A DNA stretch of 64,000 nucleotides. Source: an uncultured Chloroflexia bacterium. GTDB lineage: Bacteria; Chloroflexota; Limnocylindria; QHBO01. The position numbers and the translations under genes were made by a program. Below are positions 1 to 64,000 of this stretch, one piece after another. Location of the stretch: NCBI GenBank assembly GCA_963810925.1, contig CAWEPF010000008.1, positions 57,994 through 121,993 on the forward strand, written 5' to 3'. Within the stretch, counting starts at the first letter, position 1, and every line of letters starts with the position of its first letter. Below the pieces are notes generated by a model. It had not been told where the DNA came from. It did no database searches and saw nothing but the letters and a program-made list of their open reading frames with translations.

Positions 1-345
1 GCCGTAGCGGGCGATGACCTCGTTGCACGCGTCGAAGTAGCGGGTCAGGAGCTCGCGGGTCTCCTCGGGGTCGCGGTCCTCCGCAAGGGTCGTCGACCCC
101 ACCAGATCCGCGAACAGGACCGATACCAGCCGCCGCTCAGCCGTGGCCGGAGCGGGCTCGCCTGGGGCGGCAGGGGCCGTGGCGGGCGCTGATCCCACCA
201 GGTTCGTGCCGCACTCGACGCAGAACTTCGCCCCGGGCACGTTCTGCGTACCGCAGGTCGGGCAGCCCTCGACCAGCCGCGTCCCACATTCGGCGCAGAA
301 CTTCGTTCCAGGCGCCGCTGCCGTCCCGCAGCTGGGACAGTTCAC
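1..345 (-). CDS. Zinc-ribbon / class III cyclase / STAND ATPase protein, third tandem paralog (N-terminal 115 codons; continues past window start)
   Basis: Reverse translation from GTG at 345-343 gives VNCPSCGT..KFCAECGT..CPTCGT..KFCVECGT..ERRLVSVLFADLVGSTTLAEDRDPEETRELL. This is collinear with the N-termini of the two complete 1187-aa paralogs. It is absent from the ORF track because it runs off the window. The start overlaps the stop of 342..3905 as GTGA. Confidence 0.85.
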   Translation of the reverse strand, partial: MNCPSCGTAAAPGTKFCAECGTRLVEGCPTCGTQNVPGAKFCVECGTNLVGSAPATAPAAPGEPAPATAERRLVSVLFADLVGSTTLAEDRDPEETRELLTRYFDACNEVIARYG

Positions 346-3300
346 GCGGGCTGCTCCGCGTCCACCGCGACGGCGGCCCGAGCGCTGGACGGGGGCCGGT
401 CCTGGCCGCCGGCGGGCGGAGCCGGGGTGCCGGCGAACGCAGCCCGGAATCGAACTGGATAGTCGCCAGCCCCCAGGCCTGCGAAGAACGCATCAGCCTG
501 CTCCCCGGCCGCGCGCGCGTCAGGGAATCGCGCACCAAGGTACGCGTCGAACATGAGCGCAATGTTCGAGGCATCCAGGGGCCATTCCACGTCCATGAGC
601 AGGTCAACCGCGTCACGAAACCTCACACGGCCCTCGTCCCATCGCCCGTCGAAGACGGCATCGAGGGCGGCGGCGAAGTCGACGATTGCGGTGCTCTGGA
701 GGAAACCTGACGCCAGGTTGAACTCGTCCATGGACGCGAGCGCGTCCCGGTCACCCATGGCCGCAATGGCCAAGAGCGCCCGCTTCAGTCCGTCCGGATC
801 GTCGGGGAGTCGCCTCGCCGCGGAGCGGGCTGACTGCAGGGCCTCCGGGAATCGCTGGAAGGCAAGGTGCACTTCGGCATTGAAATCGTCCAGGACAGCC
901 AGCTGGGGCGCGCTCTCGAATTGCTCGCCCAACCGATTGGCCTCGGCGATCTCGACCGCCGCGCCCTCGGCATCGCCACGGTAGGCCAGCATCGCGGCGC
1001 GCATGCCGTGCATCCCCGCGGCCTGGGTCGTGTCCGGATTCAGCGATTCGAGCTCGGCGAGGTGATCGTCGCAGCGGGCCCAGTCCCCGGTTTGGAGCCG
1101 CATGATCGCGGACACCGTCAGGAGCTGCACCAGCCAGCCGTCGATCCCCAGACGGCGGCCCGTGTCGGTGCCGTCGTCCAGGATGCGCAAGGTCTCTGTG
1201 GCAGAGACGCTGTACATGAGACCGGACACGAGGTTGTTCCGCGCACGGAGCCCAGGCTCGGTGAGGCCCTCCGCGTCGGCAATGGCAATGGCCCCCCGGA
1301 GCAGAGCCTCGGACTCCGTGGTCCGCGTCCAGATGGCCGAGGCCTTGCTGGCCAGCGCCTCGACCACCACCCGTGGGTTGCGCGTGGTGCCCAGCGCGGC
1401 CATCGCCCGATCCGCCGTGGCGACGGCAGCGGGGCCCTGGTCGCTCAGCATGTAGGCCCGGGCCAGCTCGGCCAACGCGAACGCGGCTTCGGGGTTGTCC
1501 CGGGACGGATCGGCGGTCAATGGCACAAGCAGGTTGATGGCATCGGTCAGCTTCCCGTCGTGAGTGAACGCGCGCGCGAGCTCAGCTGACGCACGCAGCT
1601 CCCCGGCGGAGTCGCCGGTGGCCCGATACGCGTCTACCGCCTGCTGCCCGTGGTGGCGGGCCTGCGCCGCGTCCACCAGGGTGGCCGATCGGGCGGCCGC
1701 TTCGTGCAGCTGCGCGATCTCGGCCGGATCGGTCGTCACCGCCAGCGCGTCCTCGTAGAGGCGGACAGCGGCGCGGGCCGAGTACAGGGCGGCGGCACGG
1801 TCACCGGCGGCGCGAAGCGCGATCCGGGCCTGGTTCGCCAGCGCATCGGCCTCCGGACCGGGCGGCGTGGACCGATACGCCTCGAGGTAGTGGCTGGCCA
1901 GCACGCCGGCCAGCTCGTCGTCCCCCAGGGCCTCGAAGTACCGCGCCGCGGCGAGGTGCTTGGCCCGTCGGTCCTTCTTGGCCAGCGACTCGTACGCCAC
2001 CTCCTTGACGACCGACTGGAGGAAGGCGTACTGGCCGCGCTCCGGGGAGCGGGGATCGTCCTGGCGGACCAGCAGGTCGCGGGTCATGAGCCGCTCGAGA
2101 CGCGGCACGAGCGCTTCGGCGCTCTCCCCGGTGAGACCCTCGAGGGCGGTGATCGTGAAGCTCTGGCCCAGGACCGCGGCGTCGCTGATCAGGGCCCGGT
2201 CCTCGGGGCTGTTCGCGTCCAGGCGCGCCGCGATGAGGGCGTGCAGGGTCTCGGGCACCGCCAGCCGGTCGAGCTGGTCGGCACCTTCCACCAGGGCGAA
2301 GCCGTCGCCCGCCGGAACCAGCTGGCCGCGGTCGATGAGCATCCGGACCGTCTCGACGGCGTACAGGGGAATTCCGCCCGCGCGCTCGCAGACCGCGGTC
2401 ACGAGGCTCTCCGGCAGGCCCGCGGCCAGGCCGTGGAGCAGCTCGCGCATGACCGGGTCGGGCAGCGGCTCGAGCGTCACCGAGGTCGCGCTCCGCACGC
2501 CCGAGCCCCAGCCGGGCCGGCGCTCGTACAGCTCGGGCCGGGTCAGGGCCAGCACGAAGATCGGGGAGGTCTTGGCCCAGTCGAGCAGGTGCTCGATGAA
2601 ATCGAGCAGCCCGGCGTCGGCCCAGTGGAGATCGGTGAACACCAGGCACACCGGGTCCTGCTGGGCCATCCGCTCGAAGAAGGTGCGCCAGGCGGCGAAC
2701 AGCTCTTCGCGCTGTCCGGCGGGGAGCTCCTCCAGGCCCAGCAGCCCGGCGAGGCGAGGCTCGATCCAGCGGCGCTCATCGGCATCGGTCACGAACTCGT
2801 CCACGCTCGCCCGCAGGCGCTCGCGCGCGACGTCGGGGTCCTCGCCGTCGGCGATCCCGGCCCGGAAGCGGACCATCTCGCCCAGGGCCCAGAAGCTGAT
2901 GCCCTCGCCGTAGGCCGGGGAGCGGCCCTCGTGCCAGAACGTGCCACCGACGACCCCGTCGATGTACTTCTCGAACTCCCAGGCGAGGCGGCTCTTGCCG
3001 ATGCCGGCCTGACCGATGACCGTGACCAGCCGCGGCTTGCCCTCGCGGACGGTGGCCTCGAACAGGTCCTTCACGAGGCGCAGATCGTCGTCGCGGCCGA
3101 CGAACGGGGCCTCGAGCGCGGTGCTTCGTCCGGCACCGCCGCGGAGACCGGTGACGGCCATGGCCCGCCACGCCGAGACCGGGGCCGTCTTGCCCTTGAG
3201 CAGCTGCTCTCCGGCTTCCTCGTAGCGGATCGCTTCCCGGGTCGCGTGATAGGTCGGCTCCCCAACCAGCACCGATCCCGGCGGGGCCACCGACTGCAGC

Positions 3301-3905
3301 CGCGAGGCCGTGTTCACGAGGTCCCCGGCCACGATGCCCTGCCCGGTCGCGCCCACGGTGGCGGCCGCCTCCCCGGTCAGGACGCCGGCTCGCGCCTGGA
3401 GCGTGGCCCCTTCCAGGTGGGCAACCGCCTCGACCAGGTCCAGCCCGGCCCGCACGGCGCGTTCGGCATCGTCCTCGTGGGCGGTGGGCACGCCCCACAC
3501 CGCCATGACCGCGTCACCGATGAACTTCTCGATCGTCCCGCCATACCGATCGATGACCTCGCGCGCCGCGTCGAAGTAGCGGCTCAGCAGCTCGCGCGTC
3601 TCCTCCGGATCCTGGTCCTCGGCCAGGGTCGTCGACCCCACCAGGTCCGCGAACAGGACCGATACCAGTCGCCGCTCGGACGTTGAGCCGCCCGCCGGCT
3701 CGGTGCCGTCGGCCGTGGCGGCGGTCTCAACCGCGGCTCGCGCCGAGACCGCGCCCGTCAGAGTGGTCCCGCACTCGTTGCAGAACCTCGACCCCGGCGC
3801 ATTCTGGGTGCCACAGGTCGGACATCCCGACGCGAGCGCCGATCCACATTCGTTGCAGAACTTCGCTCCGACGGCGTTCTCGGTCCCGCAGGTCGGGCAG
3901 CTCAC
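342..3905 (-). CDS. Double zinc-ribbon / class III adenylate-guanylate cyclase / AAA (STAND-type) ATPase / TPR-like protein, paralog 2
   Basis: 1187-aa ORF. It has two CPxCG..FCxECG ribbons. The cyclase core has VLFADLVGST, EKFIGDAVMAVWG and GDLVNTASRL (both metal Asp, Lys, Asn/Arg). Walker A is GQAGIGKSRL and Walker B is LVFTDLHWAD. The C-terminal ~400 aa are Ala/Leu-rich and helical-repeat-like. The GTG start overlaps the upstream stop (GTGA). Confidence 0.9.
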   Translation of the reverse strand: MSCPTCGTENAVGAKFCNECGSALASGCPTCGTQNAPGSRFCNECGTTLTGAVSARAAVETAATADGTEPAGGSTSERRLVSVLFADLVGSTTLAEDQDPEETRELLSRYFDAAREVIDRYGGTIEKFIGDAVMAVWGVPTAHEDDAERAVRAGLDLVEAVAHLEGATLQARAGVLTGEAAATVGATGQGIVAGDLVNTASRLQSVAPPGSVLVGEPTYHATREAIRYEEAGEQLLKGKTAPVSAWRAMAVTGLRGGAGRSTALEAPFVGRDDDLRLVKDLFEATVREGKPRLVTVIGQAGIGKSRLAWEFEKYIDGVVGGTFWHEGRSPAYGEGISFWALGEMVRFRAGIADGEDPDVARERLRASVDEFVTDADERRWIEPRLAGLLGLEELPAGQREELFAAWRTFFERMAQQDPVCLVFTDLHWADAGLLDFIEHLLDWAKTSPIFVLALTRPELYERRPGWGSGVRSATSVTLEPLPDPVMRELLHGLAAGLPESLVTAVCERAGGIPLYAVETVRMLIDRGQLVPAGDGFALVEGADQLDRLAVPETLHALIAARLDANSPEDRALISDAAVLGQSFTITALEGLTGESAEALVPRLERLMTRDLLVRQDDPRSPERGQYAFLQSVVKEVAYESLAKKDRRAKHLAAARYFEALGDDELAGVLASHYLEAYRSTPPGPEADALANQARIALRAAGDRAAALYSARAAVRLYEDALAVTTDPAEIAQLHEAAARSATLVDAAQARHHGQQAVDAYRATGDSAGELRASAELARAFTHDGKLTDAINLLVPLTADPSRDNPEAAFALAELARAYMLSDQGPAAVATADRAMAALGTTRNPRVVVEALASKASAIWTRTTESEALLRGAIAIADAEGLTEPGLRARNNLVSGLMYSVSATETLRILDDGTDTGRRLGIDGWLVQLLTVSAIMRLQTGDWARCDDHLAELESLNPDTTQAAGMHGMRAAMLAYRGDAEGAAVEIAEANRLGEQFESAPQLAVLDDFNAEVHLAFQRFPEALQSARSAARRLPDDPDGLKRALLAIAAMGDRDALASMDEFNLASGFLQSTAIVDFAAALDAVFDGRWDEGRVRFRDAVDLLMDVEWPLDASNIALMFDAYLGARFPDARAAGEQADAFFAGLGAGDYPVRFRAAFAGTPAPPAGGQDRPPSSARAAVAVDAEQPA

Positions 3906-6900
3906 CGAGCCTCGACCTCGCGGACGGCGTCGCGCGCGGGAATCGCCGAGGTGAGGTGCGTCCCACCCGCCGCCGGCGCCGGCGTGGCTTGGAACGCCTG
4001 CCGGTAGCGGTCGACCACGCCGCCCGCGCCGCGCGATGTGAAGAACTCCGCGGCTTCTTCGCCGGCGCGTCGTGCTTCGTCGGAGGCGGCACCGAGGAAT
4101 GCGTCGAACTCGAGGCCGACGTAGGCGACAAACAGGTTTCCTTCAAGCGCCCGAAAATCGGCCATCGTCTCCGCATAGGCCTGCCCCGCCTCCTCCCATC
4201 GGCCGCCCAGCGCCGCCTCAGTGGCCGCCAGCTTTCGTCGGATGACCGTCGTCCATGAGACCTCCGGGAAGTCGACCAGGGGGTCGAGGGCTGCGTGCGT
4301 CGGGGCGTCGCCCATGCTTGCGGCGGCCAGCGACCGGAGCATCCCGAGCATTGCATCATTCCCCCCACCAGCGATGCCGACGAGGCAATCCATCGCGGCC
4401 TGGGGATTTCCCAGGATGAGGTGCGCCTGCGACTGCACCATTCGTACGCCCCCGAGCTGGGAGACCAGGACCTCGAGACCCGCCAGGGCGCGCGCCGACT
4501 CGTCGGCCGCCGCCTGGAAGCCATCGGCATCCCCGACCAGGGCCGCGAGCAGCCCGCGAATCATCGCCACGAATCCCGCCTGATCCGGAGCCAATGCGTT
4601 CTCGATCGCTTCAGCCACGTCGGATTCAACCCCATCCCAGTCCCCGACCATGAGACCTAGCTCGGATCGGCCAACCAGGAAGACGCCCAGCCAGCTCGCC
4701 ATACCGAACCGACGAGCCTGGTCGATCCCTTCGTTCACGACTTCGATCGCTTCGCGAAATGGTCGATCTTGGGTGAGGGTGAACGACAGGTTGTTCCGCG
4801 CACGCAGCGCCGACGACACGTGGCCCTCGCGGTCGGCGAGCAGGATGGCGCCTCGGTAGACGGCTTCCCCCTCGTCGGGCCGCGCGTACGCGAGCGCCGT
4901 CGCCTGCGTAACAAGCGCTTCGACCACGGTTTCAGTGTCTCGGTCACGCGCAGCGGCACGCAGAGCACGCTCCGCCATCTCGATCGCCTCGTCATTCCGG
5001 TCGGTCAGCATGTAGAGGCGGGCCAACTCGGCAAACACCCGCGCGGCCTCCGGCTCATCCTCGGCCAACGTGGCCGCCACCGGCTCCAGGGTCGCGATGC
5101 CGTCCGATGTGCCGTAGTCGGTCTGGATCCGTGCCGCCAGCGCCTGCGCGCGGTTCGCGGTGGCACGGTCCCCAGCGCCCCGCGCCAACTCGGCTGCCGC
5201 CAGAGCATGCTCGACCGCTTCCGGCAAGGCCAACCACGACCCTGACCGAGCCGCGGTCTGGTGGAGCGCCGCCTGTTCGAGGTGATCGGCCGTGATGGCG
5301 ATGGCCTCCTCGGCGTGGCGGTAGGCGGCGGCGTACGAGTGCAGCGACTCCGCGCGCTCAGCCGCGGCCCGAAGCGCGATCCGGGCCTGGATGGCCACCG
5401 CGTCAGCTTCCGGCCCCGGATTGGTGGCCCGCAGCGCCTCCAGATAATGGCTGGCGAGCACGCCGGGGATCTCCTCATCGCCGAGGGCCTCGAAGTACCG
5501 AGCGGCTGCCAGGTGCTTGGTCCGACGGTCCGCTTTGGCAATCGTCTCGTAGGCGACCTCGCGGACGACCGCCTGGACGAACCGATGCTGGCCGCGCTCG
5601 GGCGATCGCGGGTCGTCGTCGCGGATGAGCAGCTCGCGCCGGACGAGCCGGTCGAGTCCTTGCAAGAGGGCGGACTCGTCCTGCCCGGTGATCCCCGAGA
5701 GGGCGTCCATGGTGAAGCTCTGGCCGAGCACGGCCGCATCCGCCAGAACGGCACGATCCTCCGCAGAGTTGGCGTCGATGCGCGCCGCGACCAGCGCGTG
5801 CAGCGTCTCAGGGACCGCCAGCCGGTCGATCGGACCGGCGAGCACGAATCCTTCGTCGGTGGACTGCAGCTGGCCACGATCGAGCAGCATCCGAACCGTC
5901 TCGACCGCGTACAGGGGCACGCCCTCGGCGCGCTGCACGACCGCGTCGACCGCGGCGTCGGGCATCCCGGGCACCAGGCCGTGAAGCAGCTCTCGCATCG
6001 GTCCCTCGGGCAGAGGCTCGAGGACCACCGTCGTCGCATTGCGCACACCGCTACTCCAGTTCGGGTGGCGCTCGAGCAGGTCGGGCCGGGTCATCGCGAC
6101 GACGTAGATCGGATGGTTCTTCGACCAGGCGAGCACATGTTCGATGAACTCGAGCAGCCCCGCGTCAGCCCAATGGAGGTCCTTGAAGACGAGGATGACC
6201 GGATCGTGGTCGGCGATCCGCTCGAAAAACGTCCGCCAGGCGGCAAACAGGTCCTCGCGCTGGGTCGCCGGCAACTCCTCCAGGCCGAGCAGGCCGGCAA
6301 CCCGCGGCTCGACCCACCGGCGCTCTTCCGGATCGGTCAGCCATTCGTCCAGGCAGGCGCTCAACTTCGTTCGGGCGGTCGGCCCGTCGTCGGTCTCGGC
6401 GATGCCGGCTCGCTCGCGGACCATCTCGGCCAGCGCCCAGTAGCTGATGCCTTCGCCGTAGGACGGTGAGCGACCGGCGTGCCAGTAGAAATCCTGGTTC
6501 ACGCCGTCGATGTACTTCTCGAACTCCCAGCCCAGCCGGCTCTTCCCGATGCCTGCCTGGCCGATGATCGTGACCAGCCGCGGCTTCGACTCGCGGACGG
6601 TTGCGTGGAAGAGATCCTTGACCAGCCGCAGCTCCTCGTCGCGGCCCACGAACGGCGGCTCGAGCGCGGACCGACGGCGGGCGCCGCCGCGCATGCCGAG
6701 GACCTGCACCGCTCGCCACGCCGGCACGGGGCTGGACTTTCCCTTCAGCACCTGGTTGCCGACATCCTCGAAGGCGATGGCGTCGCGAGTCGCGCGATAC
6801 GTGGACTCGCCGACGAGCACGGCCCCGGCGGGCGCCATGCCCTGCAGGCGGCTCGCGGTGTTCACCAGGTCGCCGGCGACGATGCCCTGCCCGACCGCCC

Positions 6901-7465
6901 CGATCGAGGCGGCCGCTTCGCCGGTGAGCACCGCCACGCGCATCTGGAGCGGCTGGTCGGCATCCAGGATGCGGCCGACCTCGGCGATGAGCTCGAGGGC
7001 CGCACGCACCGCCCGCTCGGCATCGTCTTCGAAGGCTGTCGGCACGCCCCAGACCGCCATCACGGCATCGCCGATGAACTTCTCCACGGTGCCGCCGTAC
7101 CGACCGATGATCTCGGAGGCGGTTTCGAAGTACCGGCTCAGGAGGTTCCTGGTCTCCTCCGGATCGCGATCCTCGGCCAGGGTCGTGGATCCAACGAGAT
7201 CACCAAAGAGCACCGTCACCAGGCGACGTTCGGTACCGATCGTGATCGGCGTGGCGTGGCCGGGCTCGGCGACCAGCGCCGGTGGCGCATCGGCCAGGGC
7301 CGTGCCGCACTCCCCGCAGAACTTCGTGCCGGGCGCGTTCGGCGTTCCGCAGGCCGGGCACGCGGCGCTCAGGCGGGTGCCGCATTCGCCGCAGAACTTT
7401 CGGCCGGGCTCATTCGCGGTTCCGCACGCGGGGCAGTTCACGGGGTCACCATCATCGGCCGCCAA
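3902..7465 (-). CDS. Double zinc-ribbon / class III adenylate-guanylate cyclase / AAA (STAND-type) ATPase / TPR-like protein, paralog 1
   Basis: 1187-aa ORF with the same architecture and length as 342..3905. Motifs seen: CPACGT..FCGECGT x2, VLFGDLVGST, KFIGDAVMAVWG, GDLVNTASRL, GQAGIGKSRL, LVFKDLHWAD. Confidence 0.9.
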   Translation of the reverse strand: MAADDGDPVNCPACGTANEPGRKFCGECGTRLSAACPACGTPNAPGTKFCGECGTALADAPPALVAEPGHATPITIGTERRLVTVLFGDLVGSTTLAEDRDPEETRNLLSRYFETASEIIGRYGGTVEKFIGDAVMAVWGVPTAFEDDAERAVRAALELIAEVGRILDADQPLQMRVAVLTGEAAASIGAVGQGIVAGDLVNTASRLQGMAPAGAVLVGESTYRATRDAIAFEDVGNQVLKGKSSPVPAWRAVQVLGMRGGARRRSALEPPFVGRDEELRLVKDLFHATVRESKPRLVTIIGQAGIGKSRLGWEFEKYIDGVNQDFYWHAGRSPSYGEGISYWALAEMVRERAGIAETDDGPTARTKLSACLDEWLTDPEERRWVEPRVAGLLGLEELPATQREDLFAAWRTFFERIADHDPVILVFKDLHWADAGLLEFIEHVLAWSKNHPIYVVAMTRPDLLERHPNWSSGVRNATTVVLEPLPEGPMRELLHGLVPGMPDAAVDAVVQRAEGVPLYAVETVRMLLDRGQLQSTDEGFVLAGPIDRLAVPETLHALVAARIDANSAEDRAVLADAAVLGQSFTMDALSGITGQDESALLQGLDRLVRRELLIRDDDPRSPERGQHRFVQAVVREVAYETIAKADRRTKHLAAARYFEALGDEEIPGVLASHYLEALRATNPGPEADAVAIQARIALRAAAERAESLHSYAAAYRHAEEAIAITADHLEQAALHQTAARSGSWLALPEAVEHALAAAELARGAGDRATANRAQALAARIQTDYGTSDGIATLEPVAATLAEDEPEAARVFAELARLYMLTDRNDEAIEMAERALRAAARDRDTETVVEALVTQATALAYARPDEGEAVYRGAILLADREGHVSSALRARNNLSFTLTQDRPFREAIEVVNEGIDQARRFGMASWLGVFLVGRSELGLMVGDWDGVESDVAEAIENALAPDQAGFVAMIRGLLAALVGDADGFQAAADESARALAGLEVLVSQLGGVRMVQSQAHLILGNPQAAMDCLVGIAGGGNDAMLGMLRSLAAASMGDAPTHAALDPLVDFPEVSWTTVIRRKLAATEAALGGRWEEAGQAYAETMADFRALEGNLFVAYVGLEFDAFLGAASDEARRAGEEAAEFFTSRGAGGVVDRYRQAFQATPAPAAGGTHLTSAIPARDAVREVEAR

Positions 7466-7514
7466 CTGTACCGTCTGCCGCGTTCGATTGGCAGCCCCGC
7501 GCTAGGCTGGATTC

Positions 7515-8015
7515 GTGCGTGGAGACCCGTGGTACCGATTGGTCGGCGCAGTGGGCACCGCCCGCTGGATGCGCCGCCTCCATGCCCCGCTCTACCGCCG
7601 CTTCGGAGGGGCCAGCCTGCTCGGCCGTTCGCTGGGGAACCTGACCATCGTGCTGGCCACCACCGGGGCGCGCACCGGCCAGCCGCGCGAGACCGCGATC
7701 TGGGCCTATCCAGACGGCGACGCGCTCGTCCTGGTGGCCTCCAACGGAGGCAGCCGCCGCCTGCCCGGCTGGTGTGCGAACCTGCGCGCCCACCCGGAGG
7801 CGGAGGTCGTGGTTCGCGGGGAGCGACGGCCGGTCCGCGCCCGGGAGCCCGTAGGCGTGGAGTACGACCGGCTGTGGCTCCTGGTCAGCCGCTCATACCC
7901 GGGCTACAACCGGTACGTGGAGTGGGCCCAGCGCCACATCCCGCTGGTGATCCTCGAGCCGCTCGATGGGCGGCCGCTCGACGGGCGGCCGCTGAGCGGG
8001 GCGCGACCCGCCTAG
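7515..8015 (+). CDS. Deazaflavin (F420)-dependent nitroreductase family protein (Ddn/DUF385-like)
   Basis: 166 aa. The stretch LATTGARTGQPRETAIWAYPDGDALVLVASNGGSRRLPGWCANLRAHPEAEV matches the characteristic core of the DUF385/Ddn family. Confidence 0.8.
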   Translation: MRGDPWYRLVGAVGTARWMRRLHAPLYRRFGGASLLGRSLGNLTIVLATTGARTGQPRETAIWAYPDGDALVLVASNGGSRRLPGWCANLRAHPEAEVVVRGERRPVRAREPVGVEYDRLWLLVSRSYPGYNRYVEWAQRHIPLVILEPLDGRPLDGRPLSGARPA

Positions 8016-8914
8016 AGGCCCTCGAACAGGCTCGTTTCCGAGCGGCCGGGGGCCGGCGCCTCGCCGTCCTCCTCGACCAGGACGAAGCGCTCCGAGCCGT
8101 ACGCGAGCACGCCCAGGTCATCGGGCAGCTCGATGGCCCAGCCGAAGTCCTGGCGCTGGGTCCGATGGCACTCCATGGCGGTGCGCTTGGTGCGAGCCCA
8201 GCCCGACACGTCAACGACCGTCGTGACGGCCGGCTCGGTGGTGCCCGGCCGCTCCTCGGGCTCGTCCGCGTCAAGCGTCTCGTCGTAGCCCCATGGGAGG
8301 GACATCCCCCGCTCGCGCATGGCCCGCATGAGCTCCAGCCACCGCCCGGACCCGAAGGCGGTTTCGTACCGGCGGCGGACCCGGTGCGGCGGGCCGGCAT
8401 CCGGATACCGATCGGAATCCGCCGAGGCAGGGACGGCCGAGACGGCGATCCGGTGGGCCTGGATGTGATCGGGGTGGCCGTACCCGCCGTTCGAGTCGTA
8501 ATGAACGACCACCGCGGGGCGCGCCTCGCGGATGAGGCGGACCAGCGGCTCGGCCGCCGTCGCGAGATCGGCCTGCCAGAAGGATTCAGGATGCTCGTTG
8601 CCCGGGGTGCCCATCATCCCGCTGTCGCGGTGCCCGAGCCGGTGCAGGTGCAGGTTGTCCGCGTGTCCGGTCCCCGTGCTCAGGGCCGCGAGCGCGCAGA
8701 TCAGCTCCGCGTCGCGGATCTCGCCCAGCCTCCCCTGGGCCTCGGCCGGGTCGAGGTCGGGGTCGTGGATCTCGCCCTCTTCCCCGCCGGTGCAGACCAC
8801 GAGGTCCACCCGGCGTCCCTCCGCGAGAGATTGAGCGATGACCCCACCGGTCGAGAACACCTCGTCGTCCGGGTGGGCGTGGACCAGAAGCAAGCCCCCT
8901 GTGGTCTCGCTCAT
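8012..8914 (-). CDS. PIG-L/LmbE family N-acetylglucosaminyl deacetylase (MshB/Mca-like)
   Basis: LLLVHAHPDDEVFSTGG motif near the N-terminus. The track ORF (to 9121) has an Arg/Pro-rich extension. The ATG at 8914 forms an ATGA overlap with the patatin gene stop, so the 300-aa form was chosen. Confidence 0.8.
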   Translation of the reverse strand: MSETTGGLLLVHAHPDDEVFSTGGVIAQSLAEGRRVDLVVCTGGEEGEIHDPDLDPAEAQGRLGEIRDAELICALAALSTGTGHADNLHLHRLGHRDSGMMGTPGNEHPESFWQADLATAAEPLVRLIREARPAVVVHYDSNGGYGHPDHIQAHRIAVSAVPASADSDRYPDAGPPHRVRRRYETAFGSGRWLELMRAMRERGMSLPWGYDETLDADEPEERPGTTEPAVTTVVDVSGWARTKRTAMECHRTQRQDFGWAIELPDDLGVLAYGSERFVLVEEDGEAPAPGRSETSLFEGL

Positions 8915-9741
8915 GCCGGCCGCAGCGCGCGCATAGCGGCGTTGTACCCGCGCGTGCGCGGCTTCTCGATGGCGCCGAACTGCACCCAGTTCACGTCCCA
9001 CAGCATGGGCCTGATCATCAGGTCCGGCACGGCCTGGGTGACGGGCCGGGTGACGGCCTCCGCCAGCAGGGCGGTGTAGCGGCGCGCATCCAGGCGCCCG
9101 TTGGGGCTGGCGCCCAGCCACTGGGCGGCCATTCGCAGCGTCCAGGCAATCGGTCCCTTCGAGAGGATCGGGGGAATGGCACCGATCAGCTGCACGCCCA
9201 GCACCGGCTCATCGGACCACGCGCGCGCCAGGCTGACCGGGACCGGCTCCCAGATGCCCGCGTCGGCGAGCACGGCGTCGCCCTGCGGGACGGGCGGAAA
9301 CACGACCGAGATGGCGCAGCTGCGGATGAGGGCGTCGACCACCGGACCGCTCGTGATCGCGCGGTGCTCGCCGCTCACCAGGTCGTAGCTGGCCGCCGCA
9401 TACGGCATGGGCAGGTCCTCGATCATCGGGCTGCCGACCTCGGCCACGACGGTGGCCATCATCGCGCGGTGGTCGACCACCGCCAGGCGGGCGGGAAAGC
9501 GGGCCAGGCGCCAGGGATTGACGGCAACCGCCATCGCGGCCATGCGCTCCGGCGACAGGCCGGCCGCCAGGCCGGCGCCCAGCACGGATCCAATGGACGT
9601 GCCCACCACCCGGTTGGGCCGCAGGCCCAGCTCGTCCAGCGCCTGGATGACGCCCAAGTGCGCGTATCCCCGTGCCCCGCCGCCACCCAGGGCGAGGGTG
9701 AAACCGTCCCGCAAGCGCGCCGCGGGATCGGTCCGGCTCAT
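8911..9741 (-). CDS. Patatin-like phospholipase
   Basis: LGGGGARGYAHLGV (GGxRG oxyanion hole) and VGTSIGS (GxSxG) motifs. The start was set at MSRTDP (ATG 9741), which gives an ATGA overlap with the upstream gene. Confidence 0.8.
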   Translation of the reverse strand: MSRTDPAARLRDGFTLALGGGGARGYAHLGVIQALDELGLRPNRVVGTSIGSVLGAGLAAGLSPERMAAMAVAVNPWRLARFPARLAVVDHRAMMATVVAEVGSPMIEDLPMPYAAASYDLVSGEHRAITSGPVVDALIRSCAISVVFPPVPQGDAVLADAGIWEPVPVSLARAWSDEPVLGVQLIGAIPPILSKGPIAWTLRMAAQWLGASPNGRLDARRYTALLAEAVTRPVTQAVPDLMIRPMLWDVNWVQFGAIEKPRTRGYNAAMRALRPA

Positions 9742-10097
9742 CCCGAATGCTCGCCGCAGGCACACATCGTGCGCAGCTTGGCGTACGTGAACAGGCCGGT
9801 GTCGTGGCCATCGGCCCAGATGGGGGCCAGCGCGTATCGGCCGATCCACTTCACCCGGTCCATGGTCACCGCGGCCGGGGGGAACATCGTCTCCAGGGTC
9901 ACCACCCCGGGCATGTTGCCCTCGCCGGCGCACAGCGCGCAGGGACACGCTCGGCGCAACTCGGTCCAGCCCCACACCCCCAGGTGCCCGTCATCCCACC
10001 GAATGCGCATGAGCCGATCCGTCTCGTCCAGCTCGACCGCAATGGGGTTGACGATGTCGCCCATCACCTCAGGGTCTCCACCGTTCCTCGACGCCAC
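9738..10097 (-). CDS. DUF971 domain protein (gamma-butyrobetaine hydroxylase-like N-terminal domain)
   Basis: 119 aa with RIRWDDGH..WTELRRACPCALC..W.DGHDTGLF, typical of DUF971. An alternative ATG lies at 10064, preceded by GAGGTG. Confidence 0.65.
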   Translation of the reverse strand: MASRNGGDPEVMGDIVNPIAVELDETDRLMRIRWDDGHLGVWGWTELRRACPCALCAGEGNMPGVVTLETMFPPAAVTMDRVKWIGRYALAPIWADGHDTGLFTYAKLRTMCACGEHSG

Positions 10098-11304
10098 GGA
10101 ACGTGCCGCCCATGGAGCGCGCGTCCTGGGTCAGGCGCACGAAGCTATGGCCCGTCGTCACGTCCCACAGATACAGGTCCTGCTGGACCGCGCCGGTGCG
10201 ACTCGCGTTGGTGAAGGTCACCACGATCTGGTTGTTCAGCGAGGACCAGCGGAGGTGGCTGAGCGAGCCGGTCACCGTTGCCGTAGCCCTGGTCTCCCCC
10301 CCAATGCCCTTCACCGTGAGCGTGGAGCTCGACCCAGATTCCGTGGTCTGCACCTGCAGTTCCCCATTGGGCGCCCAGAGGGACGGAATCTGGGCGAGCG
10401 TCCCCGAGGTGGCGGTCGCCGGATCCCAGGTGAAGATCTGAGGCGCGCCGAGGACCCAAACCACGACGCGGCCGTCTTCGACCACGAACACGCGGTTGAA
10501 TCCGCCGTCGTCCGCGAACGCGGCTTCCTTGATGGCGTCTTCCTGGAAGGTGGTCGGGTGGGGGTACGTCCAGGTCGCGACGCTCTGGACAGCCCCGCTG
10601 TTGAGGTCCACCTGAAGGAGCTCAACACGGTCGTTCGATCCCGCCAGCGCCGCACGGACGGCCCACGCCGTCGCGGAATCCCGGGCCATCGTTATGCCGT
10701 CGAACCCGTCGCCAAGATCGATGGCCGAGTTTCCCGGAATCAGCTCGAGGGGGTTCCCGTCGACGAGGGCCACACCGCGCGTCCCGTCGGGGGTCCACGC
10801 GTAGTGCTCCACGCCCCGGCTGTCCCGGGCGAGCGGCTCGGGCGTCGCGCTCCCGGCGAAGTCGTGCGAGAACAGGTGAATGGGACCGCCGTCGGAGACC
10901 CGTTGCATGAAGACGATCTCGAGCGGGGCGAAGGCCGGGGTCGGCGCCGGGGTGGCGGTGGGCTCGGGCGTCTCGGTGGGCACCGGGGTCGGCGACAGGC
11001 TGGGCTGCGGCCGAGGCGTCTGGGCCATGGTCGGCGACGGCGACGAGCTGCCGTAGGCCGGCAGGATGCCGTTGTCGCTCGAGAAGATGAGGGCCAGGAG
11101 CACGATCGTCATCCCGGCCAGGGCGAGGACCAGACCGATGAGCCAGGGCACCGCCTGCTCCGAGGTCGTGGCCCGTCGACGGTTGCCATCGGCCTTGACG
11201 TCCCAGGAGGGGTCGCCGCCGTCCTGCGGCGGCCACTCCGAACCGGTCTGCGGCGGATCAGTCGGGGGGGTTGTGCCCGCCGGCGGGTCTCCGATGCCGC
11301 TCAC
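10069..11304 (-). CDS. Single-pass membrane protein with Pro/Thr-rich linker and beta-propeller-like extracytoplasmic domain (hypothetical)
   Basis: 411 aa. It has one TM helix (VPWLIGLVLALAGMTIVLLALIF), a PTPxP linker and a beta-rich C-terminal domain. The GTG start overlaps the EamA gene stop (GTGA). Confidence 0.6.
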   Translation of the reverse strand: MSGIGDPPAGTTPPTDPPQTGSEWPPQDGGDPSWDVKADGNRRRATTSEQAVPWLIGLVLALAGMTIVLLALIFSSDNGILPAYGSSSPSPTMAQTPRPQPSLSPTPVPTETPEPTATPAPTPAFAPLEIVFMQRVSDGGPIHLFSHDFAGSATPEPLARDSRGVEHYAWTPDGTRGVALVDGNPLELIPGNSAIDLGDGFDGITMARDSATAWAVRAALAGSNDRVELLQVDLNSGAVQSVATWTYPHPTTFQEDAIKEAAFADDGGFNRVFVVEDGRVVVWVLGAPQIFTWDPATATSGTLAQIPSLWAPNGELQVQTTESGSSSTLTVKGIGGETRATATVTGSLSHLRWSSLNNQIVVTFTNASRTGAVQQDLYLWDVTTGHSFVRLTQDARSMGGTFRGVEERWRP

Positions 11305-12245
11305 CGACGCGCCACGCGGGTTGCGAGGCTCACGACCGCATCATATCGAAGGCCCACGATGCCAATCCCGAGCATGACCAGGCCCGTGCCGAGCAGGAGC
11401 CGGGCGTCGAGTGACTCGCCCAGCACGAGGACCCCCAGGGTCACGCCCACCACCGGGAACATGTAGGTGACCATGGTCGAGACGGTGGCACCGATGTGGG
11501 TCAGCAGGAAGAAATACAGGATGTAGGCGACGAACGAGCCGAGGAGGCCCAGCCACAACAGACCGATGATCGTGGCAGGCTGGGTGGGCAGGACGAGGCC
11601 GCCGTCCGCGACGATCGCGAGCAGGGTGACGTACAGCGCGGCGAAGACGAGCGTGCCACCCGCGACGACGTAGCGGTCGGTGCTCTGGATCCGCACCTTC
11701 GCGTAGCTCGCCCCGATGGCGTAGCTGAGCGAGGCGGTCGCCACCGCCACGGCTCCGGCGATGGCGGCCGGCCCCGGATTGAAGGCGAACTCGCGGCTGG
11801 CCAGCACGACCGCGCCGGCGAACCCAACCAGGATGCCGATCACCCGCAGCAGCGACCACGTCTCGGTCCGCAGGACGAGGCCGGCGATGAGGAGCGAGAA
11901 GATCGGGACCAGCGAGTTGAAGACCGCGGCCGTGCCCGAGTCGATGTACTGCTCGCCCCAGCTGATGAGGAAGATGGGCAGTCCGGCATTCACGAAGCCG
12001 AGGAGGGCGAGGTGGCCGACCTGGCCGCGGGTCGGACGCGTGGGCCGGGTGAATGCCAGCAGGACGAGCATGGCCACCGCGCCGAGCATCATCCGCTCGG
12101 CGACGAGGGTCGCCGGCGGCAGCTCCTCCACGGCGATCTTGATCCAGACGAAGGACGATCCCCAGATGGTCCCCAACAAGAGGAAGGCCGCTGGCAGAAG
12201 CCAGCGGCGCGGAACCGCCTGGGCTGGCGGCTGCTGATCGCTCAC
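11301..12245 (-). CDS. DMT superfamily (EamA-like) transporter
   Basis: 314 aa with about 10 TM segments and an N-terminal LLGTIWGSSFVWIKIAVEELPP typical of EamA repeats. Confidence 0.8.
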   Translation of the reverse strand: MSDQQPPAQAVPRRWLLPAAFLLLGTIWGSSFVWIKIAVEELPPATLVAERMMLGAVAMLVLLAFTRPTRPTRGQVGHLALLGFVNAGLPIFLISWGEQYIDSGTAAVFNSLVPIFSLLIAGLVLRTETWSLLRVIGILVGFAGAVVLASREFAFNPGPAAIAGAVAVATASLSYAIGASYAKVRIQSTDRYVVAGGTLVFAALYVTLLAIVADGGLVLPTQPATIIGLLWLGLLGSFVAYILYFFLLTHIGATVSTMVTYMFPVVGVTLGVLVLGESLDARLLLGTGLVMLGIGIVGLRYDAVVSLATRVARR

Positions 12246-12304
12246 GGGACTACACTCGGGACGGACCGGACCACGGGGCGGGAGCCTAGCAGAGCGAGGA
12301 ACGT

Positions 12305-13183
12305 ATGACGATTCGGGTCGCCGGATGCCAGATCGATCCCCACCTGGGCGAGGTGGAGCAGAACCTCGAGCGGATCGAGCGGGCGGTGGCGGATGCCGCG
12401 GCCTTCGGGGCGCGCCTGGTGGTCCTGCCCGAGGCAGCCGTGACGGGCTACGTCTTCAACTCGCTGGACGAGGCCCTGGCGACCGCTCAGCACGCCGCGG
12501 TGGCCGGCGACCGGCTGGCAGCGTTGGCCGCGCAGCTTGGTGTCGCGCTCGTGGTCGGGACCCTCGAGGCGGAGGGCCGCGAGGTCTTCAACACCGCGCT
12601 CATCTTCTCGGAGGATGGCCGTCGCTATCGGTATCGGAAGATGCACCTCCCGTTCCTGGGGGTGGACCGGTTCGTGACCCCCGGCCCGGATGCGCCCGAG
12701 GTGTACGACCTGGCCGGGATGCGGGTCGGGGTCCTCATCTGCTACGACCTGCGCTTCCCCGAGGCGGCGCGCATCTGCGGGCTCGACGGGGCGGACCTCA
12801 TCGCGCTGCCCACCAACTGGCCCGAAGGGGTCCAGTTCCACCCGGGCATCTTCGCCCCGGCGAGGGCCGCGGAGAACCACGTGTACCTCCTGGCCTGCGA
12901 CCGGGTGGGGGAAGAGCGCGGAACCACGTTCATCGGTCAGTCGCTCCTGCTCGATACCAGTGGCAAGGCGCTGGTCACGGGCAGCGACTCCACCGAGGAC
13001 CTGATCGTGGGCGAGGTGGACTGGGAGCTGGCGCGCCAGACGCATCACACGAAGATCGCCGGCGAGCACGAGTGGGACACGATCGGCGACCGGCGTCCCG
13101 GCCTGTATGGACGGCTGCTGGAGCCGCCGCGTGACCGCCTTCACCCGCCCAGCGCGGACCAGTTCTCGGGGGACGTGGACTAG
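12305..13183 (+). CDS. Carbon-nitrogen hydrolase (nitrilase superfamily) protein
   Basis: 292 aa. Motifs seen: LVVLPEAAVTGY (Glu), YRKMHL (Lys), VLICYDLRFPE (Cys). GAGGAA lies 5 nt upstream of the ATG. Confidence 0.85.
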   Translation: MTIRVAGCQIDPHLGEVEQNLERIERAVADAAAFGARLVVLPEAAVTGYVFNSLDEALATAQHAAVAGDRLAALAAQLGVALVVGTLEAEGREVFNTALIFSEDGRRYRYRKMHLPFLGVDRFVTPGPDAPEVYDLAGMRVGVLICYDLRFPEAARICGLDGADLIALPTNWPEGVQFHPGIFAPARAAENHVYLLACDRVGEERGTTFIGQSLLLDTSGKALVTGSDSTEDLIVGEVDWELARQTHHTKIAGEHEWDTIGDRRPGLYGRLLEPPRDRLHPPSADQFSGDVD

Positions 13184-13258
13184 GGCGACAGTCATACCGG
13201 GGGAACGTCCGGCGCGTCCGGAACGTGAGATCGGGCTAGGGAGCGCCCCGGGAGGCGA

Positions 13259-13465
13259 TCAGTCCGAGGTGGCCCACATGACGATGCCGGTCACGAAAAA
13301 GCCGGAGATGAGCCCCAGGAACGCGGCCGCACCGGCGGGGCCCTTCCCTTCGAAGGTCGGGAGCAGGGTGTTGATGACAGCCAGGCCGATGACCATGTAG
13401 CCCAGCCACAGGGCGCTGCAGACGACCGCGATCACCACCCGGCGGGAGCGAGGCATGTTCAGCAT
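13259..13465 (-). CDS. Small two-TM membrane protein (hypothetical)
   Basis: 68 aa with two hydrophobic helices. It lies directly downstream of the mscS-like gene on the same strand. Confidence 0.45.
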   Translation of the reverse strand: MLNMPRSRRVVIAVVCSALWLGYMVIGLAVINTLLPTFEGKGPAGAAAFLGLISGFFVTGIVMWATSD

Positions 13466-13480
13466 GCGATCGGCATCGTA

Positions 13481-14338
13481 TCAGCCTGGGCCGGGCGGCG
13501 GCCGGAGCCGCTGGGCGACCGTGATGCCCTCCGCGGCATAGGCCACCAACAGCCGCCGGCGAAGCTCGGAGGCGCTCGCAAAGCGATCCGCACCCTGGAC
13601 CTTTCCGGCGGCGCGAAGGGTCACCCCGAGGTCGGTCACGCTCGGAATCGAGGCGTATTGGGGCGCCTCGAGCAGGCGGTCCTTCCACGCGGGATCGGCA
13701 GCCATCTCCTGGCCCACTCGGTTGGTGACGGCGATGGCCTTCTCGAGATCGGTCTCGGGCAGGATGGGGATCTCCACCTGGAGGACGGCGTAGACCCGGG
13801 TCATGTTTGACGACACGCGGATCTCGCCGTTCGAGATCGAATGGACGGTACCCGAGACGTCCCGCAGGACGGTCCGGCGCAGACCGATCTCCTCGACCGT
13901 GCCCTGCACCGGAACGTTGTTGGTGGCGACCGCGACCCAGTCACCAACGTAGAACTGGCCCTCGACCAGGATGAGGACGCCCATCAGGTAGTCCAGCACG
14001 ATGGACTGTCCGGCGATGGCGATGCCGGCCAGCAGGAGTCCGAGCGCCAGGATGACCGACACGAGGTCGAGCAGGGTCAGGACCACGACCAGGATCACCA
14101 GGATGACCAGCGCGCGGAGCAGCTTGCTGACGAGGTCCTCGACGGTCGCAATCCGCTTGCGCAGCTCGTTCAGCTCGCCCGGATCCATGCCCTGCTTCTC
14201 GCGCGAGCTGATCACACGCTCGGCGATCCGACGCACGATCGGACGGACGAGGCGGAAGGCCACCATGGCCAGGACGCTCCAGAAGATGAGGGCGAACCAG
14301 TTCGCCTCCAGGAAGCCGACCAGCTCGTCGGTGTTCAT
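13481..14338 (-). CDS. Mechanosensitive ion channel (MscS family)
   Basis: 285 aa with N-terminal TM helices followed by FYVGDWVAV..GTVEEIGLRRTVLRD..G..HSISNGEI, the MscS beta-domain signature. Confidence 0.85.
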   Translation of the reverse strand: MNTDELVGFLEANWFALIFWSVLAMVAFRLVRPIVRRIAERVISSREKQGMDPGELNELRKRIATVEDLVSKLLRALVILVILVVVLTLLDLVSVILALGLLLAGIAIAGQSIVLDYLMGVLILVEGQFYVGDWVAVATNNVPVQGTVEEIGLRRTVLRDVSGTVHSISNGEIRVSSNMTRVYAVLQVEIPILPETDLEKAIAVTNRVGQEMAADPAWKDRLLEAPQYASIPSVTDLGVTLRAAGKVQGADRFASASELRRRLLVAYAAEGITVAQRLRPPPGPG

Positions 14339-14342
14339 GCGG

Positions 14343-16352
<2,010 letters not shown>

Positions 16353-16400
16353 GGCGAGCGCTCCTGACTGTGTGGGCCGGGAGGGGTGGCTGCATCGATT

Positions 16401-17030
16401 CTATCCGCGTGCCCGGACACCGCGGACGCGAACGAAGAGGATGCCATCGCTTTCGAGCGCGGTCCCGCGTCGAATGGCCGACCAGACCTCCGCTGACGAG
16501 GTCGGCAGGGTTCGGCCCAGGAGCTCGGCGTGCGGTCGCAGCCGGGCGCGGTTGCCAGGGGTATCGGCCGTAGCCAGAACCAGGGGGATGTGGCGTCCGT
16601 GGCGCGCCGACAGGGCATCGCGCTTGAGCTGCGCGGACCGAAGCTGGGCCTGGAGGTCCACGAGGACCCGCTCGATCTCGACGTGAATCCACGCTTCGGG
16701 CCGGCGAAGCACCATGTCCGCGGCGCGACGATCGTCCGGAGCCACGGGAACCTCGAGCTGAATCTCCCACCCGGTATGCGCCGCGTTGCCGATGGCCTGG
16801 GCCAGGTGCAGCTGACCGGAATCGCGCAGCGTCACGGTCGCGACCGGATAGAGGCGCCAGCCGAGCTCGTGGCCACAGGATGCGGCCATCTGGCATAGCC
16901 GTTCGAGCGACACCTGGCCATGCCCGCGTTCCGCACGGCTCACCATGGTCTGGGTCACTGCAGCCCGTCGTGCGAGTTGGGCCTGTGAGAGACCGGCCGT
17001 TACCCGGGCAATGCGCAGCTCCTGGCCCAT
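16401..17030 (-). CDS. XRE-family helix-turn-helix transcriptional regulator with uncharacterised C-terminal domain
   Basis: The HTH is LRIARVTAGLSQAQLARRAAVTQTMVSRAERG. The track ORF starts at GTG 17096; ATG 17030 (MGQELRIARV) fits usual XRE N-termini better. The start is uncertain. Confidence 0.7.
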   Translation of the reverse strand: MGQELRIARVTAGLSQAQLARRAAVTQTMVSRAERGHGQVSLERLCQMAASCGHELGWRLYPVATVTLRDSGQLHLAQAIGNAAHTGWEIQLEVPVAPDDRRAADMVLRRPEAWIHVEIERVLVDLQAQLRSAQLKRDALSARHGRHIPLVLATADTPGNRARLRPHAELLGRTLPTSSAEVWSAIRRGTALESDGILFVRVRGVRARG

Positions 17031-17280
17031 CCGGGTCGTCAGCCACCGGGCACGCTCACGGCCTGCGTGACGTGGGTCATGTCTGAGGTTGCGCACGGCT
17101 GCATGCTGCGCACGCTCGCTTTGTGGTCCCGTACGGCCGGGTTAGTCGCCACAGTGTTGGTAGAGCGCCCGAGCGGACCTTGGGGCGGTGGCTACGCGGC
17201 GCCCCAAGCGCCCAGTGACTAAGGGAGCGCGCGGAACCCCCTTAACGGAGGTCATACGCGCTCTACCAGTCGCCGGGTGA

Positions 17281-18535
17281 CTAATGCGGGGTCGCAGTCG
17301 CCCCAGGCGGAGGGGTGTCCCGGACCCACGAGATGAGGACCGCGCCCGCCACGTAGGACAGCGCCATCACCGAGAACGCGGCGACGTAGCCCGGGCCGGC
17401 CACGATGGAGCCGATGACGATGGCCCACAGCGCGCCAATCCCGAACGCGGCGGTGAAGTAGATCGAGAACGCGACGTCGCGCAGCGGCCCCACCGCCCGG
17501 TCGGCCATGTAGGCCTGCAGGACCGGGCCCTCGGAGAACACCGCCGTCCCAAAGGGGAGCAGGAGCGGGGCCAGGAACACGAGGTTTCCGCCGGCCAGGA
17601 CGACCGAGATGATGCCCACCGCCGACAGGAGGTAGTACAGGATCAGGACCCGCCGCCGCCCATAGCGGTCCGACAGCACGCCCGCCACCAGCGGCCCCAC
17701 CACCGCGCCCACCAGGAGCAGGGCGTACAGCCACAGGACGGTCTGCTCGTCGATCCCCAGCTCGTTGCGGAAGTAGAGCAACAGGAACGGCGCGGCGATG
17801 TCGAGCCCGCGGCCACCGGCCGCGACCATGGCCGCCAGCAGGATCTTCATGAGGTCGCCGCGATGGAGGACGAGCTGCACCTGGCTCCACCAGCTCCCCG
17901 ACGCGCGCGCCTCGGCCCGGTAGGCCTTGTGGTCCTCGCGCACGAACCACAGGACCAGGAGCCCGACCAGCAGCGGCGGGAATGCCGAACAGGAGCAGCG
18001 TCGTGTTCCAGCCCACCGACGCGAGGAGCGCGCCGCCCACGAACGGCACGAGGATGGTCCCCACGTTGCCGCCGGCGATATGGGTGCTGATCGCGAACCC
18101 GCGCCGCTCCGGCGGGAAGGCGTCGGACAGGATGCCGTTGCCGACCGGATGCTGGGGGCTCGCCCCGACTCGCGCCCCGCTGATGGCGGCCAGCAGCTGG
18201 CCCACGGTCTGGGAGAAGCCGGCGACCACCAGGCTGCCCCCGAAGATGAGCTGCCCCACGCCGATCAGCATGGGCCGGGCCACGTACCGGGTCAGCAGGC
18301 CGTACGACAGCTGCATGGCGCCGCCGACCGCGGTCGTGATGGCGATGAACACACCGATGTCGGCCTCGTCGAGGCCGAACTGGCTGATGACCGCGATGTA
18401 GACCAGCGGCATGAGCGCCGACTGCATGTGGATCAGGGCATGGGACAGGGACAGGAGGCCAAGGGTCAGGTTCGGGCGGGTGACGGCGGTCACCGAACCC
18501 TGGGCGGGCGTCGGGTCGGGGGCGACCGCGCTCAC
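17281..18535 (-). pseudogene. MFS transporter, frame-disrupted near 17965-17980
   Basis: The N-terminal half is in the frame of ORF 17252..18535 up to ..GWNTTLLLFGIPA. The C-terminal half is in the frame of ORF 17281..17943. Removing one base restores ..IPALLVGLLVLWFVREDHKAY... Confidence 0.8.
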
Positions 18536-18553
18536 GCGGGGGTCACGCGGGCA

Positions 18554-19813
18554 TCACGCGGGCGGTGACATGGCCGCCGCCGGGACCGGCCGGTGGGCCG
18601 GAACGGGCGGGAGCCGTCTCAGCTTGTACGCGGCGAGGGCCAGGACGCCGGCCGCCAGGACGGAGCCGAGGAGGAGACCGGCGGGGGGCCCGGCAATCTG
18701 GGCCGTGCCCCCGGCAAACAGGCCGCCAATCGGTCCGGAGCCGGCAAACACCGTTACGTACAGGGCCATCACCCGGCCGCGCAGCTCGTCGGGGACCGTC
18801 CGCTGCACGGTCGCGTTGATCGTGTTGACCATGAGCATCGACGACAGGCCGACCAGCGCGATCACCGGGAAGGCGAGCGCCGGGGTGCGGATCAGGCCGA
18901 GCATGAATTCGAACAACAGGAATGCGGCGCCGCCGCCGAGGATCAGGCGCAATCGTGGCCGGCGTTCACCCATGTATGCGAGGACCAGCGACCCCAGGAG
19001 CGATCCGATGCCAAGGGCCGCGAACAGGGCTCCCAGGCCAATCGCCCCAAGGTCCAGGGTGATCCGGGAGAAGAGCGGAAGCAGGACCTGGAAGTTCATG
19101 GCGAAGATGCTCATCCCGCCCAACAGGACGAGCAGCCAGGCCACGTATCGGGTGTCCACCGCATAGCGGATGCCCTCCACCAGGGAGGCGCGAATGGTGG
19201 GGCGCTGGGCCGGCTGCGGGACCTTGATCAGGGTCGTGGTGTTGATGAGCACCAGGCCCAGCAGGACGGCGGTGTACGTGATGGTGTTCGCCCCGAAGTT
19301 GAACGCGGGGCCGTACAGGGCCAGCGTGACGCCGGCAATGGCCGGCCCCACGACGCGGGCCAGGTTGAACGACGCGCTGTTCAGGGCGATGGCCTGGAGC
19401 AGGTCGTCGCGCGGGACGACCTCGGCCACGAACGACTGGCGGACCGGCATGTCGAACGCGCTCGTGACCCCCAGCCACAGGGCCAGGAGCTGGATGTGCC
19501 AGATCTCGATGTGGCCCGAGACCGTCAGGCCGAACAGGGTGGCGGCCTGGACCATGGCCAGGGCCTGGGTGATGAGCAGGAGCGACCGCTTGTCGAACCG
19601 ATCGGCCAGGACACCGCCCAACGGCGACAGGAAGAGCGCCGGGGCGAACTGGAGGGCGACCACCGTCCCGACCTGGAAGGGCGACCCACCCAGCTCGAGG
19701 ACGAGCCACGGCTGGCTGACCGATTGCATCCAGGTCCCGATGAGGCTGATGACCTGCCCGGACCAGTAGAGACGGAAGTTGCGGTGGCGGAGGGCCCCGA
19801 AGCCGCGGCCCAT
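18554..19813 (-). CDS. MFS transporter (EntS/MFS_3-like)
   Basis: 419 aa with 12 predicted TM segments and an N-terminal FRLYWSGQVISLIGTWMQSVSQPWLVL, typical of this MFS subfamily. Confidence 0.85.
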   Translation of the reverse strand: MGRGFGALRHRNFRLYWSGQVISLIGTWMQSVSQPWLVLELGGSPFQVGTVVALQFAPALFLSPLGGVLADRFDKRSLLLITQALAMVQAATLFGLTVSGHIEIWHIQLLALWLGVTSAFDMPVRQSFVAEVVPRDDLLQAIALNSASFNLARVVGPAIAGVTLALYGPAFNFGANTITYTAVLLGLVLINTTTLIKVPQPAQRPTIRASLVEGIRYAVDTRYVAWLLVLLGGMSIFAMNFQVLLPLFSRITLDLGAIGLGALFAALGIGSLLGSLVLAYMGERRPRLRLILGGGAAFLLFEFMLGLIRTPALAFPVIALVGLSSMLMVNTINATVQRTVPDELRGRVMALYVTVFAGSGPIGGLFAGGTAQIAGPPAGLLLGSVLAAGVLALAAYKLRRLPPVPAHRPVPAAAMSPPA

Positions 19814-19817
19814 ACGG

Positions 19818-21542
19818 TCAGGTCTCTCCGAAGAGGATGTCCCGGATCACGGGCGTGGGGGGCGTGCCGTGGGCCAGGACGGCCTCCAGGTGCTGGCGCC
19901 AGCGGAACGGACGCCGTTCCTCGGCGGCTCGCCGTCGGGCCTCGCGCTCGAAGTCGGCCATCTCGGAGTAGCCCAGGAAGTACTCGCACAGCTGGGTGCT
20001 CGACAGGCGAGCCCGGTCCCACTTGGCGGCCGCCTCGGACTCCTCCTGGAACCCCTGCTCGACCATGAGCCGCATGGCCTGCTCGCGGTCCATGTTCCCG
20101 GTGTGGATGGCAATGTCCATCATCGTGTTCGTGATGCCGCGCAGGTAGAACTTCCAGTGGACGAGCATGAGGGCCGGGTCCTCGGCCCCGTAGCCCACGT
20201 CCATCATCACCTGGGTCACGTACACCGCCCAGCCCTCGGCGAAGACGCCGGACTGGAAGATGGCCCGCACCAGCGAGGGGCACCGGTTCGAATAGGCCAG
20301 CTGGAGGTAGTGGCCGGGCACCGCCTCGTGGATGGTCAGCAAGCGGAGCATCCGCGCGTTGTCCTCGCGCAGGTACGACTCGCGCTGCTCATCGGTCCAG
20401 TCGTCCGGCATGGGGGTGATGGCGAAAAAGCTGGACAGCCCCCGGTCGAGCGGCCCGGGCGGGATGAGCATGGCCCCACCGAAGGAGCGCAGGAACTGGG
20501 GGGTCCACACGATCTCCATGGGCTCGTCGGCCAGACCGATGAGACCGATGTCGGTGCAGAACGTCTCGATCCGCTCGTTCTCGGCGCGGCAGAAGTCCAG
20601 CAGCTCGTCCGCCTTGGGGTGGTCGGTCGCGATGGCGTCCAGGACGGCGCGGGCCACGGCGTCGGGGTTGTCGGGCATGGGCTCGTCGCCCTTCCAGGCG
20701 GGCCACAGCTCGACGGCCAGGCGATGGATCTCGGAGCGCACCGCCTCGAACGCGCCATTCGCCCGCTCTCGCAGCTCGGCCGGGTCCATCTCGACCCGCA
20801 GGGCGTGCCGGAACTTCGCGCGGTACAGCGCCGGCCCCAGGCGGAAGTCGCCGGTGGCGGTGGGCAGGAGGGTGTCCGCAATCCACGTCCCGAACCCCTC
20901 GAGGGCGTTCTTGGCGTCCGCGGCCGCCTGCTCCAGGGCGGGACGCAGCGCGGTTCGGGTGGCTTCGTCCTCGACCTTGTCGAGCTCGGCCACCAGGGCG
21001 TCGGCCAGCTGCGCGATCCCCGGCAGGCGCTCGACCGCCTTCTCGGTGTGGAACTGGGCCACCGGACGCTCGCCCGGGTGAGCCAGCTGCTCCCGAGCCG
21101 CGTCGACCAGGGCGGGCATGGCCTGGAGGCGGGCGGTGGCGCTTCGCAGTCGGTCGGGCAGCGGGGCGAAGTCGCGGGCGAGGAGCCCGAACAGCCCGTT
21201 CCCGAAGAGGTACACGAACGCGAGCGGATTCCAGCGCTCCTCCTGGAGGGTCTCCTCGGAGAACGCCATGGACTCCGCCGCGCCGACGAGGATGCGGTGG
21301 TCGATCGCCTCGTCGCGGGTCAGGGCGGCGACGTCGACGGCACCCAGGCGCGCCAACGCGTCCCGGGCGTAGGCCAGTCGGGCGGCGCGCCCGGCATCGG
21401 TCAGGTCAGGCCATTGGCCGTCGTAGTCGTGGAATCCCAGGTCGGTGGCGTGGACCGGGTCCAGCCGGTAGTAGGCGGCCAGCAGCTCATCGGTCAGGGC
21501 GGAGAATTCCATCGGTACCTCGGGCGCGGGACAGGAGCCCAA
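19818..21542 (-). CDS. DUF885 family protein (putative metallopeptidase-like)
   Basis: 574 aa with the hallmark IHEAVPGHYLQ motif of DUF885. Confidence 0.8.
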   Translation of the reverse strand: MGSCPAPEVPMEFSALTDELLAAYYRLDPVHATDLGFHDYDGQWPDLTDAGRAARLAYARDALARLGAVDVAALTRDEAIDHRILVGAAESMAFSEETLQEERWNPLAFVYLFGNGLFGLLARDFAPLPDRLRSATARLQAMPALVDAAREQLAHPGERPVAQFHTEKAVERLPGIAQLADALVAELDKVEDEATRTALRPALEQAAADAKNALEGFGTWIADTLLPTATGDFRLGPALYRAKFRHALRVEMDPAELRERANGAFEAVRSEIHRLAVELWPAWKGDEPMPDNPDAVARAVLDAIATDHPKADELLDFCRAENERIETFCTDIGLIGLADEPMEIVWTPQFLRSFGGAMLIPPGPLDRGLSSFFAITPMPDDWTDEQRESYLREDNARMLRLLTIHEAVPGHYLQLAYSNRCPSLVRAIFQSGVFAEGWAVYVTQVMMDVGYGAEDPALMLVHWKFYLRGITNTMMDIAIHTGNMDREQAMRLMVEQGFQEESEAAAKWDRARLSSTQLCEYFLGYSEMADFEREARRRAAEERRPFRWRQHLEAVLAHGTPPTPVIRDILFGET

Positions 21543-21580
21543 TCCTACCCGGCCGCACCCGTATCATCCCGGCCACCGCC

Positions 21581-22737
21581 GTGACCATCCAGCCGCCGAG
21601 CGACGATCAGCACCTGGCCGAGGCCCGGGCCATCCTGGCCCGCCATCCGGTCCTGGACGGGCACAACGACCTGCCCTGGGAGATCCGCAAGTACACGGCT
21701 GCGCCGGGCGACCTCGCGGCCTACGACCTCCGCACCCGGGCCCCGGCCAAGGGACAGACCGATCTCCCCCGGCTGCGCGCAGGCGGCGTGGGCGGCCAGT
21801 TCTGGAGCGTGTACGTGCCAGGCGAGGGGACGGCCGGGCGGGCGGTCCTCCAGCTGGAGCAGCTGGACCTGGCGCGCCGGATGATCGACCGATACCCAGA
21901 CGACCTCGCGTACTGCACCACGGCTGACCAGGTGGACGCGGCCATGGAAGCCGGGAAGATCGCCTCGCTGCTCGGGATGGAAGGCGGGCACGTCCTGGAG
22001 GGTTCGCTCGGCGCCCTGCGCGCGTTCTCCAACCTCGGGGCGCGTTACCTGACCCTGACCCACAACCAGTCCAACGACCTGGCCGACTCCGCGACCGGCG
22101 AGGTGCTGCACGACGGCCTGTCGGACCTGGGGCGCGACGGCGGTGGCCGAGATGAACCGGCTGGGCATGCTGGTCGACCTGTCGCACACCTCTCCCGCCA
22201 CGATGTCCGACGCGCTCGAGGCCACTCACGCCCCGGTCATCTTCAGCCATTCGTCGGCGCGCGCCCTGTGCGACGTGGCCCGCAACGTGCCCGACGACAT
22301 CCTGCGCCGCATGGCCGCCAACGGCGGGGTGGTGATGGTCACGTTCGTGGCCGGCTTCGTGAGCCCCGACGCGGCCGTCATCCTCATCCCGGCCATCGCG
22401 GAGTTCAGCCGGCGCGCGGCCGGCATCACCGATGTCGCGCGTGCGGGAGGCCATGGCCGAGGAGATCATCGACTCGCTCGAGGTCCCGGCGCCGCCGCTG
22501 AGCGTGGTGGCCGACCACGTCGAGCACGTGGCGGCGGTGGCCGGGCATGACCACGTCGGGCTGGGCGGCGACTACGACGGGAATACGTTCTGGCCGGTGG
22601 GGATGGAGGACGTGTCGAGCTATCCCAGCCTGTTCGCCGAGCTGGTGCGCCGCGGATGGAACGAGGAGCACCTGGCCAAGCTGGCCAACGGGAACATCCG
22701 GCGCGTCCTGCGCGAGGCGGAGTCGGTCGCGGACTGA
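21581..22737 (+). pseudogene. Membrane dipeptidase (peptidase M19), two frame disruptions (~22128-22142 and ~22400-22440)
   Basis: Three consecutive frames carry the protein. [24 protein letters not shown] is in ORF 21581. [25 protein letters not shown] is in ORF 22143. GLGGDYDG is in ORF 22432. Together they form one collinear M19 protein. Confidence 0.85.
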
Positions 22738-22750
22738 CGTCCGGCGTCCT

Positions 22751-24166
22751 CTAGGCGGCGCGGCGCTCCATCAGGAAGATCGTTCGCAGGCTGTCCTCCA
22801 CGGCCGCTTCCTCGCGCACCGTGAAGTGGGCATCGAACGCGGCCCGGAACGAGTCCAGGTCGTAGCTCGTGAAGACGTCCTTCCGCGAGGCGAGCAGCTG
22901 CTGGACCATGGGATCCTCGCGCGGGACGAACTCGACGATCACCGACCGGCCGGCCTGGGCGAACAGCTCCGCGATGCGGCCGAACGGAACGTTGTTGCCG
23001 ATCGCCAGGTGATGGGTCAGGGCCAGGCCCATGACCACGTCCGCCGGACCGCGTTGGAGGAGGGACTTGCGCTCGGTGTGTGCCCAGCCCAGGGCCGGGC
23101 TCGGGTTGGCCAGGTCCATGACCAGCGGGAGCACGGTGGCGCGTTCCTCGGCCGAGAGGTTCCGCCACAGCAGCTCCACGACTGCCGGATCCTGGTCGAA
23201 GGCGATGACCTGGCGCCCGGGTCCAGCGGCGAGCTGGGAGTAGGTCCCCACGTTTGCGCCCAGGTCCCAGACCGTGGTCCCGCCCGCGACACCGAGCATC
23301 CGCTCCACGATGGCCCGCTTGGACGCCGATCCAGCCTCGCTGTAGCTGGTCTGGCGCGTGTAGTCGAGCCAGTGGCTGTCCGGTTCCCGGCGCAGGCCGC
23401 TGACGGCGCCCTTCAGGCTGTCGAGGAGCGCCTCGTGGCGGGTCATGTTCATGGTCCGCGCCCCGCCCGATCCGCCGGCTCGGCCGGCTCCAGCCGTGCC
23501 TGACTCGTTCGAGGCGTCGGGGAGGTCGGCCTGCTGTGCGCGTCGGTCGGCGCCCGCGTGCAGGTGGAGGTGCGGGAGCAGCCCGCCGATCCGCGTCCGC
23601 CCGGGGAGCAGCCCCGCCGCCAGGTCCAGCGGCAGGCCGTCGATGAAGTCACGGAGCATCAGCCCGCAGCGCAGGTCGCGGTGGGCCATCAAGGCCAGGG
23701 GCGCGAGGAAGTGCTTGCAGAACTGGCGGTACGCGGGCCACGGGCGGGTGACGTCCGCGACCTCGAACGAGAGGCTGTCGATGAGCACCGGCCGTCCGCC
23801 GTCGAACTGCACGTTGTACGCGGACGCGTCCCGCAGCCACATGCCCACCTTCAAGGCACGGCGCTGGACCTCGAGGGTCAGCAGCGCGGCCTCGCGCAGC
23901 TGGGAGAAGGCCCACTCGTACGGGTACGAGATGAACGGGACCTCGTGGGGTCGAATGACGAGCGCGGCACCCGGCTCGGGCGCGACGTCGAGGGGAGCCG
24001 GCTCGTGGCTGACGAGGAGCCCATCGGCCACCAGGGAGCCCGCCAAGCCCCGATCCACGAACGCGGCCCAGTCGGCGGCCGCCACCGGCTGGATGGCGCG
24101 ATACAGCGTGCCGTCGCGGCGGAAGACGTAGCCGCTGGGATCTCGGAATGACGCGGGGTCGATCAT
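22751..24166 (-). CDS. Class I SAM-dependent methyltransferase with large N-terminal domain (NoeA-like)
   Basis: 471 aa. The C-terminal part has TVWDLGANVGTYS (SAM motif I) and VMGLALTHHL. The N-terminal ~250 aa domain (FRDPSGYVF..YPYEW) is typical of this two-domain family. Confidence 0.7.
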   Translation of the reverse strand: MIDPASFRDPSGYVFRRDGTLYRAIQPVAAADWAAFVDRGLAGSLVADGLLVSHEPAPLDVAPEPGAALVIRPHEVPFISYPYEWAFSQLREAALLTLEVQRRALKVGMWLRDASAYNVQFDGGRPVLIDSLSFEVADVTRPWPAYRQFCKHFLAPLALMAHRDLRCGLMLRDFIDGLPLDLAAGLLPGRTRIGGLLPHLHLHAGADRRAQQADLPDASNESGTAGAGRAGGSGGARTMNMTRHEALLDSLKGAVSGLRREPDSHWLDYTRQTSYSEAGSASKRAIVERMLGVAGGTTVWDLGANVGTYSQLAAGPGRQVIAFDQDPAVVELLWRNLSAEERATVLPLVMDLANPSPALGWAHTERKSLLQRGPADVVMGLALTHHLAIGNNVPFGRIAELFAQAGRSVIVEFVPREDPMVQQLLASRKDVFTSYDLDSFRAAFDAHFTVREEAAVEDSLRTIFLMERRAA

Positions 24167-24199
24167 CCCCGCGTTAACCGCGTACCGGCCCGGGGCGGG

Positions 24200-24400
24200 T
24201 CAGTGGTCGGAGGCGGAGGGGCCGTCCGACGAAGGAGCCTCGGACGTCGCGGGTTCCTCGACTTCGGCGTCACCACGCAACCGATGCCAGAATCCGCCGA
24301 TCGTGCGCCGGAACATGAACGGGAGCGCCAGGATGGCGGCCAGCAGCGCCTGCAGAATGAGGCTTCCGGACCCCGGATCGATGTATCCCAATGGGTGCAT
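24200..24400 (-). CDS. Small membrane protein (hypothetical)
   Basis: 66 aa with YIDPGSGSLILQALLAAILALPF, a single TM helix and an acidic tail. It lies 33 nt upstream of the methyltransferase on the same strand. Confidence 0.45.
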   Translation of the reverse strand: MHPLGYIDPGSGSLILQALLAAILALPFMFRRTIGGFWHRLRGDAEVEEPATSEAPSSDGPSASDH

Positions 24401-24439
24401 GCGGTGTGAGACGGCCTCGTTGCGGGTAGTGTTTCGCCG

Positions 24440-26018
24440 ATGTTAACCCGCGCGCCGGCCACCGGCGCAAGACGCTGGTGGTACTGGCCGTGGCATAGCC
24501 TGCTTGTCGCCGCCTTCCCGGCCCTGTTCCTGTTCGCGCAGAACACCGCCGACCAGGTCACCCTGGAGCCGTTGTGGGTGCCCCTGATCGTCTGCGTGGT
24601 CGGGGGCCTGCTGCTTCTGCTCGTGTGCTTCGGCTTCCGGCGGGACTGGGCACGCGCCGGCCTCATGGCCACCGCCCTCCTGGCGCTGTTCTTCTCGTAT
24701 GGGCACGTCTGGAACCTGCTCGACGACTCGATCCTCACCCAGCAATGGCCGCTGGTCGTGATCTGGATCATCTGGGCCGCGATTTTCGTGTCCCTCGCCT
24801 GGCGCGGCGGGCCATGGGTCCGGTCGGCGACCCAGGTCCTCAACGTGGTCATCGGCATCCTGGTGGTGCTCAACCTGGTCGTGATCGGCGCCTACCAGTT
24901 CGGCACCCGCTTCTTCCCGCATTCGACCGGCGAGATTCCGGCGGTGGCGGTGGGCGCGGCGGGCCGGCCGGACGTCTACTACATCATCCTGGACCGATAT
25001 GCCGGCGAGGACACCCTGGACCAGGTCTACGGCTACGACAACAGCGCGTTCTACGAAGCGCTCGAGGAGCGCGGATTCACCATCGCCCACCATTCGTGGG
25101 CGGGCTACTTCAAGACCGCGCTGTCCCTGGTCAGCTCACTGAGCATGGACTACCTCGACCCAACCGCTTACAACAAGAGCAACCCAGACGACTTCGGCGC
25201 GATCCACGCCGCGCTCCAGAACCGGCTCGCTGCCCCGGCCACGCTGAAGGAGCTGGGATACGAGTACGTCCACATCGGCAACTGGTGGGAGCCCTCGTCC
25301 AAGAACGTGGACGCCGACGTCGTCGAGAAGTACAGCGCAGTACAGCGAGTTCGCCACCGTGCTGGCCGGCACCACCATGCTCGTGGCGCTCGCCCCCGAA
25401 TCGGTCCCCTCCGCGGACAAGGACCCGGAGTCGATCGACTACCCCGAGCTCGCCCGGCGGAGCGTGATCTTTGGATTCGACGCCATCGAGGACGCCGCCA
25501 CCCGCCCCGGGCCGACCTACACCTTCGCCCACCTGACGATCCCCCACCCGCCGTACGTGTTCGACACCGATGGATCCATGCCCACCGACCAGGAGCGAAC
25601 CGATCGGCCCGAGAAGGAGGAGTACATCCGCCAGCTCGAGTACGCGAACACCCGAACCCTGGAGGTCCTCGACACCATCCTGGCCAATGTTGGGCCGGAC
25701 GACCCCGACCCGATCATCATCCTGCAGTCCGACGAGGGTCCCTGGCCGCCGGGCTTCACGGCCGACCAGGAGAACTTCAAGTGGCTCGAGGCGTCGGACG
25801 AAGAGATCGGCTGGAAGTTCCGGATCCTCAATGCCTACCGGATGCCGGGGGTGGACCTCCCGGCGCAGGGCTTCACCGATGACATCGGTCCGGTGAACGC
25901 GTTCCGGATCCTGTTCAACGCCTACTTCGGGGCCCACCTGGAGCTGCTCCCGAACAAGACGTACCTCTCACCGGACTACGACCACATGTTCGACTTCGTG
26001 GAGTATCCACAGCACTAG
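24440..26018 (+). pseudogene. Membrane-anchored sulfatase-like (alkaline-phosphatase superfamily, LtaS/EptA-like) protein, frame disruption at ~25331-25350
   Basis: It has N-terminal multi-TM helices, then RPDVYYIILDRY. After the shift (ORF 25359..26018) it continues with FAHLTIPHPPYVF and IIILQSDEGPW. The two ORFs are collinear. Confidence 0.75.
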
Positions 26019-26033
26019 GGACCGATCTATCGG

Positions 26034-26868
26034 TCAGGGGGTGGGCGACCCCGAGGGTGAAGCCGAAGGAGTGGGGGTCGGCGGGGGCGGTGCGGTGGTC
26101 TGGACCAGGAACGATTGTCCATCGGCACCGGCCGCCATGTAGCCCCGGATCGGCGAGCCGCCGGCCTGGAGGACGACCGTTTCGACCTGGTACCAGACCA
26201 GGCCGTCGACGACCTGCGCGGGAGACAGGATCCGGACGACGTCACCGGTGAACAGCGCGCCCACCACCGTGGAATCGGTCGCCGGCGTCACCCGGACCCG
26301 GACGCCATCCGCGACGACCTCCGCGTAGTCGCCGGCCGACAGGTCGGTGGGGGCCGTCGCGCTCGGAGTGGCGCTCGGCGCATGGGTGAGCTCGATCGTT
26401 ACCGTGACCTCCACCTCGCAGACCGAGCGACGGCGGCGAAGCGGGCGCATCGGTGGGCTGCGGACCGTCGTAACCCTGGTAACCGTCCACGTCATCGGTC
26501 CAGCCTCGATGCCCGGTGGCGACGGGATACGTGACCCCGGGGGCTGCCTGCATCTCCGCCGAGAAGTCACCAGACGCGGTGGAGGTGTAGTCCAGCACCG
26601 TGTCCCCGTAGAAGTCGATCGTCACCGCCGAGCTGGGCGGGAATCCCGAACCCGCGAAGAACAGGATGTCGTCGGACGCTCCGGTGTCGGGATCGACCCG
26701 AATGGTGGTCGGGGTCACGCTGACCTGGCACTCGGCCGCCGAGGACGGGGACGGGGTCGGTGAGGAGGACGGCGACTGGCGGGAGGAGAGGCCGAACCCG
26801 ATCGCGAATCCCACGATCAGCACGACGGCACCCCCGAACCCGATGAAGGTCCATTGGCGCCGGGTCAT
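26034..26868 (-). pseudogene. Membrane-anchored protein with C-terminal SH3b-like domain, frame disruption at ~26420-26460
   Basis: ORF 26242..26868 gives the TM anchor and N-terminal domain. ORF 26034..26570 gives GDYAEVVADGVRVRVTPATDSTVVGALFTGDVVRIL..WYQVE (SH3-like) and a Pro/Thr tail. Confidence 0.6.
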
Positions 26869-27908
26869 CGGGGTGGCGGCACCAGCATCCCGAACCGATC
26901 GGGGTCAACCGCGGCGGCCACCTGGATGGCGTTCAGCGCGGCCCCCTTGCGCAGGTTGTCGCTGGCCACGAACAGGGCGAAGCCGCGCGGTCGCTCGGGG
27001 ATGGCCCGCAACCGGCCCACCAGGACCGGGTCACGACCTTCGACGTCGAGCGGCATGGGGTGGCGCTCGGATCCGTCGGCCGGGCGGTACTCGACCCCCG
27101 GTGCGCGGCGCAGGGCGTCCTCGATCGCCGCCACGCTGGTGTCGCGTTCGGTTCGCAGGTGGAGCGCAAGCGAGTGGCCAGTGTGCACGGGGACGCGGAC
27201 CGTCGTCGCGGCCACGTCCAGGTTTGGCAGGCCCAGGATCTTGCGCATCTCGGCGCGGACCTTGCGCTCCTCCCCGCTCCAGCCGTCCTCGCCCAGGACG
27301 TCGATCTGGGGCACGACCGAATCGGCCACGCGTCCGTGGAACGGGCTGCCGGCGGCAGCCTCGCGATCATCGGTCCCGCGCTCGGCCACGAAGGCCTCCA
27401 CACCCGCTCTGCCGGCCCCGCTGACCGCCTGGTACGAGGCCACGTCCACGCTTTCCAAACCGGCGAGGTCGCGGATGGGCGCGAGCGCCATCACCGCCGC
27501 CGCAGTGGTGCAGTTGGGGTTCGCCACCACGTGGCCCGCGTATCCGTCCAGGTCGGCGGCATTGACCTCGGGCACGACCAGCGGGACGGCCGGGTCCAGC
27601 CGGTACGCGCTCGAGTTGTCGACCACGAGCGGCACCGCGCGCGCCGGCCCCTCGACCAGATCGCGCGAGACGGCGCCATCGGTGGCCAGGAACAGGACGT
27701 CCAGCTCGGCAGCCGCGGACTCGTCCAGGATGCGGACCGGGATCTCGGTCGATCCAAACAGGACCGATCCAGTCTCGGTTCCGAAGGCCCGGACCTGTCC
27801 GGCCGGCAGGCCGGCATCGGTCAGGATGGACAGGAAGACCGATCCAACCAGCCCGCGGGCACCCGCCACGCCCACTGTCGGCCAGGCTGTGGCGTCCCGC
27901 TCAGGCAT
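26865..27908 (-). CDS. asd: Aspartate-semialdehyde dehydrogenase
   Basis: The 348-aa portion of ORF 26865..28841 starting at MPERD carries VGVAGARGLVG, VANPNCTTAA, SYQAVSGAG and ASDNLRKGAALNA. The start overlaps the hom stop. Confidence 0.9.
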   Translation of the reverse strand: MPERDATAWPTVGVAGARGLVGSVFLSILTDAGLPAGQVRAFGTETGSVLFGSTEIPVRILDESAAAELDVLFLATDGAVSRDLVEGPARAVPLVVDNSSAYRLDPAVPLVVPEVNAADLDGYAGHVVANPNCTTAAAVMALAPIRDLAGLESVDVASYQAVSGAGRAGVEAFVAERGTDDREAAAGSPFHGRVADSVVPQIDVLGEDGWSGEERKVRAEMRKILGLPNLDVAATTVRVPVHTGHSLALHLRTERDTSVAAIEDALRRAPGVEYRPADGSERHPMPLDVEGRDPVLVGRLRAIPERPRGFALFVASDNLRKGAALNAIQVAAAVDPDRFGMLVPPPR

Positions 27909-28841
27909 TCGCCGGCGCTCCCACGATCGGACGCTCTCCGCGAACCAGCCGCGCGAGATCGGCATACACCGCGCCGGCCGTGGCGCGGCCACCGGCACCG
28001 GGACCCTGGATACGCACGGTGGACAGTCCTTCCACCTCGACCTCCAGCGCGCACTCGACGCCGCGGAGCGCCGCCAGCGGTGAGCCCGCGGGCAGCGTGA
28101 CCGGCGTGACGCGAAGTGTTTCGGGCGTGGCCTCGGCCACCAGGCGCACGGCGGCGCCGGGCTCCACGGTCCAGCCCCACGATGCCCTGGGTATCCACCT
28201 CGCCCTCGCTCCGCCATCGGCCCCAGGCGACCCAGGCCAGGATGGCCAGCTTCTGCGCCGCGTCGTGCCCGTTCACGTCCAGGGTCGGATCGGCCTCGGC
28301 GAAGCCCGCCGCCTGGGCATCGGCCAGGGCGTCGCCGTACGTCCGGCCCTCGCTCATGGCTGACAGGATGAAGGTGGTCGTTGCGTTGAGCAGCCCGCGC
28401 AGGCGCCGAATGGCGCCCGGTCGCGGCCAGGTGCTCGGTCACCTCCAGCATGGGCGTTCCCCCACCAACCGAGGCGGACGCCAGGAGCGCGGCGCCGGTG
28501 TCGCGAGCCAGGTCCGCCAGCTCCCCGCCGTACGCGGCGAGGAGCGCCTTGTTGGCCGTCACGTAGGGCAGGCCCGCGCCCAGTGCCGCCATGGCCCACT
28601 CCCGTGGCAGGTCCACGCCACCGGCGAGCTCCACGACGGCGTCCACCACGCCCAGGTCCCCGGGCTCGTCCCCGACCGGGACACCCGCGGGCAATGAGGC
28701 GGATCGCTCCCGCGCCGGGTCACGCACGGCGACCCAGGCCAGGCGCACGGGGAGCGGCCCGGTGGTCACCAGCCCGCCCAGGGCGGAGCCCACCGTTCCC
28801 CAGCCCACCAGTCCGATCCGGAGCGATTCCATGGACCTCAC
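27901..28841 (-). pseudogene. hom: Homoserine dehydrogenase, two frame disruptions (~28406-28418 and ~28165-28178)
   Basis: IGLVGWGTVG..VTANKALLA..GGTPML is in the frame of ORF 26865..28841. IRRLRGLLNATTTFILSAMSEGRTYGDALADAQAAGFAEADPTLDVNGHDAAQKLAILA is in the frame of ORF 27821..28357. The C-terminal ACT-like part is in ORF 27901..28167. Confidence 0.85.
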
Positions 28842-28858
28842 GGTATCCTTCGCGGGCC

Positions 28859-29200
28859 ATGGGCGCCACCGAGACGATCGACCTGTTCCTGGAGCTGATC
28901 AACGACGACCAGCGCGAGCGCGCGGTCGACCTGTTCTCGGAGCAGGCGATCATGGGCATCTCGACCCCCGGCTCGGACGAGCGCACGAACCTGCGCGGCC
29001 GCGAGCGGGTGGGCGGCTGGTTCATCCGCGCCGGCGACGGATTCCGGATGTACGTGAACGACAGCCGCAACATGGGCAGCTCATTGATCGCGGACGTGAC
29101 CGTCATCCGGCCGGGTGCACCGCTGCTCCACGTTGAAGCCAACTTCCGGGTCGAAGGCGGCGAGATCGTCTCGCTCTTCCTCCAGCCTTCAAGCGGCTAG
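28859..29200 (+). CDS. SnoaL/NTF2-like fold protein (hypothetical)
   Basis: 113 aa from ATG 28859, within track ORF 28583..29200. It starts IDLFLELINDDQRERAVDLFSEQA and has an alpha+beta pattern typical of NTF2-like proteins. Confidence 0.5.
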   Translation: MGATETIDLFLELINDDQRERAVDLFSEQAIMGISTPGSDERTNLRGRERVGGWFIRAGDGFRMYVNDSRNMGSSLIADVTVIRPGAPLLHVEANFRVEGGEIVSLFLQPSSG

Positions 29201-29212
29201 CGCGGGTCGGCC

Positions 29213-29992
29213 CTAGGGAAACAGGTCCCGCTCGCGGGCCATGACCAGGGGTCGGGCGCCCAGGTCCTCTCCCCCCGGCGCCACGAACGGAAAGCCCCGG
29301 ATCACGACCACCGGACGTCCGGTGGCCTTCCCGGCCGCCAGGTCAGCGGCACTCGCCAGCTCGTCGGCCACGGCGACCACTGTCGCGTGCAGCTCCCGCC
29401 CGTCCGCGTCCGCGGTCCCGCGCAGGTCGGCCAGGACGTCGATCCCCGCGCTACCCAGCGCCACGTCGGTGATCCCGTCGCGCCACGGCCGTCCGAACGA
29501 GTCGGACACGATGACCGCCGGCCGCGCTCCCGTCAGCTCGCCCAGTCGAGCACGAATGGCCCGGGCCGACCCATCGGGATCCTTGGGCAGGAGCGTGGCC
29601 CGCTCCCCGTCCCCCGGGCCGGTGTTCGAGAGGTCCACCCCGGCGTTGGCGCACACGAACCCGTGCCGGGTCCGACTGATGATCAGGCCACCGTCCGCCA
29701 TGCGAAGCACCTCGGCGCTCTCCCGCAGCACGAGCTCCACCTGGCGCGGGTCCTTCCCCCACTGCGCGCCCCACTGGCGGGCTGTCTCGCCCGGCTCCAC
29801 GGCGGCCAGGTCCACCACCCGGCCCTCCGCCTTGCTGACGACCTTCTGCGTCACGACCACCACGTCCGCATCGGTCAGACCGATGGCGGCGGCCTCCGCC
29901 GCCGCCGCGATCATCGCCCCCAGGTCGTCCCCGGGCTGCACCTCGCCCATCCCCTCCAGCGCGACGAGCTGGATGCCGCTGCCCCCGTTCAC
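29213..29992 (-). CDS. cofE: Coenzyme F420-0:L-glutamate ligase
   Basis: PGDDLGAMI..VVVVTQKVVSKAEGR..SRTRHGFVCANAGVD..VSDSFGRPWR is diagnostic for CofE/FbiB-N. GTG 29992 gives a GTGA overlap with the cofC stop. The track ORF extends to ATG 30016. Confidence 0.85.
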   Translation of the reverse strand: MNGGSGIQLVALEGMGEVQPGDDLGAMIAAAAEAAAIGLTDADVVVVTQKVVSKAEGRVVDLAAVEPGETARQWGAQWGKDPRQVELVLRESAEVLRMADGGLIISRTRHGFVCANAGVDLSNTGPGDGERATLLPKDPDGSARAIRARLGELTGARPAVIVSDSFGRPWRDGITDVALGSAGIDVLADLRGTADADGRELHATVVAVADELASAADLAAGKATGRPVVVIRGFPFVAPGGEDLGARPLVMARERDLFP

Positions 29993-30586
29993 GCCGCGTG
30001 GCCCCGTGCCAGCCACGCGGCCAGGTCAGCCGGCGTGTCGAGGTCGAACGCCAGGCCCGCGCGGCGCACGACGGTGACCGCGGCGCCCGCCCGCTCCCCC
30101 GCCCCCCGGTGGGCCGCGAAGCTGTCGGGGCCGAACGCAAAGTTGATCGCATCCGGTGGGGACAGGGCCAACCCGTTCGTCCCACGACCGGCCGCGTCGG
30201 GAGCAATCGCGATGATCGGCGCGCCGCGTGCGGCGCTCAGGAGCGCCGTGACGTCCGAGGCAGCCAGGTCCGGAAGGTCGCCATGGAGCACGGCAACCAG
30301 CGTGACGTCGGCTTCGATCGCCTCGTCACGGGCCTGCCGAAGGCCGCTGTTCAAGCCCATGCCGTGCTGGACGGAGAGGGCGGCACCCGTTTCCGCGACG
30401 ACGGCTCGACAGCGCGGGGTCGGGCGAGATGACGACCACCTCGTGGCCCGTGGACACGGCGGTGGCCAGGACGTGGCGCAGGAGCCGCTCGGCCAGGGCC
30501 GCGCGCTCGTCCGGCTCCAGGACGGCGGCCAGGCGCGTCTTCGCATGCTCGAGCCCGCGGTGCGGGACGATGATCCGGGTCGTCAC
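29989..30586 (-). pseudogene. cofC: 2-phospho-L-lactate / phosphoenolpyruvate guanylyltransferase (CofC/FbiD), frame disruption at ~30400-30412
   Basis: The N-terminus is in ORF 30326..30586 (IIVPHRGLEHAKTRL). The remainder is in ORF 29989..30546 (GMGLNSGL..HGDLPDL..GTNGL). The two are collinear after removing one base. Confidence 0.8.
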
Positions 30587-30595
30587 CCCCGCAGC

Positions 30596-31526
30596 CTAGC
30601 CCGAGGCGGCGTCGAGCAGGGCGCGGGCCAGCGCCGCGCGATCGTCATCGGTCTGCATCACGGTCGGCAGCACGACCGCCCGGAAGCCTTCGGCGGTGAC
30701 GGCATCGGTCAGTTCGGCATCGGACTCGTCGAGCACCCACTCCTGGACCAGTCCGGCGTACAGGCGGGCGACCCCGACCGCGCTCACCTCGTGACCGAGC
30801 GAGCTCATCATCCGATCGGTAGGCCCCTTGAGCGCCTTCCCAGCCACGATGGGGCTGACCCCCACTCCGTCGTCCGGGCGCGGCGGCCAGCGCCTCGCGC
30901 ATCCCCGGCATGGCCAGGATGGGCTCGATGCTGACCAGGGGGTTGGATGGACCGATGACCACGAGGTCGGCCCGCGAGACGGCGTCCAGCACCTCGTCGG
31001 TGGGCGGGGCGGATGCGGCGCCCTCGAAGCTGATGCCCCGGACCTCGTCCCGCTGGCCTCGCTCCACGAAGTAGCGCTGGAACTCGAGGTCTCCGTCGTC
31101 GGTCAGGATCCGGGTCCGGAGCCGTCCATCGGTCGCGGGCAGGATCCGACTGGGCACCCCCAGGGCCGCGGCCATGTCGGCCGTGACCCGGGTCAGGCTG
31201 GCGCCCCGGCGCAGCTGCGCAGTGCGGCGGACGAGCGTGCCCAGGTCCGCGTCACCGAGCCAGAACCACGTTTCCTCGCCGTACCGCTCGAGCATGGTCA
31301 GGGCGCGATCGGTGTCCCCGGCCACGCCCCACCCGCGGTCGCGGTCGACCAGGCCGGCGAGGGTGTACAGGACGCTGTCCAGGTCCGGGCTGACGTGAAG
31401 ACCGAACAGCTCCAGGTCGTCGCCAACGTTGACGATCACGTCCAGCGAGCCGCCCGGCACGACCTGCTGGAATCCGTGCGCCAGCTTGGCGCCCCCCGTG
31501 CCGCCCGACAGGAGCGCGACGCGCAT
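30596..31526 (-). pseudogene. cofD: 2-phospho-L-lactate transferase (CofD/FbiA), frame disruption at ~30866-30880
   Basis: MRVALLSGGTGGAKL..IGPSNPLVSIEPIL is in ORF 30645..31625, starting at ATG 31526. The C-terminus VGVSPIVAGKALKGP.. is in ORF 30596..30865. Confidence 0.85.
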
Positions 31527-31680
31527 GGCCGGAGAGTACCGCGCCCTTGGGTGGGCGTCGCCCCGGAGACGCGTGGAGCCCGCAGTCTGGCCGCAGTCTG
31601 GCCAGAGTGGAGCCGCAGGAACCACCTCCTAGGGTCGCCTTCGTGCGGATTCGCACGGATCCCCGACAAGGAGACAGACC

Positions 31681-32172
31681 ATGCGTCACTCAGTCATCCG
31701 GATCGCGGCGTTGGCCGCGGCCATCAGCATCATGGCCGCGTTGCCGGCCACCGCCGGAGCGGCCACCACCGGTGGCGGCCAGTTCGGCGCGGCCACCCTC
31801 ACCGTTTCGGTGGGCAAGGCCACGCTCAGCCAGAAGCTCGTGGTCAATGTCCCAGTGACGATCACCTGCACCCGCAACCCGGGCGCACCACCGGAGTTCC
31901 CCCAGTACGGGACCTCGCTCCAGGTCAGTATCGTCGAGGCGATCGGGAAGAAAAGCACGATGGGGAGTGCGTATGCGTCGGGCGTTGCTTGTGACGGCTT
32001 GGCCCACACCCTCGCGTTGCAGGTCATTGCCGAGCCGGCTTCCGGTGGTCTGCACTTCCGCAAGGGCGTGGCCGCCGTGAACGCCACCGCGTCGGCCTCG
32101 GGCTACGACGCCAACTTCATGTACGGAACTGACTCTGTCAGCACCGGCTGGGAGACGCTGAAGATCAAGTAG
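31681..32172 (+). CDS. Secreted protein of unknown function
   Basis: 163 aa with signal peptide MRHSVIRIAALAAAISIMAALPATAGA. A strong AAGGAGA lies 6 nt upstream of the ATG, and a strong hairpin lies downstream. Confidence 0.7.
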   Translation: MRHSVIRIAALAAAISIMAALPATAGAATTGGGQFGAATLTVSVGKATLSQKLVVNVPVTITCTRNPGAPPEFPQYGTSLQVSIVEAIGKKSTMGSAYASGVACDGLAHTLALQVIAEPASGGLHFRKGVAAVNATASASGYDANFMYGTDSVSTGWETLKIK

Positions 32173-32196
32173 GACTCGAGAAAGTCCTCCGAAACT

Positions 32197-32227
32197 CGAG
32201 GGGTCGCGCTCCATGCGCGGCCCCTCG
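32197..32227. terminator. Bidirectional stem-loop between convergent genes
   Basis: CGAGGGGtCGCGCtccatGCGCGgCCCCTCG, 7+5 bp nested stems. It lies between the stop of 31681..32172 (+) and the stop of 32237..33172 (-). There is no clear U-tract. Confidence 0.5.
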
Positions 32228-32236
32228 TTCACGTCG

Positions 32237-33172
32237 TCAGGCGGCCTCGAGCATCGGTCGCACTTCGGTCGCGAAGCGCTCCATGGACTCACGGTCATAC
32301 GGCGATGGGAAGCCGCCGATCAGGTGGCGGTAGCCGATCTCCAGGTACGGCCGCAGCATGTCGGCCACTTCCTCCGGCGTGCCGAACGCCTGGTTGGGCC
32401 ACGTCCGCGCCCCGCCGTTGTGGTCAGCGATCTCGTGGAGGACCCGCTCCGCCTCGGCGTGGGAGTCGCGGATGACGACGATCCCCAGCCCAGCGGTCCG
32501 CTCGATCTCGGCCGGGTCGCGGCCCACCTCGGCGCAATGCTGGAGCAGCACCTGCTCCTTGTGCGCGACGCGCTCGAAGCCGCCGCCCAGGTTACAGGCA
32601 TCAGCCAGCCGGGCCACGATCCGGAGCGTCACTCGCTCGCCGCCGCCCCCAACCAGGATGGGGAGATGGGCCTGGACCGGCGGCGGGTCGTTGCGGACCT
32701 CGGAGGCGGCGTATCGGTCCGAGCCGGACGGCTCGGTTCCGTCGAACATCCCGCGCATGATGACCACCGCCTCCTCGAGCCAGCGAAGCCGTTCACCGGG
32801 CGACGCCCCGAACTCGAGCCCGAAGTCGTGGTGCTCCTCGTCGTTCCAGGCCGCACCGATGCCGCAGATCATCCGCCCGCCGCTCATGTGATCCAGCTGG
32901 GTGACCATCTTTGCGGTCACCGCGGGGTTTCGGAACGGGTTCGCGCCGACCATGAGTCCCATCCGGATGCGGCTGGTGGCCGCCGCCCAGCCGGCCAGGC
33001 TGAGGTAGCCCTCGAACATCGGTCCGGTGGAGCTGCCCACGATGGGATACAGGTGGTCCCAGGTCCACAGCGTGTCGTAGCCCAGCTCCTCGGCCCGGAT
33101 GCCGGCCTCGCGGAAGGAGGCCCAGTCGCTGTACTGGGGCCAGGGCAGGGCGCCGAGCTTGACTTTGGGCAC
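32237..33172 (-). CDS. LLM-class (luciferase-like) F420-dependent oxidoreductase
   Basis: 311 aa. WTWDHL..MFEGYLSLAGWAAATSRIRMGLMVGANPFRNPAV..GGRMICGIGAAW is typical of the LLM F420 subfamily. Confidence 0.8.
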   Translation of the reverse strand: MPKVKLGALPWPQYSDWASFREAGIRAEELGYDTLWTWDHLYPIVGSSTGPMFEGYLSLAGWAAATSRIRMGLMVGANPFRNPAVTAKMVTQLDHMSGGRMICGIGAAWNDEEHHDFGLEFGASPGERLRWLEEAVVIMRGMFDGTEPSGSDRYAASEVRNDPPPVQAHLPILVGGGGERVTLRIVARLADACNLGGGFERVAHKEQVLLQHCAEVGRDPAEIERTAGLGIVVIRDSHAEAERVLHEIADHNGGARTWPNQAFGTPEEVADMLRPYLEIGYRHLIGGFPSPYDRESMERFATEVRPMLEAA

Positions 33173-33198
33173 GTCTTCTCCGCTGCGTAGGGACGGCG

Positions 33199-33405
33199 CT
33201 AGCCGACGCGCCTATCTCGCCGCAGCAAGAAGAGGTAGACGCCAGCACCGACGACAGCGGCAAACACCCAGGACAGGAAGTTCGCGGAGCCGAAGACCCA
33301 CTGCGCCATGAGCGTGATCGCGAACCACGCGATAACGGCCGAACCGAGTGCGATCCCAAGGCGGCGAACGACCGTGATCATGTCGCCACCGGTGCTGATG
33401 GTCAC
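33199..33405 (-). CDS. Small two-TM membrane protein (hypothetical)
   Basis: 68 aa with two hydrophobic helices. The GTG start overlaps the stop of the upstream PPOX gene (GTGA). Confidence 0.45.
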   Translation of the reverse strand: MTISTGGDMITVVRRLGIALGSAVIAWFAITLMAQWVFGSANFLSWVFAAVVGAGVYLFLLRRDRRVG

Positions 33406-33818
33406 GGGTGCCAGATGACCCGCTCGATCTGGACGCGGATGTTGATCCGCTCACCCACCGCGAACGATCCCTCCCCTTCGCCATACCGATGCGCCATGGC
33501 CCAGATCCCTGCCATCCCCGGATCGGGCGAGAGCTCGGCGGTGCCTTCGATGGTCAGGTAGTTGGTCTCGTCCTCGAAGCACAGTGACACTCTCGGGTCA
33601 CGCTGGAGGTGGCGGTGCTTGAGCCGCCCGGCCAGGGTGTTCAGCAGGACGACGTCGTGATCGGGATCAAGGTCGAACCACACCACCGACTGGCTGGGCA
33701 TGCCGTGCGCCCCCACGGTGGCCATGACCGCCCAGCGCACCTTGGCCATGAGCCACTCGCGGTGCTCGGGCTTCAGGAAGGCTTCGGTGTCGAGGCTGGT
33801 CGTGGCAGGAGGCGTCAT
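33402..33818 (-). CDS. PPOX-class (pyridoxamine 5'-phosphate oxidase-like) F420-dependent oxidoreductase
   Basis: AVMATVGAHGMPSQSVVWFDLD..RDPRVSLCFEDE..YLTIEGTAEL is typical of PPOX-class F420 enzymes. Start chosen at MTPPATT; the track ORF starts at GTG 33851. Confidence 0.7.
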   Translation of the reverse strand: MTPPATTSLDTEAFLKPEHREWLMAKVRWAVMATVGAHGMPSQSVVWFDLDPDHDVVLLNTLAGRLKHRHLQRDPRVSLCFEDETNYLTIEGTAELSPDPGMAGIWAMAHRYGEGEGSFAVGERINIRVQIERVIWHP

Positions 33819-33889
33819 GGGAGTCGCATGGTAAACCGAAGGCGGTCCCACGCCGTGAAGCCCTGGCGCGCGCCCCCTGGCAGGGAGGC

Positions 33890-34048
33890 CTAGTAGGCCG
33901 GCGCGTAGGGGCTGGCGGTCGCCCCGGGTTGCTCGGACGTTGCCTGTGGCACCGAGGCGGGCGCCTGGGACCCACCGCCCGGACTGGGCTGGCAGGCCGC
34001 GAGCAGGAGTACGACCAGGGCCGCGGCCACCGCCGCTCGAATTCGCAT
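33890..34048 (-). CDS. Small lipoprotein (hypothetical)
   Basis: 52 aa, MRIRAAVAAALVVLLLAAC with a lipobox (LAAC). This is the C-terminal part of track ORF 33890..34309. Confidence 0.4.
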   Translation of the reverse strand: MRIRAAVAAALVVLLLAACQPSPGGGSQAPASVPQATSEQPGATASPYAPAY

Positions 34049-34083
34049 GTCACTCACGATACTGCGCGCCCTCAAACGGAGGT

Positions 34084-34734
34084 TCACTCCTCCACCGGTG
34101 GAAGCGCCGCCAGGATGGCTTCGAACGCCGCTGGATCGGTGGTGGACACGAAGTACAGGGTGTCCTCGACGGCGTACAGCGCGATGGGCGTCGGGAAGTC
34201 CTCGTTCGGCTCGGCCACCTCGACCGACTTCCCGCCGATCGTGCCCGGCGTCCAGACCAGCGGGGCCCCACAGGACTCGGCCGGAGATGCCCCACTTGCC
34301 GGGCGGCAACCCTCGGCGCTGGCCTTGAACTGATCGGTCAGATCCGAGGCCGTTGAGCCGGCCACCTGGAAGGCGAAAATGCTCGCGGTCTGGTTGCCCG
34401 ACGCATTGGCACCGATGGCCACCGCCACCGCGACCTGGTCGATGTCGGCGCCGAGTCCGTTGATGAAGGCCACGAACTGGTCGTCGATCTCGGCGTCCAC
34501 GAAGTCGGGGCCGCTCATCGAGAAGCTTTGGAACACGATCCCGCCGGCTTCGTCGGGAAGCGTCGCCTCCAGGTCGGGTGCGCCCACGAAGGACGGGATG
34601 GCGCCGGAGGCAGCCGCGTCCGGCGTCGGCGATACCGATGCCGATGACTGGCAGGCCACGGCCATGACCATGGCGAGCAGCAGCACGCCCGCGCCTGCGG
34701 CGTGGGATCGGGTTCGCATCGGTCTGGTGCCCAT
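34084..34734 (-). CDS. Lipoprotein of unknown function
   Basis: The signal peptide and lipobox are GAGVLLLAMVMAVAC. Start at ATG 34734, with GAGG about 10 nt upstream. The track ORF extends to 34809, into the upstream gene. Confidence 0.6.
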   Translation of the reverse strand: MGTRPMRTRSHAAGAGVLLLAMVMAVACQSSASVSPTPDAAASGAIPSFVGAPDLEATLPDEAGGIVFQSFSMSGPDFVDAEIDDQFVAFINGLGADIDQVAVAVAIGANASGNQTASIFAFQVAGSTASDLTDQFKASAEGCRPASGASPAESCGAPLVWTPGTIGGKSVEVAEPNEDFPTPIALYAVEDTLYFVSTTDPAAFEAILAALPPVEE

Positions 34735-34745
34735 CTCGGTCTGCC

Positions 34746-36131
34746 TCAGCGGAGGTACTCGCTCCGGGCCCGCTTCAGGAACCGTCCGTCGCCCTTGGCG
34801 CCCAGCCACTGGTCGCCATCGACGATGACCTTGCCCCGCGAGAGGACGACGTCCGCCCCGCCCTGGACCTCGCGGCCCTCGTAGCAGGAGTAGTCCACGG
34901 CCATGTGATGGGTCGAGGAGCTGATCGTGTGACGGCGATTCGGGTCGTAGACCACGAGGTCCGCATCGGCCCCAACCGCGACCGCGCCCTTATGGGGCAG
35001 GCCGAACAACCGGGCCGGAGCGGTCGACACCAGCTCGACCCATCGGTTGGCGGTCAGGTGGCCGCCCACCACGCCGCCGTCATGCATGAGGTCCACCCGG
35101 TTCTCGACCCCGGGCAGGCCGTTGGGGACCTTGCGGAAGTCGCCCACGCCCAGGTCCTTCTGGCCGTGGAAGTCGAACGGGCAGTGGTCGGTGCTGACCA
35201 CCTGGAGATCGTCGTGGACGAGGCCCTTCCACAGCTCCGGCGCGTGGTCGGCCGGGCGCAGCGGCGGGGAGCACACGAACTTGGCGCCCTCGAATCCGTT
35301 GCCCATGTCCTCCAGGGTCAGGAACAGGTACTGCGGGCACGTCTCGGCGTACGCGGGCAGTCCCTCGTCCCGGGCCCGGCGGACCTCTTCCAGGGCCTCG
35401 CGCGCGGACAGGTGGACGATGTACACCGGCGCCCCGGCCGCCTGGGCGAGGCGAATGACCCGGTTGGACGCCTCGCCTTCGAGGACCGGCGACCGCGACG
35501 TGCCGTGGTAGTACGGATCGGTGTGGCCGGCCTCGACGGTCTGGCCCGCCACGACGTCAATCGCCAGTCCATTCTCCGCGTGCATCATGATCAGGCCGCC
35601 GTTCTTCACGGTCTGCTGCAGGGCCCGGAAGATCGCGCCGTCATCGGAGAAGAAGACGCCTGGGTAGGCGGTGAACAGCTTGAAGGTGGTCACGCCCTCG
35701 TCGACCAGGGTGTCCATCTCGGCCAGGACGTCGTCGCGGACGTCGCTGATGATCATGTGGAAGCCGTAGTCGATCGTCGCGTTGCCATCGGCCTTGGCAT
35801 GCCAGGCATCCAGGCCCTCGCGGAGGCTCTTGCCGCGCGACTGGACCGCGAAGTCGATGATCGTGGTCGTCCCGCCGAACGCCGCCGCCCGGGTGCCCGT
35901 CTCGAACGTGTCCTTGGCGAACGTGCCGCCGAACGGCAGCTCCATGTGGGTGTGGACGTCGATCGCGCCCGGGATCACCCACTTGCCGGCGGCATCAATG
36001 GTCCGGTCGGCCGTCGTGGACGAGGCCAGATCGGTACCGATGAGCGCAATCTGCTCGCCATCGACCAGGACGTCGCCGGTCGTCGTGGCATCGGCATTGA
36101 CGATGGTGCCGTTGGTGATGAGCGTCTTCAT
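34746..36131 (-). CDS. Dihydropyrimidinase (D-hydantoinase)
   Basis: 461 aa. Motifs seen: PGAIDVHTHMELPFGGT, FKLF (carbamylated Lys region), MMHAENG, YIVHLS, VSTDHCPF. Confidence 0.9.
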   Translation of the reverse strand: MKTLITNGTIVNADATTTGDVLVDGEQIALIGTDLASSTTADRTIDAAGKWVIPGAIDVHTHMELPFGGTFAKDTFETGTRAAAFGGTTTIIDFAVQSRGKSLREGLDAWHAKADGNATIDYGFHMIISDVRDDVLAEMDTLVDEGVTTFKLFTAYPGVFFSDDGAIFRALQQTVKNGGLIMMHAENGLAIDVVAGQTVEAGHTDPYYHGTSRSPVLEGEASNRVIRLAQAAGAPVYIVHLSAREALEEVRRARDEGLPAYAETCPQYLFLTLEDMGNGFEGAKFVCSPPLRPADHAPELWKGLVHDDLQVVSTDHCPFDFHGQKDLGVGDFRKVPNGLPGVENRVDLMHDGGVVGGHLTANRWVELVSTAPARLFGLPHKGAVAVGADADLVVYDPNRRHTISSSTHHMAVDYSCYEGREVQGGADVVLSRGKVIVDGDQWLGAKGDGRFLKRARSEYLR

Positions 36132-36175
36132 GGACCGATGGTAGCGCCCAACGCGGCGGTCGTATCCTGCACCGC

Positions 36176-36832
36176 GTGCCCGATCCTTTCGTCGGTCTGC
36201 CCCTGCTGGTCGCGATGGGATGGGTCGTCCGCGTGCCCGTGCTCAGCCCGGAGGAAGGGCACGAGGCCATCACCCGCGCCTCATGGGACGGGCTCGGGCT
36301 GACGGCTTCGCAACAGAAGGCGTTGGTCCGCGGTGTCCGTGCGCCTGATGTCTCGATTCGCGGCCTGGCCGTGTTCGCGTTCCCGTCGCGCCAGCCCCGC
36401 CACGCGCTCCGCGCGCATGGGTCCACGAGCACTAAGGAGGGCGTCGCCGCCATGCGCGCGTTTCTGGTCGCCCGTCACCGTCGAGCGCTCGCGACCGGGG
36501 ACGAGCGGCGGCGCTGGATGGAGCTGGGCGAGATCCTGCACTGCATCCAGGACTCCTACTCCCCCGCCCACGCCGATCGCGACGGGGCGCGCATCCTGCG
36601 GATGAAGCATTGGGGACCATTCGACCTGCGGCGAGGCGCGGACGAGCACGGGTTCCCGACCGATGTCCGGGATCAGGCCGTGGTCGACGGGGCCCTGACC
36701 GAAGCGGCCCTCGCTGCCGCCACGACCTGCCACCGGTATCTCGAGCTCGCGCTGCGGCAGATGGAGGGTCATGACGACCTCCGCGGAGCCGATGCGGAGC
36801 TCACCGCTTTCCTGGACGGCTGGGCGGCCTAG
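36176..36832 (+). CDS. Hypothetical protein with zinc-dependent phospholipase C / P1-nuclease-like His/Asp motif
   Basis: 218 aa. LHCIQDSYSPAH resembles the HxxxDxxxPxH motif of that fold. The N-terminal boundary is uncertain (GTG 36176 or ATG 36215). Confidence 0.4.
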   Translation: MPDPFVGLPLLVAMGWVVRVPVLSPEEGHEAITRASWDGLGLTASQQKALVRGVRAPDVSIRGLAVFAFPSRQPRHALRAHGSTSTKEGVAAMRAFLVARHRRALATGDERRRWMELGEILHCIQDSYSPAHADRDGARILRMKHWGPFDLRRGADEHGFPTDVRDQAVVDGALTEAALAAATTCHRYLELALRQMEGHDDLRGADAELTAFLDGWAA

Positions 36833-36901
36833 CCAGCTCGACAGCAACCGTGCGCTTGTGCCCACGGCACCCGGTGCACACACTGTCCGGGGAGGTGATG
36901 G

Positions 36902-38209
36902 ATGCGGATCTCGGTGGCTCGGCTCGCCGCAGCCGTTCTGCTGCTGGCGGTTTCGGCATGCAGTTCGTCCTCCGGAAGTGCGTCTCCGGCTGGGACCACG
37001 TCGGCATCCCCCGTCGCCAGCGGGTCGCCCGCGGCAGGGTCTCCGCTTGACGGCACGTGGATCACACCGCGCCTTACCCGGGACGACGTAGCCGCTGCCC
37101 TTGCATCAGGTGGATTTGACGAGGCAGACCGTGATTCAGTCTTCCCGACGAATCTCGTGGTGGACTGGTACATGGCCGAGCTGGTCATCGGGGACGGACA
37201 GTGGACCGAGAATGATCTGGGCGACGGCGTTCCCATCGGTGGGCTGGGAGAAGCGACGGCGGAGTTCGTGGACGACACGACCGTCGTCGTGACCCTCGGC
37301 GCCGACTGCGCCATCAGCCTTCAGTACACCGTCGCGTCCGACGAACTCGGATTCGAAGTGGGACAGATCACGTGCGCTGACCCGCTGCTGCCCGCGATCG
37401 CGACGGCGATCTATGAGTCCGCCCACTTCCACCGTGCCGATGCCACCGGTGTCGCCCTGACCGAGCCTCCCGGGCCGTCGGGCGACCCGCCTTCGCCCAG
37501 CACCTCGTCCGAGCGGCTCAGCCTCCATCCGCCTGGGTCCATGGCTGGCACCGCACTGGCCTTCGCCGAATATCTACCGCGCGGGTACGGCGATGGCACG
37601 CCCAGTCCACTGCTCGTCTTCCTGCATGGGTCGGGCGAGAGCGCGCACGACGACCTGGATTCGCTGCCCAGCCTGTTTGGCACCGGCATCCCGGCCCTGA
37701 TCCAGGAGGACCGCTGGCCGGATCAGCGGCCATTCGTCGTCCTCATGCCCCAGCACGTCGAGGACCCGCCCGCGTACTGCTTCACGCCGAACGAGGTCGA
37801 CGCGTTCCTCCGGTTTGCGATGACCCAATACCAGGTCGATCCGGCCCGGGTCTATCTGACAGGCCTCAGCTGCGGGGCGCTGGGGGCGTGGAACTATCTC
37901 GGGGCGCATACGGACGAGATCGTCGCAGCCGCGGTCCTGATTGCGGGCAACGGCTACGGGGCCATCGATGAGGCCGGCTGCAGCCTGGGCAGCGTCCCGA
38001 TCTGGGCCATCCACGGGGCGGCGGACGACACGGTCACCCCCAACGGCAGTGCCTATCCCATCGCGGAGCTCCAGCGGTGCGGGGATCCACCAGCCGTCGA
38101 TGCGCGCTTGACGGTCTATCCGCTCTCGGGGCATGACGCCTGGACCACCACGTACCAAGTGTCCACCGGCCTGGACATCTATGACTGGATGCTGGGTTAC
38201 AGCGACTAG
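36902..38209 (+). CDS. Lipoprotein with C-terminal alpha/beta-hydrolase (esterase/peptidase-like) domain
   Basis: The signal and lipobox are LLLAVSAC. The C-terminal half has LLVFLHGSGES, the nucleophile elbow YLTGLSCGALG and WAIHGAADDTV. GGAGG lies upstream of the ATG. Confidence 0.7.
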   Translation: MRISVARLAAAVLLLAVSACSSSSGSASPAGTTSASPVASGSPAAGSPLDGTWITPRLTRDDVAAALASGGFDEADRDSVFPTNLVVDWYMAELVIGDGQWTENDLGDGVPIGGLGEATAEFVDDTTVVVTLGADCAISLQYTVASDELGFEVGQITCADPLLPAIATAIYESAHFHRADATGVALTEPPGPSGDPPSPSTSSERLSLHPPGSMAGTALAFAEYLPRGYGDGTPSPLLVFLHGSGESAHDDLDSLPSLFGTGIPALIQEDRWPDQRPFVVLMPQHVEDPPAYCFTPNEVDAFLRFAMTQYQVDPARVYLTGLSCGALGAWNYLGAHTDEIVAAAVLIAGNGYGAIDEAGCSLGSVPIWAIHGAADDTVTPNGSAYPIAELQRCGDPPAVDARLTVYPLSGHDAWTTTYQVSTGLDIYDWMLGYSD

Positions 38210-39393
38210 CGGCTGACGGAGGCCTCCGCCCAGGCGGCGGCGAAGCCGGGGATCCCGCGCTCGACCATCTCATCGGTCGCGGTCAGGCTGATCCGGAACC
38301 AGCCCGGAACCTCGACCACCGTGCCGGGGAGGACCAAGACCTTGTGGCGGGCCAAGATGTCGGTGAAGGCCACGTCATCGGTCATCGGTGAGCGGGCCAT
38401 GATGTAGAACGTGCCTTCGGGCATGGTCGTCTCGTAGCCGATCTCGCGGAGCGCCCCAACCAGCCGATCCCGACGTCGTTCCATGGCCGCCAGGTCGATG
38501 ATCAGGGGCTGCAGGTCAGGCAGCGCATGCTGGAGCAGCGCGTTCGGGAAGGCGTAGCCGGTCGCCATCTGGGCGACGAACACGGTCTCGCGGAACCGCT
38601 CGCGGTCCGGCATGGTGGGCGGCACGGTGAGGTATCCCACTCGCTGCCCGGGGGCCAGGAGCTGCTTTCCGAACGAGTAGGTCACGATCGTGTTCGGGTA
38701 CACCTCCGCGGGCGAGTGGAAGTCGCGACCATCGAACAGGATCTTGTTGTACGGCTCGTCGCTGATCAGGTAGATCGGATGACCGATGCGCGCCGACCCA
38801 TCGGTCAGGACACGGGCCACGCCGGACAGGGTGTCGACCGGGTACACGCGGCCGCTGGGGTTGTGGGGGGTGTTGAAGATCAGCGCCCGGGTGCGGGGCG
38901 TGATGGCGGCCGCCAGCGCGTCGAGGTCCGGCTCGAACGCGGGTGGGGCGAGGCGCAGCCGCACCGCATCCGCGTCGGCGGCCAGGATCATGAACTCGTA
39001 GAAGAACCACGGCGGCGACAGGAAGATGACCTCGTCGCCCGGCTCCACCACCGCCCGCATGGCCACCGCCAGGGCCGCAAAGCCGCCGTTGGTCATGGCC
39101 ACGTCCTCGGGGTCCCACGGCATCCCGGTCCGCGCCGCCAGGTCGCGCGCGACGGTGATCCGGGCCTTCGGGTCGCTGACCTGGTACGCGAACCAGTTGC
39201 GGCGCCGCGGCTCGAGGTTGGCGCGCAGGGCGTCCACGTACGCGGGCATGGGCTTCTCGAGCGGGTTGCCAACCGCGAAGTTCGAAACGTCGGGGTTCTC
39301 GTTCAGCTTCGCGAACGGTCCGTTGAAGAAGTCCAGGAAGGGCTGGATGGATGCCTGGAGCCGATCGATGCGACGGACCGATGTGGTGGCCAT
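38206..39393 (-). CDS. Class I/II PLP-dependent aminotransferase
   Basis: 395 aa. It has the NTPHNPSGRVY motif and the SFGK lysine region (YSFGKQLLAPGQRVGY). Confidence 0.85.
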   Translation of the reverse strand: MATTSVRRIDRLQASIQPFLDFFNGPFAKLNENPDVSNFAVGNPLEKPMPAYVDALRANLEPRRRNWFAYQVSDPKARITVARDLAARTGMPWDPEDVAMTNGGFAALAVAMRAVVEPGDEVIFLSPPWFFYEFMILAADADAVRLRLAPPAFEPDLDALAAAITPRTRALIFNTPHNPSGRVYPVDTLSGVARVLTDGSARIGHPIYLISDEPYNKILFDGRDFHSPAEVYPNTIVTYSFGKQLLAPGQRVGYLTVPPTMPDRERFRETVFVAQMATGYAFPNALLQHALPDLQPLIIDLAAMERRRDRLVGALREIGYETTMPEGTFYIMARSPMTDDVAFTDILARHKVLVLPGTVVEVPGWFRISLTATDEMVERGIPGFAAAWAEASVSR

Positions 39394-39417
39394 GGGACGG
39401 ACTCCTTGCGAGGGACG

Positions 39418-40077
39418 CTAGCGCTGGGCGGCGGCGATGGCACCCAGCAGGACGGTCTTGGGCGGGAAGTCCTCACAGTACTGGTATCGGTGGGTGAGGA
39501 CCAACCGGCCGTCGGTGGCCACCACGAACTCCCCGGGGAGCTGCCACGGGGAGTCGACCACCGCCCGCTCGGTGCCGCGCCGCGGCTCGCAGAACATCGT
39601 CCGGGCCGTCTCGGCGTCGTCGGGGCGCCACGGGAAGTCATGGAGGATCTGCGCCGGCTGGCCTTCCAGCAGGCCAAACGCCCGATAGGCGACTCGCTCG
39701 GGATCGCACAGGAGCGGGAATCGGTAGCCCCGTCGGGTGGCCACCGCCAGCGCCCGTTCCGGCTCTGCCTGGCAGATCGCGACCACCGTCGCTCCGGCCT
39801 CAGCGTAGTTGTCCAGCTCGTCCTTGAGGCCCTCCCAGCGTTCCATCAGGCAGGAGCAGCCGAAATGACGCATGAAGATGATCAGCGCGGGGTTGTAGGC
39901 CCAGAACTCGGACAGGCGGCGCCGGCTGCCCGACGTGTCGGGGAGCTCCAGGTCCGGCGCCGCGTCACCCGGCTGGGCGGGGAGGCTGTCGTAGCGGGTC
40001 CACGTGGGGCCGGCCAGGAATCCGGCCACCCAGCGGCCTTCGGCCGCAACCTGGAGCTCGTCCATCGACTCGGTCAT
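39418..40077 (-). CDS. Peroxiredoxin-like (AhpC/TSA-redoxin fold) protein
   Basis: LIIFMRHFGCSCLMERW..GATVVAICQAEP..FPLLCDPERVAYRAFG. Start chosen at MTESMDEL; the track ORF has an Arg/Pro-rich extension to 40212. Confidence 0.65.
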   Translation of the reverse strand: MTESMDELQVAAEGRWVAGFLAGPTWTRYDSLPAQPGDAAPDLELPDTSGSRRRLSEFWAYNPALIIFMRHFGCSCLMERWEGLKDELDNYAEAGATVVAICQAEPERALAVATRRGYRFPLLCDPERVAYRAFGLLEGQPAQILHDFPWRPDDAETARTMFCEPRRGTERAVVDSPWQLPGEFVVATDGRLVLTHRYQYCEDFPPKTVLLGAIAAAQR

Positions 40078-40157
40078 GCCGGCCCTCGCGCCATCGCGGC
40101 AAGGGTAGCGCCGATGGGTGCGGGAAATGGGCTGACGACGGACGGCCAGTAAGCCGA

Positions 40158-40874
40158 TCAGCCGCTCTCGCCGAGGACGCCCTCCTGGGGCTGGGCGGCA
40201 AGCAGGCTCCACCCGGCGACCAGCCAGGCCAAAGCGTACGCGACGATACCGGCTTGGGAGACGACGTCCAGGACACTCCCCGACGCAATGGCACGTCCCG
40301 CCAGCAGGCCGATCATGGCGACCGGCGCGGTGATCGTGAATGCGAGTCCAACCCCCACCGGGAAGACCCGGATGGTCAGCATGACGGCGCCAAGGGTGGC
40401 GGATCCGATCCAGAGCGCGATGCCCGCGAAGTAGCCGATCTCACCTCCGTTGGTCGGCAAGACCCCGACACGGGTCAGCACGACGAAGCCGATGCCCCAC
40501 ACGAGCGCGAGAAGCGGCACGAGGAACCCGAACCACGCGAGGGCCGGGCGGACGGCCACCTGGCGCAGATGGATCCCGACCAGTCCGACGATGGCCAGGA
40601 CGTAGAAGACCGGGACGGTGATCTCGTTCAACCCGGTGAAGCCAACCAGCAAGGCGGCGCCGGCGCCGATGGCGGCAAGGCCGGCGAGACGGGTGAACAT
40701 GCGGAACCTCCCTTCAGGTGCTTGGGGGAACAGGTGCGCGTCGAGGGCGCCCCAGGCGATGTCGATGACGTCGAGGCGACGCGGCGGGCGTTCCTCGAGG
40801 AGGGCGAGGAACTCGTCGCCGTAGCGCTGCCGCCACGCGGCCGGGTAGAGCCCGACCAACCGGTGCGGGCTCAT
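40158..40874 (-). CDS. Integral membrane protein co-transcribed with PadR regulator
   Basis: 238 aa. It has a soluble N-terminal segment (YPAAWRQRYGDEFLALLEE) followed by 5-6 TM helices. Its start makes an ATGA overlap with the PadR gene stop. Confidence 0.65.
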   Translation of the reverse strand: MSPHRLVGLYPAAWRQRYGDEFLALLEERPPRRLDVIDIAWGALDAHLFPQAPEGRFRMFTRLAGLAAIGAGAALLVGFTGLNEITVPVFYVLAIVGLVGIHLRQVAVRPALAWFGFLVPLLALVWGIGFVVLTRVGVLPTNGGEIGYFAGIALWIGSATLGAVMLTIRVFPVGVGLAFTITAPVAMIGLLAGRAIASGSVLDVVSQAGIVAYALAWLVAGWSLLAAQPQEGVLGESG

Positions 40875-41215
40875 GCCGCGCCGCCTTCGAGGCGCCCGAG
40901 GGCACGCCCAGCGAAGTCCTGGAGCTGGGTCAGGTGTGCCTCGAGTGTGGACGCGCCCAGGCCGGTGAGTCGGTACGGGCGGCGGCGCTCATCAGCTGGC
41001 AGAGCCTCGATCAGGCCACGTCGCTCGAGCCGGGCGAGGGCGGCGTAGAGGGTGCCGGGTCCCAGCGGCTGGCCGCTGATCGTCTCGGCCTCCTGCATGA
41101 TCGCGTAGCCATGCTTGGGTCCATCGGCCAGGGTGGCCAGGACGAGGAGGGCGGGTGCAGCGAAGGGGCTGAGGTCCGCGGCGGGTGACTGCTTGGGCAT
41201 CTGGTTGGACTCCAC
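40871..41215 (-). CDS. PadR family transcriptional regulator
   Basis: LLVLATLADGPKHGYAIMQE..GTLYAALARLERRGLIE is the PadR winged-helix signature. An alternative ATG lies at 41200. Confidence 0.85.
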   Translation of the reverse strand: MESNQMPKQSPAADLSPFAAPALLVLATLADGPKHGYAIMQEAETISGQPLGPGTLYAALARLERRGLIEALPADERRRPYRLTGLGASTLEAHLTQLQDFAGRALGRLEGGAA

Positions 41216-41223
41216 GACAGGTC

Positions 41224-41245
41224 TATATCGTCACACGATATATCG
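41224..41245. promoter_or_regulatory. AT-rich palindromic candidate operator upstream of the padR operon
   Basis: TATATCGTcacACGATATA is a perfect 8-bp inverted repeat. It overlaps the palindrome CGATATATCG. It lies 9-30 nt upstream of the PadR start in an otherwise GC-rich context. Confidence 0.5.
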
Positions 41246-41259
41246 CAGGACGCTACATG

Positions 41260-41730
41260 TCAATCCGCTGGTGAATCCTCGAACTCGGAACGCCGGTCAC
41301 GACCCGCGCGGACTCCGTGGCGAAGTCGAATCTGGTCGTAGGCGTCCTGGTTCACGTCCTCGATGGATCCGATCTCAGCGAACATGCCGTCCAGCTCGGC
41401 AGGCCAGATCGCGAGCCAGCGGGCCCGCCCCGAACCGACGATCCGCACCCCATGCTCGGTGTCAGGCGGGACCAGGACGAAGCTGCCCGCGACGAGCGGA
41501 GTGCGGCTCGCCGCCCCGAGGAATTCGACTTCGCCCTCGAGGATGTAGAACGCTTCCGCCGCGCCCGCGTGGATGTGCGTCTGCCCACCCTCCCCGGGGA
41601 CACCGGAGACGATCGCGACGCCCCAGTGACCTCCGGTCTGGGACGCCTCGACCTTCTGGAGGACGTCGCCTGGGTATGCGGTCCCCTCCTCCGGGCCTAA
41701 GACGAGCAGCCGATCCTCCGTCCAGGTCAT
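41260..41730 (-). CDS. Cupin domain protein
   Basis: 156 aa with THIHAGAAEAFYILEGEVEF..VPPDTEHG, the two cupin His-containing motifs. Confidence 0.75.
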   Translation of the reverse strand: MTWTEDRLLVLGPEEGTAYPGDVLQKVEASQTGGHWGVAIVSGVPGEGGQTHIHAGAAEAFYILEGEVEFLGAASRTPLVAGSFVLVPPDTEHGVRIVGSGRARWLAIWPAELDGMFAEIGSIEDVNQDAYDQIRLRHGVRAGRDRRSEFEDSPAD

Positions 41731-41739
41731 GGCCGCCGA

Positions 41740-42243
41740 TCAATGCTCGGGGTGATCGCCGTGGTCGTGGTGCTCGTGGTCCTCGTGGTCATGCTCCTGC
41801 TCGTCATGGTCGTGATGGTCGTGCTCATGGTGCTCGTGCATCCACGGCGTGAAGGTCAGGCCCAGGAGCAGGCCCTCGGGGCTCAGCAGGCGGGCGGTGG
41901 TCTGGCCCCACGGCTCGATCCCCGCCTGCTTGAGCAGCCGATGGCCGGAGGCCTCCATCTCGGCGGCCGCGGCGACCACGGCCTCGGGGTTCTCGAGATC
42001 CAGCTCCACCCAGGTCGTGGGAGTGGGCAGGTCGGCGGGCCACTCCCGTGTCCCGAAGGTCGACTCGGCGGCGTCGGCCAGGGGCCAGATGGCGAAGGCG
42101 TTCACGCCGTCGAGGTCATCGGTCCCCCAGTACTCGGGTGCGATCTCGGCGATGGGCAGACCCAGGTGGCCGCCCCAGAACGCGCGACTGGTGGCGGGAT
42201 CGGCCGTGATCGGTCCGAATCCAGCGACGAGGACGATGTTCAT
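41740..42243 (-). CDS. VOC/glyoxalase-fold protein with His/Asp/Glu-rich C-terminal tail
   Basis: 167 aa starting at MNIVLVAGFG, with an ATGA overlap with the upstream VOC gene. The C-terminus is HEHHEHDHHDHDEQEHDHEDHEHHDHGDHPEH. The track ORF extension to 42603 is out of context. Confidence 0.7.
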   Translation of the reverse strand: MNIVLVAGFGPITADPATSRAFWGGHLGLPIAEIAPEYWGTDDLDGVNAFAIWPLADAAESTFGTREWPADLPTPTTWVELDLENPEAVVAAAAEMEASGHRLLKQAGIEPWGQTTARLLSPEGLLLGLTFTPWMHEHHEHDHHDHDEQEHDHEDHEHHDHGDHPEH

Positions 42244-42635
42244 TCGTTGGCTCCCGTGAGGTGGCTTCCCTGGACGATCGAGTAGATCCTGCCGTCCGGG
42301 CCGCGAATGTTGAACCATCCGTATCCGGGTCGGCTGATCAACCACGTGATCTCCCCGACGAGGTCCGCGCCGCTGGCGGCCAACTCTTCGCGCGCTTCGA
42401 CCACGTCGTCCACGACGAAGCCAATCGAGCTCCCCATTTCCGGGGCGGGCCACTCCTCGCTCTGCGCCGGCCCGAACACCTCGACGAAGTCGCGATCGGC
42501 GTCGGGCAGGTTGAACATGACGAAGTCGTCTTCGCGGTACTCCGTGGACAGGCCAAGAACGGAAGAGAAGAACTCGACGGTCTCGGGAAACCGATCGGTC
42601 CACAGTCCGAACCAGCCGATCCGTCGGACCTTCAT
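42240..42635 (-). CDS. VOC family (glyoxalase/bleomycin-resistance/dioxygenase fold) protein
   Basis: 131 aa. The pattern is IGWFGLWTDRF..TVEFF..VLGL.. then GFVVDDV..A.EEL, typical of VOC proteins. Confidence 0.7.
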   Translation of the reverse strand: MKVRRIGWFGLWTDRFPETVEFFSSVLGLSTEYREDDFVMFNLPDADRDFVEVFGPAQSEEWPAPEMGSSIGFVVDDVVEAREELAASGADLVGEITWLISRPGYGWFNIRGPDGRIYSIVQGSHLTGANE

Positions 42636-42638
42636 CGG

Positions 42639-43655
42639 TCAGGCGCCTGGTTTTGGCGTGAGCACCGCTGCCAGGGCCGGGATGACCTCGCGCCCGTATC
42701 GGTCCAGCTGGTCCTCTTCGTCGCCGTTCATGAGGTAGAAGTTGAACTGATCCACGCCGGCATCGGCCAGCTCGTGGAGCTTGGCCACATGCTCCGCGGC
42801 GTCACCCAGGATGCAGAACCGGTCCGTCACCTCGTCGCCCACGAAGGCGGCGTTGCTGGAACCCACCTCGGCGTGATGGTGGTAGTCGTAGCCCTCGCGG
42901 TCGGTCACGTAGCCGGTCAGTGCCTCGGGCAGCTGCTCGCGCGGGTACTTGTTCACGAGGTCCACCACGTGGTTGCTGACCAGGGCCGGGAACCATCGCG
43001 TCCGCTCGTGACCCTCCGTGCGAGGACCCACGTGCGCGGGCGCGGCGGCCTGGACCTTGATCTCGCCCGGTGAGCGGCCGGCGGCCGCCTCCGCCTCGCG
43101 GAGCTGGGCGACGAACCAGCGGATGAGGTCAGGGTCCGCCAACTGGAGGATGAGCCCATCTGCCACGCGGCCGGTCATGGCCAGGGCCATCGGTCCGTAG
43201 CCGGCCACCCATACCGGGAGGCGCCACTTGCCGGTCCAGGTCAGCTGCAGCTCGGTGCCTTCGTAGGTGACGGCGCGGCCCTCGACCAGGTCACGGATGA
43301 CCGCGATCGCCTCCTCGAGGGTCTTCATCGTGGTCGGCGGCTTGCCGAGCACGCGCCGCGCGCTGTCGCCGCGACCGATGCCCAGGTCCATCCGCCCGCT
43401 GCTGATCTCGTTGAGCTCGGCCAGGGTGGACGCCGTGACCGACGGCTCGCGGGTCGCCGGATTGGTGACGCACGTTCCCAGCCGCATGTGCTCGGTGGCC
43501 CCGGCCATCAGGGTCAGCGCCGGATACGGATCGCGCCACAGGACGTGCGAGTCGAACACCCACCCGTAGGCAAAGCCGCTGGCCTCGGCCCGGCGCGTCA
43601 AATCAAGGGTGCGGCCGGTCTCGTTCTCGAGCTTGAGCGTGAACCCAAAGTCCAT
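42639..43655 (-). CDS. LLM-class F420-dependent oxidoreductase
   Basis: 338 aa. FAYGWVFDSHVLWRDPYPALTLMAGATEHMRLGTCVTNPATREP..GRMDLGIGRGDS is a luciferase-like TIM-barrel signature. Confidence 0.8.
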   Translation of the reverse strand: MDFGFTLKLENETGRTLDLTRRAEASGFAYGWVFDSHVLWRDPYPALTLMAGATEHMRLGTCVTNPATREPSVTASTLAELNEISSGRMDLGIGRGDSARRVLGKPPTTMKTLEEAIAVIRDLVEGRAVTYEGTELQLTWTGKWRLPVWVAGYGPMALAMTGRVADGLILQLADPDLIRWFVAQLREAEAAAGRSPGEIKVQAAAPAHVGPRTEGHERTRWFPALVSNHVVDLVNKYPREQLPEALTGYVTDREGYDYHHHAEVGSSNAAFVGDEVTDRFCILGDAAEHVAKLHELADAGVDQFNFYLMNGDEEDQLDRYGREVIPALAAVLTPKPGA

Positions 43656-43680
43656 CGGTCAGGCCCTCAGCACGCGGCCG

Positions 43681-44541
43681 TCAGGGCCGGACGAGGTCGT
43701 CGTACGCGTCGGGTCGGCGGTCGCGGAAGAACTGCCAGGTCTGGCGAACCTCGGTGATCATGTCGAGGTCCATGTCGCGGACCAGGAGCTCCTCGTCGTG
43801 GGCGTCGCCCACGTCACCGATGAACTGGCCGCGCGGGTCCACGAAGTAGGACTGCCCGTAGAAGTCGTCCTCGCCCAGGGGCTCGATCCCGACCCGGTTG
43901 ATGGTCCCTACGAAGTAGCCGTTGGCGAGGGCATGGCTGACCTGCTCCACCCGCCACAGGTACTCACTCAGGCCGCGCGACGTGGCCGACGGGATGAACA
44001 CGATCTCCGCGCCATTGAGGCCCAGGGCGCGCGCGCCCTCGGGGAAGTGGCGGTCGTAGCAGATGTACACCCCCACCTTGCCCACGGCCGTGTCGAAGAC
44101 CGGATACCCCAGGTTGCCGGGGCGGAAGTAGAACTTCTCCCAGAAGCCCTTGACGTGGGGGATGTGGGTCTTCCGGTACTTGCCCAGGTACGACCCGTCG
44201 GCGTCGATGACCGCGGCGGTGTTGTAGTAGATCCCGGCGGTCTCGTCGTCCTCCTCGTACATCGGTACGACGAGGACCATGCCGGTCTCCTTGGCCAGGG
44301 CCTGCATCCGCTTGGTGGTTGGCCCGTCCGGGATCTTCTCGGTGTAGGAGTAGTACTGAGGATCCTGGACCTGGCAGAAGTAGGGACCGTAGAACAGCTC
44401 CTGGAAGCACATGACCTGGGCGCCCTGCTTGGCGGCCTCGCGCGCATAGCGCTCGTGCTTCTCGATCATGGAGTCCTTGTCGCCGGTCCACTCGGCCTGC
44501 AGCAGCGCTGCCCGCACGATGCGCGCCATCGGTCTGTTCAA
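43681..44541 (-). CDS. Beta-ureidopropionase / N-carbamoyl-amino-acid amidohydrolase (nitrilase superfamily)
   Basis: 286 aa. It has VMCFQELFYGPYFC (Glu), YRKTHIP (Lys) and VYICYDRHFPE (Cys). An alternative ATG lies at 44526. Confidence 0.85.
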   Translation of the reverse strand: MNRPMARIVRAALLQAEWTGDKDSMIEKHERYAREAAKQGAQVMCFQELFYGPYFCQVQDPQYYSYTEKIPDGPTTKRMQALAKETGMVLVVPMYEEDDETAGIYYNTAAVIDADGSYLGKYRKTHIPHVKGFWEKFYFRPGNLGYPVFDTAVGKVGVYICYDRHFPEGARALGLNGAEIVFIPSATSRGLSEYLWRVEQVSHALANGYFVGTINRVGIEPLGEDDFYGQSYFVDPRGQFIGDVGDAHDEELLVRDMDLDMITEVRQTWQFFRDRRPDAYDDLVRP

Positions 44542-44574
44542 CCCTCCGTCGGCGTGGGTATGTTCCCCCGCAGC

Positions 44575-45300
44575 CTACACCGTCGGCTGAGACCCACCCA
44601 TCGGTTCGAAGGCTTCCTCGTGCCGGGCGAGGGCGATCAGGATCCAGCCGTACGCGGCGATCAGAACCAGCGTGACGATCGCACCAAAGCCCACGATCGC
44701 GCCAAAGGCGCCGCGGATGTGCTCGCCCATGTGCCGAGGGGCATCCGCCATGAGCGGTGCCCAGGCCCCAATCCAGACCAGCGCCGAAAGCAGGCCCATG
44801 ACCAGGACGACCAGGGCCATCCCGCTCACGACGATGCCCAGGAGACGACCCGATGGCCGGCGTTGGAGGATCCAGACGCCGGACAGGATCTGGCTGCCGG
44901 CAATGACCACTCCCGCGGCCGCGATGATCAGGAGGGCGAGGAACGCGAAGCCGAGCATGTTCACGTCGCCAGCCGGGGCGCCGATGACGGTGGGCATCCC
45001 GCCAGATGGGCCGCCGTTGAACGAATTGCCACCATTCATGAAGCCGCCGCCGTTCGGGAATCCGCCGTCGGTCTGAAACGTCACGACCCCCTGGCGCCCG
45101 GCGCGCGCCGCCGCGGCGACCACGACCCAGAACATGACGGCCAGCGTGTTCAGGGCGGAGATTCCGCCGAAGACGAGGAGGATCACGGCGGCGGCGTTCA
45201 CTCGGCCGCGGGCCTTGTCGGCGGAGGATTTCGCCGGAGCCGGCGGCGCGGCCGCAGCTGAATCGGCGGAGTCGGCGGCGGGCACAGCGTCGTCAGTCAT
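44575..45300 (-). CDS. Integral membrane protein with Gly/Asn-rich loop (hypothetical)
   Basis: 241 aa with about 5 TM helices and a GGFPNGGGFMNGGNSFNGGPSGG loop. Confidence 0.55.
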   Translation of the reverse strand: MTDDAVPAADSADSAAAAPPAPAKSSADKARGRVNAAAVILLVFGGISALNTLAVMFWVVVAAAARAGRQGVVTFQTDGGFPNGGGFMNGGNSFNGGPSGGMPTVIGAPAGDVNMLGFAFLALLIIAAAGVVIAGSQILSGVWILQRRPSGRLLGIVVSGMALVVLVMGLLSALVWIGAWAPLMADAPRHMGEHIRGAFGAIVGFGAIVTLVLIAAYGWILIALARHEEAFEPMGGSQPTV

Positions 45301-45380
45301 GTGAAGAGGCTACATCCAAACATGTGAAGGACGTGTTCAGCCGTTCGTACTGACCCGTAAGCCTGCCGTACCCTGTCCCG

Positions 45381-45974
45381 GTGTCCTGGAGTCGCCCCGC
45401 CAAGATCGCGTTCATCGGTTCGCACTCGGTCCGCAAGACGAACGCGGTCCACGCGTTTGCCTCCACGGTGGGCCGCGCGGGCCGGAGCGTCGAGGTCGGC
45501 CGAGAGGTCATCCGATTCAACCCGCTGGGCCTGAACGAGGGGGCCACGCCCGAGGCCCAGCTGTGGGTGCTCATGGCCCAGATCCAGCAGGAGCTCGAGC
45601 TGCGGACGCGGGCCGACATCCTGGTCACGGACCGCAGCGTGGTGGACAACTTCGCCTACTTCCTGCGCGTGACCGGCGGTGAAGACCCGTTCAGCGTGGA
45701 GCCGCTGGTTCGCCGCTGGGCAGGGACGTACGACCTGTTCGTGCGCCTGCTCCCCGACGTGGCGCTCCTCCCCGACGGCGTGCGATCCACGAATGACGCC
45801 TTCCGCGACGAGATCGAGGCGATCCTTGACCGCATCCTGCCGACCTACGTGGCGGCGGACCGATTCGTGCGGCTGCCCGCGAGCCAGGTGACCGAGGAAT
45901 ACGACTGGATGGCCCTGGCCGAGCGCCTGGCGCGCCTGGTGGGGCAGCCGCTCCGCGACTCGGTCCAGGCCTAG
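45381..45974 (+). CDS. P-loop NTPase-like protein (AAA_28/NadR-kinase-like) with atypical Walker A
   Basis: 197 aa with a GTG start. FIGSHSVRKTN sits where GxxxxGK[ST] is expected, and ILVTDRS looks like a Walker B. Confidence 0.55.
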   Translation: MSWSRPAKIAFIGSHSVRKTNAVHAFASTVGRAGRSVEVGREVIRFNPLGLNEGATPEAQLWVLMAQIQQELELRTRADILVTDRSVVDNFAYFLRVTGGEDPFSVEPLVRRWAGTYDLFVRLLPDVALLPDGVRSTNDAFRDEIEAILDRILPTYVAADRFVRLPASQVTEEYDWMALAERLARLVGQPLRDSVQA

Positions 45975-46732
45975 CCCTCGGCTGCTCCCTCAGCCGGCTC
46001 GCGGTATACGAACCGGAAGTAGCCCCAGAACAGCAGCGTGAAGGTCGCGAACGCACCGAACACGCCCAGCGCGGCGAGCCACACGATCGGATCCAGGTCG
46101 ATCAGGTAGCCCATGGCCGGACCGATGAGGATGTGGATGAACGCGAAGATGCTGACGAAGAAGAGGATCGCCCACACCCATCGGTGCCATCGGTAGATCG
46201 TGTAGCCGGGCATGAACTTGAAGGGCATGAGCCCGAAGGCGGTGGCCTCCAGCCCGGCGACCACGAGCGCGGCTAGGGTGGTCTGGACGAAGACCGATGC
46301 GAAGTCGCCCCACTCCGGCGCGGTCGTCCGGAACCAGCTGAGTGCCGCCCACCCCGCCACGGCCACGATCAGGGCCCAGATCATGCCCGCCGTGGACTCC
46401 AGTCCTTCATCGCGGAGCGTTCCCGACTCCAGGAAGGCCACGCCGATGATCACGCCGTACAGGTAGCCCGGCTGCAGGCTGAAGATCCGCGAGATAAAGA
46501 CGAACACGGCCGCGAGGACGATGGTCCAGGGCAGGACACGCAGCTGGCCCATCTCCCCGTGGAGGCGCCGATGGACGAGCACCGCGGGCAGCTTGAAGCT
46601 GACCAGCATGACGACCAGGGCCACCAGGAAGCCCAGGTACACGGCCACCGAGCGCGTGTTCAGCCCGAAGGTCGGGTCCAGGAACGCGCTGATCAGAGCC
46701 ACGAGCAGGAGCGAACCGATGACCTTGCTCAT
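45971..46732 (-). CDS. Polytopic membrane protein with FGLMP motif (FGLLP-motif membrane protein-like)
   Basis: 253 aa with 7-8 TM helices and EATAFGLMPFKFMPG. The ATG immediately follows the TAG of the upstream ORF, and GGAGG lies 7 nt upstream. Confidence 0.65.
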   Translation of the reverse strand: MSKVIGSLLLVALISAFLDPTFGLNTRSVAVYLGFLVALVVMLVSFKLPAVLVHRRLHGEMGQLRVLPWTIVLAAVFVFISRIFSLQPGYLYGVIIGVAFLESGTLRDEGLESTAGMIWALIVAVAGWAALSWFRTTAPEWGDFASVFVQTTLAALVVAGLEATAFGLMPFKFMPGYTIYRWHRWVWAILFFVSIFAFIHILIGPAMGYLIDLDPIVWLAALGVFGAFATFTLLFWGYFRFVYREPAEGAAEG

Positions 46733-47713
46733 CTACTTGCCTCCCGGCCAGGTCTTGTGCCACCAGCCGGTGATCACGTCGTAGTGGGCTTCCAGGGTGT
46801 TGTTGAAGATCTCGGCCGCGAAGCCCAGCAGGATCAGGAGGAGCAGGGCGACCAGGGCGCTGACTCCAACCGTGCTCGGGTCACGACTCGCCTGAGAGGC
46901 GAGCGGGACGGCATCGGCCCAACCAGCGCCGCCACCTGATCCACTCCCCGTCCCCTCCCCCGGGGCCCCGGCCAGCGGACTGGCCTGCGGTGCGAAGGTG
47001 ATGCCCGCCACGCTCTGCTCGGGCGTGCTGGTCGGCTTGGGTGTCGCCGTCGGCGACGGGCTCGCCGTGGGGCTTGCGGTGGGCGTAGGGCTGGGGGTTG
47101 GGGCCGGCGTCACTGCCGGGGGCGGGACTCCCCGTGAGGTCGCGACCGGTGTCGGCACCGGCGTTGGCGCGGGCGTGGGGGCGGGGAAGGCGCCGGTGGT
47201 GACGCTCGAAATCTCATAGCGCCAAAACGCCGTGAGGGAAGGCTGGAAGAGCCGCCCAGTCATCGTGCATTCGCCGACGGTCAGCGGTCCGAATGAGAAC
47301 GGACCTGCCCCGCTCGATTGCGCAAGGGCGGTGGCCACCTGGTCCATGAAGGTCCGCACCGCCGTGGCTTCAACTTCGTCGTCGGCGCAACCGGCGGAGT
47401 GGACGTTCGCCATCCAGATGCGGTCGTCATCCAGGAAGTCGTGCTGGCCGTTGCTGTGCGCATTCGCCTGGGTGACGACATCGTGGAGCGGCCCAGTGAC
47501 GGGCCGGATGAAGACGATTGGGTCACCGTAGTAGTAGATCCCGCCCGTGCACTGAACCTCGGTCGCGAGCGGCCGGCAGTCCATCTGCCAGGAAGTGGCC
47601 GCGGCAACCACTTGTTCGGCGGTCGGGCTGTGCGTGGCGTTGGCAACCGACAGCGGCAGCGCGAGGAGCGCCAGCAGCAGGACCAGGACCCGTAGGGCGA
47701 CACGGGAGGGCAC
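46733..47713 (-). CDS. Secreted/membrane-anchored protein with Pro/Thr-rich linker and C-terminal TM helix (hypothetical)
   Basis: 326 aa. It has a signal peptide (LVLLLALLALPLSVANA), a Cys-containing globular domain, a PTPxP linker and a TM helix followed by FNNTLEAHYDVI. Confidence 0.6.
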   Translation of the reverse strand: MPSRVALRVLVLLLALLALPLSVANATHSPTAEQVVAAATSWQMDCRPLATEVQCTGGIYYYGDPIVFIRPVTGPLHDVVTQANAHSNGQHDFLDDDRIWMANVHSAGCADDEVEATAVRTFMDQVATALAQSSGAGPFSFGPLTVGECTMTGRLFQPSLTAFWRYEISSVTTGAFPAPTPAPTPVPTPVATSRGVPPPAVTPAPTPSPTPTASPTASPSPTATPKPTSTPEQSVAGITFAPQASPLAGAPGEGTGSGSGGGAGWADAVPLASQASRDPSTVGVSALVALLLLILLGFAAEIFNNTLEAHYDVITGWWHKTWPGGK

Positions 47714-47793
47714 GGTCCGCGCAGTTTCAGATCAGGCCTCGGGCGCGTCAAGAGTTGTGCTGGCGCACCGCCAGCAGGCGAGTGGCCGGTGGC

Positions 47794-49008
47794 TCAGGCC
47801 GTTGGTGGGGTCTCGCGCAGGTTGCGCCTCGCCTCCTCGAGGGTAAAGCCGCCACGGCGGCTGCGAATCCAGGCGCGCGAGTATCGGTAGCGCAGCGCCT
47901 CGTAGGCGATCAGCGCGACCATGACCGTCGCGACCAGGGCCAGCGACAGGAGCGCCGCGACGTTGAGGGCCACCGGGATGAGCACGATCAGCGCGATGGT
48001 GGCGGTGGGCCGGCCGCGGCCGAGGCCCCCACCAATCCGCAGCCGCGACGCGGTATGGGCGAAGAGGTACAGCGCTAATCCGCCGCACAGGCCCAGCGCG
48101 GGGATGGCCGGCAGCGGATCGCCCAGGTGGGCCATGGTGGTTTTCACCCCCAGGGCGAACAGCACGATCCCCGCCACCATGGGCAGGTGGAGATACGAGT
48201 ACAGGTCCCGGGCCAGGGCCACGCGCTCCGTCCCGGTTGCTTCCTGCAGTCGGGCCACCGCGATGTACAGGACCCAGTCGAAGTACGACCACCACAGGCA
48301 TGCCGCCACGAGGACGCCCAGCAGGGCGGCGACGATCAGGCCGGCATCGAGCGGAAGTCCTGCCGCTCCCAGTCCAATGGCCACGATGGACTCCCCCAGG
48401 GCGATGATCACGATCAATCCGTGGCGCTCGACGAAATGCTCGATCGAGACCCGCCATCCGCGCCCGCGGCCCAGCAGGGCGCCGAGATAGTCCAGCGCCA
48501 GGGCCAACGTCCAGACCGCCATTTGCGCAGGCCCAGACAGGAAGCCGGCGACGAGGATCAGGGTGGGACCGAGGATCGCGGTCGGACCGATCCGAAGCAC
48601 GGCTCCCTTGAGCTCCGGATCACCCCGACTGCCGATGCCATACAGGACCAGGTGCAGCACGCGGACCACCAGGTAGGCGACGCCGAAGATCACCCCATCG
48701 CTGCCGAATGCGTTGGGCGTGGCGAGCGCGGCGATCAACATCGCCCCCATCGAGCCGAACATGGCGAGCCGGACCGCCCCCTCCTCCGGGTCGAGGCTGT
48801 TCGTGAGCCATGCGTAGGCGGCCCACGCCCACCATAGGGCGCCGAGCAGGAGGAGACCCTGGTAGAGGCCCTCCCCCGTCGAGTGATCGGCCAGGAAGCC
48901 GGTCACCTGGGTGATGGCGAACACGAAGACCAGGTCGAAGAAGAGCTCCAGGGCGGTGACCCGGTGTTCGAGCTCGGCCCTGGGATCCGCGCTTGGAGAC
49001 GACTCCAT
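47794..49008 (-). CDS. Low-temperature-requirement A (LtrA) family membrane protein
   Basis: 404 aa. The N-terminal VTALELFFDLVFVFAITQV is the LtrA signature, and the protein is polytopic. Confidence 0.8.
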   Translation of the reverse strand: MESSPSADPRAELEHRVTALELFFDLVFVFAITQVTGFLADHSTGEGLYQGLLLLGALWWAWAAYAWLTNSLDPEEGAVRLAMFGSMGAMLIAALATPNAFGSDGVIFGVAYLVVRVLHLVLYGIGSRGDPELKGAVLRIGPTAILGPTLILVAGFLSGPAQMAVWTLALALDYLGALLGRGRGWRVSIEHFVERHGLIVIIALGESIVAIGLGAAGLPLDAGLIVAALLGVLVAACLWWSYFDWVLYIAVARLQEATGTERVALARDLYSYLHLPMVAGIVLFALGVKTTMAHLGDPLPAIPALGLCGGLALYLFAHTASRLRIGGGLGRGRPTATIALIVLIPVALNVAALLSLALVATVMVALIAYEALRYRYSRAWIRSRRGGFTLEEARRNLRETPPTA

Positions 49009-49142
49009 GGCCCAATCATCCGCCTTCAGGCGCGGCCCGAACAGGCGGAAGGCGGGGGTGCCTTCGGCCGGCGGGTTGTGGTGTAATCGGCCTCCCAGAC
49101 CGATGCAGCAGCGCCCGCCGGCGGGCGCGCCCGAGGTATCGC

Positions 49143-50474
49143 ATGACCGTCACCCCCACCCGCCACCTGACGTCCGAAGAGGTCGTCGCGCTCAACAAGC
49201 AGTACACGCTCTTCAGCTGGTCCGCGCAGAACAAGATCAACCCCATCGCCATGGATCACGGCGAGGGCATCTACTTCTGGGACGCGGACGGCAAGCGCTA
49301 CATCGACTTCAATAGCCAGCTGATGTCCGTGAACATCGGTCATGGCGACCGTCGCGTGGCCGACGCGATCGCGGAGCAGGCTCACCAGCTGGCCTTCGCC
49401 GCTCCCCAGTTTGCGACCGAGGTCCGCGGGCGGCTGGGTGAGCTGCTCGCCACGCTGACCCCGGGCAACCTGGACACCTTCTTCTTCACGCTGGGCGGGG
49501 CGGAAGCCAACGAGAACGCGCTGCGCATGGCGCGGATCACGACCGGGCGGCAGAAGGTCATCGCCCATCACCGCTCGTACCACGGCGCCACCGCCGGCTC
49601 GATCTCGGTGACCGGCGACCCCCGTCGCTGGGCCAACGAGCCGGGCGTGCCGGGCGTCATCAGGGTCCTCGACCCGTGGCGCTGGGGCCAGACCGAGCCG
49701 GAGCCGGTGGATCGCCAGCTGGAGTACCTCAACGAGGTCATCCAGTACGAGGGGCCGCACACCATCGCCGCCTTCATCCTCGAGACGGTGACCGGCACCA
49801 ACGGGATCCTGATCCCGCCCGACGGGTACCTCCAGGGCGTGCGCGCGCTCTGTGACAAGTACGGGATCCTGATGATCTGCGACGAAGTGATGGCCGGCTT
49901 CGGTCGCACGGGCCGATGGTTCGCGGTGGACCACTGGGACGTCGTGCCCGACCTGCTGACCATGGCAAAGGGACTCACCAGTTCGTACCTGCCGCTCGGC
50001 GCGGTGGCCATGAAGCCGGAGATCGCCCATTACTTCGACGACACGGTCTACTACGGCGGGCTGACCTACTCCGCCCATCCGGTGAGCTGCGCGGCGGCCA
50101 TCGCGGCGGTGGGCGTCCTGCGCGACGACGACTTGGTGGGCAACGCCGCCCGCCTGGGTCCGGTCATGCACGACCTGCTCCAGGACCTGCAGGCGCGTCA
50201 TCCGAGCGTGGGCACGACCCGCAACATCGGTTTGTTCGGGGTGATCGAGCTCGTCCGCAACCGCGAGACGATGGAGCCCATGACCGCCTTCAATGCCAGC
50301 TCCCCAGAGATGGCGGCCCTCGACAAGCGGCTGCGCGAGGACGGGCTGTACACGATGCAGCACTGGCACCAGGTCTTCACCAACCCACCGCTGTGCATCA
50401 CCGAGAACCAGCTGCGCGAGGCGTTCGGGATCGTCGATCAGGCGCTCGAGGTGACCGATGCCGCGGTCGCCTGA
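49143..50474 (+). CDS. Class III (omega) PLP-dependent aminotransferase
   Basis: 443 aa from ATG 49143, with GAGG 8 nt upstream. Motifs seen: LMICDEVMAGFGRTG and LTMAKGLTSSYLPLG (Lys). The track ORF starts further upstream at 48993. Confidence 0.85.
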   Translation: MTVTPTRHLTSEEVVALNKQYTLFSWSAQNKINPIAMDHGEGIYFWDADGKRYIDFNSQLMSVNIGHGDRRVADAIAEQAHQLAFAAPQFATEVRGRLGELLATLTPGNLDTFFFTLGGAEANENALRMARITTGRQKVIAHHRSYHGATAGSISVTGDPRRWANEPGVPGVIRVLDPWRWGQTEPEPVDRQLEYLNEVIQYEGPHTIAAFILETVTGTNGILIPPDGYLQGVRALCDKYGILMICDEVMAGFGRTGRWFAVDHWDVVPDLLTMAKGLTSSYLPLGAVAMKPEIAHYFDDTVYYGGLTYSAHPVSCAAAIAAVGVLRDDDLVGNAARLGPVMHDLLQDLQARHPSVGTTRNIGLFGVIELVRNRETMEPMTAFNASSPEMAALDKRLREDGLYTMQHWHQVFTNPPLCITENQLREAFGIVDQALEVTDAAVA

Positions 50475-50512
50475 GCGACCGCTGACGCACTCTCCGGCCT
50501 GATGACGGCCCG

Positions 50513-51397
50513 ATGACCGCCGGCACCACGACCGGATCGGTTCGGGCCAGCCGCCGCCGGCGGCTCGTGTTCTTCGTCCTGTTCATCGTGGGTATTGCCG
50601 TCCTGTGGGAGGGCCTCAAGGTCCTCGGCGGCGACCCGTATCGGGTCGACGGGCAGGTCGTCTGGACGCCGCCCCTGGACATTGGGATGGCCAGCGACGT
50701 CAACATGCCGCACATCTGGGTCATCTTTCAGCGCCTCCCCGAGCCGCTGACGTCGGGTGCGGACCAGACCCTGTTCGGATACCTCCTCGACCAGTCGCTG
50801 TACACCCTGCGCGCGGCGTTCATCGGGTTCACGATCGGGGGGCTATTAGGGATCGGCCTGGCGGTGGCCTTCGTCCACTCGGGCCTCATCGAACGCGCGT
50901 TCGTCCCGTATGTCGTCGCCAGCCAGACGATCCCGATCATCGCGCTCGCCCCGCTGATCGTGTACCTGGTGGGACAGAACGTCACGAGCGTGGTCATCGT
51001 GGCCACCTACCTCAGCTTCTTCCCGGTGACGATCGCCATGCTCCGCGGCCTCCGCTCCCCGGACCCGCGGGCGCTGGAGCTGATGCGCTCGTACGCTGCA
51101 TCCAAGCGCGCCGTCCTGTGGAAGGTGCGCTTTCCCGCTTCGTTGCCGTATCTCATGACCGCCCTGAAGATCACGGCCACGGCCAGCATCGTGGGCGCCA
51201 TCGTGGGCGAGGGGTCCGGCAGCCTCCAGGCGGGCCTGGGACGGGCCTTGGTGTTCTTCTCGCAGCAGTACACGGTCGCTCCCGAGAAGCTGTGGGGCGC
51301 CATCCTGTTCACCTCCGGGGTCGGAATCATCTGCTACGCGCTCGTCCGGCTGGTTGAGCTGCGCGTGATCCGGGTCCAGCCCGGCGTGGAAACCTGA
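50513..51397 (+). CDS. ABC transporter permease (NitT/TauT family)
   Basis: 294 aa with 6 TM helices and an EAA-like loop (LELMRSYAASKRAVLWKVRFPASLPY). Confidence 0.85.
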   Translation: MTAGTTTGSVRASRRRRLVFFVLFIVGIAVLWEGLKVLGGDPYRVDGQVVWTPPLDIGMASDVNMPHIWVIFQRLPEPLTSGADQTLFGYLLDQSLYTLRAAFIGFTIGGLLGIGLAVAFVHSGLIERAFVPYVVASQTIPIIALAPLIVYLVGQNVTSVVIVATYLSFFPVTIAMLRGLRSPDPRALELMRSYAASKRAVLWKVRFPASLPYLMTALKITATASIVGAIVGEGSGSLQAGLGRALVFFSQQYTVAPEKLWGAILFTSGVGIICYALVRLVELRVIRVQPGVET

Positions 51398-52248
51398 TGA
51401 CCGCGACCGACACCGGAAAACCCGTCGTTCGCCTGACCGGGGTCAGCAAGTCCTTCGGCGAAGCCGGATCGAGCTCGTCGCCGCCGACGGTCGCCCTGAG
51501 CGACATCAGCCTCGACATCCACCAGGGCGAGTTCATCTCGCTGATCGGTCCATCCGGCTGCGGAAAGTCCACCCTGCTTCGTTTGATCGGCGACCTCACC
51601 GAGCCCACGAGCGGCGGGGTTCAGGTCAACGGCAAGGCGGCGGCCCAGGCCCGGCTGGACCGCGACTACGGGATGGTCTTCCAGTCCCCCACCCTGTTCG
51701 ACTGGCGGACGGTGGAGGACAACGTCCGACTGCCACTCGAGCTGTTCGGCTACGACAGAACTGCCCAGACCGAAAAGATCCGCGAGATGCTGGAGCTGGT
51801 GGCGCTGACCGATTTCGCCGGCCACCACCCGTACCAGCTGTCGGGCGGGATGCAGCAGCGGGTGGCGATCGCCCGCGCCCTGGCCTTCTCGCCCACCCTG
51901 CTGCTCATGGACGAGCCCTTCGGGGCGCTGGACGAGATGACCCGCGAACGGATGAACTCCGAGGTATTGAGCATCTGGGAGCGGACCGGGATCACCGTCA
52001 TCTTCGTGACCCACTCAATCCCGGAGGCCGTCTTCCTCTCGACCCGGGTGGCGGTCATGAGCGCCCGTCCCGGTCGCATCACGCGTCTCGTGAACGTGGG
52101 CCTGCCCCGGCCGCGCGGGCTGGACACCCGCGAGAGCCCGTCCTACTTCGCGTACATCACCGAGGTGCGCGAGGCGCTCCGCGCTGGAGAGGGCGAGGCT
52201 GATCTCGCGTCACCCGAGCGAACGGCAGCGGAAGGGCTGATCGGCTGA
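51397..52248 (+). CDS. ABC transporter ATP-binding protein (NitT/TauT family)
   Basis: Walker A is GPSGCGKST, the signature is LSGGMQQR and Walker B is LLLMDEPF. The start overlaps the upstream stop (TGATG). Confidence 0.9.
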   Translation: MTATDTGKPVVRLTGVSKSFGEAGSSSSPPTVALSDISLDIHQGEFISLIGPSGCGKSTLLRLIGDLTEPTSGGVQVNGKAAAQARLDRDYGMVFQSPTLFDWRTVEDNVRLPLELFGYDRTAQTEKIREMLELVALTDFAGHHPYQLSGGMQQRVAIARALAFSPTLLLMDEPFGALDEMTRERMNSEVLSIWERTGITVIFVTHSIPEAVFLSTRVAVMSARPGRITRLVNVGLPRPRGLDTRESPSYFAYITEVREALRAGEGEADLASPERTAAEGLIG

Positions 52249-53033
52249 TGCAGACCCTGCGCCAATACGTCCCGGCCGCGCTCATCCTCATCGGTGTGCT
52301 GGTGGCCTGGGAGGTCCTGGTCCAGGCCTCCGGCGTCGAGGGATTCATCCTTCCCGCCCCGTCTGCCATCTGGGCAGCCCTCGTGGCGAACTGGACTGAT
52401 GGCTACGCCATTCTGGAGGCCGCCAAGGTGACCCTGTTCGAGGCCCTGGGCGGCTTGCTGCTGGGCACCTTCCTGGGCGTCTCGACCGCGTTCATCGTCT
52501 CGCGCTTCCCGACCTCGCGAGACACCGTGCTGCCGCTGGCGATCGCGATCAACGCCATCCCGATCATTGCCTTCGCCCCGGTGGCCAACAACTGGTTCGG
52601 TATCACGAGTCCGCTCTCGAAGATGGCGATCGCGGCCACCCTGGTGTACTTCCCGATGATGATCAGCACGCTGCGCGGCCTGACCCAGGTCGAGCCATCA
52701 GCCCTGGAGCTGATGCGCTCCTACGCGGCCGGACCGACGGCGGTCACCCGCCAGGTCCGCGTGCCAAATGCGCTCCCGTTCTTCCTGACCGGGCTCAAGG
52801 TGGCCACCACCCTGAGCCTGATCGGTGCGGTGGTGGGCGAGTACTTCGGTGGGCTGAGCGCGACGCTGGGCCGCGTGGTCGTGGCGGCGGCCAGCGGGCT
52901 GAAGTTCGACGTGACCTGGGCGGCCATCCTGGTGGTGTCCCTCACGGGAATCGTGATGTACCTGATGGTCGTGGGCCTGGAACGGCTGCTCATCCCGTGG
53001 CACCCCTCCATCCGCGGCGACAAGGTGGCCTGA
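52248..53033 (+). CDS. ABC transporter permease (NitT/TauT family)
   Basis: 261 aa and paralogous to 50513..51397 (LELMRSYAAGPTAVTRQVRVPNALPF). It has a TGATG overlap with the ATPase gene. Confidence 0.85.
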   Translation: MQTLRQYVPAALILIGVLVAWEVLVQASGVEGFILPAPSAIWAALVANWTDGYAILEAAKVTLFEALGGLLLGTFLGVSTAFIVSRFPTSRDTVLPLAIAINAIPIIAFAPVANNWFGITSPLSKMAIAATLVYFPMMISTLRGLTQVEPSALELMRSYAAGPTAVTRQVRVPNALPFFLTGLKVATTLSLIGAVVGEYFGGLSATLGRVVVAAASGLKFDVTWAAILVVSLTGIVMYLMVVGLERLLIPWHPSIRGDKVA

Positions 53034-53148
53034 CAGGCGACGGCCCGACGGGCGACCGGGGGCGGAAGACGGCTTGCCGGCCAACCTGCCTGAGTAGAAT
53101 CACCATTCACGGATGGCCCTGCCCGGGCCGTCGCACTGAGGAGTGGAG

Positions 53149-54327
53149 ATGAGGGTCACACGAGCTTTTGGTGTGCTGGTCGTCGCGGCCAGCCTGTTCC
53201 TCGCCGCGTGTCAGTCAAGCGCGAGCGAGAGTCCCTCGGCGTCGGAGGCGGCCTCGGGGAGCGCGGCTCCCAGCCAGGAGTCCTACGAGCCGGCCACCGT
53301 CAGCCTCCAGCTGCAGTGGACCGACCAGGCCCAGTTCGCCGGGTACTACGCGGCGGTCGAGCAGGGCTACTACGACGACGTTGCCCTGACCGTGAACATC
53401 CTGCCGGGCGGCGGCACCATCGTCCCGCAGCAGGTTGGATCGGCGCCCGACGGCCCCGAATTCACCATTGCCTGGATGCCCAAGGTGCTCGAGGCACGCG
53501 AGGCAGGATCAGACCTGGTCCATCTGGCCCAGATCTTCCAGCGGTCCGCCACCCTGTCCGTGGCCTGGGCCGATAGCGGCATCACCGAGGTGTCCGACTG
53601 GGCCGGCAAGAAGATCGGCGCCTGGCCGTTCGGCAACGAGCTCGAGGTCCTGGCCTCGGCCAAGATCCTGGCCAACCTCGTCGAGCCCACCGACTTCACC
53701 CGGGTCGAGCAGGACTTCGACATGAACGAGCTCATTGCCGCCCAGGACGGATGCACGTCGTCCGACTCGGACTGCGTGAACGTTGCCGAGGCGATGGTCT
53801 ACAACGAGTGGGCGCAGCTGCTCGAGGCAACTGATCCCACGACCGGCGACCTGTTCCAGCCGGACCAGTTCTTCGTGTTCAACTACAACGACCTGGGCAC
53901 CGCCATGCTGCAGGACGGGCTGTGGGCCCGCCAGTCGTGGCTGGACGAGGGGAACAACACCGAAGTCGCCCAGCGCTTCCTCGAGGCCTCGTTCAAGGGC
54001 TGGATGTACTGCCGCGATCATCCCGATGACTGCGTCCAGTACTCCATCGACCGGGGCAGCATCTGGGGCAAGGGCCACCTCACCTGGATGATGAACGAGA
54101 TCAACAAGCTCGTCTGGCCGGCGCCGGACGGGATTGGCGCGCTGGACCAGGACGTCCTGGCCCAGACCATCGACACGGCCACGGCGGCGGGCATCCTCGC
54201 CACGGAGCCAGACGATGCGGCGTTCAACTCGGACATCATCGCGGCGGCGTGGGCCGACCTGACCGGCGACACGACCGGCGAGAGCTGGGAAGCGCCCGTG
54301 GTGGAGATCAGCCCCGGCGGCGAGTGA
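53149..54327 (+). CDS. ABC transporter substrate-binding lipoprotein (NMT1/THI5-like, NitT/TauT family)
   Basis: The lipobox is LFLAAC. The core LQLQWTDQAQFAGYYAAVEQGYYDD is typical of NMT1-like binding proteins. ATG 53149 has GAGGAG upstream; the track starts at GTG 53143. Confidence 0.8.
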   Translation: MRVTRAFGVLVVAASLFLAACQSSASESPSASEAASGSAAPSQESYEPATVSLQLQWTDQAQFAGYYAAVEQGYYDDVALTVNILPGGGTIVPQQVGSAPDGPEFTIAWMPKVLEAREAGSDLVHLAQIFQRSATLSVAWADSGITEVSDWAGKKIGAWPFGNELEVLASAKILANLVEPTDFTRVEQDFDMNELIAAQDGCTSSDSDCVNVAEAMVYNEWAQLLEATDPTTGDLFQPDQFFVFNYNDLGTAMLQDGLWARQSWLDEGNNTEVAQRFLEASFKGWMYCRDHPDDCVQYSIDRGSIWGKGHLTWMMNEINKLVWPAPDGIGALDQDVLAQTIDTATAAGILATEPDDAAFNSDIIAAAWADLTGDTTGESWEAPVVEISPGGE

Positions 54328-54362
54328 GCCAATGGGCTGATCAGCCCCTGTTCGAGACCGAT

Positions 54363-54392
54363 GAGAGGCCCCTCGTCCGCGAGGGGCCTCTC
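54363..54392. terminator. Strong bidirectional stem-loop between convergent genes
   Basis: GAGAGGCCCCTCGtccgCGAGGGGCCTCTC is a perfect 13-bp stem with a 4-nt loop. It is preceded by the palindrome GGGCTGATCAGCCC (54334..54347). It lies between the stops at 54327 (+) and 54394 (-). There is no U-tract. Confidence 0.6.
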
Positions 54393-54393
54393 G

Positions 54394-55590
54394 CTACGCC
54401 GGGGCCAGTGGCGGGGAGGCGCCCGGCTCCGCGGGTAGGTTCGGCTCGGCGCGACGGACGAGCGGCGGCATCAAGGGCGGGACGAGGATGCTGGTGATGA
54501 CCACCATGCCCACCACGACGACGTAGAGGTCCGCTCCGAAGGCTCCGGCAGCCAACGCCAGCCCGGCGACGATGATCTCGACCTCGCCACGGGGGACCAT
54601 CGCCCACCCGATCAGCGTCGCCCGGGCGCGACCCAGGCCCAGGGCGCCGAGGAACGCGCCCCCGAACTTCGCGACGACGGCAAGCGCCGTCACTCCCACC
54701 ACGAGACCAACGGTTGATGGTGTCGCGAACACGGTCAGGTCCACCTGGGCGCCCACGAACCCGAAGAAGAACGGCGTGAACAGGGCCGCGATGGGCGCTG
54801 TTTCCTTTTCCAGCGCCTCACGCTCGGAGGACTCACCCACGACCATGCCCGCCAGGAACGCACCGATGATCGCGGCCAGGCCGATGGCCGCCGCCAGGGC
54901 TGCCAGGCCGAGCATCACGATCATCCCCGGCAGCAGTGGCGTCTCCGCGAACTTCGGGGCGGTCAGGAGGGACGGGCGGCGAGAGAGGATGCCGGTTCCG
55001 GCAACCAGGACGATGCCAATGAACGCGGCGGCCAGCCCAAGTGTGAGGAGGATCTCCACCGCGTCCACGCCACCCGACGCCATGCCCACCGCCACGGCGA
55101 CGATGAGCATGGCCAGGACGTCATCGATGATCGCGGCGCCCAGCACGACCCGTCCCGATGTCGTTCCCAGAGCACCAAGGTGGTCGAGCGCGCGCGACGT
55201 GATGCCCACCGAGGTTGCGGTCAGGGTCGCGGCGAAGAACATGCGCCCGACCAGCGGCAGCCCAATGGCGGTTGCGACCGCGAACCCGCCGATGAAGGGC
55301 AGGACGACGCCCAGCACGGCGACGAGGAACGCCGTCCCCCCGACCCGGACCAGGTCGCCGACGCGCGTGTGCACCCCGATTTCGAAGAGCAGGAGCACGG
55401 CGCCGATCTGGGCGAACAGCTCGGTCTCGGGCGAAATCTCGTACCAGCCCAGGAGCGCCGGCCCCACGATCACCCCGGCCAGGATCTCCCCAACGAGCGT
55501 GGGCTGACCGATGCGCTTGAACAGCTCGTCACCGATCTTCGTGGCCAGCAGCAGGATGAAGAGCTGGAACAGGATCTCGGCCACCGGCAT
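54394..55590 (-). CDS. Cation:proton antiporter (CPA2/Kef-type Na+/H+ exchanger family)
   Basis: 398 aa starting at MPVAEILFQLFILLLATKIGDELFKRIGQPTLVGEILAGVIVGP, with AGGAG 8 nt upstream. The N-terminal 110 aa of the track ORF are Arg-rich non-coding read-through. Confidence 0.85.
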   Translation of the reverse strand: MPVAEILFQLFILLLATKIGDELFKRIGQPTLVGEILAGVIVGPALLGWYEISPETELFAQIGAVLLLFEIGVHTRVGDLVRVGGTAFLVAVLGVVLPFIGGFAVATAIGLPLVGRMFFAATLTATSVGITSRALDHLGALGTTSGRVVLGAAIIDDVLAMLIVAVAVGMASGGVDAVEILLTLGLAAAFIGIVLVAGTGILSRRPSLLTAPKFAETPLLPGMIVMLGLAALAAAIGLAAIIGAFLAGMVVGESSEREALEKETAPIAALFTPFFFGFVGAQVDLTVFATPSTVGLVVGVTALAVVAKFGGAFLGALGLGRARATLIGWAMVPRGEVEIIVAGLALAAGAFGADLYVVVVGMVVITSILVPPLMPPLVRRAEPNLPAEPGASPPLAPA

Positions 55591-55605
55591 CGGTCCACTC
55601 CTGAC

Positions 55606-55640
55606 GATGAAAAAGACTGCGCGAAACGGTTGCGCAGTCT
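55606..55640 (-). terminator. Intrinsic terminator-like hairpin with U-tract
   Basis: The minus strand reads AGACTGCGCaaccgtttcGCGCAGTCTTTTTCATCG, a 9-bp perfect stem followed by T5. It lies between the HAD gene stop (55688) and the antiporter RBS and start (55590). Confidence 0.6.
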
Positions 55641-55687
55641 CCACCTGTGGACCGGCGATATCGGCCCGGTCCGGCCGGAGCGGGAGT

Positions 55688-56362
55688 CTAGCCCGAGGCT
55701 GGCGGGGGCGGCAAGGCCGTGAATGCCGATTCGATACGAGCTGCAAGCTCCGCCAGCGAGTCGACCACGAGCGACGGAGCGAAGTCCGGGGGGAGCTCCT
55801 GGATCTGGCCCCACGGCCCGCGGCGGAGCCAGATCGAGCGGAATCCGGCCGCGACCGACGGCAGCACGTCGTTGTCCACCCGATCACCCACGTGCGCGAC
55901 CGATGCCGGATCCGGTCCACCGAGCAGCTCCAGGACGCGGGCGAAGTACGCGGGTGACGGCTTGGCCACCGCCATTTCCGCCGACATGGCGATGCGCTCC
56001 ACGGGCAGGTCCAGCGCCCTCAGCTCGCCGGTCCGACTGGCAGGCTGGTTGCCGAAGATGGCGAGCCGGTAGCCGGCGTCGACCATGCTCGCCATGGATG
56101 GACGAACGTCGGGATACAGGTCGGCCTCGGTGAATCCGCCATATGCCGCCTCCAGCTCGTCGCGGCGCGACTCCCAGTGGGGCAGGCCCAGGGCCGAGAA
56201 GACCTCCTGGTGGGCGCCGCCGCGCGCGATCACGGCTCCCAGCACCGCCATGAAGGTCAGGCGCGGTATCCCGCACACGTCGGCCCACGCGGACCACACC
56301 CGGGTTTCATCCACCAGGGTTTCGCCCACGTCAAAGACCACCCATCGGTCCATCTCGACCAC
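55688..56362 (-). CDS. HAD superfamily hydrolase
   Basis: 224 aa. VVFDVGETL is HAD motif I (DxG/DxT variant) and VGDRVDNDV is motif IV. Confidence 0.75.
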   Translation of the reverse strand: MVEMDRWVVFDVGETLVDETRVWSAWADVCGIPRLTFMAVLGAVIARGGAHQEVFSALGLPHWESRRDELEAAYGGFTEADLYPDVRPSMASMVDAGYRLAIFGNQPASRTGELRALDLPVERIAMSAEMAVAKPSPAYFARVLELLGGPDPASVAHVGDRVDNDVLPSVAAGFRSIWLRRGPWGQIQELPPDFAPSLVVDSLAELAARIESAFTALPPPPASG

Positions 56363-56400
56363 GGCGTGACTCTACCGGCTTCGGGTAGGATCGGGCCCCG

Positions 56401-57411
56401 ATGACGCTCGTGGTCGACACCATCACCAAGCGCTTCGGCGACGTGCTCGCACTGGACGGCGCGAGCTTCACCGCGGAGCCGGGGCACATCTTCGGCCTGC
56501 TGGGCGCGAATGGCGCCGGCAAGACGACGAGCATGCGGATCGTGCTCGACATCCTCCGTGCTGACAGCGGCTCGGTGACCTGGCAGGGCAAGCCCAACAC
56601 GGCTGTTCCGCGCCGGACGTGGGGCTATCTGCCCGAAGAGCGCGGCCTGTACCTGGGCATGACCGTCATGGAGGTCCTGCGCTTCTTCGCACGCCTGTAC
56701 GGGGTCTCCAGCGCGGACGCGACCCGCGAGGTCGAGGACTGGCTGGAGCGGTTCCGGGTCCCCGACTACCGCGACCGGAAGATCCAGGAGCTGTCCAAGG
56801 GCAACCAGCAGAAGATCCAGTTCATCGCGGCCATCCTCCACGACCCCGACGTCCTGATCATGGACGAGCCGTTCAGCGGCCTGGACCCGGTCAACGTCCA
56901 GCTCCTCAAGGAGGCGTTCCTCGAGATGCGGCGCCGCGGGAAGGCGCTCATCTTCTCGACCCACCAGATGGAGACGGTCGAGGAGCTGTGCGAAACGATC
57001 GTGATCATCGATCACGGCCAGGTCGTGGTCGGTGGCTCGGTGCGGGACGTGAAGCGGGCCATGGGTCGGCAGGTGGTCCGCCTGGCGGCGGATGGCCCGA
57101 ACGGAACCGATGGCCTGGCCTGGGTCGAGCAGATGCCCGGTGTCACGCTCACCCGTCGGGGCGAGGACTACCTGGAGCTCCATGTTCGGACCGATACCGA
57201 TCCGGAGACGCTGCTCACGGCCGCCCTCGAGCGCGGTGAGCGGGTGACGCGCTTCGAGATCGCCGACCCGTCGCTGGAGGAGGTCTTCATCGAGCACGTC
57301 GGCCAGCCCGCGACGACCGGGGAGGAGCGCCACCTGGCCCCGAGTCGCGGGAACGAGCCGGCAGGAAGTGATCCAGCGGGGAACGACACCGAAGGCGGAG
57401 AGGCGGCCTGA
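56401..57411 (+). CDS. ABC-2 type exporter ATP-binding protein
   Basis: Walker A is GANGAGKTT, the signature is LSKGNQQK and Walker B is VLIMDEPFSGLD. A C-terminal accessory domain is present. Confidence 0.9.
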   Translation: MTLVVDTITKRFGDVLALDGASFTAEPGHIFGLLGANGAGKTTSMRIVLDILRADSGSVTWQGKPNTAVPRRTWGYLPEERGLYLGMTVMEVLRFFARLYGVSSADATREVEDWLERFRVPDYRDRKIQELSKGNQQKIQFIAAILHDPDVLIMDEPFSGLDPVNVQLLKEAFLEMRRRGKALIFSTHQMETVEELCETIVIIDHGQVVVGGSVRDVKRAMGRQVVRLAADGPNGTDGLAWVEQMPGVTLTRRGEDYLELHVRTDTDPETLLTAALERGERVTRFEIADPSLEEVFIEHVGQPATTGEERHLAPSRGNEPAGSDPAGNDTEGGEAA

Positions 57412-58689
57412 TGCTGAACCTGTTCCCCAATGCCTGGACGGTGGCCGCCCGCGAGTACCGGGTCCGGGTCCGGAGCCGCGTCTTCAAGATCGCGACGGTC
57501 GTCCTCGCCCTGGTGGGCCTGGGGCTGGCGCTCATGCCGGTGGCGATCAAGGCGCTCGGGTTCGACCAGCCGTCAACCGTCGCGGTATACGGCGCGGCAC
57601 CCGACGTGGCCGACGCGGTGACCGCGATGGTCTCGACCCTCGACGCAGGAACCCAGGTGACGGTGGACGCGAGCGCGGTGGACGACGCGGACGCGGCGCG
57701 TGCGGCCGTCGCCGCCGGCGACAGCGATGGCTTGGTCACCATCGATCGAGGCAACGACGACGACCTGACGTTCGACTTCTACACGTCCGAGGGGCCGACC
57801 AGCAGCCTGCTGTTCATCGTCAATTCGACCGCTCAGCAGGTGACCGTGGGTGATCGGCTGCAGCGCGCGGGGGTGGATCCGGAGCAAGCGGGAGTGATCT
57901 TCGCCCCGACCACCTTCGACGTGACCCCGGTTGACCCGAACGCCACCAACCCCGAGGACAACTTCGGGTCCACGCTACGTGCTCGCCACCGCCCTACTGG
58001 TCCTCATGTTCATGGCCGTGATCACCTACGGCCAGTGGGTGACGGCCAGCGTCGTGGAAGAGAAGTCGAGCCGGGTCATGGAACTGCTGATCACCGCAGC
58101 CACGCCCCGTCAGCTGCTGCTCGGGAAGGTCGTGGGGGCAGGTGGAGCGGGCCTGACCCAGTACCTCGTCGTATTGGGCGCGGCCATGGCCGGGCTCTTC
58201 CTTCAAGCTCCGCTGACCCGGCTTCTCCTCGGGGAAGATGCCGGCTCCGTCGACGTATCTGGCCTCGATCCGGCGCTGCTGGTCGTGGTGGGCCTGTTCT
58301 TCGTGGGCGGATTCGGCCTGTACGCCACGCTTTTTGCGGCCGTGGGCTCCACCGCGTCGCGTCAGGAGGACGTCCAGACCATCACCGGCCCACTGATCAT
58401 CCTCTCGGTCGCTGGCTACCTGGTCTCGTTCGCTGCCCTGAACGCTCCGGATGCCCCGTGGGTCCGGCTCCTGTCGTTCATCCCCTTCTTCAGCCCGTAC
58501 CTCGTCCCGATCCGTATGGTGCTCGGATCGGTCGCCCCATGGGAGATCGGACTGGCGCTCGTCCTGCTGGCCGGGGGAGTCGTGGTCGCCATCTGGGTCG
58601 CGGGCCGGATCTACTCGGCCGGTGTCCTGCTGTATGGCCAGCAGACGGGGCTGCGCGCCGTATGGCGCGCTGTCCGCGTCAACCGCTAG
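57411..58689 (+). pseudogene. ABC-2 type (NatB-like) exporter permease, frame disruption at ~57965-57980
   Basis: The N-terminal TM helix and large extracytoplasmic loop are in ORF 57411..58787. The TM bundle (YVLATALLVLMFMAVITYGQWV..EEKSSRVMELL..) is in ORF 57931..58689. Confidence 0.8.
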
Positions 58690-58940
58690 GGCAGCTCACT
58701 CGGAGCTACTTTCTTGCAGCTCGTAGAGGTCCGTTGTTCCACCTGGTGAATGTATCGGCCAACGGGCGTGGCCTTCATCCGTTCTGATGTCCAGGACGTG
58801 GCCATTTGTGCCGGAGCTCGGTCGGTTCGGCCGGCCTCGCTAGGCGACGATCGTTGAAACCGCGTGATCTTGGCCGTTGTCTCCACCCCTTGGAACAACG
58901 CGCGCAGGCCGGGCCGAGGCGAGCGCCCGGAGAGAGAGCG

Positions 58941-60353
58941 TTAGGCCGCCTTCACGCCTGCGACGAGGGCCTGGACGGTGGCCTTCGCGTCCCCGAACAG
59001 CATCGCGGTCTGCGGCTCGCCGTAGAGCGGGTTGTCGATCCCGGCAAAGCCCGAGGCCATGCTCCGCTTGAGCACGATCACGTTGTGCGCCTTGTCCACG
59101 TTCAGGATGGGCATGCCGTAGATGGGCGAGGTCGTATCGGTTCGGGCCGAGGGGTTGGTCACGTCATTGGCACCGATGACCAGCGCGACGTCGGCGTTCG
59201 CGAAGTCGTCGTTGATCTCGTCCATCTCCTTGAGCCGGTCGTACGGGACGTTGGCCTCGGCCAGGAGGACGTTCATGTGGCCCGGCATGCGGCCGGCCAC
59301 CGGGTGGATGGCGAACTGGACGTCCACCCCGCGGGCGATGAGCAGGTCCATCAGCTCACGGACCGGGGTCTGGGCCTGGGCAACGGCCATTCCGTAGCCG
59401 GGGACGATGATCACGCTCTTGCCGTAGGCCATGAGCACCGCGGCATCCTCCGCGTTGATCGTGCGGACGGCCTGCTCCCCGGCGTCACCGGCCACGGCCG
59501 TTCCACCGCCGGTCCCGAACGCCCCGAATAGGACGTTGAGGAGCGAACGATTCATGGCCCGGCACATGAGCTGGGTGAGGATCGCGCCCGACGCGCCGAC
59601 CAGGGTTCCAGCGATCAGCAGCGCGTAGTTGCCCAAGACGAATCCGGTGGCGGCCACCGCGATGCCGGTGTACGAGTTCAGCAGGCTGATGACAACCGGC
59701 ATGTCCGCCCCGCCGATGGGCATCACGATCAACACCCCGGCCAGCAGGGCGAGGCCCACGAAGACCAGGAACAAGGTGACGTCGTTCGTGAAGAAGGCCA
59801 GCGCCACGGCCAGGCCCAGCAGGGCGACGAGGATGGCCCCGGCCACGAAGCGCGACCCGGGGTAGGTCACCGGGCGAGGCGCCACGAATCCCTGGAGCTT
59901 GCCGAAGGCGATGACCGAGCCGGTCAGTGAGACCGAACCGATGACCGCGCCCAGCAGGGTGGCAATCATCGGAATGGCCGGCAAAAGGTCCGCCCCGGGA
60001 CCCGCCTCGGAGGTCGCGGTCAGGAACTCGGACAGGGCCACGACGGCCGCCGCCCCGCCGCCGGCGCCGTTGAAGATGGCGACCATCTGGGGCATGGCGG
60101 TCATCGGTACCCGGCGCGCGCCGACCACGCCGATGACCGTGCCGATCAGTCCGCCCACGACGAGGACCCACCAGTTGTTCAGCAGGCCCTCGGTGGTGGC
60201 GATGGTCCAGGCCACGACCAGGATCATCCCGCCCGCGCCGAGCAGGTTCCCGGTGCGTGCGGTCTTGGGCGACGCGAGGAACTTGAGCGCCAGGATGAAC
60301 GTGATGGCGCCGACCAGGTAGACGCCGTAGGTGGCGAGCTGAAGGGTCGTCAT
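58941..60353 (-). CDS. pntB: NAD(P) transhydrogenase subunit beta
   Basis: 470 aa. It has an N-terminal polytopic domain and a C-terminal NADP(H) domain (VIIVPGYGMAVAQAQ..GRMPGHMNVLLAEA..VIGANDVTNP). Confidence 0.95.
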   Translation of the reverse strand: MTTLQLATYGVYLVGAITFILALKFLASPKTARTGNLLGAGGMILVVAWTIATTEGLLNNWWVLVVGGLIGTVIGVVGARRVPMTAMPQMVAIFNGAGGGAAAVVALSEFLTATSEAGPGADLLPAIPMIATLLGAVIGSVSLTGSVIAFGKLQGFVAPRPVTYPGSRFVAGAILVALLGLAVALAFFTNDVTLFLVFVGLALLAGVLIVMPIGGADMPVVISLLNSYTGIAVAATGFVLGNYALLIAGTLVGASGAILTQLMCRAMNRSLLNVLFGAFGTGGGTAVAGDAGEQAVRTINAEDAAVLMAYGKSVIIVPGYGMAVAQAQTPVRELMDLLIARGVDVQFAIHPVAGRMPGHMNVLLAEANVPYDRLKEMDEINDDFANADVALVIGANDVTNPSARTDTTSPIYGMPILNVDKAHNVIVLKRSMASGFAGIDNPLYGEPQTAMLFGDAKATVQALVAGVKAA

Positions 60354-60691
60354 GCGCCGCCGCCCTTGCCGTCCGCCTTCTCGTCGCCCTTGCCGGGGCG
60401 TGATCGGAACATCTCAAGCATGCGGTCGGTGACCACGAAGCCACCCACCACGTTGACCGTGCCCAGGATGATCCCGATCAGGCCCAGCGCCAGCTGGAGC
60501 GGCGAGTCCGCGGTTGCGGTCACGATGATCGCGCCTACCACCACGACGCCATGGATCGCGTTGGCGCCCGACATGAGGGGCGTGTGGAGCATGGTCGGCA
60601 CCTTGCTGACCACCTCGTAGCCCACGAACGCGGTCAGGACCAGGATGAAGATGGCGTCGACCAGGGCCTGGGGATCGAGTGCCTCGGTCAT
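60350..60691 (-). CDS. pntAB: NAD(P) transhydrogenase subunit alpha part 2 (membrane)
   Basis: 113 aa with 3 TM helices and LHTPLMSGANAIHG. It has ATGA overlaps on both sides. Confidence 0.9.
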   Translation of the reverse strand: MTEALDPQALVDAIFILVLTAFVGYEVVSKVPTMLHTPLMSGANAIHGVVVVGAIIVTATADSPLQLALGLIGIILGTVNVVGGFVVTDRMLEMFRSRPGKGDEKADGKGGGA

Positions 60692-61854
60692 GGCTTGGCC
60701 TGCCCGCCGTCCTGCGCCTCAAGCGCCTTGGCGGTCGCCTCGTGGACGATCTTGCCGCCGTGGGTGATGGTCGCGCCCCTCGTGATCTCGTCCTCCAGGT
60801 CCAGCGTCAGTGTTCCGTCCTTGACCAGGTGGTCGACCAGGGTCTGGATGTTCTTGGCGTACATCTGGCTGGCGTGGGTCGGAAGGGTGGCCGGCAGGTT
60901 CAGGGTCCCGATGATCGTGACGTCGTGGACGACCGCCTCACGGCCCGGCTCGGTCAGCTCGCAGTTGCCGCCGGCCTCGGCGGCCATGTCCACGATCACA
61001 CTGCCCGGCTGCATGGTGGCGACCATGTCCGCGGTGATCAGCTTCGGCGCAGGGCGGCCGGGGATCAGGGCGGTGGTGATCACGAAGTCCGCGGCTTGCA
61101 CCCGCTCGGCGATGAGCTCGCGCTGGCGGCGCTGGTAGTCCTCGTTCATCTCGCGCGCGTAGCCGCCGGTCGTCTGGGCCGCCGCCTTCTCCTCATCGGT
61201 CATGGGGACCTCGATGAAGATGCCGCCCAGGCTCTCCACCTGCTCCTTGACCACGGGGCGGACGTCGAACGCCTCCACCACGGCGCCCAGCCGTCGCGCG
61301 GTACCGATGGCCATGAGCCCCGCCACCCCCGCACCCATGACGAGGCCCCGGGCGGGACGGACGGTACCCGCCGCAGTGGTGAGCAGCGGGAAGAACTTTG
61401 GGAGCCGACTGGCGGCCAAGAGGACTGCCTTGTACCCACCCACCGTGCTCTGGCTGGAGAGCGAGTCCATGCTCTGGGCCCGCGTGATGCGCGGGATGGC
61501 ATCCATCGAGATGGAGGTGATGCCGCGCTCGGCCAGTCGCTCCGCAAGGGCCGGGTTGCTGAGCGTGCCGAGCGTCCCGATGAGGACGGTGTTGGGCCGC
61601 AGCATCTCGATCTCTTCGTTGCTGGGCCGTCCGACCCGCAGGACGAGATCAGCCTGTCCGTACAGCGCCGGGGCATCGGGAACGATGGTCGCGCCGGCCT
61701 CCGCGTACGCCGCGTCGGGAAAGTGGGCGCCCGCGCCGGCACCGGCCTGGACCAGGACGGTATTACCGGATGCGACCAGCTGGCCGGCGATCAGGGGCGT
61801 GAGCGCGGTCCGCGTTTCGCCTTCGGCGGTCTCGCGGGGGACGGCGATGTTCAT
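60688..61854 (-). CDS. pntAA: NAD(P) transhydrogenase subunit alpha part 1 (NAD(H)-binding)
   Basis: 388 aa from MNIAVPRETAEGETR, with the GAGVAGL Rossmann motif. The track ORF has an upstream extension to 62001. Confidence 0.9.
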   Translation of the reverse strand: MNIAVPRETAEGETRTALTPLIAGQLVASGNTVLVQAGAGAGAHFPDAAYAEAGATIVPDAPALYGQADLVLRVGRPSNEEIEMLRPNTVLIGTLGTLSNPALAERLAERGITSISMDAIPRITRAQSMDSLSSQSTVGGYKAVLLAASRLPKFFPLLTTAAGTVRPARGLVMGAGVAGLMAIGTARRLGAVVEAFDVRPVVKEQVESLGGIFIEVPMTDEEKAAAQTTGGYAREMNEDYQRRQRELIAERVQAADFVITTALIPGRPAPKLITADMVATMQPGSVIVDMAAEAGGNCELTEPGREAVVHDVTIIGTLNLPATLPTHASQMYAKNIQTLVDHLVKDGTLTLDLEDEITRGATITHGGKIVHEATAKALEAQDGGQAKP

Positions 61855-62035
61855 GCGGGCATCATCAAAGCGCAGGGCCTGCTGCGGAGTGAGCGATTGG
61901 GGCAGACAGACGACCGCGCCCTGGGGGCTACGGCCGGAGCGAGAGTCTACTCCAGCCAACCTGCGGCGCACAGCCAGCCCACCTCCGTCGAAAGGGCTCA
62001 CACGACCCCACCGGGGGTACTCCCCCTACCGCTTA

Positions 62036-62064
62036 TTGACCACTTATCAGTGGGTGTGTAGTTT
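62036..62064 (+). promoter_or_regulatory. Candidate sigma-70-type promoter for ppk (likely leaderless or very short leader)
   Basis: TTGACC (62036-62041), a 17-nt spacer, then TAGTTT (62059-62064). The ATG at 62073 lies only 8 nt after the -10 box. This is the only AT-rich patch in the pntAA-ppk divergent region. Confidence 0.4.
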
Positions 62065-62072
62065 CGAGGCCC

Positions 62073-64000
62073 ATGGCCGCGATCTTCCAGCGCAGAAAAA
62101 CGACGAACGGAAGGCGGCGGAACGGGCACAAAGAGGCCCACCGCTACCTCAACCGCGAGCTGTCGTGGCTCGATTTCAACGAGCGGGTCCTCGCGTTCGC
62201 GGGAGATCCAAAGCTGCCGCTCCTGGAGCGCGCGAAGTTCCTCGCCATCTGCGCTTCGAACCTGGACGAGTTCTTCCAGATCCGGGTCGCCGGCCTGAAG
62301 CGCCAGGAGGCTGCTGGGCAGCTGACCCGCTCGACGGACGGCATGACGGCCGGCGAGCAGCTGGCTGAGATCGGGACCCGGGTCCGCGACCAGGCGGATC
62401 GCCACGCGCGCGTCTTCTCCGAGGTGGTCCGGCCCGGCCTGGCGACTGAAGGCGTCCCGGTCGTGCGGTGGCGCGAGCTGCCGAGGCCGCCCAGAGCGAG
62501 CTACGCCAGGCATATACCGAGCAGATCTTCCCGGTCCTCACCCCACTCGCCGTCGACCCGGGCCACCCGTTCCCGTACATCTCGAACCTTTCGCTGAACC
62601 TGGCGGTGCTGGTCAAGGACAACGGTGACCGGCGCCGGCTGTTCGCCCGGATCAAGGTCCCACCCCTGCTCCCCCGGTTCATGTCCGTGGAGCACGAGGA
62701 CGGCGCGCGGGCGTGGGTTCCGCTGGAGGAGGTCATCTCAGCCAACCTCGACACGCTCTTCCCCGGCATGACCGTGGCCGACTCGTGGGCGTTCCGGGTG
62801 ACCCGCCACTCGGACCTCGAGATCGACGACGACGAGGCGGAGGACCTGCTCGAGACCATCGAGGAGGAGCTTCGTCGGCTGCGGTTCACCCGTGCGGTGC
62901 GACTCGAGGTGGAGACGGGGATGCCCGACCACGTCATCGCCCTCCTGACCCGCGAGCTCCAGATCAACCGATCCGACGTCCATGAGCTGCCCGGGCCGTT
63001 GGGATTGGTGGACCTGTGGAGCCTGTATGCCCTCGATCGGCCGGACCTCAAGGCCGCGCCGTTCTTCCCGGTCACGCCCCGGGCCCTGGCCCCGACCACG
63101 GATGGACCGGCTGACATCTTCGGCGTGCTGCGAACGCGCGACGTGCTGGTCCAGCACCCATACGACTCGTTCGCCGGGACCGTGCAGGCCTTCATCGAGC
63201 AGGCGGCATCGGACCCATCGGTCCTGGCCATCAAACAGACCCTGTACCGCACCTCCGGCGAGAGCCCCATCGTCGACGCCCTCGTCCGCGCGGCGGGATC
63301 GGGCAAGCAGGTCGTGGTCCTGGTCGAGCTCAAGGCACGGCTCGACGAGCAGGCCAACATCGCGTGGGCCAAGAAGCTGGAGCAGGCCGGCTGCCACGTC
63401 GTGTACGGGCTCATCGGTCTGAAGACTCACTGCAAGGTCTGCCTGGTCGTCCGCCAGGAGGGAACCGTGGTCCGGCGCTACGTGCACATCGGCACCGGCA
63501 ACTACAACCCGACCACCGCGCGCGTGTACGAGGACCTGGGCCTGCTGACGTCGGACGAGAAGCTGACCGCGGACGTCACCCACCTGTTCAACGTGCTGAC
63601 CGGCTACTCCCGGCGCTCGGACTACGAGTCACTGATCGTCGCCCCCATCAACCTGCGGCGGCGGATGGTCGAGATGATCGAGCGCGAGGCCGAGCGGTCC
63701 AAGCCCGAAAAGCCGGGTCACATCATGTGGAAGATGAATGCCCTGGTGGACGACCAGATCGTCGACGCGCTGTATGCCGCTTCGCAGGCGGGCGTGAAGA
63801 TCGACCTGGACGTGCGCGGGATCTGCACCCTGCGCCCCGGCGTGCCAGGGCTGTCCGAGACGATCCGGGTCCGCTCGATCGTGGGCCGCTTCCTCGAGCA
63901 CTCGCGGATCTATCGGTTCGGGAACGGCAAGCACTCGGAGTTCTGGATCGGCAGCGCGGACATGATGGATCGCAACCTGGATCGCCGAGTGGAGGTCCTG
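62073..64000 (+). pseudogene. ppk: Polyphosphate kinase 1, frame disruption at ~62478-62485; 3' end beyond window
   Basis: The N-terminus is [30 protein letters not shown], in ORF 62073..62597. From 62483 the next frame is open to the window end and is therefore absent from the track. It reads [51 protein letters not shown]. Confidence 0.9.

Follow-up and report, generated by a model that had tools for sequence, protein, structure and literature searches.

In MalT and PH0952, which serve here as the mechanistic template, the resting protein is an ADP-bound monomer that is autoinhibited by its arm and sensor, and multimerization is driven by an inducer (PMC6468293; see also PMC4381067). The proteins Rv0386, Rv1358 and Rv2488c have an architecture consisting of cyclase, ATPase, TPR and LuxR domains (10.1101/2024.03.06.583649). 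Here we describe a locus in a soil Chloroflexota genome, analyzed within a 64 kb stretch of DNA (the window), in which three adjoining minus-strand genes, A, B and C, share a four-module design: a double zinc ribbon, a class III cyclase, an AAA_16 STAND ATPase and a TPR-like superhelix, in that order. On balance, we favor the view that these genes encode paralogous cytosolic MalT/LAL-type STAND receptors with a class III nucleotidyl cyclase output, which would be gated by ligands, activated by oligomerization and joined through a shared second messenger.

An earlier note on this DNA, made from the sequence alone, had described three minus-strand genes with the same four modules. The open reading frames were confirmed, DZR/Zn_ribbon profiles match all three genes, and no further copies were found in the 64 kb window. 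Gene B (342..3905, minus strand) is a full copy of 1187 aa, and its ortholog P0001, which is 86% identical, likewise has 1187 aa. The longest open reading frame of gene A (3902..7465, minus strand) starts at TTG 7465 and also comprises 1187 aa, but the exact equality in length that had been reported is an artefact of ORF calling. Because the A orthologs at two related loci (L006 and L009) begin with VNCPACG, A probably starts at GTG 7441, giving a full copy of 1179 aa (3902..7441, minus strand). Gene C is represented by its first 115 codons (1..345, minus strand), an open N-terminal reading frame that includes the zinc ribbons, the linker and the start of the cyclase and is cut at the window edge. 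This fragment is nearly identical to the start (13561 onward) of the second copy at another related locus (L002, 13561-17107), which contains frame breaks. The array had been thought possibly to reach past the window start. However, the genes after the C ortholog in L002 are the same as those after B in a third locus (L001), and the array therefore probably ends with C.

Both junctions, ...GGTGAG... and ...CGTGAA..., proved to be the four-nucleotide GTGA start/stop overlaps that had been noted. The stop (TGA) of A overlaps the start (GTG) of B at 3902..3905, with a GAGG motif 4 nt upstream of the GTG, and the stop of B overlaps the start of C at 342..345, with a GGAG motif 8 nt upstream of the GTG (both minus strand). 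No terminator-like site was found at either junction. Given these overlaps and the lack of such sites, the proposed co-transcription is plausible, and the array is probably transcribed and translated as a single unit.

The double zinc ribbon, 2 x CPxCG...FCxECG, lies at 7295..7441 in A (Pfam DZR, E 4e-12) and at 3759..3905 in B (aa 1-49), where a disordered Ala/Pro-rich linker (aa 52-77) follows; all eight cysteines are kept in at least 104 of 106 homologs. The class III nucleotidyl cyclase domain occupies 6704..7228 in A (Guanylate_cyc, E 2e-20) and 3156..3674 in B (aa 78-250), all on the minus strand, with the same catalytic motifs in both. Key residues in B are D87, K127, D131, I191, N198, R202 and K237/K239. 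Guanylate_cyc (PF00211) matches the two full copies at 78.0 and 73.4 bits (E 1e-20 to 1e-22; curated threshold 21.9 bits), and the PDB homologs of the domain are Cya2, CyaB and Rv1625c (E 1e-21 to 1e-16). The earlier note had credited the cyclase with all catalytic residues. This holds for the metal-binding D87 and D131 and the transition-state N198 and R202, the residues expected of a class III cyclase, and for K127 at the first base-specifying position, all of which are invariant in the 106 aligned sequences. It does not hold for the second base-specifying position (191), which is Met in 65, Ile in 28 and Leu in 13 of these sequences, compared with Asp in Rv1625c and Thr in CyaB. Only the Lys of the canonical adenine-specifying pair (Lys plus Asp/Thr) is thus present, and the product could therefore differ from cAMP. 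Purifying selection on the cyclase domain is strong (dN/dS 0.03-0.17); the confidence of the AF2 model falls below 50 at its catalytic loops (aa 128-142 and 172-193).

The nucleotide-binding oligomerization domain (NOD) of the STAND module is located at 2046..3113 in B (minus strand, aa 265-620) and, as placed by alignment to B, at 5603..6661 in A (minus strand), where it comprises the AAA_16 P-loop (E 4e-21) and a helical/winged-helix region. AAA_16 matches both full copies at 79.3 and 76.6 bits (E 1e-21 to 1e-22), above the cutoff of 32.6 bits. The Walker A motif, GQAGIGKS, follows the GxxxxGK[ST] pattern, with no change at G298, G303 or K304 in any of the 106 sequences. In the Walker B motif (LVFTDLHWAD in B), the family pattern VFxDLxWAD follows hhhhDD/E only in part: D425 is kept in 105 of 106 sequences, and the preceding position is K, T, S or W in place of Asp. 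With a single conserved acidic residue, the ATPase cycle may be atypical.

The TPR-like sensor superhelix spans 438..2042 in B (minus strand, aa 622-1156) and comprises about 28 helices, mostly predicted with pLDDT >90, of which the last three are conserved again; in A it forms the diverged half at 3995..5602 (minus strand), with 20-50% identity to B and weak TPR_7/TPR_8 matches. DZR, Guanylate_cyc and AAA_16 were all recovered by profile search, and the TPR matches were weak; for the TPR-like repeats, matches at E 1e-7 were obtained. The AF2 model (mean pLDDT 83) consists of zinc ribbons, a disordered linker, an alpha/beta cyclase, the NOD and about 28 TPR-like helices up to aa 1156, followed by a disordered tail. 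Its best Foldseek match in the PDB is PH0952 (6mfv, E 5e-10), a MalT-type STAND with a TPR sensor, followed by Avs3 (E 1.8e-9). With TM-scores of 0.16/0.27 against PH0952, low values that a multi-domain model would be expected to give, the similarity established is one of local fold only; no sequence-level PDB match to the NOD was found. The match to PH0952 and the predicted order of NOD, arm and repeat sensor in the model, together with the AAA_16 profile and Walker A motif, support the STAND-sensor assignment made previously.

Overall, A and B are 56% identical, and their divergence is not uniform along the length. Windowed identity is 0.58-0.84 (about 70%) over aa 70-700, 0.38-0.50 over aa 700-890 and 0.20-0.34 over aa 890-1110, and it returns to about 0.54 in the last window, which covers the final helices. 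The contrast drawn in the earlier note between a conserved first ~800 aa and a barely alignable C-half was right as to the ~70% identity, but the break lies nearer aa 700 and the C-half, diverged as it is, aligns almost without gaps (19 per 1173 columns in the A/B alignment). Identity and dN/dS profiles agree on a conserved output and switch half joined to a fast-evolving TPR half. The N-half has dN/dS values of 0.17-0.30 between A and B and 0.03-0.15 between orthologs; the corresponding values for the TPR half are 0.56-0.57 and 0.15-0.37. With dS between A and B at 0.7-1.5 along the whole length, the difference between the halves is one of constraint and not of age, both being old. Sensor-half dN/dS is below 1 everywhere (0.15-0.57); judged by its codons, this half is functional, faster-evolving and under purifying selection. 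The same N/C identity gradient is present over all 3,570 pairwise comparisons within the family. It is therefore a property of the whole family and not peculiar to this array, and taken alone it is no proof of array-specific diversifying selection. The N-half of A is closer to its L006 and L009 orthologs (identity 0.90-0.95) than to B (0.71), which argues against concerted evolution.

The N-half matches 19,266 cluster representatives at E<=1e-30, more than 8,000 clusters were among the matches listed in the homolog search, and the JGI annotation of such proteins reads 'class 3 adenylate cyclase/TPR repeat protein'. With these numbers, and with annotations in both JGI and RefSeq, the architecture is not unusual: the protein design is already known, and the family is very large and annotated, without experimental study. 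What is new is the evolution of the array, namely loss of C, an A/B chimera and sensor-half replacement among relatives. Of 80 related loci, 21 have same-strand tandem arrays, found in two phyla, with copy numbers from 2 to at least 4, and the other 59 loci have a single copy within +/-10 kb; relatives show both arrays and sensor variability. Adjacent full-length copies in related arrays have N-half identities of 0.65-0.84 versus 0.32-0.40 in the C-half, and in four of these seven pairs the genes overlap by 4 nt. One locus (L001), ~99-100% identical to the window, precisely lacks C; the first copy in L002 is an A/B chimera that carries A-type zinc ribbons on a B body; and L003 combines an A-like N-half (76-80% aa identity) with a replaced C-half (34-53%). 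Strains without A or without C keep the remaining copies, and the A and B lineages are each retained across species as positional orthologs. As part of the best explanation, we consider it reasonably probable that the array arose, and is still being remodeled, via unequal homologous recombination between the conserved N-halves.

The array is surrounded by housekeeping genes for ordinary metabolism and transport, with conserved synteny. None of the 53 window ORFs outside the array encodes a cNMP-binding TM protein, a TIR effector or a cNMP-binding domain, and a phmmer search of the window with CRP was negative, so that the lack of a nearby cNMP-binding effector reported before extends to the entire 64 kb. 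Nor was an effector, cNMP receptor, mobile element or defense gene found linked to the array, and no partner gene recurs beside its relatives, the commonest neighbor cluster being present at 11 of 83 loci. PADLOC gave only PycC models, on the cyclase domain (E 1e-16), with no Avs model at E<=0.01, and the phage collection yielded no match at E<=1e-10.

In the mechanism we propose, the resting receptor would be an ADP-bound monomer in which the arm and TPR superhelix keep the NOD closed. Binding of a small molecule or a protein/peptide by the TPR sensor would allow ATP to replace ADP and the protein to multimerize. Since the active sites of class III cyclases form at the interface of a dimer, multimerization would activate the N-terminal cyclase domains by juxtaposing them, and cNMP synthesis would begin. 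The product would most likely be cAMP, although one base-contacting residue is non-canonical and makes this uncertain, and the messenger would act on receptors whose genes lie elsewhere in the genome. From the shared output and switch and the different sensor surfaces of the three paralogs, we infer that several inputs, each a distinct ligand, would converge on one second messenger.

Other readings draw on the same observations. The array could be an anti-phage or conflict locus of Avs-like STANDs, in which the TPR half binds a phage protein and a cNMP alarm activates an unlinked effector. Avs proteins likewise combine a STAND with a TPR sensor (Avs3 being the second structural match), PycC models match the cyclase, and copy loss, chimerism and sensor replacement among near-identical strains are as expected of an immune locus; moreover, a 2026 preprint predicts an immune clade of cyclases fused to NACHT/AP-ATPase STANDs (10.64898/2026.08.12.744502). 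However, the STAND here is of the AAA_16/MalT type and neither NACHT nor AP-ATPase, the cyclase domain evolves slowly compared with the fast-evolving immune clades of that preprint, and the PADLOC match is a generic cyclase match. Furthermore, positional orthologs are kept across species amid syntenic housekeeping neighbors, no effector or cNMP-binding gene is found in the window or conserved beside the 83 loci, and a single CRP-like ORF was found over all loci. On this evidence we regard an anti-phage role as unlikely. We hold it quite unlikely that the arrays are NLR-like polymorphic receptor loci whose TPR halves, shuffled by unequal crossing-over and allelic recombination, bind variable biotic ligands (phage, kin or competitor molecules), the output read by unlinked effectors being a cyclic nucleotide, perhaps other than cAMP, from the unusual Lys/Met(Ile, Leu) base pocket. 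If true, this would extend the cyclase-STAND immune idea (10.64898/2026.08.12.744502) to the far larger MalT/AAA_16-TPR clade, the dominant one in soil Chloroflexota and Thermoleophilia.

The copies might instead be redundant dosage duplicates in neutral birth and death, with C-halves that diverge under the low constraint of a TPR solenoid and have no distinct specificities. That the N/C ratio is the same in all family pairs, that sensor-half dN/dS never exceeds 1 and that close strains have gained and lost copies would all fit. Against this, the TPR halves have intact frames, a confidently predicted structure and ortholog dN/dS values indicative of purifying selection, and the A and B lineages, old by their dS, have each been kept across species, a persistence unexpected of redundant duplicates; we consider this account rather improbable. 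Very doubtful, finally, is a single hetero-oligomer in the style of paired/helper NLRs, in which co-translated paralogs would form mixed NOD rings and cyclase dimers that integrate several ligands and would not be independent homo-oligomeric sensors. The 4-nt overlaps, here and in other arrays, imply coupled and roughly equimolar synthesis, arrays are found in two phyla, and the ~70% identity of the NOD and cyclase halves suggests that their interfaces may be compatible. Obligate heterodimeric cyclases such as mammalian C1/C2, however, consist of complementary degenerate halves, whereas every copy here has a full set of catalytic residues; in addition, most related loci have one copy, and natural strains that drop A or C retain the rest.

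Among known systems, the same module order (DZR, Guanylate_cyc, AAA_16, TPR, no HTH) is found in the RefSeq-annotated WP_064994086.1 of the cultured Mesorhizobium sp. WSM1497 (pWSM1497, 1099 aa), and an unannotated ORF on pSymA of S. meliloti 1021 (about 249.7-252.8 kb, 1058 aa) has Guanylate_cyc, AAA_16 and TPR without the zinc ribbons. Our literature search found no published function for these rhizobial proteins. They align to 83-92% of the N-half and differ from the array proteins in being alphaproteobacterial, megaplasmid-borne and only 33-38% identical. Their genes are not arranged head to tail with others of the same design, although further cyclase genes are present close by in pWSM1497. 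The cyclase-ATPase-helical unit aligns with TIGR03903 (TOMM system kinase/cyclase fusion) over ~670-740 residues (E 1e-60 to 2e-62), but membership was rejected: the scores of 206-211 bits are below the cutoff of 705.75, the match begins at profile position 249-282, past the kinase region, and the array proteins have neither a kinase domain nor a TOMM gene context. The array shares a STAND with TPR sensor with Avs3 and a class III-type cyclase with PycC. Unlike the Avs, Pycsar and Pucsar defense systems, it has a slowly evolving cyclase domain and no nuclease, protease or TIR effector domain, adjacent CNBD effector or defense-island context. Pycsar/Pucsar membership was rejected because no cNMP-binding TM/TIR effector is adjacent (53 window ORFs; 83 loci), and Avs membership because there is no Avs HMM match and the neighborhood is metabolic, the structural likeness to Avs3 being the only link. 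Compared by described architecture, M. tuberculosis Rv0386, Rv1358 and Rv2488c of the LAL family resemble the array proteins in having an N-terminal class III cyclase, a MalT/LAL-type P-loop ATPase and TPRs. They carry a C-terminal LuxR-type HTH, whereas the array proteins have an N-terminal double zinc ribbon and, as the earlier note had stated, no C-terminal HTH (no LuxR/GerE or other HTH family matches the full copies at E<=0.01, and a disordered tail follows the TPR helices), so that assignment to this type was rejected. MalT of E. coli and PH0952 of P. horikoshii, with their TPR/SUPR sensor, have the same layout of NOD, arm and TPR sensor as the array proteins; the output of MalT is a DNA-binding domain, whereas that of the array proteins is an N-terminal enzyme.

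Three consecutive minus-strand genes, here called A, B and C, open the window, as the earlier note had described: A (3902..7465 as the longest ORF) and B (342..3905), each of 1187 codons and opening with TTG and GTG, respectively, and C (1..345), an open fragment of which the window edge leaves 115 codons. The GC content at third codon positions is 0.84–0.89 in the array frame, in a genome of ~70% GC, and the frames of A, B and C are therefore real genes. The equal length of the two complete copies, both given in the earlier note as exactly 1187 aa, is a coincidence arising from the choice of the longest ORF. Because the orthologs of A in two other genomes (L006 and L009, the nearest species representatives to the organism of the window) begin with exactly VNCPACG, the most likely start of A is GTG 7441, which gives a protein of 1179 aa. 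The GTGA overlaps of start and stop are present as described, 4 nt at the A/B and B/C junctions alike, with a GAGG motif 4 nt ahead of the GTG of B and a GGAG motif 8 nt ahead of that of C, and a terminator scan found no terminator-like site at either junction. Taken as a whole, the promoter/terminator scan was uninformative (0 promoters; 4 intragenic terminator-like sites versus 1.8 ± 1.6 expected). No additional family copies were found elsewhere in the 64 kb window. As to whether the array extends beyond the window start, C itself runs past the edge, but no copy after it is expected: on the basis of synteny with a related genome, L002, the array probably has three members, with C as the final copy.

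Pfam profile searches identified a double zinc ribbon in A, B and C and, in both complete copies, Guanylate_cyc (78 and 73 bits; cutoff 21.9) and AAA_16 (79 and 77 bits; cutoff 32.6), with sub-threshold TPR matches only. No helix-turn-helix (HTH) was found in A or B, so that both features singled out previously, the lack of a C-terminal HTH and the presence of an N-terminal double zinc ribbon, are borne out. The AlphaFold2 model of B, based on an alignment of 106 homologs (mean pLDDT 83), consists of two zinc ribbons, a disordered Ala/Pro-rich linker (aa 52–77), an α/β cyclase domain, a P-loop nucleotide-binding oligomerization domain (NOD) with helical and winged-helix parts (aa 265–620), and a TPR-like superhelix of ~28 helices (aa 622–1156, mostly pLDDT >90). 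Its best structural match in the PDB by Foldseek is the crystal structure of PH0952, a STAND protein of MalT type whose sensor is a TPR domain (6mfv, E 5e-10), followed by Avs3 (E 1.8e-9) and then generic TPR scaffolds. The TM-scores are low (0.16–0.27), which is normal when a model is flexible and has several domains, and the modeled resemblance to PH0952 and Avs3 is therefore at the level of the fold only. At the sequence level, the NOD had no match in the PDB, and a STAND + TPR query matched only designed TPR-like repeats.

In the 106-sequence alignment, all eight zinc-ribbon cysteines are conserved, and the metal-binding D87 and D131, the substrate lysine K127, the transition-state residues N198 and R202, and G298, G303 and K304 of the Walker A motif (GQAGIGKS) are invariant; the Walker B motif, VFxDLxWAD, has one conserved acidic residue only. 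The description of the cyclase core as having all catalytic residues thus holds for these five cyclase positions but not for the second base-specifying position, which is non-canonical and always hydrophobic (Met in 65 sequences, Ile in 28, Leu in 13), where Rv1625c has Asp and CyaB has Thr. The catalytic loops of B, aa 128–142 and 172–193 (window ~3327..3524), which include the invariant D131 and the 186–198 base-pocket segment, have the lowest confidence in the model (pLDDT <50), the remainder of the protein being modeled with confidence. Such loops would fit an active site formed only in the dimer, but they provide no evidence for a dimer.

Over their whole length, A and B share 56% identity in an almost gap-free alignment. 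In sliding windows of 50 residues, identity is 0.58–0.84 over aa 70–700, 0.38–0.50 over aa 700–890 and 0.20–0.34 over aa 890–1110, with a value of 0.54 in the last window. The division proposed in the earlier note, with the first ~800 aa ~70% identical and the last ~380 aa barely alignable, is therefore correct in distinguishing a conserved half (N-half: zinc ribbons, cyclase and STAND ATPase) from a diverged TPR-like sensor half (C-half), but the break lies near aa 700 and the C-half, too, aligns almost without gaps. Estimated by the Nei–Gojobori method, dN/dS between A and B is 0.17–0.30 in the cyclase, NOD and helical regions and 0.56–0.57 in the TPR half, with dS of 0.7–1.5 throughout, and both halves are therefore similarly old, differing in constraint. 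Sliding-window identity and dN/dS, the comparisons suggested in the earlier note as a check, thus reveal non-uniform divergence, a gradient along the protein. The C ortholog of L002 repeats this gradient against A and B alike, with identities along the protein of ~71%, 61–66% and then 34–35%.

A versus copy 1 of L006 and L009 gives identities of 0.95 and 0.90, respectively, in the N-half and 0.71 in the C-half, and B versus copy 1 of L002 gives 0.95 and 0.77. Because orthologs are much closer than paralogs in the N-half, its similarity between copies is not attributable to concerted evolution or gene conversion; it also follows that each paralog lineage has been retained across species. Ortholog dN/dS is 0.03–0.15 in the N-half versus 0.15–0.37 in the TPR half, and the sensor is therefore constrained, but 3–5 times less than the N-half. 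When A (3902..7441) and B (342..3905; TPR half ~438..2042) are compared with L002, L006 and L009, the TPR half shows about twice the ortholog dS of the cyclase/NOD half (0.6–1.0 versus 0.27–0.5), possibly reflecting older allelic lineages, recombination of the sensor half, or an estimation artifact.

Array content varies among close strains. The window carries A-B-C. The related genome L001, 99–100% identical to it over most 500-nt windows, carries A-B, and its sequence after B is the sequence that follows C in L002. In L002, A-type zinc ribbons are fused near aa 65–75 onto a B body, followed by the C ortholog; a chimeric copy of this kind is what unequal crossing-over between A and B should yield. 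A further genome, L003, has an A-like copy (N-half 76–80%, C-half 34–53%) and then B (93%). The B genes of the window and L001 differ at 71 positions, most of which are synonymous sites spaced three bases apart and clustered at 1540–2085; divergence is ~9% over 1612–2110, with flanks 99–100% identical. The three-base spacing, synonymous positions and clustering in a single tract rule out assembly or sequencing noise, and the cluster at 1540..2085 looks like a tract of homologous recombination between strains. The A-position copy of L003 (5987..9956) requires at least five frame changes for read-through, with fragmented gene calls, and is either a pseudogene or affected by homopolymer errors of a long-read assembly; similar single frame breaks occur in L001 and L002.

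The family to which these proteins belong extends far beyond these strains. A word-indexed protein search matched at least 8,000 proteins, of which the best 120 are essentially all ~1180 aa long with an identical Pfam string; the JGI name "class 3 adenylate cyclase/TPR repeat protein" has already been given to these homologs. When 1.84 billion 50%-identity representatives were searched exhaustively by HMMER with the conserved N-half, 19,266 of them matched at E ≤ 1e-30. The best 150 of these (E ≤ 1e-174) are mostly aligned over essentially the whole N-half, and about one-quarter of them begin downstream of the zinc ribbons. The zinc-ribbon module is therefore facultative, conserved when present yet dispensable in about one-quarter of close homologs. 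The closest genomes are those of uncultured Candidatus Limnocylindria (Chloroflexota), followed by Thermoleophilia, Gaiellales and other Actinomycetota; the window itself comes from a bacterium of Limnocylindria type. The same modules (DZR, Guanylate_cyc, AAA_16 and TPR) are present in WP_064994086.1 of Mesorhizobium sp. WSM1497, a cultured alphaproteobacterium, and, without the zinc ribbons, in an ORF on pSymA of S. meliloti 1021. One source (PMC13001267) names the S. meliloti CyaF1–F7 group without its architecture, and we do not equate the pSymA homolog with any CyaF. On Mesorhizobium pWSM1497 (L085, 3000..10156), the four-module homolog has two further cyclase-domain genes in its surroundings, along with genes for a redoxin and a Rab-family GTPase, which makes this a small region rich in cyclases. 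The closest NCBIfam model is a TOMM kinase/cyclase fusion (E 1e-60, with a score far below the model cutoff), and the cyclase-ATPase-helical unit is therefore a recurrent cassette. No homolog was found in a phage collection at E ≤ 1e-10. Literature searches yielded no papers on the Guanylate_cyc + AAA_16 combination and nothing usable on the exact architecture, the text of a 2004 actinobacterial cyclase survey lying outside their scope.

Arrays recur within this family. By tblastn, two to at least four same-strand copies at ~3.55 kb spacing are present in 21 of 80 loci, in both phyla. Seven adjacent full-length pairs have N-half identities of 0.65–0.84 and C-half identities of 0.32–0.40, and four of the seven share the 4-nt overlap seen in the window. 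Copy number and C-terminal diversity in relatives, a further comparison suggested in the earlier note, thus agree with its proposal. Pairwise comparison of 85 full-length proteins (3,570 pairs) shows the C-half diverging in step with the N-half (median C-half identity 0.43 where the N-half is 0.7–0.8), and A/B, at 0.71 and 0.34, falls inside the family range, at the low end. The gradient is therefore no peculiarity of the window array; conserved output with a diverged sensor is a family-wide property, as in STAND proteins generally. What is new and useful is that tandem arrays with translational coupling recur, and that recombination drives variation in copies and sensors among near-identical strains. 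Two loci, L031 (17291..21064, minus strand) and L051 (5564..9406, minus strand), contain a second, much more distant member (27–36% N-half identity), no more than 10 kb away and on the other strand, so that divergent cyclase-STAND genes also cluster in non-tandem fashion.

The other 53 predicted genes of the window were scanned against Pfam, and the matches include F420-dependent quinone reductase, PIG-L, EamA, nitrilase-type hydrolase, MscS, acetyl-CoA synthetase, MFS and ABC transporter, CofC/CofD/CofE, luciferase-like oxidoreductase, PadR, PntAB and polyphosphate kinase domains. None of the 53 carries a cNMP-binding, mobile-element or defense domain, and a CRP query had no match in the window and matched one ORF only across all 83 loci, in agreement with the earlier statement that no cNMP-binding effector lies nearby. 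Clustering of ~950 neighbor ORFs from the 83 loci identified no partner gene conserved in more than 11 loci. PADLOC returned only generic PycC cyclase-domain matches; membership in Pycsar is ruled out, as there is no effector and these matches reflect generic class III homology only. An F420 biosynthesis cluster (F420 ligase CofE, CofC and CofD) is located at 29213..31625 on the minus strand, and probable F420-dependent enzymes lie near it at 7515..8015, 32237..33172, 33402..33851 and 42639..43655: an F420H2 quinone reductase adjoining the array, two luciferase-like monooxygenases and a PNPOx-like protein. A 658-aa ORF (26865..28841, minus strand) combines a homoserine-dehydrogenase-type NAD-binding domain (aa 13–119) with a complete aspartate-semialdehyde dehydrogenase (aa 322–632), and is either a true fusion of two enzymes that follow one another in a pathway or a pair of genes joined by ORF calling. 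A 101-aa ORF (22432..22737, plus strand) matches only the final 77 positions of the Peptidase_M19 profile (243–319 of 319) and represents either a truncated remnant or a mis-called start.

By analogy with characterized STAND proteins, we consider it rather probable that A, B and C are stand-alone ligand-gated cyclases, activated by proximity, which convey several inputs through one messenger to unlinked receptors. In the scheme described for PH0952 and MalT, the resting protein is an ADP-bound monomer autoinhibited by its arm and sensor, and inducer drives multimerization (PMC6468293). The STAND-TPR module would follow this scheme, and multimerization of the autoinhibited ADP-bound monomers by inducer would turn on the N-terminal cyclases through induced proximity, because class III active sites form across the dimer interface (10.64898/2026.08.12.744502; also established knowledge). 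Paralogs with a common output and differing sensors would then funnel several inputs into one messenger, to be read by receptors unlinked to the array. The earlier observation is confirmed, with small corrections. The NLR/STAND-sensor reading with a cyclic-nucleotide output is reasonable, but the gradient is family-wide and the novelty was overstated in the earlier note: these proteins belong to a very large family that already carries annotation but has yet to be studied experimentally.

The main rival explanation, that the array is an immune locus, draws on the Avs-like design, on the strain-level polymorphism of the array and on a recent preprint that predicts an immune clade of cyclase-STAND fusions (10.64898/2026.08.12.744502). 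However, the cyclase domain evolves slowly, syntenic orthologs are stable, the neighborhood is of a housekeeping type and no effector is linked, and we regard an immune role as unlikely. Lesser alternatives are that the co-translated paralogs form obligate hetero-oligomers and that the copies are neutrally redundant.

With ligand-gated cyclases as the preferred reading, the locus constitutes a natural experiment, in which three paralogs, predicted to be co-expressed, combine a single output with three different sensors, to which close strains add the loss of one copy, an A/B chimera or a replaced sensor half. Domain swaps and ligand fishing would be straightforward here, and induced cyclase proximity could be tested as a general STAND output. 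Uncultured soil bacteria of the Limnocylindria and Thermoleophilia hold very many members of the family, which may therefore be a major route into cNMP signaling in these lineages.

Genome annotation revealed fusions of a cyclase with a STAND ATPase, such as Rv0386 of M. tuberculosis, two decades ago; to our knowledge, the inputs they sense and the gating of the cyclase by the ATPase have never been worked out. The array, whose function is predicted from sequence and a model, introduces no new principle, and its proteins are a variant of the known cyclase-LAL/STAND kind (LAL being the MalT-type STAND family), lacking the HTH and having gained a zinc ribbon.

Follow-up and report, generated by a model that had tools for sequence, protein, structure and literature searches.

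A putative F420-dependent counterpart of dihydropyrimidine dehydrogenase in pyrimidine-catabolic gene clusters of Limnocylindria and other bacteria

The studied DNA of an uncultured member of Limnocylindria, a 64,000-nucleotide stretch hereafter called the window, encodes an LLM-class F420-dependent oxidoreductase of the TIGR03842 family (42639..43655, minus strand, 338 amino acids), which we regard as a candidate F420H2:uracil/thymine reductase. Judging from its sequence and gene context, this protein is likely to reduce uracil and thymine at the expense of F420H2, being an analog and not a homolog of dihydropyrimidine dehydrogenase (DPD). It probably represents a new, unrelated enzyme for the first step of pyrimidine breakdown, encoded, in at least three bacterial phyla, in gene clusters devoid of the usual enzyme of that step. 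The earlier note on this DNA had proposed such an F420H2-dependent pyrimidine reductase, and on genomic grounds this reading is the best supported one. A full-text literature search revealed no description of an F420-dependent DPD.

Gene cluster of the window and search for dihydropyrimidine dehydrogenase

ORF and domain scans confirmed every gene which the earlier note had placed in the window, together with its coordinates. Upstream of the LLM gene lies a gene encoding a CN-hydrolase of the beta-ureidopropionase/N-carbamoylputrescine amidase (CPA) clade (43681..44541, minus strand, 286 amino acids; PF00795, 2.4e-66). As had been claimed, these genes lie exactly 25 nt apart, with the LLM gene downstream on the same strand; the gap contains a GAGGG ribosome-binding-like motif, and no terminator- or promoter-like sites were seen between the hydrolase and LLM genes. 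A search for promoters and terminators in the surroundings of the operon gave nothing informative. The nearest solved structure to the CN-hydrolase is that of N-carbamoylputrescine amidase 5h8i (1.5e-62), followed by beta-ureidopropionases 2vhh and 6ftq (~1e-50), whereas D-carbamoylases are much more distant (~1e-24 against ~1e-50 to 1e-62). The aguB model matched the protein with 269 bits, under its cutoff of 410, and no equivalog model was passed; we predict it to be an N-carbamoyl-beta-alanine (and beta-aminoisobutyrate) amidohydrolase. The transcription unit may start with a hypothetical ORF located 34 nt upstream of the hydrolase gene (44575..45300, minus strand, GC3 0.85), which had no Pfam or NCBIfam match and is lineage-specific, with a counterpart in a single related locus.

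The dihydropyrimidinase of the D-hydantoinase family (34746..36131, minus strand), expected in a reductive pyrimidine (Pyd) cluster, was recognized by the TIGR02033 equivalog model with 553.7 bits at a cutoff of 393. It is separated from the LLM gene by 6.5 kb with lineage-specific genes, among them an insertion encoding a Glyoxalase/VOC-like protein (42240..42635, minus strand; PF00903, 2.4e-05), which begins 4 nt past the LLM stop codon and has a homolog only in one related locus (L018). Directly 3' of the dihydropyrimidinase gene lies a conserved hypothetical ORF (34084..34809, minus strand) with no match in Pfam, the homologs of which come after dihydropyrimidinase in 20 related loci; its membership in the cluster is uncertain. 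On the plus strand, a class-III (omega) aminotransferase (49143..50474; PF00202, 3.7e-90; NF004718, 553 bits at a cutoff of 472), predicted to act on beta-alanine and beta-aminoisobutyrate, is followed by an ABC importer (50513..54327), for which uptake of pyrimidine nucleobases is predicted. As revealed by Pfam, the importer consists of two BPD_transp_1 permeases (50513-51397 and 52248-53033), an ABC_tran ATPase (51397-52248) and an NMT1/THI5-like binding protein (53143-54327). No methylmalonate-semialdehyde dehydrogenase (MMSDH) was found among the window ORFs scanned, and the window cluster has no aldehyde dehydrogenase. Of the two last enzymes of the route, the aminotransferase is encoded in the window and the semialdehyde dehydrogenase in the clusters of its relatives.

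The presence of CofE (29213..30016, minus strand; PF01996, 7.8e-72) and CofD (30645..31625, minus strand; PF01933, 1.3e-38) in the window indicates that the organism makes F420. These genes are context lying outside the operon: proximity of PntAB and of cofD/cofE was considered as a conserved feature of the cluster and rejected, as it is not kept within 10 kb of the LLM gene in other Limnocylindria.

The earlier note had also stated that no classical DPD is visible in the locus. Indeed, Pfam scans of ~60 window ORFs revealed no DHO_dh, Fer4_20 or PreT-type protein, and tblastn of E. coli PreT and PreA against the window gave nothing at E ≤ 1e-6. PreT/PreA likewise gave nothing at E ≤ 1e-4 in 175 loci of TIGR03842 members (~2.0 Mb of flanks, within 10 kb), an absence that refers to the window and the cluster neighborhoods; a canonical DPD may be encoded elsewhere in the genomes. 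As a control, the PreA probe detected homologs across phyla with 42-44% identity at E ~1e-97.

Conservation of the cluster in Limnocylindria and other lineages

Conserved synteny between the LLM gene and pyrimidine-catabolic genes, a check set beforehand, was observed both within Limnocylindria and across Chloroflexota, Actinomycetota and Alphaproteobacteria. In the survey of 80 species-level Limnocylindria (Chloroflexota) genomes, where loci with enough flank around the LLM gene were considered assessable, the CN-hydrolase gene preceded LLM on its strand in 76 of the 80 loci, and in 59/60 of those where the upstream flank spans 4 kb or more. The dihydropyrimidinase gene was found downstream on the same strand in all 44 loci whose flank reaches at least 9 kb, directly adjoining LLM in several of them, and the aminotransferase gene was divergently located upstream in 36 of 44 assessable loci. 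The LLM gene is linked most tightly to the hydrolase and dihydropyrimidinase genes and less to the aminotransferase gene, and encodes the sole oxidoreductase conserved in the cluster. Two other window ORFs were considered as DPD substitutes and rejected: the PNPOx/FDOR-like ORF 33402-33851 accompanies the cluster in just 3 Limnocylindria loci, the FDOR-A encoded at 7515-8015 in none.

Outside Limnocylindria, LLM and its partner genes are again neighbors, though in rearranged order, in Anaerolineaceae, Acidimicrobiia, Thermoleophilia, Streptomyces and a soil metagenome clade, as well as on a Leisingera plasmid. LLM orthologs are encoded, for instance, by Aquihabitans sp. G128 (CP077604.1), Streptomyces rimosus and Leisingera caerulea S122. 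The arrangements (CNhyd, CN-hydrolase; DHPase, dihydropyrimidinase; AT3, class-III aminotransferase; Aldedh, aldehyde dehydrogenase) are MocR <> CNhyd-DHPase-MMSDH-LLM-ABC(NMT1) <AT3 in Ilumatobacteraceae, the same core without adjacent ABC genes in Aquihabitans, AT3 <> Aldedh-CNhyd-LLM-DHPase in Anaerolineaceae, DHPase-CNhyd-LLM in Thermoleophilia and CNhyd-AT3...DHPase-LLM in Streptomyces. In the soil clade, the LLM proteins of which are 45-50% identical to that of the window, DHPase-ABC <> M20 carbamoylase-LLM was observed in ~19/31 loci of at least 7 kb. Class-III aminotransferase genes occur in the clusters of Acidimicrobiia, Anaerolineaceae, Streptomyces and Leisingera as well. The dehydrogenase in the Ilumatobacteraceae operon was identified as MMSDH by TIGR01722 (702 bits); genes recognized as Aldedh at the Pfam level occupy the MMSDH position in Aquihabitans, Anaerolineaceae and loci of the P0121 clade, and an aldehyde dehydrogenase gene shares one operon with LLM in a marine (Tara) locus. 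Since a CoA-acylating MMSDH is thus encoded in the operon in some lineages, LLM is left as the only unassigned oxidoreductase and the DPD reaction as the only unassigned step.

Other partners of LLM are swapped for non-homologous equivalents while LLM itself is retained. The NMT1-type ABC importer accompanies the cluster in Limnocylindria, Ilumatobacteraceae, Anaerolineaceae and the P0121 clade, its place being taken by an NCS1 nucleobase symporter in Leisingera and in locus L116; the CN-hydrolase is replaced in other lineages by an M20/TIGR01879 carbamoylase, which is consistent with the beta-ureidopropionase role. Being conserved across phyla, the hydrolase-LLM arrangement is far beyond chance. 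No dihydropyrimidinase gene lies within 10 kb of some family members (Paracoccus, P0483, P0398, P0438 and L098/L151).

In three alphaproteobacterial loci (two plasmids and one MAG), i.e., in Leisingera caerulea, Paracoccus alcaliphilus and an alphaproteobacterial MAG, a cofG-cofH-cofD-cofC-cofE-fno operon ends with the LLM gene, and these LLM proteins are 45-47% identical to that of the window. On the Leisingera caerulea plasmid the cof operon faces the pyrimidine genes (pntAB-AT3-M20 hydrolase-hydA-NCS1 <> cofG-cofH-cofD-cofC-cofE-npdG(Fno)-LLM). The M20 hydrolase and HydA encoded there are 58% identical to their counterparts in Azospirillum sp. B510, which sit in a preT-preA-hydrolase-hydA cluster, an apparent natural swap of the first enzyme. 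A fused Fno-LLM ORF (P0472) was discarded as Rosetta-stone evidence, as it comes from a 7x long-read contig with split ORFs nearby and might be a frameshift artefact; it was counted solely as an fno-LLM adjacency.

We lean slightly toward the broader joint statement that TIGR03842 proteins are F420H2-using DPDs of unrelated origin that had gone unrecognized, that they are the standard first enzyme across numerous soil and aquatic bacteria which make F420 (Limnocylindria, Anaerolineae, Acidimicrobiia, Thermoleophilia and Streptomyces), and that the alphaproteobacterial cofGHDCE-fno-LLM cassette, seen as portable, largely serves this reaction.

Family, fold and cofactor of the LLM protein and its relation to known systems

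The Pfam scan revealed PF00296 (2.3e-61) as the sole domain of the LLM protein. The TIGR03842 model (F420_CPS_4043) matched it in full length, with residues 2-328 aligned to positions 1-329 of 329, and with 429.5 bits, above the curated cutoff of 295.45. In line with PF00296, the AF2 model (pLDDT 84.5, pTM 0.86) displayed the luciferase-like (beta/alpha)8 barrel; its best 25 matches in the PDB were all F420-dependent LLMs, and its TM-score against the Mer-F420 complex 1z69 was 0.80. Its closest relatives of solved structure, namely Mer, hydroxymycolate dehydrogenase, FGD and Adf, use F420 without exception, with FMN-dependent LLMs ranking lower. Given these relatives, CofD, CofE and the FDOR-A encoded in the window and the homologs ending cofGHDCE-fno operons, F420 rather than FMN is predicted to be the cofactor. 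The F420 LLM families were reportedly defined by Selengut and Haft in 2010. Of the characterized F420 enzymes of the LLM type, Mer acts on C=N+, and FGD, Adf and hydroxymycolate dehydrogenase on alcohol/carbonyl groups; we know of no demonstrated case of C=C reduction by the luciferase-like F420 fold.

Mer, the closest solved relative (4.9e-33 with a single sequence, 1.5e-42 with a profile, 26-31% identity), shares with LLM the fold and the cofactor class. LLM scores under the cutoffs of both Mer models (NF002619, 149.3 vs 276; TIGR03555, 133.7 vs 348.7) and, unlike Mer, is encoded within pyrimidine-catabolic clusters of bacteria that are not methanogens; we infer that its substrate in these organisms is certainly not H4MPT-linked.

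PydA and PreT-PreA (EC 1.3.1.1, 1.3.1.2) hold the same position as that predicted for LLM, before dihydropyrimidinase and beta-ureidopropionase, catalyze the same predicted reaction, and cluster with orthologous downstream genes, as the comparison of Azospirillum with Leisingera demonstrates. LLM displays no homology to these enzymes and lacks their canonical architecture (a DHO_dh FMN barrel, 4Fe-4S domains and a FAD/NAD(P)H subunit). The hydride donor differs as well, being predicted to be F420H2 for LLM and being FMNH2 fed by NAD(P)H or ferredoxin in PydA/PreTA, of which a ferredoxin-dependent PydA variant exists (PMC7332683). RutA belongs to the same PF00296 superfamily as LLM and also performs the first catabolic step on uracil and thymine, but it is an FMN-dependent monooxygenase cleaving the ring with FMNH2 and O2 and acting with RutB-G; TIGR03612 (RutA) did not match LLM at E ≤ 1e-5, and the window cluster showed no genes of the RutB-G type. 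Mycobacterial FDOR-A ene-reductases transfer hydride from F420H2 to activated C=C bonds, i.e., they perform the chemistry proposed here for LLM (bioRxiv 10.1101/2022.11.05.515281; PMC5449967), yet they have an unrelated split beta-barrel fold (PF04075) and are promiscuous xenobiotic reductases with no dedicated catabolic role.

Proposed pathway and alternative roles

By analogy with the chemistry of DPD and DHODH and with F420H2-dependent ene-reductions, uracil or thymine, presumably imported via the NMT1-type ABC system, would be reduced in the LLM TIM barrel, where the 5,6-double bond would receive a hydride from bound F420H2 at C6 and a proton from an acidic active-site residue at C5, yielding 5,6-dihydrouracil or 5,6-dihydrothymine. 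Residues shared by the Limnocylindria and Acidimicrobiia LLM sequences, e.g., H37, R69, D97, H229, Y256, Y258, H261 and C281 (numbered as in the window protein), may include this proton donor. The gene product identified as dihydropyrimidinase would open the ring. The CN-hydrolase, as its family and context suggest, would release beta-alanine or beta-aminoisobutyrate with NH3 and CO2, and the class-III aminotransferase would produce malonate or methylmalonate semialdehyde, which in related lineages would be oxidized by the CoA-acylating MMSDH of the same operon. Oxidized F420 would be re-reduced with NADPH by Fno, the gene of which is co-operonic with LLM in Alphaproteobacteria.

If this assignment is true, it supplies the first reaction that was lacking from a core route of nitrogen recycling in soil and freshwater lineages which are abundant and for the most part uncultured, adds another non-homologous enzyme replacement, here for the medically well-known DPD reaction, and extends luciferase-like F420 chemistry to ene-reduction of nucleobases, as the first C=C ene-reduction by that fold. 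It would also define the first physiological role of F420 in Proteobacteria and Chloroflexota. The 2021 review of F420 stated that no F420-dependent enzyme had been studied in Alphaproteobacteria or Chloroflexota and posed the role of F420 there as a question (PMC8498797, section 23), to which a concrete answer would be given. Automated annotation, which now reports these pathways as incomplete, would be corrected, and the family labeled only as 'TIGR03842 family oxidoreductase' would obtain a named function; an F420-dependent uracil reductase could also be of use in biocatalysis, where beta-amino acids are made from dihydropyrimidines.

Among other roles, LLM might reduce another N-heterocycle feeding dihydropyrimidinase, such as 5-substituted uracils, alkylidene hydantoins, cyclic imides or a purine-derived ring ('yanthine' of the reductive uric-acid pathway), with uracil and thymine left to a DPD encoded elsewhere. 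We consider this unlikely, even though dihydropyrimidinases act broadly as D-hydantoinases/imidases (the name of TIGR02033 covers both) and some LLM family members adjoin Hydantoinase_B, amidase or isochorismatase genes. Uric-acid clusters of Chloroflexota, a phylum which produces F420, carry, in place of the missing DPD-like flavin/Fe-S reductase YgfK/UacX, a putative F420 luciferase-family 'yanthine reductase', noted as a bioinformatic remark in a 2025 paper (PMC12507026), and the logic is thus shared with the present case; those clusters, however, serve a purine substrate and encode SsnA, XdhD, HyuA and YgeW/Y/X. Equivalents of XdhD, SsnA, YgeW, YgeY and YgeX are absent from the window and the related clusters, which led us to discard the view that the cluster is a version of the reductive uric-acid pathway (PMC12507026). 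Moreover, the conserved partners of LLM correspond exactly to uracil/thymine catabolism (a beta-ureidopropionase-type amidase, an omega-aminotransferase, MMSDH, and an NCS1 symporter or NMT1 protein), the amidase being much nearer to beta-ureidopropionase/CPA than to D-carbamoylases.

More unlikely still is a function at the end of the pathway, where LLM would use F420 to reduce malonate or methylmalonate semialdehyde (a PydE-like step to 3-hydroxypropionate or 3-hydroxyisobutyrate) or would be another carbonyl/alcohol oxidoreductase, with a conventional DPD encoded elsewhere. Such a role would suit the mostly alcohol/carbonyl-directed activity of FGD, Adf and hydroxymycolate dehydrogenase, as well as the window cluster, which has the aminotransferase and no aldehyde dehydrogenase. 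Nevertheless, the semialdehyde is already used by an aldehyde dehydrogenase of the same operon in Acidimicrobiia, Anaerolineaceae and the Tara locus, LLM is tightest with the hydrolase and dihydropyrimidinase and not with the aminotransferase, and DPD was found within 10 kb in 0/175 loci.

That the adjacency is a historical accident and LLM performs a Mer-like C1 reaction or general F420 redox function is highly improbable: although Mer is its closest solved relative and a minority of family members occur in unrelated contexts, LLM falls far under the cutoffs of the Mer models, and its linkage is kept through at least six gene orders, three phyla and non-homologous partner replacement, which would be unexpected otherwise and points to selection for co-function.

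The gene cluster around the F420-type oxidoreductase

The F420-type oxidoreductase of the window (LLM; 42639-43655, minus strand) is a luciferase-like protein of 338 aa (PF00296, 2.3e-61), which reached 429.5 bits with the NCBIfam model TIGR03842 'LLM class F420-dependent oxidoreductase' (cutoff 295.45) and failed both NCBIfam models of the F420-dependent methylene-tetrahydromethanopterin reductase (Mer). Its close solved homologues are all F420 enzymes. The AlphaFold model (pLDDT 84.5, pTM 0.86) was best matched by Mer with F420 (TM 0.80), and the top 25 PDB matches were F420-dependent LLMs throughout, FMN-dependent ones ranking lower. The protein is strongly conserved (>80% identity throughout the 120 best database clusters, several carrying the names Limnocylindria or Chloroflexota), and in a search of 50%-identity cluster representatives several deep clades still passed TIGR03842.

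In the window (G+C ~69%), genes were chosen by third-position GC. The CN_hydrolase gene (43681-44541, minus strand; PF00795, 2.4e-66) lies upstream of LLM and ends exactly 25 nt from it, as the earlier note had it, with no terminator-like site seen between the two. Among solved proteins, the hydrolase is closest to N-carbamoylputrescine amidase (1.5e-62) and then to animal beta-ureidopropionases (~1e-50), D-carbamoylases being much more distant (~1e-24). Family-model matches agreed with the earlier description of a dihydropyrimidinase (34746-36131; TIGR02033, 553.7 versus a cutoff of 393), a class-III aminotransferase (AT3; 49143-50474) and a four-gene ABC importer with an NMT1-type binding protein (50513-54327). 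The claim that the window lacks a classical dihydropyrimidine dehydrogenase (DPD) held as well: Pfam scans of ~60 of its ORFs revealed no DHO_dh, Fe-S or PreT-type protein, and E. coli PreT and PreA, used as tblastn queries, matched nothing in it at E<=1e-6. LLM and the dihydropyrimidinase stand 6.5 kb apart; the genes in between, which recur in no more than a few close relatives, encode a glyoxalase-like protein, a cupin, a PadR regulator, an AhpC-like protein and a class I/II aminotransferase.

Several further genes were observed. A 241-aa ORF without Pfam match (34084-34809, minus strand) overlaps the dihydropyrimidinase stop codon, and its homologues come after the dihydropyrimidinase in 20 related loci. 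An AAA_28-family P-loop protein (45381-45974, plus strand) is encoded upstream of the hydrolase operon, though on the other strand, a position kept in 15 related Limnocylindria loci. A second CN_hydrolase (12305-13183, plus strand; PF00795, 2.2e-48) shares 29% identity with that of the cluster. Two tandem paralogous ORFs of 1187 aa each (342-3905 and 3902-7465, minus strand) overlap by 4 nt, both with a double zinc ribbon at the N-terminus, an adenylate/guanylate cyclase domain and an AAA_16 (STAND-like) ATPase.

Conservation of the neighbourhood

Relatives were sought in one genome per GTDB species, and the best 80 of at least 583 loci, nearly all bearing the label Limnocylindria or unclassified Chloroflexota (a single record reads Pleomorphomonadaceae), were searched by tblastn with the window proteins as queries. 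A CN-hydrolase precedes LLM on the same strand in 76 of the 80 loci (59 of the 60 whose upstream flank reaches 4 kb), and a dihydropyrimidinase follows it on the same strand in 59 (44 of the 44 whose downstream flank reaches 9 kb). The aminotransferase is divergently upstream in 36 of the 44 assessable Limnocylindria loci, and several genomes among the 80 loci possess a contiguous hydrolase-LLM-dihydropyrimidinase core. The conservation for which the earlier note had asked was thus found, and it also crosses phyla.

In Ilumatobacteraceae (Acidimicrobiia), where LLM is 46% identical to that of the window, the order is MocR <> CN-hydrolase-dihydropyrimidinase-aldehyde dehydrogenase-LLM-ABC(NMT1)-EamA <AT3 (<>, divergent halves), the dehydrogenase being a CoA-acylating methylmalonate-semialdehyde dehydrogenase (MMSDH; TIGR01722, 702 bits); Aquihabitans sp. 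G128 shares this core but has no ABC genes next to it. Anaerolineaceae display NMT1-ABC-AT3 <> Aldedh-CN-hydrolase-LLM-dihydropyrimidinase, Thermoleophilia dihydropyrimidinase-CN-hydrolase-LLM, and Streptomyces rimosus and Streptomyces sp. BHT-5-2 CN-hydrolase-AT3 ... dihydropyrimidinase-LLM. In a soil-metagenome clade (LLMs 45-50% identical to the window protein), ~19 of the 31 loci that span at least 7 kb have the order dihydropyrimidinase-ABC(NMT1) <> M20 'hydantoinase/carbamoylase family' amidase-LLM. On a Leisingera caerulea plasmid, pntA-pntB-omega-aminotransferase-M20 hydrolase-hydA-NCS1 nucleobase symporter diverges from cofG-cofH-cofD-cofC-cofE-npdG(Fno)-LLM, where Fno is NADPH:F420 oxidoreductase. 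The linkage is therefore kept through at least six gene orders and through non-homologous swaps of partners (CN-hydrolase for M20 carbamoylase, ABC importer for NCS1 symporter), which indicates a functional role instead of a neighbourhood simply inherited and makes pure coincidence very unlikely.

A DAO-family FAD-dependent oxidoreductase directly follows LLM in Streptomyces rimosus (locus L088, 16030-17136) and in Thermoleophilia (L173, 11079-12374), and may offer an alternative route for beta-amino-acid oxidation. TIGR03842-like proteins also occur away from any dihydropyrimidinase (loci L172, protein P0398; L176, P0438; L098; L151), one adjoining isochorismatase, Hydantoinase_B, amidase and a 446-aa LLM, another an M19 dipeptidase, which suggests functional divergence or unlinked pathway genes.

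The vacant step and the proposed reaction

A tblastn search with E. coli PreT/PreA through 175 loci that surround family members (~2.0 Mb) gave no match at E<=1e-4; the PreA probe is sensitive, retrieving homologues at 42-44% identity (E ~1e-97) in many phyla. The positive control, a plasmid of Azospirillum sp. B510, carries preT-preA-M20 hydrolase-TetR-hydA. Its hydrolase and hydA share 58% identity with their Leisingera counterparts, so the same downstream enzymes are coupled to PreTA in Azospirillum and to the cof-fno-LLM cassette in Leisingera. In the operons with MMSDH, the initial reduction is the one step of uracil/thymine catabolism that lacks a gene, and LLM the one enzyme left with no step. 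Considering these facts, we regard LLM as probably an F420H2-dependent uracil/thymine reductase; the earlier note had proposed such an enzyme, or a hydantoin-type one, in place of DPD.

It is possible, though less likely, that LLM acts on another heterocycle and that DPD is encoded elsewhere in the genome. A few family members adjoin Hydantoinase_B/amidase genes or sit in unrelated contexts, and a 2025 paper remarks on a putative F420 luciferase-family reductase that replaces YgfK/UacX in Chloroflexota uric-acid clusters (PMC12507026). That proposal would parallel ours; uricolytic genes are absent from the window cluster. A role as terminal semialdehyde reductase is weakened by the co-occurrence of MMSDH with LLM and by the tighter linkage of LLM to the first two hydrolases.

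As a uracil/thymine reductase, LLM would transfer a hydride from F420H2 within its barrel to C6 of uracil or thymine, an active-site acid would protonate C5, and Fno, which in Alphaproteobacteria is encoded directly in the operon of LLM, would recycle F420. The formal chemistry would be that of DPD and DHODH, and the reaction would resemble the F420H2 ene-reductions of FDOR-A enzymes. Canonical DPD uses NAD(P)H. Since F420 is like a low-potential nicotinamide cofactor (PMC8498797), the F420H2-driven reduction should likewise be thermodynamically feasible.

Neither an F420-dependent DPD nor a function for TIGR03842 was found in the open full-text literature, though the neighbourhood may have been noticed earlier. 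A 2021 review of F420 is silent on pyrimidine catabolism; according to it, outside Actinobacteria no enzyme dependent on F420 had so far been studied, and the role of the cofactor in Alphaproteobacteria is unclear (PMC8498797).

F420 supply

In Leisingera, Paracoccus alcaliphilus and one alphaproteobacterial MAG, a complete F420-biosynthesis operon with Fno ends in LLM, the sole F420 client visible there. The window encodes CofE (29213-30016, minus strand), CofD (30645-31625, minus strand) and FDOR-A (F420H2_quin_red; 7515-8015, plus strand), so its organism makes and uses F420. A second LLM (32237-33172, minus strand) scored 211 bits, just below the TIGR03560 cutoff of 231, and a PNPOx/FDOR-like protein lies at 33402-33851 (minus strand). 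These F420-related genes, concentrated in the window, stay near the pyrimidine cluster in its closest relatives only.

PntAB transhydrogenase (58941-62001, minus strand) lies ~4.6 kb past the ABC importer, and other Limnocylindria do not keep it within 10 kb. In Leisingera caerulea (L085/L086, plasmid NZ_CP081074.1), the aminotransferase-hydrolase-hydA operon starts directly with pntA-pntB. PntAB may thus provide the NADPH for Fno and F420H2. In another relative (L175, 7261-8898; P0472), a single 545-aa ORF joins an Fno domain (PF03807) to LLM; the contig has 7x long-read coverage and split neighbouring genes, and the ORF represents a genuine fusion or else neighbouring fno and LLM genes run together by a frameshift.
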